Part shown: piece after piece, positions 1 to 64,000 of the stretch
Position numbering within the stretch: the first letter of the stretch is position 1
Layout: the number at the start of each line of letters is the position of its first letter
Source: a bacterium
Lineage (GTDB): Bacteria > Patescibacteriota > Minisyncoccia > Phycocordibacterales > UBA5272
NCBI GenBank assembly: GCA_023267535.1
Contig: JAHFNC010000003.1
Location: 380 to 64,379 of the forward strand
Length of the DNA: 64,000 bases
Direction: 5' to 3'
The notes under the pieces: model-generated
The model's input: the letters and a program-made list of their open reading frames with translations, nothing else
The model's database searches: none
Told to the model about the DNA's origin: nothing
Made by a program: the position numbers and the translations under genes

Positions 1-190
1 TCTATAATCAAAAGAAGAAAGAAAATAAATAACTAAAAATGATATGACTATCCAAATGCTTTGCTTAATAAAATGGCTATCCCCTGTCCCGAATGAATTT
101 ATAGTTATGAGACTAGATAAGAAAATAATTGATATAGAAACCAAAATAATCAAATCTAATCTGCTTCCGAAAAGTTTTTTTAAAAACATA

Positions 191-949
191 TTAATTACTG
201 AAGGGGTCCATTATTGGATACACTCTGATAAAAGTTGGAGGAGGGAAAGAATTATGCCATGTAAAAACAATTTGTTTTTGTTCTTCTTTGTCTAATCTAT
301 CAATAATAGTTTCGCCAACAGCTATGGTGTTTCTATTTTCATCAAATAAAACAGCTCGGAAAGGAACATTGTTAAGAACAACTAATTTTGTATTTTGTAT
401 ATTGGCATACAAACGAGAGATGTCCCCTTTTTCAAAATTAGTACCTAAAACTTTAATAGTTGGGTCACTCGGTAATTCGTTGGTCAAATAAAAATTCCCT
501 GAAGATGCGGTAGCTACGACTTGATAAGGAAAATCTTTTAGAGGAACATTTTGAATAATAACTGGGAAATCGGAATTAACAGGAACTACGGTGTTTCCCT
601 TTATTTGGTCTAACATGTTTCCTTTTTTGTTATAGATAGTAAATAAATAATCTGATTTATTAGGAGAGCTATTTAAGTTTTTGTTAGTAAACATTGCCAC
701 TAAATCATAAGTACTAGCTCCAGTTTTTATTGCTCTAGCCCAAGTTACAGAAATTTTATTTATTTGGTTGGTGCATCTTAAAGAACACACTCCTCCACAA
801 TCAATTCCAGTTTCAAATCCGTTTTGCTTTTGATCAAAACAGGTTGGGGACGGGAAAAGAATGTTCCTAGCTTCGTAAACAAATACTGCTGTTAAAAAAA
901 TAAAAAAGGAAACAGCGTAAATTATTTTTCTTTTTGTTGCCCAATTCAT
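191..949 (-). CDS. hypothetical membrane-anchored/secreted Cys-rich protein (252 aa)
   Basis: Intact ORF with an N-terminal hydrophobic segment followed by a CxxC-containing region. No recognisable family. Confidence 0.5.
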   Translation of the reverse strand: MNWATKRKIIYAVSFFIFLTAVFVYEARNILFPSPTCFDQKQNGFETGIDCGGVCSLRCTNQINKISVTWARAIKTGASTYDLVAMFTNKNLNSSPNKSDYLFTIYNKKGNMLDQIKGNTVVPVNSDFPVIIQNVPLKDFPYQVVATASSGNFYLTNELPSDPTIKVLGTNFEKGDISRLYANIQNTKLVVLNNVPFRAVLFDENRNTIAVGETIIDRLDKEEQKQIVFTWHNSFPPPTFIRVYPIMDPFSN

Positions 950-987
950 AAATATAATGATAACATATTTTGCTTTTTGATTTTAGC

Positions 988-1022
988 AAAAACACGCGTA
1001 AACCTTATGTTTACGCGTGTTT
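988..1022. terminator. 15-bp perfect inverted repeat with 5-nt loop (aaaacacgcgtaaac-cttat-gtttacgcgtgtttt), likely bidirectional terminator after the 5S rRNA
   Basis: Perfect palindrome flanked by A and T runs, directly downstream (minus sense) of the 5S rRNA. Confidence 0.55.
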
Positions 1023-1037
1023 TTCTTTAAGTTCTTT

Positions 1038-1150
<113 letters not shown>

Positions 1151-1232
1151 AAAAAACTCAAAATGATTTAGTTTTGCCAAATAGCAAAACAAAATCACTT
1201 CTTGTTTTGTAAACCATTCATTTGAAAATGAA

Positions 1233-1344
1233 TGGTCGGGGTGAAAGGACTCGAACCTCCGACCTCTTGCCCGAAAGCAAGTGCTCTACCCACCCAGCAG
1301 GCCCTCTTTCGATGGACATGACAGATTTTCTGAGCTACACCCCG
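1233..1344 (-). tRNA. tRNA-like gene between 23S and 5S with an apparent ~35-nt insertion (about 112 nt total); anticodon not determinable by eye
   Basis: Minus sense shows a perfect 7-bp acceptor stem (CGGGGTG/CACCCCG), A73-CCA, a canonical T-arm (GGAGG-TTCGAGT-CCTTT) and D-stem halves GCTC…GAGC. The D-stem halves are separated by about 45 nt, and a 6-bp stem with a UUCG loop sits where the anticodon arm should be. Confidence 0.45.
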
Positions 1345-1626
1345 TTTTTTACAAAATTAAATTGAAAACAACACATCTGCCTCGTCTGCCAAATGCAGAC
1401 GGTGATAGGCATGTTTCCTAATAGGAATTCGGGTACTTAGTATGTCTCGGCTTAACACATTGCTATGCTTACACCTAACACCTATCAACGTAATAATCTC
1501 TTACGACCCTTCAACGAATACTAATCTTGAAGTTGGCTTCATTCTTAGATGCTTTCAGAATTTATCCATTCCCGACATAGCTACTGGGCGGTCCAGCTGG
1601 CGCTAGAGCCCACACACCAGAGGTCA

Positions 1627-1657
<31 letters not shown>

Positions 1658-1710
1658 ATCTTCTCAATATTCGAACGCCCGCAGAAGATAGGAAACCAAC
1701 CTGTCTCACG

Positions 1711-2027
1711 CATTGCTGTTTTACATCACTCCTTGGTTTCCAACCTGAGTGAACCTCTATTGCTAGAGGGATCGGACTATAGCATTCACTTATTTTTTAC
1801 TTAAGTGTATCAACGTTTAGTCTCTACGGGCTCTTTTATTTTCATAAATGATTCCCTCGGAATTATCCAATATGGACTTTCCCGATATTAGTCGATTTGT
1901 CTTCACATATCACTATGTGAAGCCGCCGTGATTGATGTCTTTTTGTTAAGTTTAGTCTTAACTCCTCGGGCTCAAACTAAGAGAAGTCAAAGTTACAAAA
2001 TATTTTCATATTATTCTGTAACCTTCA
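1711..2027 (-). other. group I intron in 23S domain V/VI (near E. coli position ~2590), no ORF
   Basis: It interrupts the contiguous conserved sequence GGGTT(T/C)A(G/A)AACGT|CGTGAGACAG. The 5' exon ends in U and the intron ends in G. R-like (AGAGACTAAACG, plus 1813-1823) and S-like (GCTATAGTCCGA, plus 1772-1783) core elements are present in the correct 5'-to-3' order. Confidence 0.6.
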
Positions 2028-2683
2028 CTCCTCTACGGTTTGAACCCAGCTCACGTATCTTTTTAAATGGCGAACAGCCATACCCTTGGTAGCTTCTCCA
2101 CCACCAGGATAAGATGAGCCGACATCGAGGTGCCGAACTGTGCCGTCGATATGAACTCTTAGGCACAACTAGCCTGTTATCCCCAGGGTAGCTTCTATCC
2201 GTTAATCTGCTCCTGCATCTAATGCAAAGAGTAGGTTCACTAGGACCCACTTTCGTGTCTGCTTGACATGTCCGTCTCACAGTCAAGCCAGCTTGTGCCC
2301 TTACACTATCGGCACGGTTTCCATTCGCGCCTAGCTGACCTTAATGTACTCCTCCGTTACTTTTTGGGAGGAAACCGCCCCAGTTAAACTCCCCGTCAGA
2401 TACTGTCTACGAACGTTTTTTCCGTTCATGTTAGCAAATGCCCCATTACAGATGGCTATTTCATTGTCGAGTAGATTACAGCCGAAACCATAAACATCAA
2501 ACCTCTCGCCACTATACTACGCAGTAAAGAAACATTTGCAATACCAAACTAGAGTAAAGCTCCTGGGGTCTTTTCGTCTATCTGCGGGTAACCGGCATCT
2601 TCACCGGTACTGTATTTTCACCGAGCTACTCCCAGAGACAGTTCCCCAGTCGTTACACCTTTCGTGCACGTCTGAACTTACCA

Positions 2684-2731
<48 letters not shown>

Positions 2732-2881
2732 GACGGGGGCTTATATCATCCAGCGCCGAAGCACCGCCGATATTTAACCTTCCCGCATTGGTCAGGTGTC
2801 ACCTCCTATACATCCACTTACGTGTTCGCAGGAAGCTGTGTTTTTGGTAAACAGTCGCTAGGGAAACTTTCGCTGCGGCCT

Positions 2882-3178
2882 CCATCACTTTATTTTCAAA
2901 GCAATGAAATCCATAGAGAATCATTTCCACCACACTGTATTTAATTACTTAAATACATTTTTTGTCCATACATTAGCTCTAATATATGGACTATTTGTCT
3001 CATTTTATTTTCAAATTCTCTAGGACCCTCACTTCACTTTCATAAATGAAGAAAAATGCTTTAGTAACGAGGAGCATAGAATTTTTCTAGGGAAAATGTA
3101 GATGAACTACATTGACCGACGAAAAATTCGTAGCGACAAAGTTAATGAAGTAATTTTGTTTATTTTGAACGCAAAGTG
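2882..3178 (-). other. AT-rich ~300-nt insertion in a variable 23S helix (E. coli ~1715-1745 region) that carries a copy of the dispersed 3'-element
   Basis: Conserved 23S sequence resumes on both sides, with only about 35 nt at this position in E. coli. The internal segment 3093-3165 matches the dispersed-element consensus. Confidence 0.5.
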
Positions 3179-3787
3179 ATGGAGGCAGATCTTATTGCTA
3201 ACTTACGATCGCTTTTTTGCCTAGTTCCTTTGGGAGATATCACTCGTTCGCCTTAGTCTACTCGACTTGAATACCTGTGTCGGTTTGCGGTACGGATTAA
3301 TAGAAATTTAAAGCATCTTCATATACCTAGATGATCTTTGCTTGCGCAAAGTAAAAGGCATATGAAGACGTTCTGTATTCACAGAATGTAGAGACTTTTC
3401 TCGGAGGCGTGCTTTATAAAGTTGAATCAGGTTGCCCATCATCTTCATGCGACACTTGGAATATTCTCGTACGGATTTGCCTATACAAGTTCCTCATGTA
3501 ACAAACGACAATCCAATAAGTCGCTTTATATACTACACCCCGTCATCCCATCACATTTCTACCAAGTTAAGGAATATTAACCTTATGTCCATCGGGTCCG
3601 GCGTTTGCCATCCCCTTAGGCCCGACTAACCCTTCGCTGAAAACCATTGCAAAGGAAACCTTATTCTTTCGGCGTGGGGGTATCTCACCCCCATTGCGGT
3701 TACTTGTGCCAACATTCGTACTTCCACACGCTCCACGGTGGGTTACCCCTTCCGCTTCAACGCAGAGTGGAACACTCTCCTACCGCT

Positions 3788-4171
3788 TGTGAACTTCATA
3801 GAGGAGGTGTATGGTCCTCGTAGTATAGGAATCCGCTCGCTTGTGTACAAAAATAGCGGATATGTCTTCGTTTAGGTTTGTCAGATTTGGAATCCAACAA
3901 TCTCACGCGATGACAGTGACCGGCTCGTTGCTCTAAGCATCGTCCTATATCGCCACAATTAAGTGGCCTACTAACACACACCTGTTGAAACAAGTTAAGA
4001 CGACCAAGCGTCTAAGTTCGCGCATGATATAACTCCGATTAGCGTTATGCCCTCCCCAAGGGACGGCAATACGACACACAGAATCAGTGATCCGCACTTA
4101 TTTTAGCTTTATCGCTTTTACTTGATTCGAGGTCGCATCTTATATTGATGCAATCCTCTATGAAGTTCACA
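3788..4171 (-). other. helix-45-type intervening sequence (about 350 nt) closed by an 18-bp perfect inverted repeat
   Basis: tgtgaacttcatagagga (3788-3805) is the exact reverse complement of 4154-4171. The flanks align to E. coli ~1160 (CCGAAGCTGCGG) and ~1190 (GGTAGGGGAGCG). Confidence 0.6.
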
Positions 4172-4857
4172 AACCCTCAGTTTCGGTGGTAGATTTGAGT
4201 CCCGATTATTTGTGGCGCAGAGTCTCTCGATGGGTGAGCTGTTACGCTTTCTTTCAATGATGGCTGCTTCTAAGCCAACATCCTCATTGTCAATGAAACT
4301 CCACCTCCTCGCTTACACTTAATCTACACTTAGGGACCTTAACTTGAGATCTGGGCTTTTTCCCTTTTGACCGACGGAGCTTCGCCCCCGTAGTCTTACT
4401 GCCGCGTTTTTAACTCTTGGTATTCGGAGTTTGATAGGTCATGCCGTATTTCTACTAGTCAAGACCTTCCAGTGCTCTACCCCCAAGAGGAACACACGAC
4501 GCTAGTCCAAAAACTATTTCGGAGAGAACCAGCTATTACCAGATTCGATTAGCTTTTCACTCCTTACCACAAGTCATCCAAAGGAGTCGTACAACCTAAT
4601 GGTTCGGGCCTCCATTTACCTTTCGGTAAACTTCACCCTGCTCATGGTAAGCTCATCTGGCTTCGGGTCCATAAGTAACGACAATAATTTCGCGCTATTA
4701 ACACTCGCTTTCGCTTTGGCTCCGTGACTTTATACCACTTAGCCTGCCGTTACCTATGACTCGTTGGCTCATTCTTCAATAGGCACGCAGTCGAGGTGTA
4801 AACACCTCTTCTACTCCTTGTAAATATACGGTTTCAGTTCTATTTCACTCCCCTTCC

Positions 4858-4901
<44 letters not shown>

Positions 4902-5812
4902 ACTCTTTAGATATTTAGCCTTGCCGGTTAGTTCCGGCTAATTCATCCGAGCTATTCGTGTCTCGAACTACTCAGGATAAGACATAAAAGAGAGATAAAT
5001 ATTTCGATTACAAGACTATCACTTTCTTTGGTGTTGCTTTCCAACAACTTAATCTATATTTACCTTTTGTAACTCTTCTAGAAATCTACATGTCTTCCCT
5101 ATAACCCCTCACACCAACTTTGCTTTCCAGTATTTTTACTGAACTTCAAAGTTGGTGTGAGGTTTGGGCTGCTCCGCTTTCGCTCGCCGCTACTTACGGA
5201 ATAACTATTGTTTTATTTTCCTCCGGCTACTGAGATGTTTCACTTCGCCGGGTGCGCATCTTGGGATTGCTCCCTAAGATCATACAACATTACTTGTATG
5301 AGGTTTCCCCATTCAGAGATCTCCGGATCGAAGGTTGTTAGGCACCTCCCCGAAGCGTATCGTCGCCTGACCACGTCTTTCATCGCTCTAAAGAACCAAG
5401 GCATCCACCGTATACTCTTAATTTTCCTATTAGGAAACATAACTATCACTTGTTATTTCAAACCGCTTCGAAATAACAATGTATTGTTTTCAATTTAATT
5501 TTTAACATCCATATCAAACTGCACAGACCCCAGGTCGTTAAAACTTCCTGGATAACATTTGGCGCAATTCGTATGGGATTCTATTGTCAAACTACATTCA
5601 TTCTGATTTTTACAAAAACAAAATCCGCCTTTGGCGGACCGAGCAAAACTAAAGTTTCGCGCAGACGCCTAGAGTTTTAGTTTTGTAATAGTTTTTATCA
5701 TTCAGTGAGTTTATCTATCCTATCAAAACGGGTAAATAAAGTCAAGAGAAAAAGAGCTTTTAAATTAAGACTTTTCTGTCTCTTAAAAAGGCCAAAAGAA
5801 AGCATAAGAAAA

Positions 5813-5839
5813 GCGACGCCTACGGCGTCGCTTTTCTAT
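5813..5839. terminator. intrinsic terminator hairpin of the GCGACGCC-TAC-GGCGTCGC family (downstream of the 5869..6531 gene)
   Basis: agaaaagcgacgcc-tac-ggcgtcgcttttct is a perfect palindrome with flanking A and T runs. Confidence 0.7.
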
Positions 5840-5868
5840 AAAAACTAGGGTCAAAAACTAATGACTTT

Positions 5869-6531
5869 CTAGTTCTTCATCTTTTCAATAGCTTTTGCGG
5901 CTGCATCACGTCCACCTAGTCCAAATGAAAGACCTAGTGCTAAAGAGATAGCAAATACAAAGCCAGTAAATAATACTTCTACCAAACCTTGTGCAATCTT
6001 AAGTTGTGACAATGCTGGGAAAACACCGCCTACGATTATTATTGCCCATCTGGTAACTGTGGCTGCAAATGAAGCCTTGATTCCTGTTGCTTTAACAGAG
6101 TGTGCCACAATATTTGAAACAAAATCAGCAAGAAGAGCTGCCATAGCTAAAACGACTGCTGCCACTATAACTTGTGGAATATATTGGAATATATTTGTTA
6201 AAAGAGTTGTGATTTGGCTTAAGTTAAGTATTTCTGCTGATGCTATTGTAAAAGCAATTATAACTAACCACTTAATAAGCCCACCAACAAAACCTGACAA
6301 ACTTAATTTTGTGCCAGCTTTTTCACTTAGTGTTGATAGACCTGCTTTATTTAAAGCATGATCAACTTTTAACATAACAATAAGATGTGAAATAGCACGA
6401 CCCAAAACAGAACCGAAAACCCAGCCGAGAGCAAAGATAACCACTGCAATAATTACATTTGGCAAAAATGAGATTGCCGTCATTGAAGTGTCTACTAATG
6501 CTGTTCCTAAAATATCTATTGGATTGAACAT
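5869..6531 (-). CDS. polytopic membrane protein with repeated 'conserved TM helix'-like segments (220 aa)
   Basis: Several hydrophobic helices with a repeated helix-x-L…G…L pattern. No enzymatic motif. Confidence 0.45.
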   Translation of the reverse strand: MFNPIDILGTALVDTSMTAISFLPNVIIAVVIFALGWVFGSVLGRAISHLIVMLKVDHALNKAGLSTLSEKAGTKLSLSGFVGGLIKWLVIIAFTIASAEILNLSQITTLLTNIFQYIPQVIVAAVVLAMAALLADFVSNIVAHSVKATGIKASFAATVTRWAIIIVGGVFPALSQLKIAQGLVEVLFTGFVFAISLALGLSFGLGGRDAAAKAIEKMKN

Positions 6532-6643
6532 AAAAAAAATATTAATTATTAAATATAAAGTGTATATACACCTTTATATCTTAATATAAAGGTACTTATA
6601 TTATAACAGTAATTTTTCGCTTAATTTTTAAATATCCACTTTT

Positions 6644-7585
6644 ATGGTATATTTTACGAACTTATTGTCTATGACAAAATATAAAGGACACATCTTAATC
6701 GGGCTATTTTTTGGATTAGTAATAGTTATTTCTTCTGGCCTTTATTTCCTTTTCCCAAAGAAAGCCTACAACGCAACAAGAGTGCAAAATAACTTGGTCC
6801 AAAAAGATGAATATCCATATCTAGGAAAACACATATTAATTTCATTGGATAATATGACACTATTATTAAAGAACGGAACAACAACGGAAAAGATTGTAAA
6901 AATTGTTTCAATTGGAAAGCCAGGAAAATATTACGAGACTATTGGTGGAATTTATGAAAATGATTACAAAGAAGAAATGCACTTCAGTTCTATAGGACAT
7001 GTTTTTATGCCGTACAGTGTTCATGTATTTGGAAACTTTTTTATTCACGGAATCCCCTTTTATGAAAGTGGCGAAAAAGTTTCTAGTGAATATAGTGGTG
7101 GCTGTATCCGTATAAACGATGATGATTCAAAATATGTTTTTGATTTTATAGAAAAAGGAACACCGATAATTATTTCTAGCGACGGCTCTCCTTATGCTTT
7201 TACAACTAAAGAAATACTTTCTAGTGAAAATAAAATTAGTGATAATGATATGAGGAGATTTATGGTAGCAATTATTTCTCTTGAATTCTTAAAGCAAGAT
7301 AACACTGTTTTCTATAATAACGCATCAACCACCAACAGAACTTTACTTAATAATCTATTGATTGGAAAAGATGATGGTGTCGCCCAATTTTACGCAAAAA
7401 ATTATAACGAAGAGCTTTTTGTAAAATTTATGAATGAAAAGGCACAAAGCATTGGATTAAAAGACACTGAATTTTATACGCTCCTAGGAGATACAAAGAC
7501 AAATGATGAAGATAAGGCTTTATTTGTAAATTACTTGAAAGAATACAAGGACTACTTATTTGTATATTTAAGCAAACAAAATTAA
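6644..7585 (+). CDS. membrane-anchored L,D-transpeptidase (YkuD domain)
   Basis: N-terminal TM segment; the catalytic motif FFIHGIPFYESGEKVSSEYSGGCIRI matches the H…S.GC[IV]R signature. Confidence 0.6.
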   Translation: MVYFTNLLSMTKYKGHILIGLFFGLVIVISSGLYFLFPKKAYNATRVQNNLVQKDEYPYLGKHILISLDNMTLLLKNGTTTEKIVKIVSIGKPGKYYETIGGIYENDYKEEMHFSSIGHVFMPYSVHVFGNFFIHGIPFYESGEKVSSEYSGGCIRINDDDSKYVFDFIEKGTPIIISSDGSPYAFTTKEILSSENKISDNDMRRFMVAIISLEFLKQDNTVFYNNASTTNRTLLNNLLIGKDDGVAQFYAKNYNEELFVKFMNEKAQSIGLKDTEFYTLLGDTKTNDEDKALFVNYLKEYKDYLFVYLSKQN

Positions 7586-8232
7586 AGTTTAACGACCAAT
7601 CTATCAATAACCTTTTCGTGATACATATCTAAAATATCCCTGACGAACTTGTCATACATTTTGAAACGGTATTCGTATTCTTCTACGTCTAGAATTGAAT
7701 ATACCACCTCTCTTCCAAGTTCAGCTGATAATGTTTCGAATATCTTTTCAGCTTTTGGTTTTTTTATAGCTTCACCAACAATTAAGATATCAACACGGGA
7801 ATCATTGAGACCAACAAATACTCCAGCTACGACAAATAACTTTATGCGACCAATATTTTTAAATCTAGAAGCTAATTCTCTTTTATCAAGTAATTGGAAA
7901 TCAAATAATAAATCTTTCAGAGCTTGATTGTGTGGAAACTCAGCATTTAATTTATAACAAATAGTTTCTTTCACTTTTTGATTCTTTTTCGAAGAGCCGT
8001 TAGTTAGAGTCTTATATTTTTTTCTTTCTATGAAGCCAATTGATGTTAAAGCGCTTAACTCTTTTCTAGCTATAGCACCTTTTACTTTTGTTTTATCGCT
8101 AATCTCGTGAGGAGTCCAAATACCATCATCATGATGAAGAAAGAATCTCATTATCTTTACTCTCTCTTGTCCGCCAAGCAGTTTCGCCAGAAGTTCCATA
8201 TGTTTATATTTTAACAGAAAGATAATAACCAA
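7582..8232 (-). CDS. hypothetical protein, possibly an N-terminal winged-helix regulator (216 aa)
   Basis: The N-terminal ~70 aa are HTH-like; the remainder is uncharacterised. Confidence 0.35.
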   Translation of the reverse strand: MVIIFLLKYKHMELLAKLLGGQERVKIMRFFLHHDDGIWTPHEISDKTKVKGAIARKELSALTSIGFIERKKYKTLTNGSSKKNQKVKETICYKLNAEFPHNQALKDLLFDFQLLDKRELASRFKNIGRIKLFVVAGVFVGLNDSRVDILIVGEAIKKPKAEKIFETLSAELGREVVYSILDVEEYEYRFKMYDKFVRDILDMYHEKVIDRLVVKL

Positions 8233-8354
8233 ATCTAGACTTGACTAAAACCTAGAAAAGTTTCAAGTTCTTGGTTTAAAGACAAAGAAAAAACACCCTG
8301 TTTGGGTGCTTTTTCTTTGCATATAATTAACTTAATATTACTTAAGTTCAACTT

Positions 8355-8492
8355 TTGCACCAGCCGTCGAAGCATAGCTTCTCCATAGGAACCCACGGTT
8401 CCTATCTCTCGCAGGCTCGCTGTGCTCCTCCACGGGAAAATTCCGTTTCCCGACCCCTTCCCGAAGCCGGATCGAAGGTTGAACAATAAAAA
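8355..8492. ncRNA. candidate structured small RNA in a GC-rich island closed by a 7-bp terminal helix; strand undetermined
   Basis: gttcaac…gttgaac closes about 140 nt that contain a 9-bp perfect hairpin (ataggaacc-cac-ggttcctat) and further GC stems. A perfect TATAAT lies at about 8304-8309 on the plus strand, and a terminator follows at 8493-8519. Local GC is far above the surroundings. Confidence 0.3.
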
Positions 8493-8519
8493 ATCCCCTC
8501 TTGGGGATTTTTTATTTAA
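8493..8519. terminator. bidirectional intrinsic terminator (aaaaaatcccc-tctt-ggggatttttt)
   Basis: Perfect hairpin with an A-run and a T-run, lying between rplL and the GC-rich island. Confidence 0.6.
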
Positions 8520-8529
8520 CTCAAGTACT

Positions 8530-8889
8530 TTACTTGAGTTCAACCTTCGCTCCGGCTTCCTCCAACTTTTTCTTCCATTCCTCAGCTTCTGCCTTCTTAA
8601 CATTGGCCTTTAGATCAACAGGAGCTCCGTCTACCATATCCTTTGCTTCCTTAAGACCAAGAGCTAGAACTTCCTTAACTACCTTCATAACAGCAATCTT
8701 TCCTTCACCAGCTGATGCCAAGTGAACTGTGTATTCGCTTTTTCCTTCCTCAACAGCGGCTGCAGCTGGTGCTGCAGAAACTGCTTGAGCGGAAACTCCG
8801 AATCTCTCTTCGATTGCCTTTACCAGTTCGTTTAATTCAAGAACTGACATTCCTTCAATTTTGTTTAATAACTCTGAAAATTTTTCCAT
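8530..8889 (-). CDS. rplL: 50S ribosomal protein L7/L12
   Basis: Typical L12 sequence: [18 protein letters not shown], an Ala-rich hinge, and C-terminal …[11 protein letters not shown]…. Confidence 0.95.
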
Positions 8890-8947
8890 AATGTTGTTTT
8901 AATGTTTTTAATAAATACCTAGATAACTTTAAAAATAAGATATTGCC

Positions 8948-9043
8948 TTAGATGCGAGGCGCAACGAACTTTTGGAAGAAGTCGTACATATAGTACGGCG
9001 ACTGACAAAAGTGAAGTTGCAACAAAGCAGATGAGGCGATATA
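8948..9043 (-). ncRNA. dispersed 3'-UTR structured element, copy B (directly after the rplJ stop)
   Basis: Starts 2 nt after the rplJ TAA. In RNA sense it has the 5' motif CAUCUGCUUUGUUGCAAC, the hairpin GUCGCCGUAC-UAUAU-GUACGAC, and the 3' motif GCGCCUCGCAUCUAA. Confidence 0.6.
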
Positions 9044-9529
9044 TTATTTTTTCTTAGAGACCTCACTTATTGCTATTGCAAAGCGTTGCATTGGAGACTT
9101 AAGAAGATAAGCAATTTGTGAAAGAAGAACTTCACGAGGAGGAATAGTAGCAATTGCTAACATCCCTACCGCGTCTTTAAATTCTCCATCAAAAATTCCA
9201 CCGATAATACCAAAGGTATCCTTGTGGGTTTTTGAAAACTCGTAAGCCATTCTAGCAGGAGCAAGTAAATCGCTTCCATAAACAACGGCGAGTTCTTCAC
9301 CAATAACTGGTGCCTCTCCTTTTACTCCTACTGCATCTGTTGCGCGACTCCAAAGTGTTTTCTTAACAACAGAATATTTTATTCCTTCGTTAAAAAGAGC
9401 TTTACGTAATTCCATAGTATCCGATACCGGAAGTCCTTTGAATTTTACATAAACTGCACTCTTAGAATCTTTTAGCGCCTTTGTATAGTCTGATATAAGA
9501 TCAGCTTTCTTTGAGCGTAATAATGCCAT
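9044..9529 (-). CDS. rplJ: 50S ribosomal protein L10
   Basis: L10 family (161 aa), adjacent to rplL. Confidence 0.9.
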   Translation of the reverse strand: MALLRSKKADLISDYTKALKDSKSAVYVKFKGLPVSDTMELRKALFNEGIKYSVVKKTLWSRATDAVGVKGEAPVIGEELAVVYGSDLLAPARMAYEFSKTHKDTFGIIGGIFDGEFKDAVGMLAIATIPPREVLLSQIAYLLKSPMQRFAIAISEVSKKK

Positions 9530-9700
9530 AAGATTTTTTAAATGAACTAATAATTAACGGATTTTATTCCGACAAACCAGAGTTACCTTATTAGTCTGAA
9601 ATTATCAGACGAGTATGGCCTCCGCAGGAATTTATACGATACTCATATCGAACCTACTTCTTTGGTTTATGAAATAAATACTATCATAGAAATAAAGAAA
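9530..9700 (-). promoter_or_regulatory. candidate rplJ leader (L10-leader-like 5' UTR)
   Basis: A ~170-nt untranslated region upstream of rplJ with moderate GC and stem potential, preceded by two terminators. Confidence 0.25.
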
Positions 9701-9705
9701 CACAA

Positions 9706-9781
9706 AACCGCCCTCTTGCGAAGGCGGTTTTGTGTTTCTTGGCAACGAAAAAACGACACCAAAGGGTGTCGTTTTTTCTAG
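9706..9781. terminator. two tandem intrinsic terminators (aaaaccgccctcttgcgaaggcggtttt; aaaaaacgacaccaaagggtgtcgtttttt)
   Basis: Perfect GC-rich hairpins with T-runs, downstream of the 1040-aa gene. Confidence 0.65.
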
Positions 9782-9826
9782 AATCTAATTTAGACTAGAT
9801 ATTCTTTAAGAATAGTTAGACGCAGA

Positions 9827-12800
9827 TTAGTTCTTCAAGCTGTAACCTTGAACTGGGTAATTTTGTATACCTGTTCCTGTTAAACTTGTACCTGTTACAA
9901 CGTCCACCCACTTGAATGCGGATAGAGTTGGATCAAGCTGTGTAGTCAACTGTGTAGTTCCTACAGCACCGAATGATCCTCCAATTGTTGCCCAAATCTG
10001 GAAGGTCTTTGATGAACCAGCTGAGATTTGGTAAGGAGTTGTGAATCCAATTTGGAATGCTGTTCCAGATAGTGGAAGAGCAATTGTGTTTGAATTCGCA
10101 ATCGCTGTAGCCCCGTTGTCATCAGATAGCTTAACGTTTGTAACGTTAAGTGATCCACCTGTTGATGTTGAGAATACGATTGATGTTGTTGCTACTTGTA
10201 TAGCACCATTTGCATCAGCTGCGACTGTAAATGTTCCAATATTAACTGAACCAGCTGAAAGGGTACCATTTCCTGATGAGAAAGTGATAGTTGGCTTTGA
10301 AGCGTATAGGAACATTGCATTAGAACCAACGTTCGCTAGGTTAGTAATATTAGCACCATTTCCTGATTGTCCTTCAACATCAGCTAGAGCAATACCAGTT
10401 GTTGTACCAGTTGTCATTGAACCACCTGAAGTTGAATTCTTAAATCCTGAATATTGTACTGTTACAGGAACATCTGTACCAGTTGTTGAAACTGGAATTG
10501 ATAGACCTGTCATAGTAACTGAATTGTTAACAACTGCAAAAGTCTTACCTGTGACAGTCATAGAAACGATAGCATCAGTACCAGTAGCTGAAATAATCAG
10601 CTTGGTGATTGTTGCATCTCCTGATGATGTCTTGATCTTGAATGTTGCAATGTTTTGTGACGAACCACCAATTACGAATTGTGATACTGGTGAGTTTGAC
10701 ACAAGTGTTGATGATGCCAATACAGCTTGTATTGGTGACATAGCAACACCTGCAGATGATAATCCTGAAGAGATACGGCTAACTGCTCCACGAGCTGTTA
10801 TACCCATATCTGCTTGTACTGTTCCTGTAGCAGAACCTAGATCAGCAAAGACATCAAATATCTGTGTTGAGTTCATAGGGATTCTGATATCAGAGAATGA
10901 GAATGTTGATGATCCTGATGATGGAGCAATTCCAACTGGAGTTCCTAGTGCAACCCCACCTGTCTTTAGAATAATGTTACCTATATTGTTATAAGTCATT
11001 ATTGGGCTTCCACCGAAGACCAAGTTAACATTCGCACTGTTTACAAGAACATCTTCAGATGAACCTGCTTGTACTGTGAAAGATCCAATCTTTACGCCAG
11101 GTGTGTTTGGAGCAACATTTTGTGCTACGAAACCTGATGTACGAGAGAATGATCCAGCCCCAGTTCCAATTGTAAGAGCTGAGTCAGATACAGCCGATTG
11201 TGCGACTGATACAAGTTGATTTGAAGTTACACCTTGTGCATTACTTGCTACCCCTCCGATTGATGCAGTAACTGTTCCAGCTGTATAAGCGACAGTGTTT
11301 GTTGCATTCAATATGTCGGCCTTAACTGTAAGAGTTACAGTTTGACCTGCAGGGATAATCAATGATGAACCAAGTGTGAAGTTAAGCGCTGAACCTGTGA
11401 AGTTTACTGATGTTCCAATCTGTCCTCCATTTAAGAATAGAGAAACATTTGAAAGACCTCCAGAGTAAGGAGCAACTGAACCTCCGATTACAGGAGTAAC
11501 TTGAAGTGTATTAACTTTTACATCTTCACCATATCCCTTAAGTGTGAATTGAGCGATAGGCATGTTTGTAGCACCACCTGTAATTGTTGTTGGGTTAAAT
11601 GCAGGGTCTGTAACTACTGTTACTGAACCTGAGTTAACTCCGATTGTTCCAAACTTTGAATTACTTACTGTTAATGTTGCAGAGTTTACAGTAGGAGTAA
11701 GATTAACACCTGCTAGGTTTGAATCCTCGAGCATAAGATCTGCTGGATTTTCAATAGCAAAGTAGAAGTTATAACTTGAACCCTTAATAATATCTCCACG
11801 AACATCAATTGTGTGTGAACCACTTGTTAGAACAAATGGTGTTGCACCAAGATCAAAAGTAATCTTGTTGTTGTTTGCAGCATTAACTGTTGCAGGACCA
11901 GCAACCTTAGTACCATCTACATATAGAGAGATGTTTTGTACTGAATCTACAGGAGCTGAACCTACATACTTAAATGTAGCTGCTCTTAATAGAGTGTTGC
12001 GAGTACCAATTGAAATTGAATCTGTCCAAACGTTGTAGTTTGTAGTTCCAGCATCAACTGTCTTAGCTGTTTGATCTAGAGCACCTAGGTTAGCTGTAGC
12101 GATTGCTACACCAGAAACTGTTAAGTAGTTTCCAACTACATTTGTATATGTAGATTGTGTTCCACCAAGTGCAGTTACTGTATTTAGCTTAACGCCAATA
12201 GCTTGACCAGCTGTTCCAGCTGCGACATCAGCACGTACTGTAATTGTTCTTGATCCATTAACTACGAACAATCCCATAGGAGCTGTGAAATTTATGAATC
12301 CACCTGTTACAACAGAAGCAGAATCTGTGATTCTTGTGTTTCCGTCATATAGGTAAACATTTGTAAGTGATGAGTCTGACGACACACCAGTTCTTTGTAG
12401 TTGAACTTGTGTAACTGTTCCACTACCTGAGAAGACGATGTTAGCCATGATTGCACCTGACTGACCAGCAACAATCATACCTGATGGTTGTGATGATGCT
12501 AGAGCAGCAGTGACTGGACCTGTAACTACTGGAGTTCCAGGATTTCCAGGTGTACCTGTAGTAGTTGTATTACCACCTGTACAAATTTGATTAAGAAGGC
12601 CACGAGTTCCTGCGAACACGTTTCCTGTTGGAGCAGAAATTCCTAGCTCAGCTAATTGAAGAGCTTGGAACTTATTAACTGCTGCGCGTGTTGCTGGACC
12701 AAAAGTTGTGGTTTCCAATCCTGGAGAACCAGCTCCTGAGTTAGCTACACGAGTTTGTGAGTAGGCATTAAGAACCACTTGAAGGTTCTTAACATCTGCT

Positions 12801-12949
12801 CCACGAGAACCTTGCTTCATATTTGTGTTGAACACATATGAGCAGTTCTGTGTTGGAAGGTTGAGAGCAGCTGATGCAGTAAGTGCACCTGCTATCGCAC
12901 CTCCGACGACTGTAGCAATTGCTACGGTCTTCATTGAGAATTTAGACAT
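9827..12949 (-). CDS. giant secreted surface protein (1040 aa) with an N-terminal Cys-bounded PG_binding_1-like domain and Thr/Ser/Gly/Val-rich beta-repeat region
   Basis: Signal peptide, then C…DVKNLQVVLNAY…FQALQ…C (peptidoglycan-binding-like), followed by ~900 aa of low-complexity beta-strand-like repeats. Confidence 0.65.
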   Translation of the reverse strand: MSKFSMKTVAIATVVGGAIAGALTASAALNLPTQNCSYVFNTNMKQGSRGADVKNLQVVLNAYSQTRVANSGAGSPGLETTTFGPATRAAVNKFQALQLAELGISAPTGNVFAGTRGLLNQICTGGNTTTTGTPGNPGTPVVTGPVTAALASSQPSGMIVAGQSGAIMANIVFSGSGTVTQVQLQRTGVSSDSSLTNVYLYDGNTRITDSASVVTGGFINFTAPMGLFVVNGSRTITVRADVAAGTAGQAIGVKLNTVTALGGTQSTYTNVVGNYLTVSGVAIATANLGALDQTAKTVDAGTTNYNVWTDSISIGTRNTLLRAATFKYVGSAPVDSVQNISLYVDGTKVAGPATVNAANNNKITFDLGATPFVLTSGSHTIDVRGDIIKGSSYNFYFAIENPADLMLEDSNLAGVNLTPTVNSATLTVSNSKFGTIGVNSGSVTVVTDPAFNPTTITGGATNMPIAQFTLKGYGEDVKVNTLQVTPVIGGSVAPYSGGLSNVSLFLNGGQIGTSVNFTGSALNFTLGSSLIIPAGQTVTLTVKADILNATNTVAYTAGTVTASIGGVASNAQGVTSNQLVSVAQSAVSDSALTIGTGAGSFSRTSGFVAQNVAPNTPGVKIGSFTVQAGSSEDVLVNSANVNLVFGGSPIMTYNNIGNIILKTGGVALGTPVGIAPSSGSSTFSFSDIRIPMNSTQIFDVFADLGSATGTVQADMGITARGAVSRISSGLSSAGVAMSPIQAVLASSTLVSNSPVSQFVIGGSSQNIATFKIKTSSGDATITKLIISATGTDAIVSMTVTGKTFAVVNNSVTMTGLSIPVSTTGTDVPVTVQYSGFKNSTSGGSMTTGTTTGIALADVEGQSGNGANITNLANVGSNAMFLYASKPTITFSSGNGTLSAGSVNIGTFTVAADANGAIQVATTSIVFSTSTGGSLNVTNVKLSDDNGATAIANSNTIALPLSGTAFQIGFTTPYQISAGSSKTFQIWATIGGSFGAVGTTQLTTQLDPTLSAFKWVDVVTGTSLTGTGIQNYPVQGYSLKN

Positions 12950-13390
12950 AACTTAGTAATTTTATAAGATTTAATTAATGGTTATTTTTATTAATAAAAA
13001 ACCATCGCAATGTATTTATATTAGTTTCGACATAACTAAATACACTACTATCTGACAGACGATCAAAGTTGACCGAATGTGATTTCGATTAAAACAATCT
13101 GCGTCACTATTCTATTGTCAACGATCTAACTGTCCTTGAAGATACCTTCTTATAAATGTATCTCAAATACCAGAGGACGCTCTCAAACAGAGACGTCTAC
13201 AGATAGTATATTTATAGTTCCAAATAATTGCAACAAAAAAGTTGCAAAATATGTGGATAATACTATCTGAAGTACATTTCAGTACTTGCGAATATCCTAT
13301 CATAAAATGAAATAATCAGCAATATAACAAGGTGGCGACAACAGCCTTTAGTCGGTAGCTTTTAGCTTGTAGCAAAAACAGAAAAACCAG

Positions 13391-13420
13391 TAACTTTGTT
13401 ACTGGTTTTTCTGTGTGACT
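13391..13420. terminator. intrinsic terminator (aaaaaccagtaactttgttactggtttttc)
   Basis: Perfect hairpin with a T-run, downstream of the 13460..14344 gene. Confidence 0.6.
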
Positions 13421-13459
13421 ATAGTTATTAGCTACTGGCCACATACCGTTTACCAAAAG

Positions 13460-14344
13460 CTATTTTAGTACGTATCTGCTCCATCTCTTCTCCCCTATTC
13501 TTTCTATCTTTTTATCGTAAAGGAGGGCGTTTAGTTCTCTTTGTATTGTTTTTTCACTACAACCCTTAATTCTTGAGGAAATGTCTTTTATTCCAATATC
13601 AACTCCTTTCACAAAAAGACCAAGTATTTGTTCCCTTCTTCCAATTTTTCTCATTTGGAAAGAAGTTGAGAAAGGTAAACTTATTTTTGAGTTTATATTG
13701 TAGTTTTCAGTATTAATATTTGTTAAATTGTCCTTTTCTTTGGCAGACTCTTTCTCTTGTAAATTTTGTCCTTTATTTAAATCTTCTTTATTTTTTCTTT
13801 CTATTTGATTCTTAATTATACTGACACCATTTTCTCTATGTGGAAAACTTTTTTCATTTTCATAATCTGATCTTCTGGCAATAGACAGCGGTGTAATAAC
13901 ATCATATGAGGTAGAGACTACCGCTTGAGATAATTGTTGCCCGTTATATAAATCTTCTTCGGAATCAACTGTTAACATATCTTTTGTTAAAATCGGTTGT
14001 TTCTTTTCAAGGACAAGTTGTAGTGATCTGAAGCCATCAAGCAAAATATTCCCATTCATATCAGAGACAATTCCTGAAGTAACGGCGACATGTAGCAAAG
14101 ATAAAATTTCGGTAACTGATTTGAGTGACATCTTAAACTCAGCAACTCTGTCTTTTACTTCTGGTTGTGCCAATGAGTTCATCGAGGACAATAAAGTTAC
14201 GGCATTCTTTCTTAAAAACTGTTTTATGGGTTCAGAGTCAGTAATCAAATCGGTCACCAAATAAAGAGCTGTAACCAGTCTTTCTGATTTCTTAGCTATC
14301 AAAATTCCGTATTCTTTCTTTTTGTCTTCAATATTTTGTATCAT
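13460..14344 (-). CDS. hypothetical protein with a C-terminal winged-HTH-like segment (294 aa)
   Basis: The C-terminal ~55 aa (…SEKTIQRELNALLYDKKIERIGEKRWSRYVL) have a wHTH pattern. Confidence 0.35.
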   Translation of the reverse strand: MIQNIEDKKKEYGILIAKKSERLVTALYLVTDLITDSEPIKQFLRKNAVTLLSSMNSLAQPEVKDRVAEFKMSLKSVTEILSLLHVAVTSGIVSDMNGNILLDGFRSLQLVLEKKQPILTKDMLTVDSEEDLYNGQQLSQAVVSTSYDVITPLSIARRSDYENEKSFPHRENGVSIIKNQIERKNKEDLNKGQNLQEKESAKEKDNLTNINTENYNINSKISLPFSTSFQMRKIGRREQILGLFVKGVDIGIKDISSRIKGCSEKTIQRELNALLYDKKIERIGEKRWSRYVLK

Positions 14345-14536
14345 ATTGTCCTTTGTTTGTCTTTTATTATTAAAGACTTTTTATTAATTTTGTCGTTTAT
14401 TTAGATAACTTTTGTCTTTTAATCTGACGGGCTCTTACCGTCACTTCCATGCTGTCCATTTTATGCCTTTTAAATAAAATGTCAAAATTGATTTTTTGTC
14501 TTTTCGTTGCCTTTTATATATAGAATAGTTTTTTAA

Positions 14537-14573
14537 TTTCTTTTATATAAAAAATATAAAAGAAATTAAATAG
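14537..14573. promoter_or_regulatory. perfect 15-bp AT-only inverted repeat (aatttcttttatata-aaaaa-tatataaaagaaatt), candidate operator in the divergent promoter region
   Basis: Seen directly in the sequence. It lies between the 13460..14344 (-) gene and ftsK (+). Confidence 0.4.
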
Positions 14574-14664
14574 GAAAAAGATTTCTGTAAACTATAAAAT
14601 ACAATCAATCCTGTTATCCCCTTAAAATAAAAGGTTTTTTCTGTTAAAATGTAAGCATTAAATT

Positions 14665-16959
14665 ATGGCAAAAGAAGATTTCGATAATAAAGTTATTTCC
14701 ACTACAGGAAGAGGGCGAAAAAGAAAGGTGCGTGATCCTGTTATGACAGAAACGGTGCTTGGAGTGATTTCTGTTCTTATGGTGATGATTGGTGTACTTT
14801 TATTTTTCAGTATTATAGGCTCTGGCGGTATTGGTGGACAAAACTTATTTGATGGTATTAAAAACCTAATAGGTGTATTCGTATATCTAACCCCTATACT
14901 ATGTTTTTTTATTGCGTACTATTTATGGAAAGAAGAGCTACCTGAAGTTGGATTTTTATCTTCGCTTGGATTCGTTTTGATGTTCTTGGGAGTTGATGGG
15001 TTTGGATCTATAGTAAGCAATAATTTCGGTGGAATGCTCGGAAGTTTTATCACTAGAGGACTTATAAGTAACTTTGCAGAATATCCTAGTATCTTTTTAT
15101 TTGCTGGTATTGCTTTAATTGGAGTAATAATTGTCATAAACAGAAAGCCAGAAATAAAACCCCTGCTGTCCGTCATCGCTTACCCATTTCTTAAAATTAG
15201 AGATTTTATAAATAAAAGAAAAAATTATTCTCTTGATGATGTTATAGAAGAAGTTGAGGAAGTAGAAGAAAAAGTTGAAGAAGAAATAAAAGAAGACATT
15301 GGAGAAATTGTTGATGAAGAAGAAAATATTAGAAAAGGAATTCTCTCTTCTTTTGCTGACATAGAGCCAGTAAAAAAAGTTGAGGAAAAAGTAAGACCAA
15401 TAATTCTAACTCCCGAATTTGTTCCTCCACCTATGGACCTTCTAAATTACGATACCGGAAAGTCTGGTGCTGGGGACAGTAAAGCCAAGATGACAACTAT
15501 TCAAAAGACAATGGAACATTTCCGTATCAATGTTGAAATGGGAGAAGTTACTGTCGGACCAACTGTTACTCAATTCACATTGAAGCCAGCTCAGGGTGTA
15601 AACCTTTCAAAGATTGTAGCTCTTCACGATAACCTAGCTATGGAACTAGGAGCAGAATATTTGCGTATTGAAGCTCCAATCCCAGGAAAGACTTTGGTTG
15701 GTATCGAAATACCAAACGAAAGAAAAGCTACTCTTGGACTTCGTTCCATGCTTGAACTTGATGAATTTAAAAATAACGGAGCGCTATCTTTGGCTATCGG
15801 TAAAAGTATTGTTGGTAAACCAATATTTGCTGACTTGGAAAAAATGCCTCACCTTTTAATTGCTGGAGCAACTAGAACTGGTAAATCAGTCACTCTTCAA
15901 AACTTAATGATTTCTCTTCTTTATAAAAATTCTCCTTATGATTTGAAATTAATTATCCTAGACCCAAAGAGAGTGGAATTTACTGCCTACAACAATCTGC
16001 CACACCTGTATACACCTATCATCAAAGAGCCAAAAGGTGCCATTAAAGCGCTTAACTGGGCGATACAGGAAATGGAGCGAAGGTACGAAGTTTTGGCTGA
16101 ATACGGACAATTGAACGTCGGTGAATACAACAAGAAAATATTGGCTCCGGCACTTGAAAAGGCAAGAAGAAAAGGTCAGATTGGAGACTCTGTAACCGGA
16201 CTTCCACCAAAGATGCCGTACGTGGTTATTGTTTTTGATGAATACAATGACTTTATGCTTTCTTATCCAAAAGAAATCTCTCCTCTTATCACCGCTTTAT
16301 CACAAAAGGGTCGCGCTGCTGGCATGCACTTAATCTTGGCCACTCAACGTCCTGATGTGAAAGTTATTACTGGAACAATTAAAGCAAACATACCAGCCAG
16401 AATTGCTCTTAAAACAACTTCCCAAATTGACTCTCGCACAATTCTTGATTCATCTGGTGCTGAAGATCTTCTTGGAAATGGAGACATGCTTTACATGGCA
16501 TCGGATAACCCTCGCCTTGTCCGTCTTCAGGCACCGTTTGTAACCATGGAAGAAATAAGAGGTGTTATAAATTACATCAAGCAACAAAATCTTGATTTCA
16601 TTCCTGACTTGATAGATATAGCTAAAATAAAAGTAGGAACTTCATCTGGAAATATTACAGATGACAGTGGTAACGGTGGAAGAGAACCGGAAGACGACGA
16701 AGACTACATGAGTGCCAAGGATTATGTTATTTCAACTGGCAAAGCCTCAACTTCATCTTTACAGACTGCTTTCCGTTGGGGATATAATAAAGCTGCTAGA
16801 ATAATGAATGACCTAGAACAATTCCAAGTTATAGGACCATCAAGGCAAGGAGAAAGGTTTAGAGAAATATTGTCAGGCGGAAACGATACTTCAACCTCAG
16901 ATATTGGTATATTAGAAGTTGAAGGAAAAGATAAAAGTGTTGACGAATTATTCAGATAA
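14665..16959 (+). CDS. ftsK: DNA translocase FtsK/SpoIIIE
   Basis: N-terminal TM helices, an acidic linker, then the FtsK motor (GATRTGKSV Walker A, …QRPDV…, gamma domain). Confidence 0.9.
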   Translation: MAKEDFDNKVISTTGRGRKRKVRDPVMTETVLGVISVLMVMIGVLLFFSIIGSGGIGGQNLFDGIKNLIGVFVYLTPILCFFIAYYLWKEELPEVGFLSSLGFVLMFLGVDGFGSIVSNNFGGMLGSFITRGLISNFAEYPSIFLFAGIALIGVIIVINRKPEIKPLLSVIAYPFLKIRDFINKRKNYSLDDVIEEVEEVEEKVEEEIKEDIGEIVDEEENIRKGILSSFADIEPVKKVEEKVRPIILTPEFVPPPMDLLNYDTGKSGAGDSKAKMTTIQKTMEHFRINVEMGEVTVGPTVTQFTLKPAQGVNLSKIVALHDNLAMELGAEYLRIEAPIPGKTLVGIEIPNERKATLGLRSMLELDEFKNNGALSLAIGKSIVGKPIFADLEKMPHLLIAGATRTGKSVTLQNLMISLLYKNSPYDLKLIILDPKRVEFTAYNNLPHLYTPIIKEPKGAIKALNWAIQEMERRYEVLAEYGQLNVGEYNKKILAPALEKARRKGQIGDSVTGLPPKMPYVVIVFDEYNDFMLSYPKEISPLITALSQKGRAAGMHLILATQRPDVKVITGTIKANIPARIALKTTSQIDSRTILDSSGAEDLLGNGDMLYMASDNPRLVRLQAPFVTMEEIRGVINYIKQQNLDFIPDLIDIAKIKVGTSSGNITDDSGNGGREPEDDEDYMSAKDYVISTGKASTSSLQTAFRWGYNKAARIMNDLEQFQVIGPSRQGERFREILSGGNDTSTSDIGILEVEGKDKSVDELFR

Positions 16960-16980
16960 TAGCTACCATAAAATACCATA

Positions 16981-17337
16981 ATGATAAAAGCTCCAGACTT
17001 CAGAAGAACTCTCCAGATAACCCTATTTTCTATCCTAATAATTATGGCTTTAGCTTATGGAGCTTTTCGTATTTATCCCCTACTCTCTGGAGTTCAAGTT
17101 ATAATCTATACTCCAAAAGATTTTGAGGAAGTGTCTACCAGTACCTTTGTCATTTCAGGAAAAGCGTTAAGAGCAAACGAAATAGAAATTCAAGGACGAC
17201 CTATACTAATTGATAAAAACGGGAACTTCAGTGAAACTTTGGTTAGTCTCTATCCTTATACTATAATTACAGTAGAAGCCACTGACAAATATGGTGGCAA
17301 AGTTTCCAAAATATTAAAAGTTATACCTAAAAAATAA
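16981..17337 (+). CDS. small single-pass membrane protein (118 aa)
   Basis: N-terminal TM segment followed by a beta-rich domain. Confidence 0.45.
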   Translation: MIKAPDFRRTLQITLFSILIIMALAYGAFRIYPLLSGVQVIIYTPKDFEEVSTSTFVISGKALRANEIEIQGRPILIDKNGNFSETLVSLYPYTIITVEATDKYGGKVSKILKVIPKK

Positions 17338-17340
17338 TCT

Positions 17341-18429
17341 ATGATGAAAAAGAAAGTGGCCAAGCCACCAAAGATAGTTGGCGCAAAAAGCGAAATCAAA
17401 GACAATAAAGTAAATTCTGATGTCTTACTAAAAGAAATACAAAATAAATTCGGCGAAGGCGCAATGATGAAATTGGGCGATGCTGCCAAAGTAAATGTTG
17501 ACGTCATCCCTACTGGCTCAATTGGTCTTGATTACGCACTCGGTGTCGGAGGATTACCCCGTGGAAGAATTGTTGAAATATACGGACCAGAGTCATCAGG
17601 AAAAACAACTCTCACCTTGCACGTGATTGCTGAGGCCCAAAAAGCTGGCGGACTTTGTGCTTTCATTGACGCTGAACATGCCATGGATCCAGAATACGCC
17701 AAGAAGCTTGGTGTAAAGGTAAATGAACTTTTAATATCACAACCTGATAATGGTGAACAAGCTTTGGAAATTGCTGAGTCAATTGTTAGAAGCGGAAGAG
17801 TAGACGCGCTTGTTATTGATTCTGTGGCTGCCTTAACTCCACGTGATGAAATTGAAGGTGATATGGGGGCTCAACATGTTGGTAAGCAAGCAAGATTAAT
17901 GTCACAAGCCCTTCGTAAGTTAACTGCCATTGCTCACAAATCAAAAACTGTAATTATTTTTATTAATCAAATCAGAATGCAAATTGGTGTTATGTTTGGA
18001 AACCCAGAAACTACCCCAGGAGGAAAGGCACTTAAGTTTTACTCCTCTGTTCGTATCGATATCAGAAAAATTGCTCAAATCAAAAAAGGAGACGACGTAG
18101 TTGGAGCTAGAACCAAAGTAAAAATTGTAAAAAATAAAGTAGCCGCTCCATTTAAATCAACTGAGTTTGATATTATGTATAACGAAGGAATTTCCAGAGA
18201 AGGAGAACTGCTAGCTCTCGGTGAGAAATTTAAATTAGTCACAAAATCAGGGACATCATATTCATATGGTGAAGAAAAATTAGGTCGTGGTTATGATGCT
18301 TCACGAACATTCTTGCGAGAAAATTCAAAAATTGCTAATCGTTTAGAAAAAGAAATTCGTAAACAATTAGAGGCAGGAGGATTGTCGTACGCAGGAAAGG
18401 AAGAAGACGAAGAAGCTCCGACTGAGTAG
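17341..18429 (+). CDS. recA: recombinase RecA
   Basis: [17 protein letters not shown] Walker A, L1/L2 loops, and an acidic C-terminal tail. Confidence 0.97.
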
Positions 18430-18452
18430 GTGTTTAGTTTGTAGTTAATAAA

Positions 18453-18482
18453 AAAGCGACACCTTCGGTGTCGCTTTTATGT
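18453..18482. terminator. bidirectional terminator (aaaaagcgacaccttcggtgtcgctttt) between convergent recA and the 18483..19154 gene
   Basis: A variant of the GCGAC…GTCGC hairpin family. Confidence 0.7.
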
Positions 18483-19154
18483 TTATGTGTTAGCGTATCT
18501 TCTCATTATTTTATCTGCCACCCAAAGAGCAAGGTGCGTCGGACTCAACGCGTCACGCAAATTATTACTATTCCATTTTTCAGGCAAGAAATATTGAAGG
18601 TTCCTTTTTATAACATCGATTCCAGGGAACCTTTCGTCGTAACCAACAAGAATTGAACCCGTTGAGTGTTTGAAATTAGCAATTGATGTATAACGCGCAA
18701 TCTCACCATAAGTGTCACGCGCGTATGGATTACCGTCACTCCGAGGATTATCTTTACTCTCTGGGAATAATCCAAAAACAATAAATCCGTTCTCGTAACA
18801 AACAATTTCCTTGAGGTGACTTATTTCCCACACTGTCTGACTATCAGTGAATTTATCTCCAGTGCGACTGATTTCAAAAACCTCTGGAAAATTAGTTGCG
18901 AATTTATGATCTTTATCCCAACGACAAGGAATAATCACTTTTAATCTGGGCAACATCTTCTCGCGAAATGATGCTGTCCAAGCTGTTTGAGAACACAAGA
19001 TGTGAAAAAATTCTTCCTGCCAATCTCCGCCACCTAAAACTGGACCAGCAAGAAAAATTAATACATCGTCAGGCTTCCTTGGAAAATAGTAGTAGGCTGG
19101 CACAATTATTGGATATTTCATAATGACTTCCTTTTTTGTGATTGTAAATAACAT
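18483..19154 (-). CDS. hypothetical protein (223 aa), possibly a flavodoxin-fold / nucleoside 2-deoxyribosyltransferase-like enzyme
   Basis: Weak IFLAGP..GGDW motif; no firm assignment. Confidence 0.3.
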   Translation of the reverse strand: MLFTITKKEVIMKYPIIVPAYYYFPRKPDDVLIFLAGPVLGGGDWQEEFFHILCSQTAWTASFREKMLPRLKVIIPCRWDKDHKFATNFPEVFEISRTGDKFTDSQTVWEISHLKEIVCYENGFIVFGLFPESKDNPRSDGNPYARDTYGEIARYTSIANFKHSTGSILVGYDERFPGIDVIKRNLQYFLPEKWNSNNLRDALSPTHLALWVADKIMRRYANT

Positions 19155-19509
19155 CTAAAACAAACCTACCACAAAAAACAAAAATTGAAAAACAGCTACT
19201 TTTCGTAGCTGTTTTTGTTCCTCAGATAGAGGTCATAGAAAATATTGTAGGCCCACCACGCCGGTGACATGGCCAGAGAAAAAAGAACCAGTGATTTGTT
19301 TAATTCCGCAATCTGTTCGGAAAAATTGTCCATTTTGTTCCCTTCCTTTATGTGATTTGATTACTTATATAAGTGTCTAACTATTTAGAACCTTTGTCAA
19401 ACAACAGCCTTTGATTTTCCTCTTATTTTTTGGTATGATAATCCACATATTGTGGTTATTTCCACAAGCTATTAATCAATAATAATTCCCGCCAAAGGCG
19501 GGTCTGCCT

Positions 19510-20115
19510 ATGGCAGAAACATATAAATTTATGGCAACACTAGATTACGATGAAATAAAACCCCGCAAATATATTCTTGTAAACGGAGAACCGTTTGAAA
19601 TTTTAGAGTCTCATGTGGCTCGTACCCAAAAAAGAAAACCTCAAAATCAAGTAAGAATGAGAAGTGCGATTAGTGGCAAGGTTATTCCAAACACATTCCA
19701 CGCTTCCGACACCGCCGAAGAAGCTGATATTTCAAGAAGCGAAGCGAAATTCCTTTTTGCCAACAAAGGTGAGTTTTGGTTTTGTGACCCAAACGACCCA
19801 AGCAAGAGATTTGAAATCTTAGAAGATATTATTGGTGATCAATCAAGATTTTTAAAGCCAAACACATTGGTTGATACAAAAATATTTGAATATGAAGATG
19901 AGCAAAGAATAATTGGTGTTACTCTCCCAATAAAAATGACTTTCAAAGTTAAAGAAGCTCCTCCTGCCATAAAAGGAAATACGGCATCTGGTGGTGGAAA
20001 GTTGGTTACTCTTGAAACTGGAGCGCAAATCACAACTCCACTATTTATTGAGGAAGGAGAAGAAATTGTAGTTAATACCGACACCGGTGAGTACGTTGAG
20101 CGCCTAAAAAAGTAA
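19510..20115 (+). CDS. efp: elongation factor P
   Basis: The C-terminus aligns to EF-P (…KGNTASGGGKLVTLETGAQITTPLFIEEGEEIVVNTDTGEYVERL). The N-terminal KOW-like domain has an enlarged loop (VARTQKRKPQNQVR). Confidence 0.85.
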   Translation: MAETYKFMATLDYDEIKPRKYILVNGEPFEILESHVARTQKRKPQNQVRMRSAISGKVIPNTFHASDTAEEADISRSEAKFLFANKGEFWFCDPNDPSKRFEILEDIIGDQSRFLKPNTLVDTKIFEYEDEQRIIGVTLPIKMTFKVKEAPPAIKGNTASGGGKLVTLETGAQITTPLFIEEGEEIVVNTDTGEYVERLKK

Positions 20116-20135
20116 TTAATAATCAAAAAAAATTA

Positions 20136-20226
20136 TTTCATCTACTTCGTTACGGAGCCTCTCTCACTCGTCAATGTAGCATCTAACTACATTTCCTCAC
20201 TCGTTTCTCCGTGCCTCGTATCTAAA
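20136..20226 (+). ncRNA. dispersed 3'-UTR element, copy C' (plus sense, directly after efp)
   Basis: Matches the element consensus in plus sense: UUCAUCUACUUCGUUACGGAG…GUCAAUGUAG-CAUCUAA-CUACAUU…CUCCGUGCCUCGUAUCUAA. It begins about 20 nt after the efp stop. Confidence 0.55.
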
Positions 20227-20293
20227 ACAATTTTTTGATTATTTTGTTTTGATTATTTTGTTTCGAGAATGTAAATTTAGTTTAAAATTATTT

Positions 20294-20403
20294 CAGATAC
20301 GCGAAGCAACGAATTTTTGGAAGAAGGCGTAGAAAACTACGACGACTGACGAAAATGAAGTTGCGACCTGTCTGCCGTCAGGCAGGCAAAGTAGATGAGA
20401 TGA
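20294..20403 (-). ncRNA. dispersed 3'-UTR element, copy C (directly after the stop of the 904-aa ATPase gene)
   Basis: Consensus match with an extra GC hairpin insertion. It is tail-to-tail with copy C'. Confidence 0.55.
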
Positions 20404-20410
20404 TTTTAAA

Positions 20411-23125
20411 CTAAATTTGATATTTCTTGAGTATCTCTTGCTCTACCTCTTCTTTCGGTCTGCCAAATTTCAAATAGCTTAATTCTTTTAATTTTTCAAT
20501 ATTTGCAATGTCCCCTTTTGGAGAATTGGAAACGGAAATATCAAACGGCTTTTTCGGTTCGCCATTTACCAACATCTTCACATAAGCGTGGTAGTTTTCT
20601 ATTTTAATAATATCGTTAGCGGTAAATGTTGGGGTAAATTGTGTTTCTAAATATTTAGCATCGTCTGGACCAACACGATAAACAATCATTGAGCCCACGT
20701 TTCCAAACACCGCACCTTTTATATCATCTTGTAATTGTCCGATGTATTGATGAGCGATATTTAACGACATTCTGTATTTTCTGGCTTCGGATAAAATTGT
20801 AGAAATGGCTGAAGTGGTAATATTTTGAAATTCATCAATGTAAAAATAAAAATCAGGTCTGACTGCAGTATCAACTCTAGAAAGGGCTGCTTGTAAAAAT
20901 TTTCCAACAATAATTAGACCAAGTAAATTTGAGTTTACATCTCCTAATCTTCCTTTAGAAAGATTTACTAAGAAGATTTTTTTATTATCCATAATGTCAC
21001 GGAAATTAAAAGATGATTTTTCTTGAGCAATTATTGGACGCATAATGTCGTTTGATATAAAGATATCAAACTTATTGGTGACATATTGTGTCCAGTTTGC
21101 TAGACCCTGCTCACCTGTTGTCTTCTCGGCATTTTGCCAAAATTGTATGAGGATTGGATTTTTTGATTTTGATAATTTGTAATCTCTAAAATCTTTATCA
21201 GAAAATACGCGAGCGATTTCAAGCAAGGTGTTGCCACCTGACTCAGGAGACTCCATTACAAGCAATGTAGCGTTTCTAAAATACTGTTCAAAGCCAGGAC
21301 CACCAGATGTCTTCATATCAAAGAGCTTATTAAATATTCCAAGCAATTCGTTTACAATAAAAGTTTTTTGTTCCGGAAAATTTTTGTCATACTCAAGCAT
21401 ATTTAGTCCCATCGGTCTTTCTATATGACTTGGGTCAAAATAAATAACATCGTCTAATCTCTCTTTTGGTATGTTGGCTAAAATATCTAAAATATCATTA
21501 CCGTGTGGATCAATAAAACAGCAACCATCGCCATTTTTTATATCTTGAATAACTAAATTTTTCAGAATTGTCGTTTTACCGGTTCCAGTCTGACCAATAA
21601 CATAAAGATGTCTCATTCTATCTTCACGAGCAAAGTGAATAACTTGCTCTCCGACGTTTGATTTGTTAATACCTAAAATAACTCCCTCTTGTGGCATATC
21701 TGGCGAAGCACTTCCCGTCGCACTCTTTGACTGCATGATATTATCTAGCCCTCTTTTTTGTGTTGGTATATGATAAATACTAGCTAACTCTTCCAAATTA
21801 AGTGGGCAAGATTCGTCATCACTCCAAAGTCTATAAGAAAATCTGTGTAGCATTGCTTTTTGTTTTCTGCCTTCAACTTCTTTAAATAAAAAGCTATTGC
21901 CGTTTACATTATTAAACTGCATAAACGAGGCTTCCAAGTCTCTTCTAATGTTTTCCGCTCTTTGTAATGAATCAGATGATGCAATAATACGAACATTGGT
22001 CTCCATTATAGTTCTCTCTAATTTTTGTTGGATTAGTTTAGTGGCGATTTCGTCAGTGTGAGTTAATTTATCTTTTTTCTCTTCTTCTTGTTCTTCTTTT
22101 GATTTTGGAGAAGATAACATTGTACCCATAATTCTAAATGACTCTTTCAAAAAGTCCTGCTTATCTAGTGCTCTTTTTAAAGTCTCGCCTTTTCTTAAAT
22201 CATCTAATATTTGTCCATACTTTTTTGAAAAAATATCTCCAGCTGGTCTGACTAAGATTTGAATAGCTAACCCTTCCATATCTTTTCTGATTTTTGTAAA
22301 AGAAGAAATAATTATAGAGAGTGGGTCACCTTCTAATTCTTTATAAGTTTTAATTGGTAGAGCTCCTGTCTTGGAAAGAGTAGCATAAGAACAAGAAGTC
22401 ATCGAATTTTTATGGAAAATATTATAATCTTCTTTGCATTCTGTAATTTGGGCATTCGGGAACACTCCTTGCACCACCTTTTCAAAAATATTTTTATAAT
22501 CAACATGCACAGCGCAATAAAAAGACATCACGGTAGTGCCGTTGGAAACTGATAATTCCAACGAATAATAATTTTTGTCTTTATTAGCTGGGTCAGAAGA
22601 TAGTCCTTGCATAGAGGCATACCACTGTTCCATAAGAGCAATCATTTCTTTAGCTTGCTTTGTTTCCTCTCCGTCTTTTTCTGGAAGAACTATTTGAAAC
22701 AACACAAAGTGAAGCGCTTTCCACTCATCTTTTGACAAATCATTTTTTGGATTAGCGCCAGACAATAAATATTGCACTAAGTATCTTTCAAAATCATCAT
22801 CGATTTGTGGATCATTTAATTTTTCAACTACACTTAGTGCATTTTTAATCCCCTTGTCGGCCATCACCTGAATAATCATTTTTACTTTCTCGTCAGTATC
22901 GCGTGGTGTAAGCCAAGTAAGTAACCTGTGTTCTTCACTGCTGGTAATTCTTTTATCATCTGGAACGAGAACTTCAATTGGAGTTTCTCTAAATTCTCGC
23001 AAGGCTTCGTGGGCATGATTCTTCTCGGTAAATCTATCTTCAAAACCTTTTGCTTTTTCCATTTTTTCGGAAATAGAAGAACGTAAATTGGCAACTTCGC
23101 CCTCTAAAAGATTATCAGTATTCAT
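20411..23125 (-). CDS. TraG/TraD/VirD4-like (FtsK-HerA superfamily) P-loop ATPase, 904 aa, no N-terminal TM
   Basis: C-terminal half has YVIGQTGTGKT Walker A, FYIDEFQN Walker-B-like and an RVGPDD motif typical of T4SS coupling-protein-like ATPases. The N-terminal ~480 aa have no clear match to a known family. Confidence 0.5.
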   Translation of the reverse strand: MNTDNLLEGEVANLRSSISEKMEKAKGFEDRFTEKNHAHEALREFRETPIEVLVPDDKRITSSEEHRLLTWLTPRDTDEKVKMIIQVMADKGIKNALSVVEKLNDPQIDDDFERYLVQYLLSGANPKNDLSKDEWKALHFVLFQIVLPEKDGEETKQAKEMIALMEQWYASMQGLSSDPANKDKNYYSLELSVSNGTTVMSFYCAVHVDYKNIFEKVVQGVFPNAQITECKEDYNIFHKNSMTSCSYATLSKTGALPIKTYKELEGDPLSIIISSFTKIRKDMEGLAIQILVRPAGDIFSKKYGQILDDLRKGETLKRALDKQDFLKESFRIMGTMLSSPKSKEEQEEEKKDKLTHTDEIATKLIQQKLERTIMETNVRIIASSDSLQRAENIRRDLEASFMQFNNVNGNSFLFKEVEGRKQKAMLHRFSYRLWSDDESCPLNLEELASIYHIPTQKRGLDNIMQSKSATGSASPDMPQEGVILGINKSNVGEQVIHFAREDRMRHLYVIGQTGTGKTTILKNLVIQDIKNGDGCCFIDPHGNDILDILANIPKERLDDVIYFDPSHIERPMGLNMLEYDKNFPEQKTFIVNELLGIFNKLFDMKTSGGPGFEQYFRNATLLVMESPESGGNTLLEIARVFSDKDFRDYKLSKSKNPILIQFWQNAEKTTGEQGLANWTQYVTNKFDIFISNDIMRPIIAQEKSSFNFRDIMDNKKIFLVNLSKGRLGDVNSNLLGLIIVGKFLQAALSRVDTAVRPDFYFYIDEFQNITTSAISTILSEARKYRMSLNIAHQYIGQLQDDIKGAVFGNVGSMIVYRVGPDDAKYLETQFTPTFTANDIIKIENYHAYVKMLVNGEPKKPFDISVSNSPKGDIANIEKLKELSYLKFGRPKEEVEQEILKKYQI

Positions 23126-23156
23126 TAGAACATTATAACAAGAGAAACTAGAAAAA

Positions 23157-23930
23157 TTAATTGAGTTTAGTTAATATCTCAGGCTTGCCATCAGTTATTA
23201 AAATACTATGTTCAAAATGGGCAGAATTTTTATGGTCAGCGGTTACAAAGGTGTAACCATCATCGTCCAAATAAACATCGTCGGTGCCCAGATTTATCAT
23301 TGGCTCAAGAGCTAAAACCATTCCTGAAACAAGTTTCGGTCCTTTTATTCCATCATCAAAATTTGGAACATTTGGCTCTTCGTGAGCTTGAAAACCAACA
23401 CCATGGCCACAAAGGATTTTTACTACTCCATATTTCTTTGGAACTGAATTTCCGATGGCTTTGGATACATCGTTTACATAATTCCCAGCACGACACGCTT
23501 TTATTCCAGAAAATAGCGCTTGTTTGGTCACCTCTAGTAACTTTTTATTTTCATCACTTATTTCTCCAACTGCAACGGTAACTGCCATATCGGAATACAT
23601 TCCATTGTGAACAAGTCCTCCGTCTAATCCGACAATATCCCCTTCCTTCAAAACTCTATCACCGGGAATTCCATGAACAACCTCGTCGTTTACAGAAACA
23701 CAAATACTTCCAGGATATGGATAGTCCGCACCGAACGGTTGGTAATTTAAAAACGATGGTTTGTCACCCCCTTCAATTGTTCTTTGATAAACAAAGTTAT
23801 CAATTTCTTTGGTGGTTATTCCGGGCTTAATTATTTTTTTTAAGTCATCAATAATAAGCGCCAATCTTTTACAAGATTCACGAAGATTTTCTAAATCTTT
23901 TCCAGTTTTTAATCTTATTTCTTTTTTCAT
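23157..23930 (-). CDS. map: methionine aminopeptidase type I
   Basis: Pita-bread fold motifs (…VHGIPGDRVLKEGDIVGLDGG…HGVGFQAHEEP…) and metal ligands. Confidence 0.9.
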   Translation of the reverse strand: MKKEIRLKTGKDLENLRESCKRLALIIDDLKKIIKPGITTKEIDNFVYQRTIEGGDKPSFLNYQPFGADYPYPGSICVSVNDEVVHGIPGDRVLKEGDIVGLDGGLVHNGMYSDMAVTVAVGEISDENKKLLEVTKQALFSGIKACRAGNYVNDVSKAIGNSVPKKYGVVKILCGHGVGFQAHEEPNVPNFDDGIKGPKLVSGMVLALEPMINLGTDDVYLDDDGYTFVTADHKNSAHFEHSILITDGKPEILTKLN

Positions 23931-23934
23931 TTAA

Positions 23935-24531
23935 CTAATTAAATATATCTAATTTGGAAACAATTTCTTTGTGAACATCTTCTATAGTCTGCTCGCCATT
24001 TATTTGTAAAAATTTATATCTGCTATCATTTTTGTAAGACTCAACAACAGGAATTACATCAGTTTCAAACCATTCCATTCTTTTAGCAACACTTTCCGCT
24101 CCGATATCATCTTTTCTTCCTCTGCCTGCCAATCTTTCCTTTGACCAATTTTCGGAAACATCAACATAAATAACATACAACTCTTCGTAGCCGATAAAAC
24201 TAAGAGCGTTATGTAGGACATTGACTTCAAATAACTTTCTTGGAGCACCGTCTAAAATAACAGAATCTTCTTCTTGAACAGTGTTGATGAAAATGTCTGA
24301 CCAATTCCAAATCGCTAAAAATTCTGGTTGAAGTCTGCCGGTTTCATCGGCGTGTCTAGATAAAGTTGAAATAAAAGAATCACCTTTCATAAACTCACGA
24401 AAACCATCTCCAGTTGAGATATGTTTTATATTCACGCCAAAATCAGTCTCAACTTTTTTCTGAAGCAATTCCGCCTGTGTCCCCTTTCCAGAACCAGACC
24501 TGCCAATCATAATAAATAACTTTTTATTCAT
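23935..24531 (-). CDS. adk: adenylate kinase
   Basis: GRSGSGKGTQ P-loop, ISTGD, ILDGAPR and RxDD motifs. Canonical position after secY/map. Confidence 0.8.
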   Translation of the reverse strand: MNKKLFIMIGRSGSGKGTQAELLQKKVETDFGVNIKHISTGDGFREFMKGDSFISTLSRHADETGRLQPEFLAIWNWSDIFINTVQEEDSVILDGAPRKLFEVNVLHNALSFIGYEELYVIYVDVSENWSKERLAGRGRKDDIGAESVAKRMEWFETDVIPVVESYKNDSRYKFLQINGEQTIEDVHKEIVSKLDIFN

Positions 24532-24617
24532 TGCTTTATACTAACAAAAAAACTGATAAATTAAAACCAAGAAAAAACTCCCGCCGAGCGAGAGTTTTTT
24601 ATGTCATTTATATTATT

Positions 24618-27600
24618 TTAATTCCCACAACTAAGTGTTCTGATACTATCTCTAGTTACTTGTCCTACTTGACCTGTAACTATTAAGTTTTTATCTGTTT
24701 GGAATGATTTTACTGATTGTTCTGTTACTTTTCCGAATATTCCTGTTAAATCTTCTTTGAAGTACCCTCTTTCCTTCAAAAATAGCTGAAGTCTGGTTAC
24801 TTCACCACTTGTTTCTTTGTCTGTTATACCTAACGACATATGATTGTTTAGATTGATGCAGATGTTTTTAGTTGAGGCGCCGAGGACCTGACTTTGAGTA
24901 CTTAGTAGTCCTAGGGAAGCATTGTAGGTCCCTGAACAAATAGTAGGACTACTTCCACAAGTCCATTTATAGAGGCCATTAGCTGGTGCCACCGGACTAT
25001 CAGAAGTAAATGTTGGTTGACCACCATTAGCACAATATGTTTTAGAAGCTAATAAGGTTGTACCTACTGTTTGACCATTAAGAGTTCCACAGGGTGAAGC
25101 GACCTCGGGAGAAACAGTTATATTTATGTATTTGTATGAATACAATCCATTTGAATTATTAACACACCTTATTCCAAATTGAGTATTGGTATATAAATTT
25201 ACAGTCGTTGCTGTACCATTTGTTTGTAAAGGCCCACCAGCACCCAAATTACCACCAGCCGCATAACAAGTAACATAAATGATATCAGTTGAAGGTATTG
25301 TTGTAACCGCCCACGTAATCGTGGCTGTACCGCCAAAAGGAATAGTTGTATCAGGAGATAAAGTAATGGTTGGAGCACCTGACTGACTACTTGTTTGATT
25401 TTGTACGTTAACTGTAAAATACTTTGTTATTGGTTGACTGTTTCCATTTACACATCTAATTCCATATTGAGTTGTAGTATATAGATTTGGCGTTGTCCAC
25501 GTACCACTATTAGCAGGAACATCACCAGATGTTAAATTGCCCCCGGCTACTACACAAGTAGATGTTGTTGGTGAGACAATCCACGTTATTGTTGAAGTGT
25601 TACCAAATGAAATTGTATCTGAGTCTTTGGAGAGGGTTATGGTTGGAGAAGTGGCGGTTACACTATTGGCGACAGGCGCAACTGTATTACCTGAAGCTGA
25701 AGGACTAGCTACAACAGTGAAAGTAAATGGGGTCATGCCGGTACACGAAATTACGTTAATACCTACTGATGCGTTACCAGAACCAGGATTAAAGAAACTT
25801 GAAGCAGGGCCGTTGTTCCATGACCATGTACAATTTACTACAGCACCAGAATTACTAAAAAACCATGTCCATGGTAAAAGAGAGCCGTCTGCGGGTGCAA
25901 CTACAGTGTCACCACTAGATATAACATGACCGCCTAAAGTAACTGAAGCAACAGCCCCTGATGAATTACTTGTAGCTTGAGCCCCAACCACAACATTGAA
26001 AGCAAACTGTGTTCCACCAGGACATGTGTATGTATAGCTACCTGCGTTACTACTATTTACTGTACTTGAATAACCGATTTGGTTGTTGAAGTTCGAATTT
26101 GAAACAAGACTACCATTACCGCCAAGAGTACAAGCCATATTACTACCTGAACTAAAGCCGAGTAATACGGAACCGTTGTAAGGAATAGTGACAGTTCCCC
26201 CGTTAGAGACAGAATTGCCGTTTGCGGTGAGTGAAGGTGCGTGGGTTGAGGAAGTTGTAGTGGTGGTGTTAGGACTACTAACAACATATGTAACTCCGTT
26301 TGAGTTTATGGTACTTCCATCTGATTTATGACAAGTAGCTACTTGAGTAAAGGTACCAGACTGTCCTGCTGTGTTTATAGAAATAACACTGTCTGTGATG
26401 GGTGTGACCACACCACTTATAGGCATAGTACAACTACTTGCTCCATTAGAATGGAAAGTTAAATTAACAGTTTGTCCTGCTGTGGGAGTGGTGGTGTTGA
26501 TGCTTAATGTAGGGGCGGTAGTTTGAGAGCCAGTTACAATGGTAAAAGTAAACGGGGTCATGCCGGCACACGAAATTACATTAACTCCTACTGATGCGAT
26601 ACCATAACTAGGACTAGCTAATCTGGTAGGAGAGCCGTTATTCAATGACCAAGTACAATATGTTCCAGCTCCAAAATCCCATGTCCATGCCATAGGAGAA
26701 CCGTCTGCGGGGCCGGCTATGGTATCGCCATTAGAGATAGGATTAGCGTTCAAAGTAACTACTCTTGAGTTACTCGTAGTCTGAGTCCCCGCCACAACAT
26801 TGAAAGCAAACTGTGTTCCACCAGGACATGTGTATGTATAGCTACCTGCGTTACTACTATTTACTGTACTTGAATAACCGATTTGGTTGTTGAAGTTCGA
26901 ATTTGAAACAAGACTACCATTACCGCCAAGAGTACAAGCCATATTACTACCTGAACTAAAGCCGAGTAATACGGAACCGTTGTAAGGAATAGTGACAGTT
27001 CCCCCGTTAGAGACAGAATTGCCGTTTGCGGTGAGTGAAGGTGCGTGGGTTGAGGAAGTTGTAGTGGTGGTGTTAGGACTACTAACAACATATGTAACTC
27101 CGTTTGAGTTTATGGTACTTCCATCTGATTTATGACAAGTAGCTACTTGAGTAAAGGTACCAGACTGTCCTGCTGTGTTTATAGAAATAACACTGTCTGT
27201 GATGGGTGTGACCACACCACTTATAGGCATAGTACAACTACTTGCTCCATTAGAATGGAAAGTTAAATTAACAGTTTGTCCTGCTGTGGGAGTGGTATTG
27301 TCTAGAGTTAAGGTTGGAGTGGTGATTGTGGTTGAGTTAGTGCTAGTTGAGTTAGTGCTGCCTGTACTTACCGCAACTGGAGTTGCACCATGACAAGAAA
27401 GGTACTTAATCTTTGCTCTGGTATATTGAAAAACATTACCACTTTGAGTTAATGGAAATCCTGTACTAGCTAATTGTTGTCTGTCACTAGCGCTTAAAAT
27501 ATTATCTATATCGCTTGCCAAAACATTTGAATACATTTGAGCCTGAAATGCCATTACAGCTTTTTGGGTTATTTTTCCGAAGACTGCCGGTTGGGTATCT

Positions 27601-27839
27601 GATAGTTGAGCATCTGGGAAAAAACCAGTGTCGTTTAAAAATGACTGTAATTTGTATATATCCCCATTAAGAGTTGTGTCTGACTGACCCTTAGAAAGAT
27701 TAGTTGTCAAAGAAAGACAAGTTGGCGTGTTATTTGTATTCGTTGATGTATCCCCTAACAATTGAGCAGAGGAGATGCTCGGGATAACAAAACTAACAAA
27801 AACAACTGAAACCAATATAGATTTAATATTTTTAAACAT
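24618..27839 (-). CDS. giant secreted surface protein (1073 aa) with N- and C-terminal Cys-bounded PG_binding_1-like domains and internal Ig-like repeats
   Basis: Signal peptide MFKNIKSILVSVVF… The C-terminal CINL…TRLQLFLKERGYF…FQTDKNL…SCGN and N-terminal …IYKLQSFLND…FQAQ… are PG-binding-like. The middle contains a perfect tandem duplication. Confidence 0.65.
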   Translation of the reverse strand: MFKNIKSILVSVVFVSFVIPSISSAQLLGDTSTNTNNTPTCLSLTTNLSKGQSDTTLNGDIYKLQSFLNDTGFFPDAQLSDTQPAVFGKITQKAVMAFQAQMYSNVLASDIDNILSASDRQQLASTGFPLTQSGNVFQYTRAKIKYLSCHGATPVAVSTGSTNSTSTNSTTITTPTLTLDNTTPTAGQTVNLTFHSNGASSCTMPISGVVTPITDSVISINTAGQSGTFTQVATCHKSDGSTINSNGVTYVVSSPNTTTTTSSTHAPSLTANGNSVSNGGTVTIPYNGSVLLGFSSGSNMACTLGGNGSLVSNSNFNNQIGYSSTVNSSNAGSYTYTCPGGTQFAFNVVAGTQTTSNSRVVTLNANPISNGDTIAGPADGSPMAWTWDFGAGTYCTWSLNNGSPTRLASPSYGIASVGVNVISCAGMTPFTFTIVTGSQTTAPTLSINTTTPTAGQTVNLTFHSNGASSCTMPISGVVTPITDSVISINTAGQSGTFTQVATCHKSDGSTINSNGVTYVVSSPNTTTTTSSTHAPSLTANGNSVSNGGTVTIPYNGSVLLGFSSGSNMACTLGGNGSLVSNSNFNNQIGYSSTVNSSNAGSYTYTCPGGTQFAFNVVVGAQATSNSSGAVASVTLGGHVISSGDTVVAPADGSLLPWTWFFSNSGAVVNCTWSWNNGPASSFFNPGSGNASVGINVISCTGMTPFTFTVVASPSASGNTVAPVANSVTATSPTITLSKDSDTISFGNTSTITWIVSPTTSTCVVAGGNLTSGDVPANSGTWTTPNLYTTTQYGIRCVNGNSQPITKYFTVNVQNQTSSQSGAPTITLSPDTTIPFGGTATITWAVTTIPSTDIIYVTCYAAGGNLGAGGPLQTNGTATTVNLYTNTQFGIRCVNNSNGLYSYKYINITVSPEVASPCGTLNGQTVGTTLLASKTYCANGGQPTFTSDSPVAPANGLYKWTCGSSPTICSGTYNASLGLLSTQSQVLGASTKNICINLNNHMSLGITDKETSGEVTRLQLFLKERGYFKEDLTGIFGKVTEQSVKSFQTDKNLIVTGQVGQVTRDSIRTLSCGN
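25990..27295 (-). repeat. intragenic tandem duplication, period ~804 nt, with two 100 %-identical ~500-nt copies (about 25990-26492 and 26793-27295)
   Basis: Identical nucleotide runs offset by ~803 nt. The shadow ORFs 26057..26287 and 26861..27091 are identical. The protein repeats …TPTAGQTVNLTFHSNGASSC…FAFNVV twice. Confidence 0.85.
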
Positions 27840-27950
27840 AATGCGATAAATTATTTATAATATATACATTATATCCTTTTATTTAAGGAAAAATTTAAAG
27901 CTATCAACATAGCAAAAACACCCTTTTAGGGTGTTTTTGTTTATATTATT

Positions 27951-30900
27951 TTAATTTCCACAACTTAACGATTTAATTGTATCTCTTGTTACTTGCCCTA
28001 CTTGGCCAGTAACTATTAAGTTTTTATCTGTTTGGAAGGATTTTACCGCACTTTCTGTTACTTTTCCAAATATTCCTGTTATATCTTCTTTAAAGTATCC
28101 TCTTTCTTTTAGGAAGAGCTGAAGTCTTGTTACTTCGCCACTTGTTTCTTTATCGGTTATACCGAGAGACATATGTTGTCCTAGATTAATACAGATGTTG
28201 GATATGGAAGCGCCGTGAACTGCTCCACAAGAGAAAGTTGGCCAGTTAGAAGCATTGGAACAACCATTGCTGTTACAAGCGTGAACCCATGTGGCATAAC
28301 TATGACCAGCCACACCTGCCCAACTGTGTGAGGTAGAAGTTTCATTATTATTACAATAATTTCCTCCATTTTCAGCGGTAGAACAAGTTCCAGTCCAAAT
28401 ACCTGCGGTTGTGTCATTTATTCTTGTTTGATAGAAAGTAGCACCAGATACTGCCCCCCAACTGATAGAAGCGGATGTTCCGGAACAGGACGGTACATTA
28501 CTACCACTGCTAGCTGGTACAGCTGGAATTGAGTTTGTGGCTGGGGCAGGAGCAGATGCCTGAGCTACTGGGCAAGCTCCGTTTACTGGTGTTTGTCCTT
28601 GTGGACATATTGTTGTCGTACATCCTCCGTTATATATTGCTTGACCTTGACCACACACAGCAAGGGTTGCTGTTACAGCAGTAGATATTCCGGTTGAGCC
28701 GTAACAAGTAACAGTTGTAGTTAATCCATTTGGATAACTAGCACCAGAAAGTGTCATTGAATATGTAGCTGGAGCGTTATTCCAAGGACTTGATCCGTCT
28801 GGATGACTCACGTTACAGTAAGATGCGTTTGCAGTCCAGCCGAAAGTGGCACTTTGTGTAGACAAAATTGGTGAAGCGCTAAAGTTTGGTGGAGTAGTAA
28901 AGCTTGGTTGAGTTGGAGCTGTAGTTGTGGTTGTGGTTGTATTAGCTGGTGCGGAAGCTTGAGCTTGAGGACAAGAGAACGCTGGCCAACTAGAACCATT
29001 GGAGCAACCATTGTTGTTACAAGCTTGAACCCATGTAGTATAACTGTGACCAGCTACGCCTGTCCAAGTATGTGGGTTTATTGTGTCATTATTATTACAA
29101 TAATTACCTCCATTTTCGGAAGTAGAACAACTTCCAGTCCAAGTACCGGCTGTTGTGTCATTTATTCTTGTCATGTAGTAAGTGGCGCCAGTCGCTCCTT
29201 GCCAACCAATAGAAGCTGATGTTCCAGAACAGGATCCACTGCTAGTTGGTACAGCTGGAATAGTATTTGTGACTGTGGCAGTTTGTGCTGTAGCGAAATT
29301 AAGACCAAAACTAAATGTTGCTGAGCCAGTAGTGTTGCTACAAGTATAAGTATAAGTACCTATATTAGTTGAAGCTGTAACTGAAGTTGGTGGTGTTCCT
29401 CCATTTACAGAACATGTTCCTTGCCCTCCTGTATTTCCATATGTTATAGAAGCAGTACTACCAGAAGCGATTTGAGCAGTTCCAGAATTAGAAAGAGGTG
29501 TTCCATTTACAGATACTGTTGGAACAGGAAGTGGTGTTGCTTGGGTATTGGCTACCGTAGCAGGAACATTAATTGTCACAGAACTCCAAGAGCTACATAC
29601 GTTGGTTCCAGCATTACATGCTTTTACATAAGCGGTGTGAGATGTTGCAGATGTCGAAGGAGTAAAACTAGAAAGAGGTATTGACCAGCTTGAAGAAGTA
29701 TTTACAGAACCACCAGCACTAGTACCTGCATCAATAGCATTGTAGTAATCAATTCCAGAAACACGTGACCAAGATACCGTGTAATAAGTACTAGTTACTG
29801 ATGTTGTGAGAGCTGGAGCTGTTGGAGCTGTTGTTGTAACAGGATTTGCTTGAGCTGTTCCTAAATTAACAGTGAGCGCTCCACTTGTAAGTAATGTCCC
29901 TATCGAGTTATATACACTTACTGTATATGCCCCTGAAGGAAGGTCGGTCATTGGTGTCCCCGACCAAGAACCATTAGTAACGGTAAGTGGTCCTGATCCT
30001 GCAATCATACTTCCATTATTAGTATTTATGAAGCTGACGTATACAGTTGATACATTGGCTGTTCCAGAAATTAAAGGACGAGCGGTTGAGGCTGTTTGAG
30101 ATTGTTGACTAAGGGTTGTTGAGTTTGTGTTTGTATTTGCAGTTGTTGATGGTTTTGAAACAGTAATATTTGCTATGCCAAGTATTTGTCCGGTACTACT
30201 AACTAAGCGAGCTTGATAAGTATCTGGACTCCTATTGTCACCCATAGAGTTTTGCCATATATATGAATATGTTGCTTGAGATCCCGCTCCAAGAGTTGTG
30301 CATGCTCCGATTGGACTTGTCGGATATGAAGGGTCTGCTACAGAAGAGCATCGATTAGCATTACCACCTGCATACATAAGTGTATAAGGAGAATTTGGTG
30401 CATTTGCTGGCACTGAACTAGAAAATGTAACTGCGAGTGGAGATACTCCCGATACATTTGATGCTGAAAGATATATTTGTGGAACATCTGTCACAGTAAT
30501 TGGACCACTAACTGCTAGCGGTGTTGAATTAGTTACAAGAGACTGAAGACTACAAGTACCACTGGTATTTGAGCTACAACCAGCTGATGTGTATTTGTGA
30601 AGTGTTGCCGTGTAGATTATTGAAGTTTGTAAATTAGCAGTCCTAACAGCTTGAGCCGCTTGATACACATGTGATGCCCCTGCAGTTGTACAAGAAGTTG
30701 CTGAAGTACAACCCGAAGCAATAACTGATGGCGATGAACCATCTCCCCAATCAATAGCGTAAGCTTCGGAGGCAGTGGTTATTTGTAAATTATTTGCAGT
30801 TAGACTAATAGAAAGCGGAGCAGAGCCAGATGGGGCTGACCCAAACGATGTAACTGTAAGCGTTGGAGTGTTACCTGTATTCTGATTCTGGACTTGAGCT

Positions 30901-32438
30901 GATGTAACCGTCATGATAATTGAATTACTTACACCGTTGCCATTTTTAACATTAAGAACATGACTTCCTGGAGCTATAAGTGAAGGAGCAGGACATCCTA
31001 CACCGACAGATGTTCCCTGTAAACCACAACGTGGTGAAGAATACGTTGGCAAAGTAAATGTAATTGCTGTGCCATTTGAAGAAACAGCAATAGGTTGAAT
31101 AGCATAAAGAGTATTTGCTGTAGAAGAATAACCATCTATATAAACAGTGCTGTCTACTGACGTAAACCCTGAACCATTAATTGTGACATTTGTCCCTATA
31201 CTAGCTGATGTTGGAGAAACAGAACTTATTACGGGTGCATTGGTTTGTAAATTACACCCAACTCCAGTAGTGTTAGTTGTCCCACAACTAGCAACGTTTA
31301 CCGTAACTGACGCTTGATTACTTATTCCATTACTATTTGAAACTTGAATATGATATGTTCCATTATAATTTCTTGGAACAACAATTGTGGTTCCACCATT
31401 TGTGGATGGATAATTTACAGTTCCCATACCTGCTCCGTAATTTACTACATTTGAGGCTGGGTCAAACCTAACACCGGTAATTGTAATATTCCCCTGAGAA
31501 TCACTAGTAACGCTAGTGATTTGTGGTGAGGTTGTTGATGTTGTATTACAACCTATTCTGTTATTAAGAGCTCCACAAGCAGTTACATTTACCAGTATTT
31601 GATTACTTAACCCATTACTATTTACAACTTGAACATAATAATTTCCAGCAGTAGTCACTCCTAAATCTGCGGGATCAAAAATAATTATGGTTCCATTAAG
31701 AAGAGATGAGAAATGGAAATTAGTAGTTGCTTTTCCATAAACATTTACTGAGTTTGATATTGGGTCAAAGTGATTACCGATAATAATATATTTACCCGTA
31801 GCTGTTGGTATGCTTGTGGTATTTAATGACATTAAACTTTCTTGAGTATCAGGATAAATTCCAGAAATAACAGGTGCGCTGTTATTCGTTGGGTTTGTTG
31901 GTGGTGTAGGATTGTCTGGTGTTGTAGGATTTACTGGGTTTGCGATACCGCTTGTACCAGTCGGAGTAGCGTTGTGACAAGAAACATAAGCAATCTTTGC
32001 TCTAGTGTAAACTCCAACATAACCAGTATTGCTCAAAACAAATCCAGTAATAGCTAATTGTTGTCTATCACTAGCGCTAGGAATAAGTGTAGTATCTATG
32101 TCATTTACCGAAACATTTGAGTAAACTTGCACCTGAAAAGACTTTACTGCATTTTGAGTTACTCTACCAAAAGCAGAATATTGTTGTGGTTCTAACGAAA
32201 AGAATGGGTTACCACTAGCATCACTACTATTATTTAAAAATGATTGTAATAAAAATATATTACCGTTAGTTGTTGTATCTGATTGGCCTCTAGCAAGGTT
32301 ACTAGTTAATGAGGTACATTGTGAGACAGATGTGCCACCGGTAGCTGTATCACCTAATGTCTGAGCAAAAGACATAACTGGAATTAAAGAGCCGATAAAA
32401 ACAACTGAAACCAATATAGATTTAATATTTTTAAACAT
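27951..32438 (-). CDS. giant secreted surface protein (1495 aa), paralogous at both ends to the 1073-aa protein
   Basis: The first ~45 nt of coding sequence are identical to the 24618 gene (same signal peptide), the upstream ~100 nt are highly similar, and the C-terminal PG-binding domain is ~90 % identical. The interior has IPT/TIG-like units (P.ISS.SP…G..VTI.G.GF) and Fn3-like units (Y.TRINDTTAG.WTG.CS…NYCNNN…ACN.NGCSN). Confidence 0.65.
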   Translation of the reverse strand: MFKNIKSILVSVVFIGSLIPVMSFAQTLGDTATGGTSVSQCTSLTSNLARGQSDTTTNGNIFLLQSFLNNSSDASGNPFFSLEPQQYSAFGRVTQNAVKSFQVQVYSNVSVNDIDTTLIPSASDRQQLAITGFVLSNTGYVGVYTRAKIAYVSCHNATPTGTSGIANPVNPTTPDNPTPPTNPTNNSAPVISGIYPDTQESLMSLNTTSIPTATGKYIIIGNHFDPISNSVNVYGKATTNFHFSSLLNGTIIIFDPADLGVTTAGNYYVQVVNSNGLSNQILVNVTACGALNNRIGCNTTSTTSPQITSVTSDSQGNITITGVRFDPASNVVNYGAGMGTVNYPSTNGGTTIVVPRNYNGTYHIQVSNSNGISNQASVTVNVASCGTTNTTGVGCNLQTNAPVISSVSPTSASIGTNVTINGSGFTSVDSTVYIDGYSSTANTLYAIQPIAVSSNGTAITFTLPTYSSPRCGLQGTSVGVGCPAPSLIAPGSHVLNVKNGNGVSNSIIMTVTSAQVQNQNTGNTPTLTVTSFGSAPSGSAPLSISLTANNLQITTASEAYAIDWGDGSSPSVIASGCTSATSCTTAGASHVYQAAQAVRTANLQTSIIYTATLHKYTSAGCSSNTSGTCSLQSLVTNSTPLAVSGPITVTDVPQIYLSASNVSGVSPLAVTFSSSVPANAPNSPYTLMYAGGNANRCSSVADPSYPTSPIGACTTLGAGSQATYSYIWQNSMGDNRSPDTYQARLVSSTGQILGIANITVSKPSTTANTNTNSTTLSQQSQTASTARPLISGTANVSTVYVSFINTNNGSMIAGSGPLTVTNGSWSGTPMTDLPSGAYTVSVYNSIGTLLTSGALTVNLGTAQANPVTTTAPTAPALTTSVTSTYYTVSWSRVSGIDYYNAIDAGTSAGGSVNTSSSWSIPLSSFTPSTSATSHTAYVKACNAGTNVCSSWSSVTINVPATVANTQATPLPVPTVSVNGTPLSNSGTAQIASGSTASITYGNTGGQGTCSVNGGTPPTSVTASTNIGTYTYTCSNTTGSATFSFGLNFATAQTATVTNTIPAVPTSSGSCSGTSASIGWQGATGATYYMTRINDTTAGTWTGSCSTSENGGNYCNNNDTINPHTWTGVAGHSYTTWVQACNNNGCSNGSSWPAFSCPQAQASAPANTTTTTTTAPTQPSFTTPPNFSASPILSTQSATFGWTANASYCNVSHPDGSSPWNNAPATYSMTLSGASYPNGLTTTVTCYGSTGISTAVTATLAVCGQGQAIYNGGCTTTICPQGQTPVNGACPVAQASAPAPATNSIPAVPASSGSNVPSCSGTSASISWGAVSGATFYQTRINDTTAGIWTGTCSTAENGGNYCNNNETSTSHSWAGVAGHSYATWVHACNSNGCSNASNWPTFSCGAVHGASISNICINLGQHMSLGITDKETSGEVTRLQLFLKERGYFKEDITGIFGKVTESAVKSFQTDKNLIVTGQVGQVTRDTIKSLSCGN

Positions 32439-32716
32439 AGTGCAATTATTATTTATAATATCTACATTATATCCTTTTATTTATCTAAAATTTAAAGCTA
32501 TCAACATAGCAAAAACACCACGAAAGTGGTGTTTTTACAAATCTATACTTGGCTGTCCATTAAACAAAGATATTTAGCGAAATACGAGACACAGTATTAA
32601 GCCAAAAAATGTTTTAGATTTTAATTTTTGGAGAAACACGAGAAGAAGATGTATACAAAATACATTGACTGAGCGTGAGAGGCTCCAAAAAATTAAAAGA
32701 TGAGATATTTTTTGGC

Positions 32717-33979
32717 TTAATACTCGCGCATTGAGAGCTGAGCATCAACCTTTTTAATCAAGTCCAAAATAACTGAAATAGCAATCAAAATAGATGTTCC
32801 GCCAATAGCTACCGCTTTTATTCCTGTCACACCTTGAACAATTAAAGGTAAAACTGCAACGAGTCCCAAGAAAATCGCTCCAAACAGAGTAATTCTTCCC
32901 AAAACTCCACCAATATACTCAGCGGTCATTGCTCCTGGACGGTAACCTGAAATAAAAGCTCCATTTTTCTGTAGATTCTCAGCAGTCTTTTCTGGATCAA
33001 ACATAATAGCCGTGTAGAAATAAGTAAACAAAACCACCAAAATAAAATATGTTGCTCCATAAATCCATTGATTAGCAATCAAATCGTTTATAGTTCTAGC
33101 TAAACTTTGGAGAATACCGTATTTAGATGTTGAGAAAAGTTGCCCAATAAATTGTGGGAAAAGTAAGATTGAGATAGCAAAAATTATCGGCACAACTCCA
33201 GCCTGGTTCAAACGAAGTGGAAGATAGGTAGAAGTATTAAACGTACTTCCCTGGCCTGCTCTTGATTGTCTAGCATAAGTAACCGTAAGAGGTCTTTCGG
33301 CTTCTGTAATAAAGACAATACCAGCAACCACAAGGATAGTAAGAATTAAAATACCTAAAAGCATTGGGATTTGAGAAGCGTCAAAGGTAATAAAGAATTG
33401 CCCAAGTTTATTTGGAAGTGCCGCCACGATACCAGCGAAAATAATAAGAGATACTCCGTTTCCTATACCTCTCTCATTTATTTGCTCACCCAGCCACATC
33501 ATAAGCATTGTTCCTGCAGTGACGATAATGATGTTTGTTATTAAAACCGGCACAGCCATATGTGTAATAACATTTTGCTTCTCAAGTAAAGTAATAAGAG
33601 CGAAACCTTGTAGAATTGCAAAAGGTAAAGTAATTAGTCTGCCGTATTGAACGAATTTCTTTCTTCCAACCTCCCCTTCTTCTTGATACATCTCCTTTAG
33701 TCTTGGAGAAATAACTGTCATAAGTTGCATGATAATTGAAGAAGTAATGTATGGACCAACTCCAAGCATGACAAAAGAAAGCGCTGATAACCCACCGCCC
33801 GCAAAAATATTCAAAAATCCAAAGAAACTGTTCTTTTCTAGAAATTGAGCTAGGTTACTTGCATCTATTCCTGGGATTGGAATAACCGCTAAAAGTCTTG
33901 TAATAAGCAAAATAACGACCACAAATAAAATCCTTGATCTTAAAACAGAATCCGAGAAAATCGCTTTTAAAGTATTCAT
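32717..33979 (-). CDS. secY: preprotein translocase subunit SecY
   Basis: 10-TM SecY family (420 aa), including …LGVGPYITSSIIMQL…. Confidence 0.9.
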   Translation of the reverse strand: MNTLKAIFSDSVLRSRILFVVVILLITRLLAVIPIPGIDASNLAQFLEKNSFFGFLNIFAGGGLSALSFVMLGVGPYITSSIIMQLMTVISPRLKEMYQEEGEVGRKKFVQYGRLITLPFAILQGFALITLLEKQNVITHMAVPVLITNIIIVTAGTMLMMWLGEQINERGIGNGVSLIIFAGIVAALPNKLGQFFITFDASQIPMLLGILILTILVVAGIVFITEAERPLTVTYARQSRAGQGSTFNTSTYLPLRLNQAGVVPIIFAISILLFPQFIGQLFSTSKYGILQSLARTINDLIANQWIYGATYFILVVLFTYFYTAIMFDPEKTAENLQKNGAFISGYRPGAMTAEYIGGVLGRITLFGAIFLGLVAVLPLIVQGVTGIKAVAIGGTSILIAISVILDLIKKVDAQLSMREY

Positions 33980-34036
33980 AATTCAGGTATTATATCACTT
34001 TTTAAAGAAAAAGCACACCTGAGAAACAGTGTTTTA

Positions 34037-34513
34037 TTACTTTGTAGACACCCATCTTGCACTCCTTGTGCCAGCATCTTTTAATATCCAATTAGCAGGT
34101 GTACCTTGTTTCTTTTGGTCTTTATCTCCGTAATACCAACCTTTCGCTTGATCTTCCGCTGTAAATTGATTCATAGCAGTATTTGAACCTGTATTTTGAT
34201 CTGGCATAACTGTAGCTACCCATCTTGCACTTTTTGTTCCAGCATCTTTTAACACCCAACCAACCGGAGTTCCTTGTTTCTTTTGGTCTTTATCTCCGTA
34301 ATACCAACCTCTGGCTTTATCCTCTGCTGTAAATTGACCTGCTGTGTTTGTAACCTCTGTATTTTGCCCAGTTGTGGTTGCAACAATTGCGGTTGATGTT
34401 GGCGCAGGCGGAGTATTTGAAACTATTGGAGTGTTACCTAATAAACCAGAAAATAAAGCCACGATGCTAGCAAAAAAAGATAATATTGTGTTCATATAGT
34501 TAAATTCTATCAT
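34037..34513 (-). CDS. small secreted protein with two tandem ~50-aa repeats (158 aa)
   Basis: Signal/TM segment, then QFTAEDKARGWYYGDKDQKKQGTPVGWVLKDAGTKSARWV duplicated. The DNA shows ~150-nt direct repeats. Confidence 0.5.
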   Translation of the reverse strand: MIEFNYMNTILSFFASIVALFSGLLGNTPIVSNTPPAPTSTAIVATTTGQNTEVTNTAGQFTAEDKARGWYYGDKDQKKQGTPVGWVLKDAGTKSARWVATVMPDQNTGSNTAMNQFTAEDQAKGWYYGDKDQKKQGTPANWILKDAGTRSARWVSTK

Positions 34514-34541
34514 ATTGAAATAAAATTAAAAGAAAAGAAAA

Positions 34542-34564
34542 GAGCGACGCCGTAGGCGTCGCTC
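34542..34564. terminator. GCGACGCC-GTA-GGCGTCGC family terminator (downstream of the 1511-aa gene)
   Basis: aaaagagcgacgcc-gta-ggcgtcgctctttt, a perfect hairpin. Confidence 0.7.
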
Positions 34565-34583
34565 TTTTTATAATTATTTTTTA

Positions 34584-37500
34584 TTAATTACACGAATCAT
34601 GTTTAATCGCCTGTCTAGTAAAGTCATAGACCATACCTGTCTCTGGGAGATTAATACTTTTTTGATATTCTTTTACGGCTTCAACTGTAGAGTCCCCATA
34701 GAATCCAGTTGGAGTATCGTACAAAAATCCTTTTTGTACCAAAAACTTTTGAAGTAAAAGAACTTTTGGTGACTCTGCTCCTCGGTGAATATTGGTGGTT
34801 AAATCTACACAAGATGCCTCTACACCAAGAACCTGTGGAGGATAATCTCCAATAACTAAAGGTTTAGTGTCTGGGATTGAACTCTGAGAATTGGATTTAC
34901 ATTTATCAGACAATGTATCAAAATGGCTTCCTGTTACACACTGAGCTGTTACAGTTTGAGTCCCAGCTAATTCAGATGACCCATTCATTAGATGAAAAGT
35001 ATATACTCCTGGCCTAATACCAATTAATGTATTTTTGTCTGGGTAAAAAGAGGTTACAATGCCATATGTGTTATCAGAACCAGATGTGTAATAGTTTACT
35101 TGTGCAGTATTTACTGTAGTATTCCATGCAACAGTCACATTACAGGTATTATATCCAACTGAAACTGTACAAGAGGTTGGTGTTACAGACAAGCTTCCTG
35201 TTGGAGTAGATACAGCAGATGATCCAGTTGCTGGACCATTTATAAATACCATAGTAGATGTTACTGGGGCAGACTTAACACCATAAGTATTTTTTACAAC
35301 CACAGTAGAAGTAACTGTACAACCGTAAAATGAGGCGTCGTTTACAGCACCCGAATCTGTTCCACTAGGTGAATTACCAAACGGTATCCAGTTATTAACA
35401 GTTCCAGCATGAGAACAATTCTGTCCTGCATTTGACGAGAAAACAACATTTGAAGAATCATCAATCGCGCTAGCGTTCTGACTTGTTATTTGTAATGAGT
35501 GAGGCTTTAATGGATCCTGTCCTGTAGCATAAGATGTTCCATTCCAAAGAACTGCTGTTACTACTGGAGTAGGAGCTGCAGTTACTTGAGATGTGTCTAA
35601 TACTGTTCCAGCAAGATAACAGCCAAACACTTTCCATGTTGTTGAAGTTAAATCAAGAGCACATGTTACACCTGACATAGATACAGGACAGCTGTCTCCT
35701 TCATTTGGTGTGGTTGTAACAACTGAAGCACAAGACTTAGTGGCAAAAGGTCCTGTCTTATCTCTTCCGTAAGGACTACTATTTTGTGTTGATTGCCAAT
35801 TATAGACACCGTTTACTAAATTAAGTATAGCTGTTGCTACATTTGTTGGATCTGACTTTCTACGAAGAGAATAAACTACACTTGTAACATTGGTTGCATA
35901 ACTATTGTAAGCTACAGTAGCTGTGTGGCCCCATTGATTAAATACAAATGGATATGGATTTCCTGCTTGGGTGTACGTAGTATAGTCATAGAAATTTGTA
36001 CATGTAGTGGCATTTGACGCCATACATATTTGTAAATCATTATTTGTTATGTCATTTTCCCAGTCGTTATTCACAGTAAAGATGACTGTTCTACCGCCTT
36101 CTTTTGGTAAATTTTGAGAAGATGGAGTGATTGTAAGTGGTTGTAATTTTTTCATTGTCCAAGTTGCCTGAGTGCCACTTGCCGTTAATCCCATACGAAG
36201 TCCTGTCTCGTAACCTGCCTTTTTATGAAACCAAGCAAAGTCACGACTAAAGCCTCCATCTGTAAAACTCCAATTACCAGATGAGTCCGTTGAAGTATCT
36301 AAAGCGAAAGTTGTAGGACCAGCCTTGTAAACAGTAACGGTAACTCCACCAAGACCATTTCCATTTTCATCAATAACTTTACCAGAATACGGCACAGGAA
36401 TATTTGGATGAGTAGTAGCCCATGTAGTCCAATCAATAATCCCAGTTGTAGGAGGAGGTGTTGATGTATTAAGACCAGCCGTAGCTTGAATTGAAGATGG
36501 ATAACTTATTAGATTAGCGGCATTTGTGGCTGTTAGTGTACAACTGTAGTGATATCCAGATATAAGATTATTTACTACAATTGGCGAAGACTGGCTGGTA
36601 GCAGATTGAGTATCAGCAATATTGGCCGCCGTGCTTATGTTACGACAACTAGCATTATAAGAAGTGATAGGAGAACCACCGTTATTTAGAGGTACAGCAA
36701 ATGTAATTGTGGCACTATCTCTAAGGGATGTAGCTGTATCATTTCTAGTAACTCTAGTAATTGTTGGAGCACCTGGAGCAGTTGCTGATTGAGAACTTGA
36801 ACAGACTCCATTGTTTATGGTTTGTCCTGGATTACAAACAATAAGAGTATAACTAGGCGCAGAAGCTAAATCTGAAGAAGGAGTTCCATTAGCGCTGTAA
36901 CAAATAAGTTTTCTACTATAACCTGATGCCATTTGACCACCCATAGCCCCTGTTGCCCAAGAGTATGATGTGTTTGAACTATTTGTCCAGTAAGAAAGAG
37001 GAGTAGCTGGATTATTTCCAGCATTAAAGAGAGTACAAGTAACAGCACCATTAGAACTGTAATTTACAGCAGCGCTCGGTGAATTGTATGCAATTGTTGC
37101 TTGAGGAATTGACCATGAAGCAGATGGAGCTGTTCCCTGTGGTGCGGCTTTAAATGTAACTGCTAGTGTCTTTGAGGTGGTCTGTCCTCCCGGGCTGGTT
37201 ACTACGTAAGTAAGAGTGTTGGTGCATCCATACTTAGCAGTTCCTGGAATCGCTGTGTCGGAGCCAGATGCTCCACTCATAGCGGTATTACCTGTTGTTA
37301 TCCAAGGAGTCCAATTAGTTGTTATATCACTACTACCGCACACCAATCTAGATGATAATACCCCTGTTGATCCAGTTGGTGTTGCACTCCATGACCATAC
37401 ACGAGATACTAATGGGTCTACATTTGTTTGATTAGTTGAAAAACTATTGAAAGTTAAAGTTGCGCTTGGCGCTACAGGAGTAACAGCATTTTGACAACTT

Positions 37501-39119
37501 TGTTGTGTGGTAAATGTTTGTAATCCTTGATACATATAGGAACCACAAAATTGCCTTGCTGATTGGCACGATGTATTTGAACTATCAATCCAATATAAAT
37601 TACTACAACCTGTATTATTTTGTGGTGGCACACAAGAATTACCACTAACTGTGTAATTTGGTTGGCAAACAGTAAGAGTTTTAGTATCTGAAACTGGTGT
37701 TCCGCCGTTGTTATCACAGGTAACAGTGGTTGTTAATCCATCTGGAAAAGAAGCTGCCGAATATGTGTATGACGGGAAATTTAAACTGGCTGGATCCCAA
37801 ACTCCAGCTGAATTACTCACCTTGCAATGAGTAGCATTCGTAGAAGAATAAGCATACGAAGTATTTCCATCATGAGTAATTGTTGAAGGAGTGAAAGAAG
37901 ATGTGACGGTTGGTGTTTGTGTTGATGATGGACTTACACAACTTCCATTACTTATTGTTTGACCAGAAGCACAAACAGTTAATGTGTAAATTGGAGCGGA
38001 ATTCAAATCCGAAGAAGCTACACCAGCTGAATTGTAACAGATTAATTTCCTACTAAATCCTTGTGTGAGTGTTCCTAAAATACCATAAGGGAATGTATAA
38101 GCTGTATAAGTATTGTGAGTCCAATTTGAAAGTGGTTGATTTGTTGCAGTGTCAAACATAGTACAATTCTCCGCATTTATCGAAAAATAAGAAAACACTG
38201 GGCTTGACGCTCCATATGTAATTATTCCTGAATTTAATGTCCACGAAGCAGTTGGAGCTGACACTTGCGGTGCATGTTTAAATGTAACAGCCAGTGTCTT
38301 TGATGTGGTCTGCCCTGTTGGGCTAGTAACTGTATAAGTTACTGTGTTTGTACATCCATACTTAGCTGTTCCTGGAGTTGCTGTATCTGAGCCAGATGCT
38401 CCGCTACCATTACCTGTTACTGTCCAAGGTGCCCAGTTTGCTGTGGTGCCATTATTACCAGAAACATCACAATTTGTGAGAGTTGCTGAAATAACCCCTG
38501 TTGATCCGAGTGGTGTTGCGCTCCATGACCACACGCGAGAAGCTAGTGGGTCTACATTTGTTTGGTCAGTTGAAAAACCATTGAAAGTTAAAGTTGCGGT
38601 TGGAGGAGTAGCGACAGAACTTAAACAACTTTGTTGTGTAGTGAATGTTTGTAGCCCCTGATACATATATGAGCCACAAAATTGCCTTGCTGACTGACAC
38701 GATGTATTGGTATTGTCTGTCCAATATAAATTACTACAATTTGTGTTATTTTGTGGAGCGATACAAGAATTACCACTAACTGTGTAACTCGGTGGGCAAA
38801 CGGTTAAAGTTTTAGTGTCCGAAACAGGAGTTCCGTTGTTGTTGTCACAAGTGACAGTGGTTGTCAGTCCATTTGGAAATTGAGATGCTTGATATGTATA
38901 TGCTGGGAAATTTAAACTGGCTGGATCCCAAACTCCACCCGAATTAGATACCTTACAATGAGTTGCGTTTGTGGAAGAATATGTGTATGAGGTTGCTCCA
39001 TCAGATGTAATTGTTGATGGAGTGAAAGAAGATGTGACGGTTGGAGACACTTGAGCAAAAGAAATAAGTGGCGCAACAAAAAAAGTAGCAACTAAAATTG
39101 TAAGTTTTGATTTGGACAT
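34584..39119 (-). CDS. giant secreted surface protein (1511 aa): two ~375-aa duplicated modules, Fn3-like and carboxypeptidase-regulatory-like domains, C-terminal Cys-bounded PG_binding_1 domain
   Basis: Signal peptide; module TVTSSFTPSTIT…CKVSNSGGVWDPASLNFP…QFCGSYMYQGLQTFTTQQSC repeated at aa ~25 and ~400 with ~70 % identity. GKVIDENGNGLGGVTVTVYKAG…SGNWSF is CarbopepD_reg-like. C-terminal C…VLLLQKFLVQKGF…EAVKEYQ…C is PG-binding. Confidence 0.65.
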   Translation of the reverse strand: MSKSKLTILVATFFVAPLISFAQVSPTVTSSFTPSTITSDGATSYTYSSTNATHCKVSNSGGVWDPASLNFPAYTYQASQFPNGLTTTVTCDNNNGTPVSDTKTLTVCPPSYTVSGNSCIAPQNNTNCSNLYWTDNTNTSCQSARQFCGSYMYQGLQTFTTQQSCLSSVATPPTATLTFNGFSTDQTNVDPLASRVWSWSATPLGSTGVISATLTNCDVSGNNGTTANWAPWTVTGNGSGASGSDTATPGTAKYGCTNTVTYTVTSPTGQTTSKTLAVTFKHAPQVSAPTASWTLNSGIITYGASSPVFSYFSINAENCTMFDTATNQPLSNWTHNTYTAYTFPYGILGTLTQGFSRKLICYNSAGVASSDLNSAPIYTLTVCASGQTISNGSCVSPSSTQTPTVTSSFTPSTITHDGNTSYAYSSTNATHCKVSNSAGVWDPASLNFPSYTYSAASFPDGLTTTVTCDNNGGTPVSDTKTLTVCQPNYTVSGNSCVPPQNNTGCSNLYWIDSSNTSCQSARQFCGSYMYQGLQTFTTQQSCQNAVTPVAPSATLTFNSFSTNQTNVDPLVSRVWSWSATPTGSTGVLSSRLVCGSSDITTNWTPWITTGNTAMSGASGSDTAIPGTAKYGCTNTLTYVVTSPGGQTTSKTLAVTFKAAPQGTAPSASWSIPQATIAYNSPSAAVNYSSNGAVTCTLFNAGNNPATPLSYWTNSSNTSYSWATGAMGGQMASGYSRKLICYSANGTPSSDLASAPSYTLIVCNPGQTINNGVCSSSQSATAPGAPTITRVTRNDTATSLRDSATITFAVPLNNGGSPITSYNASCRNISTAANIADTQSATSQSSPIVVNNLISGYHYSCTLTATNAANLISYPSSIQATAGLNTSTPPPTTGIIDWTTWATTHPNIPVPYSGKVIDENGNGLGGVTVTVYKAGPTTFALDTSTDSSGNWSFTDGGFSRDFAWFHKKAGYETGLRMGLTASGTQATWTMKKLQPLTITPSSQNLPKEGGRTVIFTVNNDWENDITNNDLQICMASNATTCTNFYDYTTYTQAGNPYPFVFNQWGHTATVAYNSYATNVTSVVYSLRRKSDPTNVATAILNLVNGVYNWQSTQNSSPYGRDKTGPFATKSCASVVTTTPNEGDSCPVSMSGVTCALDLTSTTWKVFGCYLAGTVLDTSQVTAAPTPVVTAVLWNGTSYATGQDPLKPHSLQITSQNASAIDDSSNVVFSSNAGQNCSHAGTVNNWIPFGNSPSGTDSGAVNDASFYGCTVTSTVVVKNTYGVKSAPVTSTMVFINGPATGSSAVSTPTGSLSVTPTSCTVSVGYNTCNVTVAWNTTVNTAQVNYYTSGSDNTYGIVTSFYPDKNTLIGIRPGVYTFHLMNGSSELAGTQTVTAQCVTGSHFDTLSDKCKSNSQSSIPDTKPLVIGDYPPQVLGVEASCVDLTTNIHRGAESPKVLLLQKFLVQKGFLYDTPTGFYGDSTVEAVKEYQKSINLPETGMVYDFTRQAIKHDSCN

Positions 39120-39188
39120 AATAATATTGATTAGCTAATATAAGGCACAATTACCTTAATAGTATATAACAATTACAGTGATTTTATG

Positions 39189-39237
39189 GGGGGATAACAG
39201 AAAAAGCGACGCCTACGGCGTCGCTTTTTCTGTTATC
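39189..39237. terminator. 23-bp perfect inverted repeat containing the GCGACGCC-TAC-GGCGTCGC terminator core (downstream of rplO)
   Basis: gggataacagaaaaagcgacgcc-tac-ggcgtcgctttttctgttatccc. Confidence 0.7.
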
Positions 39238-39244
39238 CCAAAAA

Positions 39245-39811
39245 TTATTTTTTTGCTTTTGGTTTTGCACCACCTTTAGCTGATTTTTTTCCAGCTCTAG
39301 CGGTCTTTTTATCAGATGACTCTTTCGCTTGCTTATCAGCGTGTATTTCTGTCACTGTTTTATCGGCAATTACAATATTTCCTCCTGCCTTTTCAATTTT
39401 TTCTTTGGCAATTGAGGAAACAATACATCCTTCAATTGTTACGTTGACTGTAATTTCTCCAGTTCCTAGTATTTTTATCTTTGGAGTCTTACCGGCAACC
39501 AATTGAACCAATCCTTTTTGTATAAGAGTTGTCTTATTTACTATCTCCCCTGCGGAAAAGATATTTAGAGAAGAAACATTTACCACAGCTTCTGGCCCTC
39601 TATCAAATGCTGACTTGGCACGATTCTTTCCGTGACCTCGCAACTTTGGAAGCTTCTTAATAATGTCACGCATTGCTGGGCGTCTCTTATTTCCAGCTCT
39701 AGCTGTTTGTCCCTTTCCTCCACGACCAGCTGTTTTACCTCGCTTTCCTCCACGAGCAACTAGTTTCTTTTTTCTTTGTGGGTGAGCACGTCTTATTTCA
39801 TGAACTTGCAT
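39245..39811 (-). CDS. rplO: 50S ribosomal protein L15 (with a C-terminal extension)
   Basis: L15 N-terminal Gly/Arg-rich region; 188 aa against a typical ~145. Confidence 0.85.
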   Translation of the reverse strand: MQVHEIRRAHPQRKKKLVARGGKRGKTAGRGGKGQTARAGNKRRPAMRDIIKKLPKLRGHGKNRAKSAFDRGPEAVVNVSSLNIFSAGEIVNKTTLIQKGLVQLVAGKTPKIKILGTGEITVNVTIEGCIVSSIAKEKIEKAGGNIVIADKTVTEIHADKQAKESSDKKTARAGKKSAKGGAKPKAKK

Positions 39812-39816
39812 AAATT

Positions 39817-40503
39817 TTATTTATCTTCTTTATTAATTTCATCTTTTCCGACCTTTGTGGCTTGAACTGGAGCCTCACCATGAGTGTAAGCAATTTGTTC
39901 TAGCGCTTTCATTGTGGCACGAGCATTGTTTAGTTTATTCTTTGTTCCAGAAAAAAACTTTGCAGTAACATCGTGTAATCCAGCCAAGTTAAGAATGATA
40001 CGAGCTGATGATCCAGCAATAAGTCCTCTACCCTTATTTGGCATAATAAACACCTTTGATGATTTGAATTTCGCTTCAATATCATGAGGTAGAGAATTAT
40101 TTTTTGCCAATCTAAGATGAATCATATTCTTCTTAGCGGCCTTCATTGCTTTTTCAATAGCCACTTGAGTATCAAGTGCCTTACCAGTTCCAAGTCCGAT
40201 GCGACCATTTCTATCTCCGGCAACCAAGGCTACAGAAAGAGAAAATCTTCTACCTCCTGAGACCACACGAGTCACACGACGAATAGAAATAGTTTTGCTA
40301 TCAAACTCTGGCTTCTCACGAGCGAACTTTTTAAATCCACCCTTGCGACCACCAGCTCCACCTTTCCCTCCTCTATTTCCTCCGCTACCACGACCGAATC
40401 TAGGAGCTTTTTGTGCTGCTTCTTCAGCTACAGCAACATTTCCTACTACGATTTTTTCTTCTTTTACTTCTGCTTCCGCAGGTATTATTGTTTCTTCTGT
40501 CAT
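39817..40503 (-). CDS. rpsE: 30S ribosomal protein S5 (with an N-terminal Gly/Arg-rich extension)
   Basis: S5 dsRBD plus C-terminal domain. No rpmD between it and rplO. Confidence 0.9.
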   Translation of the reverse strand: MTEETIIPAEAEVKEEKIVVGNVAVAEEAAQKAPRFGRGSGGNRGGKGGAGGRKGGFKKFAREKPEFDSKTISIRRVTRVVSGGRRFSLSVALVAGDRNGRIGLGTGKALDTQVAIEKAMKAAKKNMIHLRLAKNNSLPHDIEAKFKSSKVFIMPNKGRGLIAGSSARIILNLAGLHDVTAKFFSGTKNKLNNARATMKALEQIAYTHGEAPVQATKVGKDEINKEDK

Positions 40504-40512
40504 ATATTTATA

Positions 40513-40863
40513 TTAGAAGTTAAGACCAGCTACGCGTGCTGCGTCTGCTAGTGCTTGAACTCGACCACGGTACGAGAACCCGCCACGATCAAAGACAATC
40601 GTAGTAATATTTTTTGCTTTTGCTTCCTTAGCAACAGCTGTTCCGACAATTTTAGCTCTCTCAAGCTTTGAAACTTTATCAGCTAAACTGATGTCAGACG
40701 CTGACGCTAAAGTGATTCCTTTTACATCGTCAATTATTTGCGCGTAGATATATCTGTTTGATCGGAAGACTGCTAATCTAGGGCGAGCCTCGGAGCCAGA
40801 AATTCTAGCTCTGATTTTTCTGTGAAGTCTCGCGCGCTTTTGTGTTTTAATATCTGTTTTCAT
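40513..40863 (-). CDS. rplR: 50S ribosomal protein L18
   Basis: L18 family (116 aa) in the canonical position. Confidence 0.9.
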   Translation of the reverse strand: MKTDIKTQKRARLHRKIRARISGSEARPRLAVFRSNRYIYAQIIDDVKGITLASASDISLADKVSKLERAKIVGTAVAKEAKAKNITTIVFDRGGFSYRGRVQALADAARVAGLNF

Positions 40864-40886
40864 ATATTTTCAATTAATTTATAAAG

Positions 40887-41420
40887 CTATGCTGACTTCT
40901 TACCCTGCTTACGACGAATAACTTCATTGCTGTAACGAATACCTTTACCCTTATATGGTTCTGGCTTCTTCAAAGCACGAACTTTATTTGCAAATAATCC
41001 GACCATTTCTTTATCAATACCAGATATTGTTAGACTTCCTTTCTCAGCAGTAACTGTTAGTCCTTGTGGAATAGCAATTATTACTGGATGAGAAAATCCA
41101 AGCGCCAACTGAAGATCACTTCCCTTAACTTCCCACTTGAAACCAACTCCTTCAACGAGAAGTTTCTTTTCAAAAGGGGTTACGACACCACTAACCATGT
41201 TATTTATGTGAGACATATATGTCCCCCACAAAGAACGAGAGAACTTATCATTTCTTCTTGGTTCAGAAGTTATGACACCATCTTCTTGCTTAAATACGAT
41301 TTCTTCGCGAATAGGTCTTATCAATTCCCCTTTCGGTCCCTTTACGCGTATAGCATGGGCATCGAAGACTACTTCAACACCTGACGGAATATTTATTTGT
41401 TGTTTTCCAATTCTGCTCAT
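40887..41420 (-). CDS. rplF: 50S ribosomal protein L6
   Basis: L6 two-domain protein (177 aa). Confidence 0.9.
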   Translation of the reverse strand: MSRIGKQQINIPSGVEVVFDAHAIRVKGPKGELIRPIREEIVFKQEDGVITSEPRRNDKFSRSLWGTYMSHINNMVSGVVTPFEKKLLVEGVGFKWEVKGSDLQLALGFSHPVIIAIPQGLTVTAEKGSLTISGIDKEMVGLFANKVRALKKPEPYKGKGIRYSNEVIRRKQGKKSA

Positions 41421-41435
41421 ACGATTTTTTATTAA

Positions 41436-41822
41436 TTACCAAATTTCGAATAATACTTCACCTCCGACCATCTCCTTACGAGCTTGTTTTTCATTTAGAA
41501 TTCCTTTTGGTGTTGATAGAACACAAATACCATGACCATACTTAACAGGATAAATATCTTTTACTCCAAGATAAATTCTCTTTGATGGTTTAGAAACTCT
41601 CTTCACTCCAGAGATACGAGGTGTTGTTTTGTTTTTATAAAGAAGGATTGCTTCGGCTTTCGCTTTCACACCCTCGGTTACATTAAAAGTCTTAATGTAA
41701 CCCTCATTTTTTAATAGCTCAAGAATTGCTATCTTCATTTTTGATGAAGGAAAAGAAACGCTCTCTTTGTTTACAAAGTTAGCATTCTTAATAGCAATAA
41801 GCATATTTGCAATAGGATCCAT
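41436..41822 (-). CDS. rpsH: 30S ribosomal protein S8
   Basis: S8 family (128 aa). Confidence 0.9.
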   Translation of the reverse strand: MDPIANMLIAIKNANFVNKESVSFPSSKMKIAILELLKNEGYIKTFNVTEGVKAKAEAILLYKNKTTPRISGVKRVSKPSKRIYLGVKDIYPVKYGHGICVLSTPKGILNEKQARKEMVGGEVLFEIW

Positions 41823-41841
41823 AATTATTTAATGTTTATTA

Positions 41842-42027
41842 TTACCACGAAGCCTTTTTAATACCAGGAATCATACCTTCGTTAGCGAGCTCACGAAAGC
41901 ATGTTCTGCAAAGACCAAAATCGCGCATGAACCCGCGCTTTCGACCACATTTAAAGCAACGGTTAACTGTTCTTGTGCTAAACTTTGGCGTTTTTTTACT
42001 ACGGGCGATTACTGATGTTTTTGCCAT
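41842..42027 (-). CDS. rpsN: 30S ribosomal protein S14 type Z (zinc-binding, 61 aa)
   Basis: CxxC…CxxC zinc-ribbon S14 (CFKCGRK…CRTCFRE). Confidence 0.9.
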
Positions 42028-42227
42028 TGTCTAATTTATTTAATTGATAAATCTACCTTCAATATCTCGTTTATTTTCTTAAAAATGTTGAATTCTTAAG
42101 GAGACAAGCGGATTAAAAGATAGTTTTTAAATACTAACACGAAATGGAGATAGTTTCAAGTAAGAGCAAGTAAGTAAAAGGGCGGATAAGCTTCGCTTAT
42201 CCGCCCTTTCTATTTATATCCAACCCC

Positions 42228-45200
42228 CTACCCTTCAAACAAATTAGAAATATTTATCTTTATTGTCTTTGTTCTAAAGTCAGGGGCTCCCGTACAATAG
42301 AGTTTAAATATCGCTCCATGATTTAATATGAATGATTTTTTACCCAAAGCGTGAGTCTGACCATTTGGCGGAGTAACTAGTGCGGTTGTAATCTTTCTTG
42401 AACCGTATTGATCATTGGTGTCAGTGTTCATGTTAGCTATTCCAAAATTAATTGCATTTATTTCAGCAATTTGATCAGCGGTTGGAGATGAAGACGGAGA
42501 AGAGGCTATCATAGTACAACCAGCTATTGGATCTTGTATATCCCAAGAAACAGTTACGCTGTCTCCAGACTGAATACTTGTTGGTGAAGCAATTAAATTT
42601 ATGAGAGATGCACAATTATTTTCAACCCAAACTTGAGTGTTATCCCAACAAGTTTTTCTTGGATGAATATATGTTGCTTGACAACTGGTACTATTTCCAC
42701 CATTTAGTCCACCGCAAGACCATGTCCATCCATTTGATGCTCCATCTGTTGGATTGTTCAATGTTACATAGGACGGTGTGGTTCCTTTATCACACTGTGA
42801 GGTTATGTCGGTTGCGTACGTATAAGAACCTCCGGAGGAACTACCACAAGCCCCGTCTTGTTCTGAAATTACAGTTATAAGAGTGCTGTCTGTCCAACGA
42901 CAAGTACCGTTTTGATTGTGATCATTATCGCAAGCAGAGAATTTAACTCTATATGTTCCTAATTGTGTCGGAATAAAACTTGCGTTCATATTTTTATTTC
43001 CTGTAAAAGTAAAGTTTGCATTATTTGTATAATTATATGTCCACGAACCATCTGGATTTTGAACATCAAAATGAAGTTCAGTCATATCGGCGTTACTGTC
43101 TGATGCCGTAGATGAGAAGCTTATTGATTGACCGATTTGATGTGATACTTGGTTTGTATTTGGCACAATACTAACAGTTGGCACTAAATCAAAATATGTC
43201 GCCGAACAAGATACAGGCGCTCCTTGTCCAAGGCATTGCCATGACCATGGACCAAATGTTGGACCACCAGGTGGATTTGAACTTGGTGTCGTGTATTGAG
43301 AGCAGAGATTTACTTGAGGAGCAGATGGGAATGAACCTCCGCCAGATAATCCACAAGCAATATTTTGAGTAGCATTACACATACTTGAATTTACAGCTCC
43401 AATAGAACAATACCAACTCCACGCTCCAGTCGCAGATGGTGTTGAATATGCATTACAAAGATTTGTGGTTGGTGGTTGATCATAACTTGTTCCATTTGCT
43501 GACCCACAACCTGGAGCTCTACACGCTACCCCATCCCACACTGAGCCAGCTGTACACGACGCAGAAACAGATGTCGACATATGAACGAAAGATCCGTTTT
43601 TAATTGTGAAGGAATCCCCTCCGTACTTAACCGTGACGGGTTGGTTGGTTCCGTTGGCGGAAGTATAGAGACTAGCGCCTGCACCATTTACAATGTTTGG
43701 TGACGAGAAATGAACTGAAGACCAGTCAAGATAAACAGTACAAGAACTAGCATTAACAGATATCAAGCAAGAACCCTGTCTTGCAGAAATATTTCCTGAA
43801 GCCACGTAAACTGGCGTACTAGCAGATGTTCCTGAGCAAGTAATAGTGTATGTTGTATCTGATAACGGTGTCACGGATACTGAGCTAGCTATGTTTGCAG
43901 TGACAGCACCGACTCCGTTTATGCTACAAGATGAAGTTTGTGATGATGAATATGAAAGTAGAGATGATTGACTGTAGTTTATGGTAGAAGGATTGGCCGA
44001 TATTGAAGACGCAGAATTAGCTGCAAAAGATGCGGTGATTGTATGTCCCCACATTACGTTACCACTATCACTAAATGTTGGAAATGTGTAGTTTGATATA
44101 GCTCCTTGCTCTACATAATCAACCTGCACAGATGTAGTGTGGTATCCGCCACTTGGTGAAATACTAAATGCTTGAGTTGCCGAACTATCAACAAGTCTGT
44201 TTCCTAATGGAGAAATTGAACCACCTCCGCCTGCTGAAGAAGTTAAATGATAAGAACCATAAAACTTATTACCGTTCCATTTACAGAAAATCCAAGAATT
44301 CGGATTACTATTTTGATTAAGCGTACAACTCGCTGTTGCGTCAGCTAAAGATACGGTTGAAGTCATTGACCCCCCTCCTTCAATATACATAGTATATGTC
44401 CCAAGTGCTGGCGCTTGGAAAATAGTATTTCCGTTCCATGTACACATAATTGAATGGGTTGGATTATTGTTGTAATTTAATTGGCAGTTTGCTAATGCTT
44501 CTGGCAGAGTATAATGATTACCGGCAAGGTCAATATTAGAAGAAATAAAAGGTGATCCGCTTCCATCAAAATATCCTCTGTAATCTCCGAGCGCTGGAGC
44601 TGAATAAATCTGAGTTCCGTTCCATGTACACATAATAGCGTGAGTTGGATTATTGTTGCGGTTAAGTTGGCAGTTTGATAATGCGGCCGCTTGAGTAATA
44701 TTAGGTGTCTGTATAAACCATGAACCATCAAAATACCCTATATATGTCCCCAGTGGGTCAGAACAAACTCCACCACTCACTACTTGTCCAGAAGGACAGA
44801 CGGTTACTGTTACATATTGCCAACCACTACTAAGATTTGCTGTTGAATTACTACATCCGAAGGCATATTGTGTACTAGAGATTAGGCTTGGTGTAGTGTA
44901 AGTGAACGTAGTATTTATTGGTTCGTTTGCATTTATTCCAGACAAGTTACAGCTGGTGGCACCTGATGAGGTCATAGTGAGTACAGCTGTTGAATTATAT
45001 GTAATGGGGTTCGGCGAAGCAGATATGGTTGCTTTAATACAGGTTGGGAAATTCCCCGCCCCACTTGCCCCATTTGAACAAGTAGCATTAGTTGAGCAAC
45101 TAGCTGTTGACCCTCCATTTGTTCCAGGACAACTCCAAGTGTAACCATATGTTGGACCATTACCTGTGGGACCAGCAAGATTGGTGAAAGTAGACACACT

Positions 45201-47387
45201 CTGTGTGTCAGCCACACAGAGACCTTGAAGTTTTGGACTTGACCAACTTGCATAATTATTTTGATCTCTAGTGACATTGTCCCAAGTTGAATTGGCACAT
45301 AGTCCGTTCACGGGAGGACTGGTAACCGTAATAGTTTGTGTATTGGATTGAGTTCCAAACCATTTGACACCTTCTTGAACCATTTTCCAGTTAAATGAAT
45401 ATGTCCCAGGAGAATTAGGAGCCCTCATTTGTGTTTGTGCTCCTGAAAGAGTGAGAGATTGGCCTGGGCCGACACTACTTGGTAAATAAACTCTATTTAT
45501 TCCAAAATAAGTAAGATCATCTTGAGGAGTCCAGATACCGACTTTATATCCAGCCCCTGGGGACCAAGTTGTCACACCTGTATTATTTATGGTAATTGTC
45601 GGGGAAAATACCTGACCAACAGTAAGCGATGAAGGGAATGAAATAGTTACATTTCCATCGTCTGACACAACAGTATAAGGAATATAGAGCCATTGAGTAG
45701 CGACATTAGATCCAAGACCAATATGAGCTTGAAAAGCTATGGAATATGACCCAGGAGAATTTGGCGCTGTAAAATTAACGTTCGGTCCAGTCCACAATCG
45801 ACTTGGGTCTGGGTCGTAAAATCCACACGGAGTCCAACCGGCCCACTCTGGAGACAAAAGACAGGTATCTCCGCTACCATTAACATTACCTGTAACAACT
45901 AAGTTACCACCAGTACCAGTATAATTTTGAATATTGCCAGCTACTGTTACTGTCTCCCCTGGAGCATAAACAAATGGCGACGCTTTATTTACCACCCAAA
46001 CATTAGCATAAACGGGACCAGGTAAATAAAAGGTGTCGGCTTTAACTTTATTTGTACTTAAACTAAATAAAACAAAGAGAATAATTATTGATATAAAAGG
46101 AAATTTCTTTTTATATTTCAAATGAAGGAGGACTATTGATCCTACAAAAATAAAAGTGATGATGGCATACCAGTACCAAAAAATACCCGTAGTCTTTTTC
46201 GGGGAAAGATTAGAAGAGGATGTTATTGTAAAATCTCTAGAGTCCAAAACACCGTATTTAGAATCTAAAAATTTAACATTTATTTGCGGGTTAACACAAT
46301 CATTAGTGACAGTAAAAGGTATTTGTTCAAAATAGTTAACGGAGTCTAACGTTTTCGTAAATTGAGAAACACAACTATTTCCATTCTTATCCTTAATTGT
46401 TATTGAGACAGAAGCGTTGTTAAGTTTTGTTCCACTTGCCTTTCGTAGATTAGAAAATAAATCAATTGATGGTAGCCATAAAATAGAAAGTTTTGCTTTG
46501 TCTCCTGCACCATATACATCTTTATCTAAAGTAACATTCTGTATGGTTGCACTGGCCCCACGCAATACATAATTAAAATTAACAGTGTTCGTATTTTTCA
46601 AATCTCCAGTATTTTTAAAAATTAAAGACACCGTATAAGCTTGTGGGTTGGTTGCTTTTGGTAAATCTATATCTACTACCCTCTTTTCTTTGGAGGACAA
46701 AACTATTTGCGATTCACTGCTTTGATTTGTATTAATTGTATTACCGTAAACTCCATGCGCTTTTGTAATAAACTCTGGGATTAAAGTTATGTTATTTGAT
46801 GTTTTATTTTCAATCGTACAGTGAGCAACCAAACTTTCGGTGGACGCAATGTCTACACCTCGACTGGTGACATAGTGTGGTTGGTCTTTTTCATCTTTAA
46901 CAGTTAAATAACAACTAGTCGGATCAACATATGCAAAATATTCTACTTTTGATTTTAAATTTAATTTACCTATAACCCCTCTACCAAAAGAAAACCCATT
47001 ACTATTTCCAGCCGAAAGCCACAAGTTATATGTGCCAGATAATTCGGAAGGGGCTGTATAAGTTATTGTTTTATGAAGAGACGCATTTTCTCCTAAGTTT
47101 ATAGATTCTCCATAAACCTGTTCATCAACTATTGTGGATGTACCTTTTTTATCCTGAGTTAAGATCACTCCGTATTTTACATCTGGTTGAATACCGACTC
47201 GATTAGAAATATCAAAAGATATTTTTACAATGTTATCCTGCTGTGTAAAAGTGGCGTTGGCTACATTAACTGTAGCTACAACTATTGCATTACTAGCTGG
47301 AGTACTTGTTCCTTGAGCGAAAGCAAAAGAAGGGAAAAGTAAAAACCACACAGAAGAGATCAGAAGCCTTTTGAAAAATAAAAACAT
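42228..47387 (-). CDS. giant surface protein (1719 aa) with an internal membrane hairpin, tandem 55-aa repeats and a C-terminal module shared with the adjacent 948-aa protein
   Basis: Signal peptide and a ~390-aa domain, then …SPKKTTG-IFWYWYAIITFIFVGSIVLL-HLKYKKK-FPFISIIILFVLFSLS-TNKVKA…, followed by ~1270 aa with the W..PG.Y.F.W.M.QE.V.WFG domain, three GYFDGS…NCQLN.NNNPTH.IMCTWNG repeats, and C-terminal …KKSFILNHGAIFKLYC…IKINISNLFEG. Confidence 0.6.
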   Translation of the reverse strand: MFLFFKRLLISSVWFLLFPSFAFAQGTSTPASNAIVVATVNVANATFTQQDNIVKISFDISNRVGIQPDVKYGVILTQDKKGTSTIVDEQVYGESINLGENASLHKTITYTAPSELSGTYNLWLSAGNSNGFSFGRGVIGKLNLKSKVEYFAYVDPTSCYLTVKDEKDQPHYVTSRGVDIASTESLVAHCTIENKTSNNITLIPEFITKAHGVYGNTINTNQSSESQIVLSSKEKRVVDIDLPKATNPQAYTVSLIFKNTGDLKNTNTVNFNYVLRGASATIQNVTLDKDVYGAGDKAKLSILWLPSIDLFSNLRKASGTKLNNASVSITIKDKNGNSCVSQFTKTLDSVNYFEQIPFTVTNDCVNPQINVKFLDSKYGVLDSRDFTITSSSNLSPKKTTGIFWYWYAIITFIFVGSIVLLHLKYKKKFPFISIIILFVLFSLSTNKVKADTFYLPGPVYANVWVVNKASPFVYAPGETVTVAGNIQNYTGTGGNLVVTGNVNGSGDTCLLSPEWAGWTPCGFYDPDPSRLWTGPNVNFTAPNSPGSYSIAFQAHIGLGSNVATQWLYIPYTVVSDDGNVTISFPSSLTVGQVFSPTITINNTGVTTWSPGAGYKVGIWTPQDDLTYFGINRVYLPSSVGPGQSLTLSGAQTQMRAPNSPGTYSFNWKMVQEGVKWFGTQSNTQTITVTSPPVNGLCANSTWDNVTRDQNNYASWSSPKLQGLCVADTQSVSTFTNLAGPTGNGPTYGYTWSCPGTNGGSTASCSTNATCSNGASGAGNFPTCIKATISASPNPITYNSTAVLTMTSSGATSCNLSGINANEPINTTFTYTTPSLISSTQYAFGCSNSTANLSSGWQYVTVTVCPSGQVVSGGVCSDPLGTYIGYFDGSWFIQTPNITQAAALSNCQLNRNNNPTHAIMCTWNGTQIYSAPALGDYRGYFDGSGSPFISSNIDLAGNHYTLPEALANCQLNYNNNPTHSIMCTWNGNTIFQAPALGTYTMYIEGGGSMTSTVSLADATASCTLNQNSNPNSWIFCKWNGNKFYGSYHLTSSAGGGGSISPLGNRLVDSSATQAFSISPSGGYHTTSVQVDYVEQGAISNYTFPTFSDSGNVMWGHTITASFAANSASSISANPSTINYSQSSLLSYSSSQTSSCSINGVGAVTANIASSVSVTPLSDTTYTITCSGTSASTPVYVASGNISARQGSCLISVNASSCTVYLDWSSVHFSSPNIVNGAGASLYTSANGTNQPVTVKYGGDSFTIKNGSFVHMSTSVSASCTAGSVWDGVACRAPGCGSANGTSYDQPPTTNLCNAYSTPSATGAWSWYCSIGAVNSSMCNATQNIACGLSGGGSFPSAPQVNLCSQYTTPSSNPPGGPTFGPWSWQCLGQGAPVSCSATYFDLVPTVSIVPNTNQVSHQIGQSISFSSTASDSNADMTELHFDVQNPDGSWTYNYTNNANFTFTGNKNMNASFIPTQLGTYRVKFSACDNDHNQNGTCRWTDSTLITVISEQDGACGSSSGGSYTYATDITSQCDKGTTPSYVTLNNPTDGASNGWTWSCGGLNGGNSTSCQATYIHPRKTCWDNTQVWVENNCASLINLIASPTSIQSGDSVTVSWDIQDPIAGCTMIASSPSSSPTADQIAEINAINFGIANMNTDTNDQYGSRKITTALVTPPNGQTHALGKKSFILNHGAIFKLYCTGAPDFRTKTIKINISNLFEG

Positions 47388-47460
47388 ATTACTTAAGTAA
47401 CAGTATATCTTACAACACCACTATTGCGGAATATTTATACACAAAACTAAACCCCCGCAC

Positions 47461-50307
47461 CTACCCCTCAAACACATTAGCAATATTTATTCTAATCTTT
47501 CTTCCTTGAGAAGAGTTACTACAATGTAAGTCAAATACAGTTGAGTGATTTAAATTAAATGATTTCTTACCTGTTGCTGTCCCACCTGATGGTGTAGTGA
47601 TTGCTTTATTTATCCCAACAGTGGTGCTGTTGTCTATGGTTTCTGTATTAATTTTTTGATTTATTTGAGCTATCTCAGCTATTTGAGCAGATGTTGGATT
47701 AGGGAAAGGAGACGATGCCGATAGTCCACAAGTATTATTTGTTCCTTCTATTATCCAAGAAAGTGTTGTGCTTTGGCCTTGGTCTATGGTTTGCGGTGTA
47801 GCGGTTAGACTAGTTATATGAGGGGGACAAGATTGTGTAACCCTAACACTTGATTGGTCCCAACAAGTTTTAAACTCTGGAGGGCAGCTACTAGTTACAG
47901 GTATTTCGTCACCATTCCAACAGGTTTGAGTATCAATAGTACAACTGCCACCATTTGGATGATTGAAACTTGGACAAGAACAAGACGGATAAAAAGCTAT
48001 ATCTAATCCATTTGGACAAGATGGTATAACATGTGGAATTACTACAGGAGTATTATCTACAGGAACTGGACAAGATTGAGATAAAGGAATAACGCTTCCA
48101 TCAGAGCAGGTCTGAGTTGTTAGAGGAATTATACAAATTGGCTGTGATCCAGAATATCCAGAAGGACAAGGACATCCAGAGGTAGATGGAGCAATTGTAC
48201 ATATAGCAAGGTTGATAATACTGACGCATTTACCCGAGATTGCATTCCAGATAGAGCCAAAGGTACATGTTGGAGTAATTGTTACTTGGTCTAATAGAAC
48301 TGCATTGTTATATAAATAGTAAGTAGTGTTTGAATAAGTTCCAGATACTGAAGCGCTTTGTGGTCCACTATTATTTCCAGTAAATACAGTTCCAGATGGA
48401 TTATTTCTTGTTATGGCAGACGTTCCTACTGGATTAGTTGTACTCCAACTTAAATTAACATTACAAGATGATTGGTCGGTATCTATAGTACAAGACTGTG
48501 AAGAAGAAGTGATTGTGCCAGAGAGAGGGTTAGTTGCTGGTGTCACTGGATTAACATTCGGGTTTGTACATACCCCATTAACCACCGTTTGATCTTGAGC
48601 ACAAACATTTACTGTTAGATATTGCCAACCAGTACTGGTACTATTATTTGTATTACTACACCCAAAAGCATATTGCTGACTTGAAGTTAGGTTACCGGTG
48701 GATTTAGTTACTTTCTGATTCGGAGTTATGTTTGGGTCTATGCCAGAAAGATTACAGCTTGTTGCTCCTAATGAGTCTAGCGTGAGGGTGGCGGACGAAC
48801 CATTTTCAATTGGAGTTTTGTCCACTGTAATCGTAGCAGAAATAGAAGTCGGAACGCAACTAGACCCACTTGGGACTTTGCCAAGTGAACAAGTACAAGA
48901 TGGATAAGTAGCTATATCTAATCCGTTAGCACAACCACAACTCATATTACTAGGTCCGACCCAACTGTTGCCAATCTGGCATTTGAAAGATACTGAGCCA
49001 GTATAGTTCGGAGCAAGAGTTTGGTCGTTTGTAGTAGTTTGTGTTTGACCAACTGGTATGTTAGATAAATTAACTGAAGCTTTGCAAGGACCTGCTGAAG
49101 AATTTCCTGTAAAGGTTGAACTTGTCCACGAATTAGTCCCATTAGCCGAGCAGGTGCCAGGGTTCCCCTGCACACTAACACTATCCAAAACATTTCCACC
49201 ACTATCTTTGAGAGTAAAGATAGTTGGTGTTTGAGAAATCCAAGGAGCAGTTTGAGGACCTTTTACAGCGTTAGCAAATAGAGCATTGTTAGGTGATATG
49301 GTTACCGTAGCACTTGGCGTATCAGAAGTATCCCAACTTATTACTGAAGAACAGTTAACTTGAGAACCTGTCATATTACAAGGATTTGGGGATGCTGAAA
49401 TGTGTCCAGTTGGCTTAGCGACAACTACTGGAGTTACAGTAATACTTTGCGCACATGTATCACCAAACCACTCAACATTCTCTTGTAGCATTCTCCAAGA
49501 GAATGAATAAGTTCCTGGTGTAGACGGAGCCGTGAGAGAAGGAGCAAATATAGCCGAGGAGCCTGGTGAAACTGAATTAGTTAACGACCAAGGAACCCTA
49601 CCTAATCCCCAAGTATTATTATTTTCTGGATTCTGACTACCAAGTGAATACGCACCCTGTGTCCAATCTGTAGTTCCATCATTAGTCATAACAATTGAAG
49701 GCTGAAAAGTCTGTCCAGCTACAATAGAAAATGGTGCTGAGATACTATGACAAGAAGCAATATTTACTTTAGCCATTTCTACACAAGTGATAGTTCCCCA
49801 AACTACAGAAGCGTTATCTTGCCCAGCCCTTGGGTAATACATCTCTTGCATAAAAGTTCCGGCAGGGCAGGTTATAAGAACATCATTCCAAGTGTAATAA
49901 TTCTGAACAGCGGTTGCAGAAACAGGGTTGGCAGTTTTAGCACCGTAACAAGTAGCGCTGTTATTCTGAGCTCCTTGATTATCCCACCAAGCTCTTGGGA
50001 AATATACCCCCGACATAATTCCCGAAGGACAATTATATCCGTACGAAGCTCCTTCCGAATTACCAGCACTTACCCCAGTAACAGTAGCCGGAGCACAAGT
50101 CCCTGACACATCCATTGTGTCTTGGTTATCTAACCCTCCACGAGGAAAATATATGCTTGTCATAAAAGTTCCAGCCGGACAATCAAAACTAGGACCCGAG
50201 GCCTTCACTTTTACTCCCCCACTAAAAAAACTAATCAAAACAAAGAATATTAACAGAAGTGATTTTGATATATTTAGCAGAGAAAAAATTTTATTTTTAG
50301 AAATCAT
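47461..50307 (-). CDS. giant secreted protein (948 aa) with three N-terminal Cys-bounded ~40-aa repeats and a paralogous C-terminal module (…IRINIANVFEG)
   Basis: CPAGTFM…YFPRGGLDNQ…C repeated three times. The middle and C-terminal domains align to the 1719-aa protein (ATSCNLSGI…QYAFGCSN…GWQY.TV.VC; NSPGTYSFSWRMLQENVEWFG). Confidence 0.6.
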   Translation of the reverse strand: MISKNKIFSLLNISKSLLLIFFVLISFFSGGVKVKASGPSFDCPAGTFMTSIYFPRGGLDNQDTMDVSGTCAPATVTGVSAGNSEGASYGYNCPSGIMSGVYFPRAWWDNQGAQNNSATCYGAKTANPVSATAVQNYYTWNDVLITCPAGTFMQEMYYPRAGQDNASVVWGTITCVEMAKVNIASCHSISAPFSIVAGQTFQPSIVMTNDGTTDWTQGAYSLGSQNPENNNTWGLGRVPWSLTNSVSPGSSAIFAPSLTAPSTPGTYSFSWRMLQENVEWFGDTCAQSITVTPVVVAKPTGHISASPNPCNMTGSQVNCSSVISWDTSDTPSATVTISPNNALFANAVKGPQTAPWISQTPTIFTLKDSGGNVLDSVSVQGNPGTCSANGTNSWTSSTFTGNSSAGPCKASVNLSNIPVGQTQTTTNDQTLAPNYTGSVSFKCQIGNSWVGPSNMSCGCANGLDIATYPSCTCSLGKVPSGSSCVPTSISATITVDKTPIENGSSATLTLDSLGATSCNLSGIDPNITPNQKVTKSTGNLTSSQQYAFGCSNTNNSTSTGWQYLTVNVCAQDQTVVNGVCTNPNVNPVTPATNPLSGTITSSSQSCTIDTDQSSCNVNLSWSTTNPVGTSAITRNNPSGTVFTGNNSGPQSASVSGTYSNTTYYLYNNAVLLDQVTITPTCTFGSIWNAISGKCVSIINLAICTIAPSTSGCPCPSGYSGSQPICIIPLTTQTCSDGSVIPLSQSCPVPVDNTPVVIPHVIPSCPNGLDIAFYPSCSCPSFNHPNGGSCTIDTQTCWNGDEIPVTSSCPPEFKTCWDQSSVRVTQSCPPHITSLTATPQTIDQGQSTTLSWIIEGTNNTCGLSASSPFPNPTSAQIAEIAQINQKINTETIDNSTTVGINKAITTPSGGTATGKKSFNLNHSTVFDLHCSNSSQGRKIRINIANVFEG

Positions 50308-50319
50308 AACAAATTAATA

Positions 50320-50901
50320 TTATTTAGCAGGATTTCCTGATTGAATTTGAATTTCTTGTGCGGTAAATTCCTTAGCGGTTTTTATGTTGTTTGAAGATGT
50401 TACAGTAAAAGAATCGCCTGTATGTATATCACTAACATTAATAACACTTTCTGTTACCATATTTGGAGCTGGTGCCGACTTATTATTTTTATCTTTTGCA
50501 AATTTTAGCATTTCATCTTGATAAGCTTTTAAATCCATAAGTGTAGTCTTTATTATTTTAGTATTAGGAGTAACAGTTACAATGCGATTATTGTTTATAG
50601 GATTATCAAAAGGATCTACCGATCTGGTCTTTACAGATAAACTATTACCGTTAACAGCTACAACAGTACCTGACAAAGAGCGGATATCGTCCGGAACACG
50701 AAACATAGAACCGAAGCTACTTTGTTGCGCTAGATTTCTAGCACTATTGAAGCCGGTCTTAAAATTGCTTAGAGGCGAAGGTAAATATGGGTCAACAAAA
50801 ATACCTGAGACTATACCCAATACGAATATAATAATCATCAACGATACATGTTTGACTGGGTGAAAACGAGGACCGATATCTTTTATATTTTTTATTTCCA
50901 T
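50320..50901 (-). CDS. membrane-anchored hypothetical protein (193 aa)
   Basis: N-terminal TM segment followed by an extracytoplasmic beta-rich domain. Confidence 0.45.
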   Translation of the reverse strand: MEIKNIKDIGPRFHPVKHVSLMIIIFVLGIVSGIFVDPYLPSPLSNFKTGFNSARNLAQQSSFGSMFRVPDDIRSLSGTVVAVNGNSLSVKTRSVDPFDNPINNNRIVTVTPNTKIIKTTLMDLKAYQDEMLKFAKDKNNKSAPAPNMVTESVINVSDIHTGDSFTVTSSNNIKTAKEFTAQEIQIQSGNPAK

Positions 50902-50984
50902 ATTTTTATGTTATTCACTAATAATTGTAGCTGTGTACAGTGTAACAAATATAGAAAATCTTTTATCCACTTGTGTGGACAACA

Positions 50985-51018
50985 AAAACGCGACGCCGTA
51001 GGCGTCGCGTTTTTGTTT
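50985..51018. terminator. GCGACGCC-GTA-GGCGTCGC family terminator (downstream of the 493-aa gene)
   Basis: acaaaaacgcgacgcc-gta-ggcgtcgcgtttttgt. Confidence 0.7.
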
Positions 51019-51033
51019 TATTCTAAAAAATAT

Positions 51034-52515
51034 TTAGAAAGGTCTAGCGATTGGATTTACGTTAACGGTTGTAGTTGATACTCCAACTAAGTTTCCATTT
51101 GAATCAACAGCTGTTAAATCAAACTCAACACTTCTTGGAAGCCAGTCATTATTAGTAATAGAAATTGGAATTGATTGCTGTAAATAGTTTGTAACTTGTG
51201 ACATTGTAAAGTCTTGATTACAATAGTTAGTTGTTCCACCAACATTTACAATAACGCCAATAGTTGGGCAAATTGCTCTAATTTTGATTGAGTAAATTCC
51301 CGAAGCGCTTGTATTTCCGTAAATGTATGGAGCTGGAACATCAACGAAAAGTCTGAATCCCTCCCCTGAATCAACTGGGTTCTTACTAACGGTTAATGTT
51401 GCTCCGCTATTATAAGTAAATGGTCTGACAATTGTAATCTGTGAAGCTGAAGCCTTAAACGGTACAACGTTTCCAGCAATATCCTTGATATAAGTATTAA
51501 CAGAGATTGCATAATTGTTCTTAATTTGATTTGTACAAACCCCAAGACAAACTGAATCTAGTAAATCTTTTGTAAGAGTAAATGTTGCGGTATTATTTAC
51601 ATTAGCAACCACATTTACAACATTTCCAGTTGAAGTATTTTCAAGTCTGATTGTGTAATTGTTAGCATTTACATTTGATGATGTCCAAGAAACAGTAACT
51701 TGATCACCTTCGTGAAAAACAGAATTCTGACCAGGTGAAGTGATAGTTAATGTTCCTGGTTGTGTAGCAATACCGTAGGTGTAACCAATAAAAGGATTAT
51801 AGACAACGCTTGTGCCATTAACTAAAGATGAAACATTGTTTGGATAATTATTTGTCGAATAATTAATTGGTGATTGTATTACAGGTGAATTGATTACAGG
51901 ACTGTTTGAATAAACAGAATTTGTGTTTGTATTGTAATTGTTTGAATAAGAACTATTTGAGTAAACAGGATTTGTGTTTGATAGATTATTTATGACAGAG
52001 GAAACTGAAACAGAATTTGAAAGATTATTTTGTGGAGTTTGGTAAATTACTGGTGATTGATTAACGATTGGAGAAATAACTCTGGCGTATGGATCATATG
52101 GGTCAACATAAGTAACGTCAGACGAATTTCCGTATGAATTACCATAACCATTGTTATATCCACTGTTTGTATCCATTGATACATTTGAATCGCAAAGTCT
52201 TTCGTTTAAAGCATCAATTGTTGCAGAACCCACAACTCCAGTTTGAGATATTTGATTATCAGCTTGGAATTCCCCTACAGCTTGTTGTGTGGCATATCCA
52301 AAATATCCGTTTGGGTTTGCATGTAAATATCCAGCTCTTTGTAAAAATTCTTGTAACATAAGAACTTGGTCATTTTCAGAACCAAATGCTAAATTACTTG
52401 AAATCTGTGAATTACATTGATAAACAGGACTATTATTGAAATATCCAGCAAAAGATACCTCTGCGCCAGTCGCAAAAGCGCCTAAAATTGTCATAATTGT
52501 AATAATCTTTTTCAT
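51034..52515 (-). CDS. secreted protein (493 aa) with an N-terminal Cys-bounded PG_binding_1 domain, Ser/Asn/Tyr-rich linker and C-terminal Ig-like domains
   Basis: Signal peptide; C…DQVLMLQEFLQRAGYL…AVGEFQADNQ…C. Confidence 0.6.
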   Translation of the reverse strand: MKKIITIMTILGAFATGAEVSFAGYFNNSPVYQCNSQISSNLAFGSENDQVLMLQEFLQRAGYLHANPNGYFGYATQQAVGEFQADNQISQTGVVGSATIDALNERLCDSNVSMDTNSGYNNGYGNSYGNSSDVTYVDPYDPYARVISPIVNQSPVIYQTPQNNLSNSVSVSSVINNLSNTNPVYSNSSYSNNYNTNTNSVYSNSPVINSPVIQSPINYSTNNYPNNVSSLVNGTSVVYNPFIGYTYGIATQPGTLTITSPGQNSVFHEGDQVTVSWTSSNVNANNYTIRLENTSTGNVVNVVANVNNTATFTLTKDLLDSVCLGVCTNQIKNNYAISVNTYIKDIAGNVVPFKASASQITIVRPFTYNSGATLTVSKNPVDSGEGFRLFVDVPAPYIYGNTSASGIYSIKIRAICPTIGVIVNVGGTTNYCNQDFTMSQVTNYLQQSIPISITNNDWLPRSVEFDLTAVDSNGNLVGVSTTTVNVNPIARPF

Positions 52516-52587
52516 ATAGCCACCCTACATTATATTGAAGAGATTGTCAAGAGCTGATTTTTAAGACCAAAATCTTACAAAACCCAT

Positions 52588-52618
52588 AAGAAAACTCGCC
52601 TTTTAGGCGAGTTTTCTT
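52588..52618. terminator. intrinsic terminator (gaaaactcgcc-tttta-ggcgagttttc)
   Basis: Perfect hairpin between element copy D and the 493-aa gene. Confidence 0.6.
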
Positions 52619-52627
52619 TCATTAAAA

Positions 52628-52736
52628 AGCTAGAATTTGCTTTAGATGCGAGGCACAGAAAATTTTTGCGACCAAGGCGTACATATAGTACGACGCGTGG
52701 AGGAAAAATTTTCTGTAACAAAGTAGATGAAGTAAA
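52628..52736 (-). ncRNA. dispersed 3'-UTR element, copy D (starts right after the rplE stop)
   Basis: RNA sense: UAA-UUUACUUCAUCUACUUUGUUA-CAGAAAAUUUUU-CCUCCACGCGUCGUAC-UAUAU-GUACGCC…AAAAAUUUUCUG-UGCCUCGCAUCUAA. The outer helix CAGAAAAUUUUU/AAAAAUUUUCUG is perfect. Confidence 0.6.
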
Positions 52737-53282
52737 TTATAGTTTTTTAAACGGGACACCGATTATAGAGAGGAATTTAGTTGCCTCTTCTTTCGATTTA
52801 GCTGTAGTTCCAATTGTTATCGCCATTCCGAAAATATCTTTCAAATCTTCATCGTGAATTTCTGGGAAAATAGTTTGCTCTTTGATTCCAAAAGTTATGT
52901 TACCGATGTTATCAACTGAAGTTCTATTTATTCCTCGGAAGTCTTTGGTTCTAGGAAGTGACACATTGAAAAGTTTATCTAAGAAACCAAACATTCTTTT
53001 TCCGCGAAGAGTAACCGCAACTCCAATCTGGTCTCCTTGTCTTGTTTTAAATGAAGCCACTGATTTCTTAGCTTTTCTAAGTGTTGGCTTTTGACCTGTT
53101 ATTTTAGCAAGTCTATCTACCACAAGTTCATTTCTCTTTCTGTCTTTTTTAATTGCTGAACCTGTAGCAACAGATACTGTTACTTTCACTAGCTTTGGCG
53201 CTGCCATCACATTTTTATAACCAAATTCTTTTGACAATGTTTCAAAAGAAAGTTTTTCTAATTCTTGTACTGTTTTTTTCAT
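52737..53282 (-). CDS. rplE: 50S ribosomal protein L5
   Basis: L5 family (181 aa). Confidence 0.9.
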   Translation of the reverse strand: MKKTVQELEKLSFETLSKEFGYKNVMAAPKLVKVTVSVATGSAIKKDRKRNELVVDRLAKITGQKPTLRKAKKSVASFKTRQGDQIGVAVTLRGKRMFGFLDKLFNVSLPRTKDFRGINRTSVDNIGNITFGIKEQTIFPEIHDEDLKDIFGMAITIGTTAKSKEEATKFLSIIGVPFKKL

Positions 53283-53435
53283 ATTCTTTGATTAAGCACG
53301 ATTAGTTTTGTTACTAGAAACCCTCACAAAACGTATACGTCGCTTATGTTCTACTAATTGATAATTCATCTACTCTATCACAAAATGTGTAATCAGACAA
53401 ACAAAAGAAAACGGCACTCACGGTGCCGTTTTTAT

Positions 53436-54035
53436 TCAATTTTTTTCTAATTCCACTATTGTTTCCTGTAGAAAATATTTGAAAAAGATTATTGCTAGTC
53501 TCCCAGTTTTTTTTGGTTTGAAATCAACATCTACATCAGCTGGGGTTCTGATTTTGTGGTCTAGACCAGAGAAAGAGATTGTCAGACCAAGTTTCTCAAT
53601 TTCTTCTTTTGCTTTCTCTGACCAAGCCTGAAGTTTTGTATGTTTATCGTAAAGCCTTATTTGTTCCTTCAAAAAGGCGGCACAGGTTTTACTATCTACG
53701 AAAGAAGGATTTTCTTGAAAATCATTGAAACCATTTATGCGATTGGTCACTTCAAGAAAAATCTTCCAAACAGGGGCACGATAACGAAACTCTTCCCCTT
53801 TTCTAAGAAATTGCCTAGGCTCTCTTGAGTCCCACGCCGGAGTAAACGGGAAATTATTTTCCATTTCATCAAATACTCGCCAAAGATAATTAGCGCTATT
53901 TATTCCAACTGAATCTTCGATGCCGTTTAAGATGTCCAGTAAACACTTACAAGAAAACAAAACGTCTACCTTGTAACCAAGGTCTGTCTGTATATGTCTA
54001 GGGAAAATACTCATAACCTTCTCCTCAAAAAACAA
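53436..54035 (-). CDS. hypothetical cytoplasmic protein (199 aa) inserted between rplX and rplE
   Basis: Intact ORF without TM segments or recognisable motifs. It has its own upstream terminator and 3'-element. Confidence 0.4.
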   Translation of the reverse strand: MFFEEKVMSIFPRHIQTDLGYKVDVLFSCKCLLDILNGIEDSVGINSANYLWRVFDEMENNFPFTPAWDSREPRQFLRKGEEFRYRAPVWKIFLEVTNRINGFNDFQENPSFVDSKTCAAFLKEQIRLYDKHTKLQAWSEKAKEEIEKLGLTISFSGLDHKIRTPADVDVDFKPKKTGRLAIIFFKYFLQETIVELEKN

Positions 54036-54063
54036 CTAAACAAAATCTAGCACAAAACAAATT

Positions 54064-54098
54064 AAAAAGCGACGACCGGAGGTCGTCGCTTTTTAATT
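54064..54098. terminator. terminator hairpin (aaaaagcgacgacc-ggag-gtcgtcgcttttt)
   Basis: A variant of the GCGAC…GTCGC family, lying between element copy E and the 199-aa gene. Confidence 0.65.
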
Positions 54099-54119
54099 AT
54101 TACTTTTCCTAATTTTCAA

Positions 54120-54229
54120 AAAGTCAGAAAAGGTTTTAGATGCGCGAAGCATAAAAATTTTATGAGAGAGATGTAGTAGACCTACATTGACCGAATAAAA
54201 TTTTGTAGCGACAAAGCAGATGAAACTTT
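54120..54229 (-). ncRNA. dispersed 3'-UTR element, copy E (starts right after the rplX stop)
   Basis: RNA sense: …UUCAUCUGCUUUGUCGCUA-CAAAAUUUUAU-UCGGUCAAUGUAG-GUCU-ACUACAU…AUAAAAUUUUUAUG-CUUCGCGCAUCUAA. Confidence 0.6.
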
Positions 54230-54457
54230 TTATGACTTTTTGTCGGCAAGCTTTACGTTAGAAACATCAATAGGCATAGCCTTATCAATAATTCCACCCT
54301 TATCTCCCTGCTTCTTTGGTTTGATGTGGCGCTTCATTGTATTTAATCCTTCCAAAATAACTTTGTTTCTTGTTGGAATAGCGCGCGCAACAACAGAAGT
54401 CTTTCCCTTCTCCTTTCCAGCAATCACTATTACTTTGTCTCCTTTTTTTATTTTCAT
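54230..54457 (-). CDS. rplX: 50S ribosomal protein L24
   Basis: KOW-motif protein (75 aa) in the canonical position. Confidence 0.85.
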   Translation of the reverse strand: MKIKKGDKVIVIAGKEKGKTSVVARAIPTRNKVILEGLNTMKRHIKPKKQGDKGGIIDKAMPIDVSNVKLADKKS

Positions 54458-54475
54458 AATTTTTTATCTAAATAT

Positions 54476-54856
54476 TTATATTACTTCCGGTGCAAGTGAT
54501 GCGATTTTCTTGAAACCATCAATACCCTTTTCAGTAAGCTCACGAGGAATAGGACCAAAGACGCGTCCAGCTTTCGGTTCCTTTTTTACTTTATCAACCA
54601 AAACCACAGCATTATCATCAAAAGAAATATATGATCCATCTTTACGACGAACTTGCTTTGTAGTTCTAACAACTACACCATAAACAATATCCTTCTTCTT
54701 TGTTGTCTTTCTTGGCTCTGCAATTTTAACTGACAAAACAACCAAATCTCCAAGTGAAGCATAACGACGTTTTGATCCGCCTAACACCTTGAAAACTCTT
54801 CCGAATTTTCCTCCAGAGTTATCTGTTATTTTTACATTTGTTCCTGCTTGTATCAT
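54476..54856 (-). CDS. rplN: 50S ribosomal protein L14
   Basis: L14 family (126 aa). Confidence 0.9.
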   Translation of the reverse strand: MIQAGTNVKITDNSGGKFGRVFKVLGGSKRRYASLGDLVVLSVKIAEPRKTTKKKDIVYGVVVRTTKQVRRKDGSYISFDDNAVVLVDKVKKEPKAGRVFGPIPRELTEKGIDGFKKIASLAPEVI

Positions 54857-54878
54857 GGTTGTATGTTTAGGTTAATAA

Positions 54879-55127
54879 TTATTTGTGACCAATTACGATA
54901 AAGTTCTTATCCTTTGAAATTGGACGAGACTCTTCGATGATTACTGTCTCTCCTACTTTATATTCATTGTTTTCGTCGTGGGCCTTGTATCTCTTGTCTA
55001 TCTTATAGTACTTTCCATACTTCTTGTGCGCGACATATCTAGAAACATTAACAACAACAGTCTTATCTGATTTATCAGATACTACTTTTCCTGTTAATTT
55101 TCTTTTGTTTACTTTTTGTTCTTTCAT
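54879..55127 (-). CDS. rpsQ: 30S ribosomal protein S17
   Basis: S17 OB-fold (82 aa). Only 14 nt separate it from rplP, so rpmC is absent. Confidence 0.9.
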
Positions 55128-55141
55128 ATTTTTTATTTAAA

Positions 55142-55561
55142 TTAACGCGCTACTACACGAGTCTTAACCGGAAGCTTTGTCCCTGCTTTGCGAAGAGCTT
55201 CACGTGCCACCTCTTCTGTTACTCCGTCAATCTCAAAGAGGACTCTTCCTGGACGAACTTCAAAACAATATCCCTTCGGATCTCCCTTTCCTTTTCCCAT
55301 CGGAACTTCTGCAGCCTTTTGAGTAACTGGTCTGTCTGGGAAAATACGAATCCAAATTTTAGCAGTCTTTCCAGCGTAACGAGTCATAGCACGACGAGCA
55401 GATTCAATTTGATTAGACATCACACGTGCTGGAGTCTCGGCTTTCAATCCAAAAGCACCGAAAGAAACTTTTATTCCTCTTGTCTCTGGACGATTAAGCT
55501 TTGCAACTGATAGTCTCGCCGATTGCCATTTTCTGTGTTTTACTTTTTTTGGAAATAACAT
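55142..55561 (-). CDS. rplP: 50S ribosomal protein L16
   Basis: L16 family (139 aa). Confidence 0.9.
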   Translation of the reverse strand: MLFPKKVKHRKWQSARLSVAKLNRPETRGIKVSFGAFGLKAETPARVMSNQIESARRAMTRYAGKTAKIWIRIFPDRPVTQKAAEVPMGKGKGDPKGYCFEVRPGRVLFEIDGVTEEVAREALRKAGTKLPVKTRVVAR

Positions 55562-55571
55562 ACTCGTTTAA

Positions 55572-56246
55572 TTATTTATTCTTGTTGTCCTTATCGTTAA
55601 ACTTCATTCCACGATAAATCCAAACCTTTATACCAATCACTCCGTAAGTCATATAAGCTTTCTCACGAGCAAAATCAATGTCGGCACGAAGTGTTTGAAG
55701 TGGAATTCCACCTCTTTTAATTTGTTCACGACGAGCCATTTCAGCACCTCCTAGTCTTCCTGATACAGCGATACGAGCACCTTTAACATCACGGTTTGCC
55801 ATAACTTTTTCCATAGTCATTTTAAGAACTCTACGGAAAGGAAGACGCTTTTCAATTCCCTCTGCTACCATTGAAGCCACAATTGCTGCATTGGCTTCTG
55901 GATTTGCGACTTCAACAATATCAAGCTTTACATCTTGAGTGATGACAATCTTTGAGCGACGCATTTCTTTCTTTAGCGCCTCCTTCAATTTTTCAATACC
56001 GTCTCCACCACGACCAATAATCATTCCCGGACGAGATGTGTGAATAGAAATACAATACTCTTTCGCACTTCTCTCAATTTCAATTAAAGAAACATACATT
56101 CCACGAAGTTTCTTAGTTAACCATGCACGAAGTAGAACATCTGAACGAAGATGGTCAACATAATTTTCTTTCTTGCCGAACCAGCGTGACTTCCAGTCGC
56201 GTATGATTCCTAGTCTATGTGCATATGGGTGAACTACGTGTGTCAT
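55572..56246 (-). CDS. rpsC: 30S ribosomal protein S3
   Basis: KH domain plus S3 C-terminal domain (224 aa). Confidence 0.9.
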   Translation of the reverse strand: MTHVVHPYAHRLGIIRDWKSRWFGKKENYVDHLRSDVLLRAWLTKKLRGMYVSLIEIERSAKEYCISIHTSRPGMIIGRGGDGIEKLKEALKKEMRRSKIVITQDVKLDIVEVANPEANAAIVASMVAEGIEKRLPFRRVLKMTMEKVMANRDVKGARIAVSGRLGGAEMARREQIKRGGIPLQTLRADIDFAREKAYMTYGVIGIKVWIYRGMKFNDKDNKNK

Positions 56247-56254
56247 ATATTTTA

Positions 56255-56581
56255 TTAATCTTTTTTAACTTTATGAGCAAGCTCTATTTTAACTTGGCTT
56301 GTATGCTTATGAATTGGAAACGCACGGCCCATGGCGCGGGGCATCCATCTCTTAAGAACAACTCCCTTGTCTACTGTTGCATTTTTTACAATTAAATCTT
56401 TTACATCCCCTTGGGCATTAGCTACAGCTGAATTAAGAAGCTTCTTGATTGGAAGCGCTCCTCTCTTTATAAGGTGAGTTAAAATAGCTTGTGCCTCAAC
56501 CACATTCTTACCCTTAATAAGCTCCGTTATCAAACGAACTTTTCTTGGTGACTGTCTGTAATTTTTTAGGGAAGCTTTCAT
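56255..56581 (-). CDS. rplV: 50S ribosomal protein L22
   Basis: L22 family (108 aa). Confidence 0.9.
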   Translation of the reverse strand: MKASLKNYRQSPRKVRLITELIKGKNVVEAQAILTHLIKRGALPIKKLLNSAVANAQGDVKDLIVKNATVDKGVVLKRWMPRAMGRAFPIHKHTSQVKIELAHKVKKD

Positions 56582-56590
56582 ATATTAAAA

Positions 56591-56935
56591 TTATTTCTTC
56601 TTAGTATCAGCGGTAGCCTTAACAACCTTAGCAGCATCAATTTCAGATTGCTTTTTCTTCTGGTCAATTTCCTTTTGCATTTTTCCTCCGTGGCGAACGA
56701 ACTTACGAGTTGGAGAAAATTCACCAAGCTTGTGACCAACCATATCTTCAGTTAAAAGAACTTCGATATGAGTCTTACCGTTGTAAACTCCAAAAGTGAA
56801 ACCAACCATCTCAGGTGCGATATCACATCTACGAATCCATGTCTTAATTACCCCTGTTTCCTCAGGTTTCTTTCCGAGCACTTTTTTGAGTACTCTCTCG
56901 TCTACGAATGGTCCTTTGCTTAGTGATCTTGTCAT
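56591..56935 (-). CDS. rpsS: 30S ribosomal protein S19
   Basis: [11 protein letters not shown] motif. 114 aa, with a Lys-rich C-terminal tail. Confidence 0.9.
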
Positions 56936-56990
56936 AAAATTGTGGTCAATAGGGCTTAATTATATCAGAATTTCCTTTAAAGTAAAGCTT

Positions 56991-57830
56991 TTATTTCTTC
57001 TTCTTATTTACTCTTCTGGAAACAATGTGAACGTTTGAGTACTTGTTTGGCTTTCTGGTCTTTCTGCCTCCAGTAACACGACCTTGCTTGGTCTTTGGAC
57101 GCTTGGTTCCACGTGGCGCCTTTCCTTCACCTCCTCCGTATGGGTGGTCTACTGGGTTTCTAGCGGTAGCTCTAGTCTTTGGACGCCATCCTAAATGTCT
57201 TGCGCGTCCAGCCTTTCCTAAATTACGAAGTCTGTATTCTTCGTTTGAAACTTCACCAATACAAGCGAATGATTCATCTTTTATTTTTCTAATTTCTGAT
57301 GAAGGAAGCTTAATTGATGTAAATCCAGCGTCGTGAGCAACAACTTGAGCATATACTCCAGCTGAACGAACGAGCTTTGATCCCCCTCTTGGTTGTAGCT
57401 CGATATTATAAACAAAAGTTCCAACTGGAATATTTTTTAATACTGTTCTGTTTCCAACTTCAAGTGGAGCAGTAGCGGAGACAATAAATGAATCACCCAC
57501 CTTCATTTTACCTGGAAGAAGAATGTATCTCTTAGCTCCGTCATTGTAAGCAACAAGCCCGATGAAGCCTGATCTGTTTGGATCGTACTCCACACTTTGA
57601 ATCTTGGCAGGAATATCTAATTTGTCATATCTAAAATCAATATCACGGAAAGATCTTTTATTTCCTCCTCCACGAGCTTGAGATGTTATACGACCATAAG
57701 CGTTTCTTCCGGATCCTCTGCGGAACCCTTTGGTTAATGGCTTGTGAGGCTTACTCTCTGTTAAAACACCGCTGTAAGTAACAGTGGACATTTTTCTTCT
57801 TGATGGGGTTGTCGGTTTGTATGTCTTCAT
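56991..57830 (-). CDS. rplB: 50S ribosomal protein L2
   Basis: L2 family (279 aa), including …GGGEGKAPRGT…. Confidence 0.95.
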   Translation of the reverse strand: MKTYKPTTPSRRKMSTVTYSGVLTESKPHKPLTKGFRRGSGRNAYGRITSQARGGGNKRSFRDIDFRYDKLDIPAKIQSVEYDPNRSGFIGLVAYNDGAKRYILLPGKMKVGDSFIVSATAPLEVGNRTVLKNIPVGTFVYNIELQPRGGSKLVRSAGVYAQVVAHDAGFTSIKLPSSEIRKIKDESFACIGEVSNEEYRLRNLGKAGRARHLGWRPKTRATARNPVDHPYGGGEGKAPRGTKRPKTKQGRVTGGRKTRKPNKYSNVHIVSRRVNKKKK

Positions 57831-57841
57831 ATCTTTATAAA

Positions 57842-58153
57842 TTAATTAGCAAGATTAATGGTGTCCCCTTTCTTTAAGAAAACAATTGCCTTCTTAATAG
57901 CATTTGTTCTTCCGTGCTTTCCACGAACAAACACTGCTGTTCCTTTTAGGTTTATGATATTTATGGAAAGTGGCTTCACTTTATATGTCTTTTCAATTTC
58001 TTTAGCAAGTGAAAGTTTAGTTGCTTCTTTCTTCACAACGAAAGTATAAGCATTAGCATTTGATTGCAATGAGGCCTTTTCAGTAATGCGAGGAGAAATA
58101 ATTAAATTATCATTCTCTACTTCAGTATTCTTTTGTTTTATTTCTTTACTCAT
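57842..58153 (-). CDS. rplW: 50S ribosomal protein L23
   Basis: L23 family (103 aa). Confidence 0.85.
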   Translation of the reverse strand: MSKEIKQKNTEVENDNLIISPRITEKASLQSNANAYTFVVKKEATKLSLAKEIEKTYKVKPLSINIINLKGTAVFVRGKHGRTNAIKKAIVFLKKGDTINLAN

Positions 58154-58158
58154 ATTTT

Positions 58159-58821
58159 TTACTTTATCTTTGATGACAAATACTCAAAGGTAGTCTCTGG
58201 ATCAGAGATAATTAAGTATCTAGTGTTAGCAATATCAAGAGGATTTAAATCATCCGCATTATGAAATGTCATAAATGGAAGATTTCTAAATGATCTCTTC
58301 ATCATAGCGTCCGCCTTTCCTACAGAAAGATAAACATTGTTTGGCTTCTTGTAAGTAAGAGTCTTGAATCCTTCAACTTGTGATAGGTTCTTCATTATCA
58401 TTTCCGCATTCTTAGTTTTTCCAGTTGTTTCTTTTAGAGAATCAACAAAAAGAATTTTTCCTGATTTAAATTTTGCAGACAGAAGTGCAAACAAAGCTTT
58501 ATTCTTCATTCCACGAGGAATGTCTTTCTTGAAATTGGTATCATTTCTTGGACCGTGAGTAACTCCACCGTGTCTCCAGATTGGTGAACGAGATGATCCG
58601 TGACGAGCACGACCTGTTCCCTTTTGTTGCCATGGCTTCTTACCTCCACCACGCACTTCACTTCTATCTTTAGTGTGAGCAGTTCCGGCACGACGATTAG
58701 ACATTTGTGATTGAATAACTTGTGATACCAAGTCAGCATTCCACTTCACATCAAAAATACTCTCAGGTAATGTGATTTCTCTTGTGCTCTTTCCTTCGGT
58801 TGTATAAACTTTTACTTCCAT
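58159..58821 (-). CDS. rplD: 50S ribosomal protein L4
   Basis: L4 family (220 aa). Confidence 0.9.
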   Translation of the reverse strand: MEVKVYTTEGKSTREITLPESIFDVKWNADLVSQVIQSQMSNRRAGTAHTKDRSEVRGGGKKPWQQKGTGRARHGSSRSPIWRHGGVTHGPRNDTNFKKDIPRGMKNKALFALLSAKFKSGKILFVDSLKETTGKTKNAEMIMKNLSQVEGFKTLTYKKPNNVYLSVGKADAMMKRSFRNLPFMTFHNADDLNPLDIANTRYLIISDPETTFEYLSSKIK

Positions 58822-58823
58822 AA

Positions 58824-59426
58824 TTATCCTTTTATTTCTACAAGCGTTCCTCTTTTACCAGGAACTGCTCCTTTGACTAAAATTAATCCACTTGCCAAAT
58901 CAACATCAAGAATTTTTACACTCTTTTGTGTGACACGATCACTTCCCATACGACCCGCCATTCTCTTTCCTTTGAAAACTCTCTGTGGACCAGTGGCTCC
59001 GATAGATCCAATCTCACGAGCAGAGTGTTTCTGTCCGTGTTGTCCCCATCCACCACTCATTCCGTGACGCTTCATTGGACCTTGGAATCCTTTTCCTTTT
59101 GAAATACTAGAAATGGTTACAATGTCTCCTTTAGAAAAAATATCACAAGCGATTCTAGCACCAAGTGCTAAGTCTCCGCCTGGAGTTCTAAATTCTTTTA
59201 CTTCTTTGAAACTTCCACCTTTTAAGTGACCAAGTAATGCTTTAGACAGTCTCTCTTTCTTTTGCTCAAAAGCACCAACTTGAATAGCTTCGTAACCATC
59301 TCTTTCTTTTGTCTTGATTGCAGTAACAGTAAGAGTAGACGCAGCCAAAACAGTAGCCGGATGTACTGTTCCGTCTTCTGCGAAGAACTGTGTCATATGT
59401 TGTTTTTTAGCTAGAGTGAATTTCAT
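58824..59426 (-). CDS. rplC: 50S ribosomal protein L3
   Basis: L3 family (200 aa). Confidence 0.9.
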   Translation of the reverse strand: MKFTLAKKQHMTQFFAEDGTVHPATVLAASTLTVTAIKTKERDGYEAIQVGAFEQKKERLSKALLGHLKGGSFKEVKEFRTPGGDLALGARIACDIFSKGDIVTISSISKGKGFQGPMKRHGMSGGWGQHGQKHSAREIGSIGATGPQRVFKGKRMAGRMGSDRVTQKSVKILDVDLASGLILVKGAVPGKRGTLVEIKG

Positions 59427-59438
59427 ACATTTACGATA

Positions 59439-59798
59439 CTATGCCATCTTTACATCAATGTCGACTCCCGATGGAAGTGATAGGTTAGTTAGCGCTTCGA
59501 TTAGCTTGGCATTTGGATTAACTATATCAATCAATCTTTTATGCACACGCATCTCAAACTGCTCACGAGCATCTTTATAAATAAATGATGCACGGTTTAC
59601 AGTGTAACGCTTAATCTCTGTCGGCAATGGAATTGGACCTAATATTACAGCTTCAAATCTGCGAGCTGTATCAATAATCTGCTTCACAGAATTATCTAAC
59701 ACCTTGCTCTCGTAAGCACGAACACGAATACGAAGTTTTTGGACTTCTGCAGTCTTGCTTTGAGTTGCTTTTTTAGCTGTAGCTTTAGTTGCTGTCAT
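59439..59798 (-). CDS. rpsJ: 30S ribosomal protein S10
   Basis: S10/NusE family; the C-terminal 100 aa are canonical. Confidence 0.9.
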   Translation of the reverse strand: MTATKATAKKATQSKTAEVQKLRIRVRAYESKVLDNSVKQIIDTARRFEAVILGPIPLPTEIKRYTVNRASFIYKDAREQFEMRVHKRLIDIVNPNAKLIEALTNLSLPSGVDIDVKMA

Positions 59799-59828
59799 GA
59801 GCTTTTAGTTATTTTTAATTTAATAGAA

Positions 59829-61022
59829 CTAGGCGTTAATTTTTGTAACAACACCAGCACCTACAGTCTTACCTCCTTCACGGATAGCGAAACGGCCTTG
59901 CTCTTCAAGAGCGATAGGTGCGAGTAATTTAACAGTAAGCTTTACTGTATCTCCTGGCATAACCATTTCTGTTCCTGCTGGAAGTGTACATTCACCTGTT
60001 ACGTCAGTTGTTCTTACGTAAAATTGTGGCTTGTATCCATTGAAGAATGGTGTGTGACGACCTCCTTCTTCCTTCTTTAGAATGTAAACTTCACATTCAA
60101 AGTCAGTATGTGGCTTAACAGATCCAGCCTTAGCTAGAACTTGTCCACGAAGAATATCTTCCTTCTTGATACCACGAACTAGAAGTCCAGCGTTATCTCC
60201 AGCTTGTCCCTCTGGAAGAGATTTATTAAACATTTCAATTCCAGTAACAACTGTCTTAACAGTATCCTTTAGACCAACGATTTCAATTTCCTCGTTTAGT
60301 TTTACAACACCTCTTTCGATACGTCCTGTAACCACAGTTCCTCTTCCTTCAATTGAGAAAATATCTTCAACTGGCATAAGGAAAGGCTTTGTAACATCAC
60401 GCTCTGGCAATGGAATCCAAGTATCAAGAGCGTTTAGAAGCTCAACAATCTTTTGTGCCCATGGATCATCAAGTGACTTAGCTTCTGAAGCCTTAAGACC
60501 AGAACCTCTGATGATTGGAGTATTAACACCGTCGAATCCATACTTTGTAAGGATTTCGCGGATTTCTTCCTCAACCAACATAATCATTTCTTCATCTTCA
60601 ACCATATCGCACTTATTTAGAAATACCACCATTCTTGGAACACCAACTTGCTTTGCAAGTAGAACGTGCTCACGAGTTTGAGGCATTGGACCGTCAGTTG
60701 CAGCAACCACCAAGATTGCACCGTCCATTTGAGCGGCACCAGTAATCATGTTCTTGATATAGTCAGCGTGACCTGGAGCATCAATGTGTGCGTAGTGACG
60801 AGTATCTGTCCAGTACTCTGAGTGAGATAGAGAAATAGTAATACCACGAGCTTTTTCCTCAGGTGCCTTATCGATATCATCTACCCCTTTTGTTTTGATA
60901 GTTGCATCTTTTAAGTGAAGCACGTTAAGAATACCGGATGTAAGAGTAGTCTTTCCGTGGTCTACGTGACCGATTGTTCCCACATTTACGTGTGGCTTGT
61001 CGCGATTAAATGTTTCTGCCAT
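59829..61022 (-). CDS. tuf: elongation factor Tu
   Basis: [18 protein letters not shown] and NKCD GTPase motifs (397 aa). Confidence 0.97.
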
Positions 61023-61295
61023 ATGTTTTTTTAGAGATCTTATGTCGTATTGCTACGCATAGCGGACCTGTATTTTATATTAAAAATTAATAATTTATAA
61101 ATGATTCTGACCGCAAAATAATAAGCGAACAGAAAGATTCTTCTGCTTAACTCTTTATCATAGAGAGACTGCTAAGCGAATAGGTAAAATACTATCATAT
61201 CTGTTAATTAAACGCAAATATTGGGTGTTAATAGGTAAAAAGAAATCGCCAACCCAAGAAGGATTAGCGATTATTATTAAAGTTTGGCTTATAGT

Positions 61296-61883
61296 TTAGC
61301 CTTTGACGGGGAAGATATCCGTAAGTGGTTGGCCGAGGCCGACCAAAGTCAGGTCGTTGTGCGACGACGAGTAGTCATCGCTTACGACATGCACCGTTTG
61401 ACCGGGAATCACCTTGCCCGGGTTGTAAAACCCAGTAAACGATGTGTCTCCACCGAAACTGATGGCGCCAGTCGTGTCTTGCAGGGTGTGGAAGTTTGAA
61501 GTCTCCACCATCTGGGCGAACGGGTCCATCTGTTGATAAGTGAAAACTGTTCCATCGGGGTTGGTTTGCGTGACGTTGTGCATGTAGCCAAACGAAATGG
61601 TTTGGCCACTGCTTGCATTGCCATTCAAATTGACCGCATCTTTGCCATTCATTGACGCCGTCACAGCCGACATAAACGCCTGGAACACGGCGTCGGACTT
61701 GGCCGCCTGCACCGGGTCGGTGCCATTGTGAGACACCATGTTGTTGTCCGATGTGGACGTTGGCATCGTGGATGACGGCAGCGCAGGAGGTGAGGCAAAG
61801 AAGGGCGCCGGATGCGCTCCATTGTCTTGTCCGCCGAAAATGGAATGAACCAGATTCGAAAACATTTTCCCTAGAAAGCTCAT
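61296..61883 (-). CDS. hypothetical protein (195 aa) encoded in a GC-rich island
   Basis: Intact ORF; local GC is visibly far above the surrounding window (~55-60 % against ~35 %). The product is Ser/Thr/Gly/Asn-rich with no TM segment and no family assignment. Confidence 0.45.
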   Translation of the reverse strand: MSFLGKMFSNLVHSIFGGQDNGAHPAPFFASPPALPSSTMPTSTSDNNMVSHNGTDPVQAAKSDAVFQAFMSAVTASMNGKDAVNLNGNASSGQTISFGYMHNVTQTNPDGTVFTYQQMDPFAQMVETSNFHTLQDTTGAISFGGDTSFTGFYNPGKVIPGQTVHVVSDDYSSSHNDLTLVGLGQPLTDIFPVKG

Positions 61884-62023
61884 TTATTTCCCCTTTTTGT
61901 CAAAAAAAAATTCATTTCATGCGGAAATGCATGATTTATGAAAACTCGTGCTACCGATGTAAATTATACACTAAAAGTATACTTTGTCAAGGCCTAATTT
62001 TGAATATAACTCAGAAAAAACCC

Positions 62024-63226
62024 TTATTTTTTCTCGCCGCAAATTGGACAAAATGCCAATCCAACAATTCTTTGACCATTACATTTGCTACAAGTCTCTT
62101 TTATTTGGAAATGACAAACTGGGCAAAATCTATCTTCATTTCTAAGTAACATCGAACAATCAGGGCATTTATGATTTTTTAAAGCTCTAATCATGACTGC
62201 TTTTTTGTTGTATACCCTTTTCTGAATAACATAAACAATCCAACCGAATAAAATAGGAACAAGTAAAAGTAGAGCGTAATAAGAAAGCGGTAATAAAAAT
62301 CTAAAGCTATGTATTATATTTATAATAAATGTAATAAATTCTCTAGGAATAAGCTGATAGACGAATTGGAAGGATACTTGTGCAAACAAAATAGCAAAAA
62401 TAAGAGAGACAGCTGTCCAGATAATTGTGTATTGTGAATTTTCTTTTTTAAGAGCTAAATATTTTCTTAAACAGAAATATAAAGCTGGGGTAATAAGCAA
62501 GAACAATAGAAGAGCTCTTTCGAAATCAACAACTCTCGTCTCTCTATCAAATTCTGCAAAGGTTGCTTTTATTTCCCCACTATTATCCTTTGCAATCTTT
62601 ACTATTTTGTCATCAATTTCTTTTATAGAAGAAATAACTTGATCTCTTTCTTTTTTAAGACTATCTAATTGATTACTAGTTAAAATAAAATTATTTTTAG
62701 TAGCATTACCATCTATAGATGGAGGCACGTTGGCAATCTTTTCTGTAAGAGTAACAGAATAATTGCCTTGGGCGTTTTGCAAGTCTACTCCGGCGGAAGA
62801 AAGAGAATTATTTAAATTATTTAATTTTTGCTGTAAATCATCTTCTTCTTTTTGAAGTGGAATAATTTGTTCCATAACAAGCGGAATATTATTTAATTTT
62901 TCAATTGATGAGTAGACACAGGAATCTAAATTATTATTGTAATAAGAATAATAATATGGATACGAATATACTGGAGTAACCGTATCGCTGACATCTGCTA
63001 TTTTGGAATTTAAATACTGTCCGCAAATAGAAATTGGCTCTGGGCTTTTAATGAAATCTGAAACAGATGTAATAAAACCCTGCCCTCTCCAAACACCAAG
63101 AATAACCATAATAAAAAGTAGGAAATAGCCGAGCGTAGTTGTTTTCTTTTCGCTTATTTCTTCATATGGAGCGTAATTAGTATTTTCAGCAACGCTCCCC
63201 TGTTTTTTCCAAAAGAATATAGACAT
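62024..63226 (-). CDS. membrane protein (400 aa) with N-terminal TM, coiled-coil region, C-terminal TM cluster and a cytoplasmic double zinc ribbon
   Basis: C-terminal CPDC…CPVC…CSKC…CPIC; multiple hydrophobic helices; the middle is rich in Asn/Leu/Ser/Lys heptad-like repeats. Confidence 0.5.
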   Translation of the reverse strand: MSIFFWKKQGSVAENTNYAPYEEISEKKTTTLGYFLLFIMVILGVWRGQGFITSVSDFIKSPEPISICGQYLNSKIADVSDTVTPVYSYPYYYSYYNNNLDSCVYSSIEKLNNIPLVMEQIIPLQKEEDDLQQKLNNLNNSLSSAGVDLQNAQGNYSVTLTEKIANVPPSIDGNATKNNFILTSNQLDSLKKERDQVISSIKEIDDKIVKIAKDNSGEIKATFAEFDRETRVVDFERALLLFLLITPALYFCLRKYLALKKENSQYTIIWTAVSLIFAILFAQVSFQFVYQLIPREFITFIINIIHSFRFLLPLSYYALLLLVPILFGWIVYVIQKRVYNKKAVMIRALKNHKCPDCSMLLRNEDRFCPVCHFQIKETCSKCNGQRIVGLAFCPICGEKK

Positions 63227-63282
63227 AGTTTTGTATTTATTAGCTTATATCCTAAGTCTAGCACTAATTAGAGATAACAAAA

Positions 63283-63310
63283 GCGACGCCGTAGGCGTCG
63301 CTTTTGTGTT
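63283..63310. terminator. GCGACGCC-GTA-GGCGTCGC family terminator (after fusA and its 3'-element)
   Basis: acaaaagcgacgcc-gta-ggcgtcgcttttgt. Confidence 0.7.
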
Positions 63311-63361
63311 AAAAAAATATTTTCAGGATTCAGAATAGGAAAGAAATTATTTCTTGTTTAT

Positions 63362-63475
63362 AAAAAATAAAATTTTCGATGAAATACGAGGAGCCTAGAA
63401 TTTTTTGGAGAGAAATGTAGAAGACCTACATTGACCGACAAAAAATTCGTAGCGACAAAGTAGTTCGCGAAAATT
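63362..63475 (-). ncRNA. dispersed 3'-UTR element, copy F (starts right after the fusA stop)
   Basis: RNA sense: UAA-AAAUAAAAUUUUCGCGAACUACUUUGUCGCUA-CGAAUUUUUUG-UCGGUCAAUGUAG-GUCUU-CUACAUU…CAAAAAAUUCU-AGGCUCCUCGUAUUUCAUCG. Confidence 0.6.
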
Positions 63476-64000
63476 TTATTTTTTATTCTCGGCGATATCC
63501 TTGGCAATGTTCTGTGGAACCACATCATACTTTCCAAATTCCATTGTAAATGATGCACGTCCCTCTGTCATTGAACGCAAATTATTTACATAACCAAACA
63601 TTTCTGACAATGGAACCATTGCTCTCACAACTTTATCCATTCCTCTTTCGTCCATGCCTTCTATTTGTCCACGCTTTGATGATAGGTTTCCAGTAATATC
63701 TCCGTAGAACTTATCCGGTGTAACAACTTCCACTTTCATTATTGGTTCTAGAATAACCGGCTTCGCTTTTCCAACGGCATCAGAGAGTGCCATACCCGCA
63801 GCAATCTTGAAAGCGATTTCAGATGAGTCCACTTCGTGGAAAGATCCGTCATAAACTTCACAAGAAACATCAACCATCTTAAATCCAGCAAGAGTTCCGC
63901 GATCCATTGCTTCTCGCAATCCTTTTTCTACAGCAGGAACATATTCTTGTGGAATAACTCCACCTTTTATTGAGTTTACGAATTCAAAACCATTGTAACG
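63476..64000 (-). CDS. fusA: elongation factor G (C-terminal part; the gene continues beyond the window end)
   Basis: EF-G domains IV/V (…[32 protein letters not shown]…). The reading frame stays open to position 64000. Confidence 0.9.

Follow-up and report, generated by a model that had tools for sequence, protein, structure and literature searches.

Eight copies of a hairpin-forming element are present in a 64,000-nucleotide stretch of a Patescibacteriota contig (hereafter, the window), seven of them directly after protein-coding genes and one inside a 23S rRNA gene. The element is ~125–135 bp in length and consists of a conserved asymmetric core enclosed by a terminal inverted repeat, designated P0. 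It is probably, with a likelihood of roughly 55%, a non-autonomous mobile palindromic DNA element of a REP/REPIN- or MITE-like kind that is carried in 3' UTRs. This interpretation draws on the terminal repeats, on similar copies found in unrelated surroundings, on orthologous sites at which some genomes carry the element and others do not, and on the observation that the strand present in the transcript is the poorer folder of the two.

Copies of the Element in the Window

A covariance model was trained on the seven copies listed in an earlier, sequence-only reading of the window, which had counted eight in all, had placed them next to stop codons and had assigned one to the interior of the 23S rRNA gene. 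The model recovers its seven training copies at 82–118 bits, all at or near the positions first given, and adds a degenerate copy after secY, absent from that list, that scores 50.9 bits (c8; Table 1). A pattern of the two conserved motifs (CATCTRCTTYG ... CGYRTCTRA) gives five matches in the window, with none expected by chance. According to Pfam, the genes upstream of the copies are rplJ, efp, a gene for a TraG/VirD4-like ATPase, rplE, rplX, fusA and secY, the first six as had been proposed. The element runs in the same sense as the upstream gene or, for c1, as the 23S rRNA in 8/8 copies, and the sole copy on the plus strand follows efp, itself a plus-strand gene. The stop codon lies 9–25 nt ahead of TCATCT in the four pattern-matching copies that have an upstream ORF; the other three ORF-following copies show this spacing on direct inspection of their sequence.

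Table 1. Copies of the element (c1–c8) and terminator hairpins in the window, with their setting and the corresponding covariance-model hit.
Feature	Position	Strand	Setting	Model hit
c1	3041–3162	−	in 23S rRNA gene, rRNA sense	3045–3162 (−)
c2	8929–9053	−	rplJ-rplL spacer; rplJ stop 9046–9044 within P0	8932–9048 (−)
c3	20119–20244	+	after efp; sole plus-strand copy	20124–20241 (+)
c4	20273–20418	−	after TraG/VirD4-like ATPase gene; stop 20413–20411 within P0	20277–20412 (−)
c5	52622–52750	−	after rplE; core 52642–52730; P0 19–20 bp per end; rplE stop 52739–52737 within 5' arm	52626–52744 (−), 116 bits
c6	54117–54242	−	after rplX; stop 54232–54230 within P0; terminator 54060–54098 downstream	54120–54237 (−)
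c7	63360–63485	−	after fusA; stop 63478–63476 within P0; terminator hairpin 63274–63314 downstream	63364–63481 (−)
c8	32593–32724	−	after secY; stop 32719–32717 within P0	32598–32717 (−), 50.9 bits
Terminator after c5	52588–52618	−	canonical GC-rich intrinsic, few bases downstream of c5	
Repeat-family terminator hairpin	5804–5844			
Repeat-family terminator hairpin	18447–18487			
Repeat-family terminator hairpin	34535–34575			
Repeat-family terminator hairpin	39197–39237			
Repeat-family terminator hairpin	50981–51021			
Repeat-family terminator hairpin	63274–63314		downstream of c7	

Individual copies differ in their surroundings and state of preservation. The rRNA copy, c1, forms part of a 283-nt insertion (about 2892–3172) at the tip of 23S helix 63, which also holds two further hairpins and which bears out the assignment of one copy to the 23S gene. 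That gene (1418–5431, −) measures 4014 nt against a model of 2925 positions, so about 1.1 kb of it consists of insertions. Copies c3 and c4 are arranged tail-to-tail, and the core of c4 holds an extra 20-nt hairpin (CCTGCCTGACGGCAGACAGG) at 20336–20355, between the CTTTG and GTCGC motifs, with the remaining fold intact. The 904-aa ATPase gene (20411–23125, −), which has c3 and c4 at its flank, gives weak matches to TraG/VirD4/TrwB coupling proteins; an FtsK/SpoIIIE translocase gene (14665–16959, +) and recA are found near it. The core motifs of c7 have diverged. Copy c8 has lost the asymmetric core motifs and has arms of perfect complementarity in their place, which indicates that arm-to-arm homogenisation does occur.

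Canonical terminators are located downstream of four of the eight copies (c5, c6, c7 and c8), the earlier reading having stated that one usually follows; c2, which has no terminator downstream, lies inside the rplJ-rplL unit. The position of the terminator after c5 places this copy within the rplE 3' UTR. The idea that the element is itself an intrinsic terminator was rejected because separate canonical terminators follow c5–c8 and because of the location of c2 within its unit. A second, shorter repeat family in the window is made up of six near-identical GC-rich bidirectional terminator hairpins of the form AAAAGCGACGCC-NNNN-GGCGTCGCTTTT (Table 1).

A large part of the window (23157–63919, −) carries an S10-spc-secY string that is interrupted by non-ribosomal genes, mostly encoding very large PG_binding_1-domain proteins. 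The interrupting genes are placed after fusA, rplX, rplE, rplO and secY, and several of the junctions have their own terminators. Direct repeats of up to 300 nt, 77–98% identical, occur within and between giant ORFs (1073, 1495, 1511 and 1719 aa) at 24607–32446 and 36808–48615, which indicates that these encode repeated-domain surface proteins.

Architecture and Covariation of the Hairpin

On the sense strand, the core reads TCATCTRCTTYGTYRC, followed by variable stems surrounding an apical ACGTAC-loop-GTACGT hairpin, and ends in GCGCCTCGYATCTAA. Every copy folds as a single long, rod-like hairpin. The conserved ends, which had been described as single-stranded, instead face each other, TAC/GTA (or TGC/GCA) forming a covarying 3-bp helix beside two fixed mismatches. 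Outside these end motifs, the flanks contribute the additional stem P0, which had been missed in the earlier reading and is 17–19 bp in length (interquartile range; median 18.5 bp) and overlaps the stop codon. Among 113 elements, flank complementarity is 0.82–0.97 from position −1 to −17, with the exception of −3, −4, −9, −13 and −14, falls to 0.62–0.66 at −18/−19 and to 40% at −20, and lies at a background of 0.23–0.30 beyond −20.

In the 122 copies fitted to the model, 84% of the cells expected to pair do so, compared to 59% in shuffles and 33–42% in slid controls, and the covariation score is 0.548 vs. 0.147 in shuffles. The hairpin is therefore real and maintained, and the compensatory helix changes noted earlier are upheld. 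Covariation by itself cannot separate an RNA from a single-stranded DNA, nor either of these from arm-to-arm templated repair. Taken as inverted copies of one another, the two conserved arms are degenerate at best. Stem mismatches occur at rates of 0.10, 0.14 and 0.11 at the codon positions; third positions are not enriched, and drift of the coding arm alone was rejected on this basis. The defining features of a K-turn, a tRNA-like structure, a SECIS element, a Cas12a repeat, a dif/Xer site and an anti-Shine-Dalgarno sequence were missing on inspection by eye.

Distribution Among Genomes

A stringent pattern scan of species-representative genomes yielded 109 loci with 110 matches, all of which have the same architecture. 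The hosts belong to at least six phyla and include Patescibacteria (Paceibacterota, Saccharibacteria, Nomura-, Kaiser-, Yonath- and Gracilibacteria), Bdellovibrionota, Omnitrophota, delta-proteobacteria (Smithella, Syntrophaceae), Binatia, Bacillota and Bacteroidota. The covariance model adds further copies at these 8-kb loci, some of them arranged as tandem or tail-to-tail pairs. As the genomes are mostly MAGs, the number of copies in each is approximate. Judging by the names given to its nearest L5 homologues, the window itself comes from a Paceibacterota/Parcubacteria-type bacterium. A second subfamily, found in Bdellovibrionota, delta-proteobacteria, Omnitrophota and one Bacillota genome, has its whole P0 stem conserved as GGnCTGTTGAAAA... 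and element-borne. The stem of this subfamily resembles a published palindrome that flanks the CGTC-1 REP dimers of Halothiobacillus neapolitanus (GGGaaGCTT-GAAAaACC ... GGTaTTTCgAAGC-gCCC; PMC3733652), and the two families may be related.

Viral contigs gave 17 pattern matches, none of which was confirmed by the covariance model, so these are taken to be chance matches. BLAST searches of plasmid and phage collections with two elements found nothing similar. In the window and 18 element-bearing loci, Rfam 15 at gathering score identifies only 23S, 5S, tRNA and RNase P, in line with the earlier remark that the element was not recognised as a known family; around c5, matches obtained in E-value mode are centred on the neighbouring terminator and all fall far below gathering. 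A literature search by conserved strings and keywords, covering part of the journals, returned general REP and MITE papers only and no description of the element. The family is widespread and apparently uncatalogued.

Position and Orientation Relative to Genes

The end of a same-strand ORF of at least 60 codons lies within −80 to +15 of TCATCT in 98/114 pattern-matched elements, with the abutting stops clustered at −25 to −4, compared to 35/114 in an opposite-strand control, where the ends are broadly spread. Likewise, 100 of the 125 covariance-model hits outside the window abut a same-strand ORF end; the other 25/125 are without an abutting sense ORF of this length. The abutting genes include those for SSB, GyrB, RpoC, SecY, YchF, MreB, S7, AlaRS, and MutS- and UvrA-like proteins. 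Copies typically sit 0–14 nt past the stop codon of such housekeeping genes and ahead of the canonical terminator where one is present; in those cases the element therefore belongs to the 3' UTR of the upstream gene and is co-transcribed with it. The stop codon is wholly contained in the stem in 49/98 cases. On the far side, 64 elements have a same-strand neighbour and 43 a convergent one, and an all-against-all BLAST of the neighbours revealed no recurrent far-side gene or cassette.

Not all copies follow an ORF. A second rRNA copy, from another genome (L026:4787–4905), lies inside a 23S gene, in sense, within a stretch that has no rRNA match, its assignment to helix 63 being extrapolated from an incomplete alignment, and one Bdellovibrionales copy is found 38 nt past tRNA-Met, also in sense. 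A stop codon is thus not required. About 80–90% of the elements share one orientation relative to the upstream gene. The orientation with the transcript, which had been called strict, holds for the window copies and is a strong bias elsewhere, but it is not strict, at least one copy (L093:760–876) being reversed relative to its abutting gene.

Filled and Empty Sites

Thirteen copies in one Bdellovibrionales MAG share a mean identity of 89%, compared to 55% in the 40 nt beyond the stem on each side, which are unrelated. Related genomes differ in whether the element is present at the orthologous site of several genes (mreB, ychF, rplE, ssb, rplJ and rpsG); for example, the rplJ-rplL spacer is empty in L067 and the rplE site in L127. 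Where a relative's L5 protein is identical, its genes around rplE are also arranged as in the window. In L127, whose L5 is 88% identical, other foreign genes occupy the rplX and rplE junctions and no element is present. Its empty sites after these two genes (3400–3430 and 6540–6575) have 6-bp inverted repeats over the stop codon with a 10-nt loop (AACTAA...TTAGTT and AAAAGG...CCTTTT); these may mark a target or a footprint, or may have arisen by chance, the DNA being AT-rich. A pre-existing empty hairpin target with an ATCTAA loop was rejected, as it is absent from about 900 kb of loci. After alaS, L066 has a 5' remnant (TAAAATTGTTCATCT, about 5562–5600, +) followed by unrelated sequence at the position where L074 has a full element; the remnant is possibly a deletion or an excision footprint.

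No transposase, reverse transcriptase or integrase gene was found among the scanned ORFs of the 64-kb window, and the copies there are therefore non-autonomous. No autonomous parent element was detected by pattern scans, which could not span a transposase-sized gap. Different species keep the element at orthologous sites (ychF in four genomes, ssb in three), where the inner stems carry paired changes, and this retention could reflect host-level selection on the structure. Why copies should be so closely tied to stop codons is difficult to account for in terms of DNA alone.

An Inverted Copy of the Gene End

Genes with a filled site keep their native C-termini and stop codons, and their natural ends lie within P0, as seen for SSB (..DDIPF), GyrB, SecY, YchF and MreB. 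An element-like consensus, TAAAATNANT, occupies positions −10 to −1, whereas farther out the stem consists of native sequence, which is coding where the stop codon is at −10, −9 or −5. The outer half of the gene-side arm being native, that of the other arm must be an inverted copy of it, about 8–9 nt in length. It is the Patescibacteria-type copies that show this inverted gene end in the P0 arm distal to the gene, and the distance from the core to the end of the stem is always 17–19 bp. In c5, the 3' arm retains an AAG codon as found in L127, at a position where rplE of the window now has AAA. Duplication of the target in inverted rather than direct form is, to our knowledge, not an outcome of standard transposition, and for this reason the mechanism of insertion proposed below is a conjecture.

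Folding of the Two Strands

The strand opposite the mRNA is the more stable one in 117/118 elements with RNA parameters (mean −54.8 vs. −39.2 kcal/mol for the sense strand) and in 112/118 with DNA parameters. Still, the sense RNA folds well, with a mean of −39 kcal/mol and a z-score of about −5. Among sense-strand mismatches, A.C exceeds G.U both in the core (246 vs. 74) and in P0 (117 vs. 59). Conserved positions of the complementary strand pair as U.G, tandem G.A and G.U, and three variable pair positions alternate between G-C, A-U and G.U on this strand only. The asymmetry between the strands thus stems largely from conserved positions, which could be conserved for reasons besides pairing. 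In the freely varying stems, a hand tally gave about 108 G.U vs. 144 A.C, which is near parity. Such parity is not typical of RNA helices under selection; it matches DNA palindromes.

The most economical explanation of these patterns is selection of the structure on one strand of the DNA while the element is being mobilised, with arm-to-arm repair in addition, the sense RNA hairpin being a by-product. The sequence-only reading had argued for an RNA-level function and against a DNA transposon. The evidence does not support this inference, as it includes terminal inverted repeats of 17–19 bp, the 13 similar copies with unrelated flanks, filled and empty sites, and the poorer folding of the sense strand with its excess of A.C mismatches.

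Origin of the Element and Alternative Explanations

If the element is a mobile DNA palindrome, as favoured here, its conserved core would be the recognition site of a putative mobilising enzyme whose substrate is a folded single strand. Of the two DNA strands, the one complementary to the mRNA is the most likely substrate, being by far the better folder. The fixed-length stem would be made at or soon after insertion, and we infer that this involves either fold-back (self-primed and self-templated) synthesis whose extent is set by a bound protein or template switching that corrects the palindrome. The orientation bias could be explained by the survival of insertions that place the weaker-folding strand in the transcript, with selection against the very stable strand in mRNA, where a near-perfect stem of 20–25 bp would extend over the stop codon. 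In mRNA and rRNA, the element would be a passenger hairpin, for which incidental protection of the 3' end or trimming by RNase III is possible. More tentatively, the element may represent a new class of bacterial mobile element, which a putative, widely distributed enzyme (perhaps HUH-type) that binds the core would move in the form of a folded single strand, with insertion at the 3' ends of transcription units and a fold-back, inverted target-site duplication; we consider this doubtful at present, and we know of no description of an inverted target-site duplication with a fixed-length stem for prokaryotic transposons.

A cis-acting, sense-strand RNA module of 3' UTRs, serving as a stability, processing or termination-coupled signal, would account for several of the same observations, although we regard it as unlikely. 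Its basal stem would sequester the stop codon, it would have spread by its benefit to the host, and selection at the RNA level would keep its structure. Such a module would be expected to show the strong sense bias and the stop-codon adjacency seen across phyla, yet the element also occurs in an rRNA loop and after a tRNA, where there is no stop codon, and in one instance is reversed. The location between stop codon and terminator, which ensures co-transcription, and the stability of the sense RNA are as predicted, but this strand is the poorer folder in nearly every element, its A.C mismatches outnumber G.U in the core, and the two are about equal in the variable stems. Compensatory changes at orthologous sites and the inclusion of the entire stop codon in half of the stems fit a module that close relatives nevertheless do without at the same genes, and c8 has kept the hairpin while losing the conserved motifs. 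Precedent exists in REPs near stop codons and in ERIC and Correia sequences, which affect mRNA fate (PMC3733652, PMC10969869).

Two further explanations are weaker than that of an RNA module. The better-folding strand could be transcribed as a small RNA from the strand opposite the upstream gene, folding into a rod of high stability that contains tandem G.A pairs and has variable ends of about 20 nt, which act in an antisense or guide-like manner against the 3' end of the neighbouring mRNA. The mean stability of this strand (−55 kcal/mol), its conserved G.U and tandem G.A pairs and the match of its variable 17–19 nt ends to the end of the neighbouring gene agree with such an RNA. It is nonetheless improbable, as the 70 nt upstream of the stem on this strand show no positional conservation of the kind a conserved promoter would leave, the terminator of c5 ends a few bases ahead of the stem and leaves no room for an antisense promoter, no protein gene is recurrently associated, and DNA energy parameters yield the same asymmetry. 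Less probable still is a recombination or attachment site similar to integron attC and used as a folded single strand, which would explain the foreign genes located right after c5, c6, c7 and c8 in the ribosomal protein/secY operon. The element follows ORFs and overlaps their stops, folds best on the bottom strand, conserves structure above sequence and, at c5–c8, is each time succeeded by non-ribosomal genes, all of which would fit such a site; but the RYYYAAC/GTTRRRY boxes are absent from the consensus, no integrase or recombinase was found among the scanned ORFs of the window, no second element follows the inserted genes, and L127 has other foreign genes at the same junctions with no element.

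Implications

If the favoured reading is true, one hairpin element is common to the small-genome bacteria of the candidate phyla radiation and to several unrelated phyla, and it decorates the 3' ends of essential genes, including those for ribosomal proteins, EF-G, SecY, SSB, GyrB, RpoC and 23S rRNA. REPs, for which the means of mobilisation and the function remain under debate, would have in it a counterpart that crosses phyla, and it would be a testable case of inverted, fixed-length target duplication. The element would also provide a marker for the annotation of 3' UTRs and explain part of the unexplained rRNA insertions in carrier lineages. More generally, covariation and transcript-sense orientation alone are no proof of an RNA-level function.

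Comparison With Known Systems

REPs and REPINs are repetitive extragenic palindromes and inverted doublets that are mobilised by RAYT HUH transposases. The element resembles them in that it consists of multi-copy extragenic palindromes forming hairpins of ~100 nt, which lie mainly downstream of ORFs (98/114 and 100/125 in the two data sets), in spacers of unidirectional or convergent gene pairs, are co-transcribed with the upstream gene and in some cases overlap or provide its stop codon. Surveys of REPs have likewise found them downstream of ORFs and supplying stop codons, with some dimers contained in larger palindromes without an empty target (PMC3733652). The element differs from REPs and REPINs in having no terminal GTAG or CGTC tag on a 20–40-nt unit, GYAG and CGTC being internal only and the unit being a single ~125-nt hairpin; in the conservation of its core over at least six phyla, REPs being lineage-specific; and in its fixed stem of 17–19 bp with an inverted copy of the native flank. 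No gene for a RAYT or Y1 HUH transposase was found among the scanned ORFs of the 64-kb window.

Similarities also exist to transcribed bacterial MITEs such as the Correia elements of Neisseria, ERIC of Yersinia and bcr1 of Bacillus cereus, which are about 100–150 bp in length, have terminal inverted repeats and no coding capacity, occupy transcribed intergenic locations and fold into RNA hairpins. Transcribed Correia and ERIC sequences are subject to effects of RNase III or RNase E, with RNase III cutting at the terminal inverted repeats, and influence mRNAs in an orientation-dependent manner (PMC10969869). These sequences produce short, direct duplications of the target and do not extend beyond a single genus or family, whereas the element has an inverted flank copy, hugs stop codons and crosses phyla. 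As in classical DDE-type MITEs, terminal inverted repeats are present (the 17–19 bp of P0); however, the flank copy is inverted and not direct, and inspection by eye of the flanks listed for Bdellovibrionales copies showed no direct target-site duplication.

The rRNA copies are reminiscent of the intervening sequences (IVS) of 23S rRNA, in that c1 and the L026 copy are extended hairpins that replace the tip of a 23S helix, the helix position being extrapolated for L026. Classical IVS sites are in helices 25 and 45, whereas c1 is located in helix 63 and the element is mostly found in mRNA 3' UTRs. The attC sites of integrons are imperfect palindromes of 57–141 nt that are located directly after an ORF, often over its stop codon. 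They function in the form of their folded bottom strand, in which unpaired bases are conserved and the stems vary. The element has other core sequences, neither a cassette array nor an attI site, and neighbours that are housekeeping genes, rRNA and tRNA. It is set apart from REP, MITE and attC sequences alike by its cross-phylum core and its fixed-length, inverted copy of the flank.

Follow-up and report, generated by a model that had tools for sequence, protein, structure and literature searches.

A 195-aa gene lying between fusA and tuf (61296..61883) is foreign, in composition and codon usage, to the AT-rich genome in which it resides. We refer to the whole stretch of contig analysed here (64,000 nt) as the window, and all features described below are on its minus strand. 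It has the look of a rather ordinary gene gained by horizontal transfer in an ultra-small, AT-rich bacterium of the CPR/Paceibacteria, and we consider it probable (at about 58%) that such a transfer brought the unit to which it belongs into a hotspot between fusA and tuf, the donor most likely being a higher-GC bacterium of the Minisyncoccia/Paceibacteria (CPR). Acquisition from a higher-GC donor is favoured because three observations point to it jointly: the foreign composition, the absence of the gene from this site in 80 relatives and the sporadic occurrence of its family. The first-pass annotation had likewise proposed acquisition from a high-GC donor, possibly the host of an episymbiont; the same three observations uphold the transfer, while the proposed donor is not supported, since all the family members that can be placed have CPR-type surroundings and no homolog was found in other organisms, phages or plasmids (HMMER, profile search, sequence collections).

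Base composition of the 195-aa gene

The coding sequence, delimited by the list of open reading frames (ORFs), its GC content and five full-length homologs, is itself the GC-rich island. In 200-nt sliding windows, GC rose from 0.31-0.32 (61000-61299) to 0.52-0.57 (61300-61899) and returned to 0.32 (61900-62099), and thus the one-ORF island with AT-rich sequence on both sides had been placed exactly by the first-pass annotation; its figure of ~55-60% GC was too high, as the ORF averages 53.6%. Compared with the whole window (GC 0.380), the ORF (0.536) is the GC maximum among stretches of its own length (588 nt; average 0.380, sd 0.041; z = 3.8), the runner-up peak (0.486) being situated within the 23S rRNA. 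Its GC at the three codon positions is 0.51/0.44/0.65, while the window's 47 genes called as ORFs have an average GC3 of 0.274 (sd 0.072), with a next-highest value of 0.45.

The GC excess is not due to amino-acid content, because the same protein re-encoded with the codon usage of the window has an expected GC of only 0.406 +/- 0.010 (maximum 0.446 in 5000 draws) against an observed 0.538 (z = 13). At four-fold degenerate third positions, G+C amounts to 71% in the ORF, 21% in the adjacent 400-aa gene and 6% in tuf. The base frequencies at these sites (A/C/G/T:.15/.33/.38/.13) are nearly the same as those of an amidase native to the 55% GC contig L004 (.16/.27/.40/.17), and the opposite of the tuf pattern (.39/.03/.03/.54). 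Relative synonymous codon usage (RSCU) of the ORF is negatively correlated with that of the window genes (r = -0.45) and positively with that of L004 and L006 (+0.36 and +0.38, respectively), two Minisyncoccia-type contigs of 55-57% GC that bear homologs. Translational selection for G/C-ending codons was rejected as a cause, since the low four-fold G+C of the highly expressed tuf indicates that such selection does not favour G or C in this genome.

The predicted transcription unit and its protein family

Read from its signals, the island appears to be a single-gene, self-contained unit (about 61235-61990) composed of promoter, hairpin, Shine-Dalgarno motif, 195-codon ORF and terminator. The consensus scan recovered a sigma-70-type promoter agreeing with the consensus at 12/12 positions (TTGACA-16-TATAAT; 61963..61990); an identical 12/12 promoter lies upstream of the homolog at locus L008, and TTGAC is invariant across the upstream regions of all six family members. 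A sequence scan placed a hairpin (TCATGC-ATTTCC-GCATGA; 61917..61934) in the 5'UTR, and a hairpin occupies the equivalent position in 6/6 members, with stems that differ in sequence (CCACAC-ATTTCC-GTGTGG in L008, GCTAGGCG-AATC-CGCTTAGC in L006, ATAGGGT-TTCG-GCCCTAT in L003/L007). The Shine-Dalgarno-like AAGGGG (61890..61895, read from the sequence) lies 6 nt 5' of the ATG, and comparable GGGG/GGAG motifs are found upstream of the homologs. At the other end, a scan detected a putative intrinsic terminator (12-bp stem AATCGC...GCGATT, then TCTTTTT; 61235..61272), with homologous terminators (AATCG(C/T)CAG...CTGGCG(A/G)TT plus a T-run) found 3' of the homologs in L008, L004 and L006. The regulatory flanks of the unit accompany the gene across hosts. 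Further downstream, a putative tuf promoter (TTGCGT-17-TAGTAT with a TG extension; 61189..61217, read from the sequence) delimits the variable spacer on its downstream side, and its -35 and extended -10 boxes are kept in the closest relatives (L014-L020). The unit would be transcriptionally insulated, as its own terminator would end it and the conserved tuf promoter would restart transcription about 20 nt on.

The product had been described as an orphan without a recognisable domain. An exhaustive HMMER search covering 1.84 billion representatives, together with a profile search, retrieved five full-length homologs (37-47% identity), three of them by single-sequence search (E 1e-28 to 1e-40) and two further by profile search, and the orphan hence becomes one of a six-member family (six clusters among about 15 billion proteins; 28 invariant columns in the alignment). 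Outside this small family the HMMER search of the 1.84 billion representatives found no homolog. No member was detected in GTDB representative genomes, JGI metagenome contigs or IMG/VR by four-sequence pattern scans (which divergent variants would escape) and tblastn, or in phage and plasmid collections (INPHARED included) by tblastn. The lack of a known domain was borne out for all six members: searches with Pfam, NCBIfam, PHROGs and PADLOC gave nothing significant (best CBM_2, E = 0.15), the top match of the PDB sequence profile was non-significant (4jde, E = 0.2), and Foldseek returned no match with a TM above 0.30 in PDB or BFVD. Cystatin-like repeat proteins (P0005) were rejected as relatives; only residues 89-124 match (one β-hairpin with an NPxG turn), and the E-value is inflated because of 13 identical repeats. 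The family is thus very small, fast-evolving and without known domain. A dN/dS of 0.33 for the L003/L007 pair, like the five full-length homologs, speaks for a real gene.

The predicted architecture comprises an amphipathic N-terminal helix of 16-18 residues ending in F-G-G, a disordered Gly/Pro-rich linker, one helix, a long four-stranded β-meander and a conserved C-terminus (...KG). F-G-G occupies positions 16-18 in 5/6 members (F-G-N in P0030), and the hydrophobic moment of the N-terminus is 0.34-0.46 among family members. As a weak working guess, the N-terminal helix might anchor a β-sheet domain, which would oligomerise, at the membrane or envelope. An effector-immunity pairing with the amidase neighbouring the L004/L006 homologs was set aside, given that there is no signal peptide, that the gene has its own terminator and that no amidase adjoins the window copy.

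All six members have a GC of 0.52-0.60 and a four-fold G+C of 68-82%, in hosts ranging in GC from 0.33 to 0.57 (for L003, L007 and L008 the host composition derives from flanks of at most 1.3 kb). In L004 (Minisyncoccia according to NCBI) the ORF (GC 0.58, GC3 0.69) resembles its neighbours (GC 0.55, GC3 0.51-0.69), and so it does in L006 (GC 0.60, GC3 0.77; neighbours GC 0.58, GC3 0.66-0.72). The two loci are syntenic (peptidoglycan-binding surface protein, family ORF, Amidase_3), and the surface-protein neighbour in L004 has relatives in the window and in other Paceibacteria. With matching genome composition and conserved synteny, L004/L006 are a candidate native lineage, and the family protein stands there among cell-wall genes in an apparently native context. 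The other four of the six members, the window copy included, are GC3 outliers by 0.33-0.40 in lower-GC hosts. This counts against transfer, as it would take several independent events or else a process that holds the GC of the gene high. In L003 and L007, whose loci are syntenic and have diverged by a dS of about 0.5, the ORF has a GC3 of 0.74-0.77 beside a gene with a GC3 of 0.37-0.41; pure neutral amelioration does not predict that high GC3 persists at such a distance. The window and L008 copies (GC 0.54 and 0.52) are at synonymous saturation (dS 2.4), and a small protein next to the L008 homolog is 62% identical to a window gene, suggesting that the two hosts are related. That apparently related hosts hold copies alike in GC is a point against transfer. 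CPR-type surroundings were found for every member that can be placed (the window, L004, its syntenic partner L006, and L008), the L003/L007 contigs being too short for placement.

Gene turnover in the fusA-tuf spacer

The str/S10 translation-gene cluster is contiguous in most bacteria. In the window, tuf does not immediately follow fusA: the gap spans 2453 nt and harbours two genes. The flanking genes are those described by the first-pass annotation, namely fusA, whose 3' end (63476..64000; EF-G domains IV and V by Pfam EFG_IV and EFG_C) forms the upstream edge of the variable spacer, a 400-aa membrane protein whose C-terminus bears a double zinc ribbon (62024..63226; PF12773, E = 4e-6, membrane segments read by eye), and tuf (EF-Tu; 59829..61022), followed by rpsJ and the S10 operon (ORF list and contig comparison). 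The same annotation had coupled the island with the 400-aa gene and called the operon normally invariant, and neither statement was sustained. The 400-aa gene is native in composition (GC 0.31, GC3 0.22) and has 22 homologs, which in the contexts examined are situated after rplE, next to a TraG-like gene or next to a diversity-generating retroelement (DGR), with no member of the 195-aa family adjoining them; its history is separate from that of the 195-aa gene. As for the spacer, it is hypervariable in this class: in 49 Paceibacteria relatives the gap measures 22-6153 nt (median 1466), only 11 of these 49 have gaps of 450 nt or less, and in 10 further relatives fusA is missing from a stretch of at least 4 kb. 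All 80 relatives have a tight tuf-rpsJ spacing.

Neither the 195-aa gene (by tblastn) nor the 400-aa gene was found at the fusA-tuf site in any of the 80 Paceibacteria relatives. DNA homology to the closest relatives ends at the fusA stop codon and starts again some 8 nt upstream of the tuf ATG. At the spot of the island the closest relative (L014) encodes an unrelated 158-aa GC-rich ORF (GC 0.63, GC3 0.72) with its own terminator, of which neither the JGI contigs nor the fetched loci yielded a homolog, and L036 encodes an unrelated GC-rich ORF of 87 aa. Hence, three unrelated GC-rich single-ORF modules (in the window, L014 and L036) occupy the few hundred bases upstream of the tuf promoter. 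Strong GC islands are scarce in the 1.04 Mb of relatives' loci (only three, two of them just upstream of tuf). The fusA-tuf spacer is a lineage-specific hotspot of gene turnover.

Signs of mobility were sought around the unit: there is no tRNA in the 64 kb, the repeats are short and at chance level, no flanking direct repeat or transposon end is present, and the spacer encodes no integrase or mobility gene, its sole other gene being that for the 400-aa zinc-ribbon protein. This lack of integrase, tRNA, direct repeat and transposon end counts against a reading by transfer. A transposon or an integron-type cassette was discarded on the grounds that flanking repeats do not exceed chance, and a DGR target gene was rejected as well (across the window no repeat of the island exceeds 16 nt, and there is no template repeat).

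Origin of the unit and comparison with known systems

The sharp composition shift falls on the ORF boundaries, and the contig comes from a metagenome assembly, as might be expected if a fragment of a GC-rich genome had been mis-joined into an AT-rich contig (the chimera that the first-pass annotation had considered). The junctions of the island are, however, identical in three assemblies from different pipelines (the NCBI contig, an ENA MEGAHIT contig with 1 mismatch in 12,274 nt, located outside the island, and a Logan contig), and in L008, an independent sample, the homolog is likewise a GC-rich ORF between AT-rich flanks. Since family members from other samples have homologous AT-rich flanks (promoter, UTR and terminator), the step between GC-rich and AT-rich sequence is inherent in the unit. 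An ORF-exact insert with matching Shine-Dalgarno motif and terminator is, moreover, unlike the product of a k-mer mis-join, and we regard chimerism or contamination as extremely improbable. We give hardly any credence to a structured non-coding RNA, or another non-protein element, in which the ORF would be incidental: structured RNAs are the usual GC peaks in AT-rich genomes (the 23S rRNA is the second peak here) and the MFE z-score is -3.7 to -4.0, but Rfam gave no match, whether at the gathering score or at E <= 1, the RNAalifold consensus structure is weak with an unfavourable covariation term, and the 195-codon open frame has a GC3 > GC1 > GC2 pattern and protein-level homologs (E down to 1e-40) with in-frame indels and conserved motifs. 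A gene from a non-CPR high-GC organism, e.g. the host cell of the presumed episymbiont, would account for the high GC, its perfect sigma-70 promoter would work in many bacteria, and some transfers into Patescibacteria from Omnitrophota, Bacteroidota and others are on record (PMC12455944). Such an origin nonetheless seems improbable to us, given the lack of homologs beyond the small family in the HMMER search, the provenance of the only named member (a Minisyncoccia MAG, whose surface-protein neighbour has Paceibacteria relatives) and the 62% identity between the L008 neighbour gene and its counterpart in the window.

A possible, if on balance unlikely, explanation is that the family is compositionally locked, i.e., that selection (for example on codon usage, or on the stability or structure of the mRNA) or another biased process holds the ORF at 52-60% GC in every host, with occasional relocation or transfer; the island would then have been kept for long in an AT-rich genome instead of having arrived recently. 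It would accommodate the uniform GC and four-fold G+C of the six members despite the range of their hosts, the GC3 held by L003/L007 beside lower-GC3 genes, and the near-identical GC of the two AT-hosted copies (the window and L008) in spite of their divergence, although the hosts of the latter appear related. Family mRNAs also have more stable folds than their dinucleotide-shuffled versions (z = -4.0, -1.8, -3.6, -0.7, -2.9 and -1.7; eight control CDS segments average -0.4), yet one control, rplC, has a z of -3.0 too, and no conserved RNA structure emerged (RNAalifold -29.6 kcal/mol over 639 columns). The highly expressed tuf, with its 6% four-fold G+C, argues against it, the host GC of three members comes from very short flanks only, and the extreme rarity of the family demands horizontal spread anyway. 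A more doubtful extension is that a locked, fast-evolving module (promoter, hairpin, ORF and terminator) moves among Paceibacteria, keeping about 70% four-fold G+C at host GC of 33-57%, and that the bases upstream of the tuf promoter are a preferred landing pad.

We thus favour horizontal acquisition within the CPR, a transfer whose direction, recency and donor clade we infer. The unit would have entered the AT-rich genome from a higher-GC bacterium of the same class and landed in the fusA-tuf spacer, a site of gene turnover. No closely similar donor sequence was recovered among the homologs (the best is 47% identical, with saturated dS). In groundwater Patescibacteria, 83% of the detected transfers took place between Patescibacteria (PMC12455944), and the present unit would add a further instance of gene flow between CPR bacteria, by which a fast-evolving small protein with a predicted strong promoter would have been gained. 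The island is genuine and not a mis-assembly, and its supposed orphan belongs to a small CPR-restricted family. Contiguity of fusA and tuf should not be assumed in Paceibacteria, which bears on syntenic markers and on binning checks that use ribosomal-protein or str-operon blocks. The case would gain wider interest only if two traits, the high GC kept from host to host and the repeated occurrence of GC-rich ORFs just upstream of tuf, prove selected or site-specific and not coincidental.

Among known systems, the phage morons are reportedly autonomous promoter-ORF-terminator units of deviating GC inserted between conserved genes. The unit resembles them in being a single ORF with its own strong promoter and factor-independent terminator (both predicted), in having a composition unlike that of its neighbours, and in standing between two conserved genes left intact while being absent at the same site in close relatives. 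It differs from them in that it is found outside phage or prophage, between fusA and tuf (with no PHROG, IMG/VR or INPHARED match), and in that its regulatory flanks stay with the gene from one host to the next. Class II bacteriocin-type exported peptides are said to carry double-glycine leaders, which the 18-residue amphipathic N-terminus recalls by its F-G-G end and its hydrophobic residues at -4, -7, -12 and -15. The mature part (about 177 aa) would be far too long for such peptides, one member has G-N and not G-G, and no C39-peptidase ABC transporter lies beside any member in the contexts seen (most contigs being short); we take the likeness as a resemblance only. Integration and turnover of horizontally transferred genes are also said to concentrate in chromosomal hotspots between core genes. 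Like these, the fusA-tuf gap gathers different accessory genes in different genomes, with syntenic flanks and a constant tuf-rpsJ arrangement; unlike them, it is placed within the str/S10 translation cluster and is marked by no integrase, tRNA or repeat. The transfers described for groundwater Patescibacteria lose their GC signal when older (PMC12455944), whereas the 195-aa gene is a compositional outlier with no detectable donor. It shares with them a CPR recipient, a probable CPR donor, an unknown or envelope-type function and the lack of a closely similar sampled donor, and the closest relative of the window (L014) is an 'nzgw' MAG, a naming used in that same study.

Composition and integrity of the island

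The GC-rich single ORF described in the first-pass annotation was present (195 codons, 61296-61883, minus strand) and the island was confirmed. In 200-nt sliding windows the GC fraction rose to 0.52-0.57 over 61300-61899, against 0.31-0.32 over 61000-61299, and was back to 0.32 by 61900-62099. The gene order was likewise borne out, running from fusA (EFG_IV/EFG_C) through a 400-aa double-zinc-ribbon membrane protein (62024-63226, minus strand), the GC-rich ORF, tuf and rpsJ to rplC and onward. With a GC of 0.536, the ORF is the maximum of all 588-nt windows (mean 0.380, sd 0.041; whole-window GC 38.0%), the second-highest (0.486) lying within the 23S rRNA. Its GC1/GC2/GC3 values are 0.51/0.44/0.65, while GC3 averages 0.274 +/- 0.072 over the 47 ORF-called genes of the window (next highest, 0.45). 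Re-encoding the same protein with window codon usage yielded a GC of 0.406 +/- 0.010 (maximum 0.446 in 5000 draws) as compared with the observed 0.538, which places the excess at synonymous sites and rules out amino-acid content as its cause. At four-fold sites, G+C amounts to 71% in the ORF, 6% in tuf and 21% in the adjoining 400-aa gene.

That the island might be an assembly chimera, as the annotation had considered, is exceedingly improbable: the exact 195-aa protein is encoded in three assemblies (the 142.5-kb NCBI contig, the ENA MEGAHIT contig L001 and the Logan contig L002), produced by different assemblers from source samples that may be related. Over 12,274 nt, L001 differs from the window by a single mismatch, at 55351, which is not in the island; L002 is 100% identical to the window over 2,995 nt, and both contigs cross both island boundaries. 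Furthermore, L008, a locus from an unrelated sample, repeats the arrangement of the window, with a homologous ORF (GC 0.52) set in AT-rich flanks (0.28-0.30).

A six-member family in a promoter-to-terminator unit

The 195-aa protein had been taken for an orphan, and a word-indexed protein search indeed returned only its self-match. HMMER, run exhaustively against 1.84 billion representatives, recovered three full-length homologs (43-47% identity): P0002 (E = 2e-40), P0003 (E = 5e-34) and P0004 (E = 7e-28; its NCBI annotation reads hypothetical protein, from a Minisyncoccia MAG). The scan also matched a 1194-aa repeat protein, at residues 89-124 only, and a profile search added P0029 and P0030, bringing the homologs to five. 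The six sequences are alignable end to end with 28 invariant columns, and share an N-terminus (M-x-F-L-G-K-M-F-x-x-L-x-H-x-I-F-G-G), a Gly/Pro-rich linker of variable length followed by SHNG, a helix (D-A-x-F-Q-x-F-x-S-A), the motif F-G-Y-M-H-D-V-T-x-T-N-P-D-G-T followed by P-F-A-Q, and a terminal K-G. Judging from this alignment and from a dN/dS of 0.33 for the closest pair, the ORF certainly encodes a real protein, and a structured non-coding RNA is a most implausible explanation of the island. The family had no significant match in Pfam, NCBIfam, PHROGs, PADLOC or the PDB sequence profile. The 195-aa protein has zero Arg, Cys and Trp and only one Glu; compared with the window proteome, F, M, H, D, Q and P are overrepresented in it.

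In the AlphaFold2 prediction a disordered linker separates the N-terminal helix from a second one (~57-78), and four long β-strands follow (83-181), with a core pLDDT of 83-92 in the domain-only model; Foldseek against PDB and BFVD gave no match with TM > 0.30. The first 16 residues form an amphipathic segment (hydrophobic moment 0.34-0.46), and no 19-residue stretch of the protein reaches trans-membrane hydrophobicity. In the predicted architecture, the amphipathic helix at the N-terminus terminates in F-G-G; a flexible linker of Pro and Gly and an elongated β-meander complete the protein, and the faces of the meander would probably have to be buried by partners. Considering this architecture together with the consensus promoter, the fast evolution and the cell-wall genes around apparently native copies, we tentatively propose an accessory protein that oligomerises and associates peripherally with the membrane or envelope, a role that we regard as rather doubtful.

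The ORF is embedded in a complete unit on the minus strand: a perfect promoter (TTGACA-16-TATAAT, 61990-61963), a 5'UTR hairpin (TCATGC-ATTTCC-GCATGA, 61934-61917), a Shine-Dalgarno sequence (AAGGGG) downstream of the hairpin, and a terminator (12-bp stem plus T-run, 61272-61235). These regulatory flanks are homologous to those of other family members. L008 has an identical promoter (12/12), a hairpin that keeps the loop of the window while its stem differs yet is complementary (CCACAC/GTGTGG), and a AATCGTCAG...CTGGCGATT-TCTTTTT terminator. L004 and L006 have in common a TTGACA promoter, a hairpin at the equivalent position and a AATCGCCAG...CTGGCG terminator, and L003 and L007 carry a third version of the stem. 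The hairpin, which has no Rfam match, occupies the equivalent position in 6/6 members, with three stem sequences and a C-rich loop (ATTTCC, AATC/ATCC, TTCG), a comparison too small for statistics (n = 6). Since the flanks are homologous across members, the GC/AT boundary at the ORF ends belongs to the module, in which AT-rich signals enclose a GC-rich coding part.

About 20 nt past the family terminator lies a promoter-like TTGCGT-17-(TG)TAGTAT, whose boxes the closest relatives also retain ahead of tuf (the following leader aligns in part); from these sequences we infer that tuf is transcribed independently of the family unit. Among the closest relatives (L014-L020), the boxes and parts of a ~160-190-nt leader (61023-61217, minus strand) are conserved, including complementary CTTAGC...GCTAAG-type segments and a TAGTCCAATATCC block, and this leader may be regulatory.

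The fusA-tuf spacer among relatives

Scanning GTDB representative genomes with the window S10 protein recovered 80 loci, labelled Paceibacteria/Minisyncoccia (Nomura-, Yonath-, Kaiser-, Taylorbacteria and others; some mislabelled Saccharibacteria), with the Tuf of the closest relatives 88-92% identical to that of the window. The fusA-tuf arrangement, assumed earlier to be invariant, proved highly variable: in the 49 loci with both genes, the distance from fusA stop to tuf start spans 22-6153 nt (median 1466), being <= 450 nt in only 11 and > 3 kb in 15, whereas the tuf-to-rpsJ distance, used as a control, is tight in 80/80. Ten further loci have >= 4 kb upstream of tuf without fusA. The gaps hold unrelated accessory genes, mostly of envelope type, including a DUF378 membrane protein and proteins with a PG-binding sequence motif (read by eye in translations); no homologs of the 195-aa or 400-aa protein occur in the 80 loci. 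Between the window and its closest relatives, DNA homology is lost at the stop codon of fusA and regained ~8 nt ahead of the tuf ATG.

The annotation had linked the island to the 400-aa gene, a connection that falls away: the latter is native in composition and its homologs elsewhere come after rplE, beside a TraG-like gene or beside a DGR, and it is therefore an independent occupant of the fusA-tuf hotspot. In L010 the homolog comes after a TraG/VirD4-like coupling protein, and in L013 (3244-7092) it lies close to the DGR (bAvd + RVT_1), with one 428-aa gene between. A perfect 14-bp hairpin (63277-63307) is found ~50 nt upstream of the 400-aa gene. A perfect 19-nt inverted repeat (63360-63378/63468-63486) has its arms 89 nt apart, one of them overlapping the fusA stop codon.

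In the closest relative (L014, MAG nzgw470), an unrelated ORF (6024-6500, plus strand) occupies the position equivalent to that of the island, between the spacer and the tuf promoter, encoding 158 aa with a signal-peptide-like N-terminus and having its own terminator; its GC is 0.63 and its GC3 0.72, versus a locus median of 0.24. L036 carries a GC-rich (0.60) secretory-type ORF of 87 aa (6106-6369, plus strand), also with a signal-peptide-like N-terminus, directly upstream of the tuf promoter. When 1.04 Mb from the loci of relatives was screened for 300-nt windows exceeding the locus median by >= 0.17, only three islands emerged, two of them being these ORFs, for which no homologs were detected in the collections searched. 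The 6-kb gap of L020 contains two moderately GC-elevated, ORF-sized stretches (1580-1873 and 2864-3277; GC 0.50-0.56, GC3 0.62-0.65 versus a locus median of 0.41), regarded as candidate ORFs.

The S10/spc ribosomal-protein cluster of the window is also interrupted, at 53436-54035 and 51034-52515 (both minus strand): the gene between rplX and rplE has no Pfam match (192 aa in the L001 call, 199 aa if read from the first start codon), and rplE is followed by a PG_binding_1 protein of 493 aa. One relative has 400-aa-type Zn-ribbon, PG_binding_1 and HemolysinCabind proteins between rplE and rpsH. The 23S rRNA match (1418-5431, minus strand) extends over 4014 nt versus a 2925-nt model, with ~1.1 kb of insertion(s) inside the gene (possibly an intron or intervening sequence); a 5S rRNA lies at 1039-1148, and ARAGORN found no tRNA genes in the 64-kb window.

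Origin of the GC-rich unit

Host composition differs markedly among the family loci. The ORF stands close to the rest of the locus in L004 (GC 0.576 versus 0.545; GC3 0.69 versus 0.51-0.69 in neighbour genes) and L006 (0.597 versus 0.572; 0.77 versus 0.66-0.72), and departs from it in L003 (0.596 versus 0.461; 0.77 versus 0.37), L007 (0.555 versus 0.467; 0.74 versus 0.41), L008 (0.519 versus 0.333; 0.64 versus 0.26) and the window (0.536 versus 0.365; 0.65 versus 0.27). At four-fold sites the window ORF (A.15, C.33, G.38, T.13) has nearly the same base profile as the L004 amidase (.16/.27/.40/.17). Codon usage in the family correlates negatively with that of window genes (r = -0.45) and positively with the backgrounds of L004 and L006 (r = +0.36/+0.38). 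In L004 and L006, which are syntenic, the family ORF is preceded by a large surface protein rich in Ser/Thr (PG-binding C-terminus) and followed by Amidase_3 + PG_binding_1 and malic enzyme; between the two loci, the family ORF (L004 5182-5766, L006 1290-1889) retains 40% aa identity (dN 0.58), as against 73% (dN 0.20) for the amidase and 88% (dN 0.075) for malic enzyme, a divergence suggesting that it evolves fast or was replaced in situ. Synteny also holds between L003 and L007, where a GGDEF gene lies downstream. The context of L008 differs, the gene 3' of its family ORF being 62% identical to window gene 34037-34513 (minus strand), which comes after a 1511-aa surface protein (PG-binding C-terminus) and has secY next, the family unit being absent there. 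Its 158-aa product has an internal duplication (two GWYYGDKDQKK...W(V/I)LKDAGT(K/R)SARW repeats).

The first-pass interpretation was partly right. We reason that the island is a moron-like unit of one gene that arrived by horizontal transfer in a hotspot specific to the lineage, and assign a probability of roughly 0.58 to acquisition with the foreign composition still intact. Most economically, the family would be at home, and diverging quickly, in a higher-GC Paceibacteria clade (L004, L006), the whole promoter-to-terminator module would have been transferred into lower-GC relatives, and in the window genome it would have landed in a spacer with free turnover across the class. Such CPR-to-CPR transfer (within this group of ultra-small bacteria) agrees with a study of groundwater Patescibacteria in which other Patescibacteria were the source of 83% of the detectable incoming transfers (PMC12455944); a donor outside the CPR seems improbable.

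The main rival, which we deem possible if unlikely, is that selection keeps the coding part GC-rich. Four of the six members are strong GC3 outliers, although the host composition of three members derives from very short flanks; the syntenic L003 and L007 both hold GC3 at ~0.75 despite a dS of ~0.5, and the two AT-hosted copies are equal in GC. Family mRNAs fold better than dinucleotide shuffles (z -0.7 to -4.0, mean ~-2.5) and eight control CDS segments average -0.4, yet one control also reaches z = -3 and RNAalifold detects no conserved structure. The unit would gain in significance if the persistence of its GC, or a bias toward the position upstream of tuf, turned out to be genuine.

Compared with known systems, the N-terminus ending in F-G-G bears a formal likeness to double-glycine export leaders, from which the family departs in peptide size, in imperfect GG conservation and in the absence of a transporter gene from its mostly short contigs. 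Although it lies outside any phage, the family unit resembles a phage moron in being autonomous, insulated and inserted between conserved genes.
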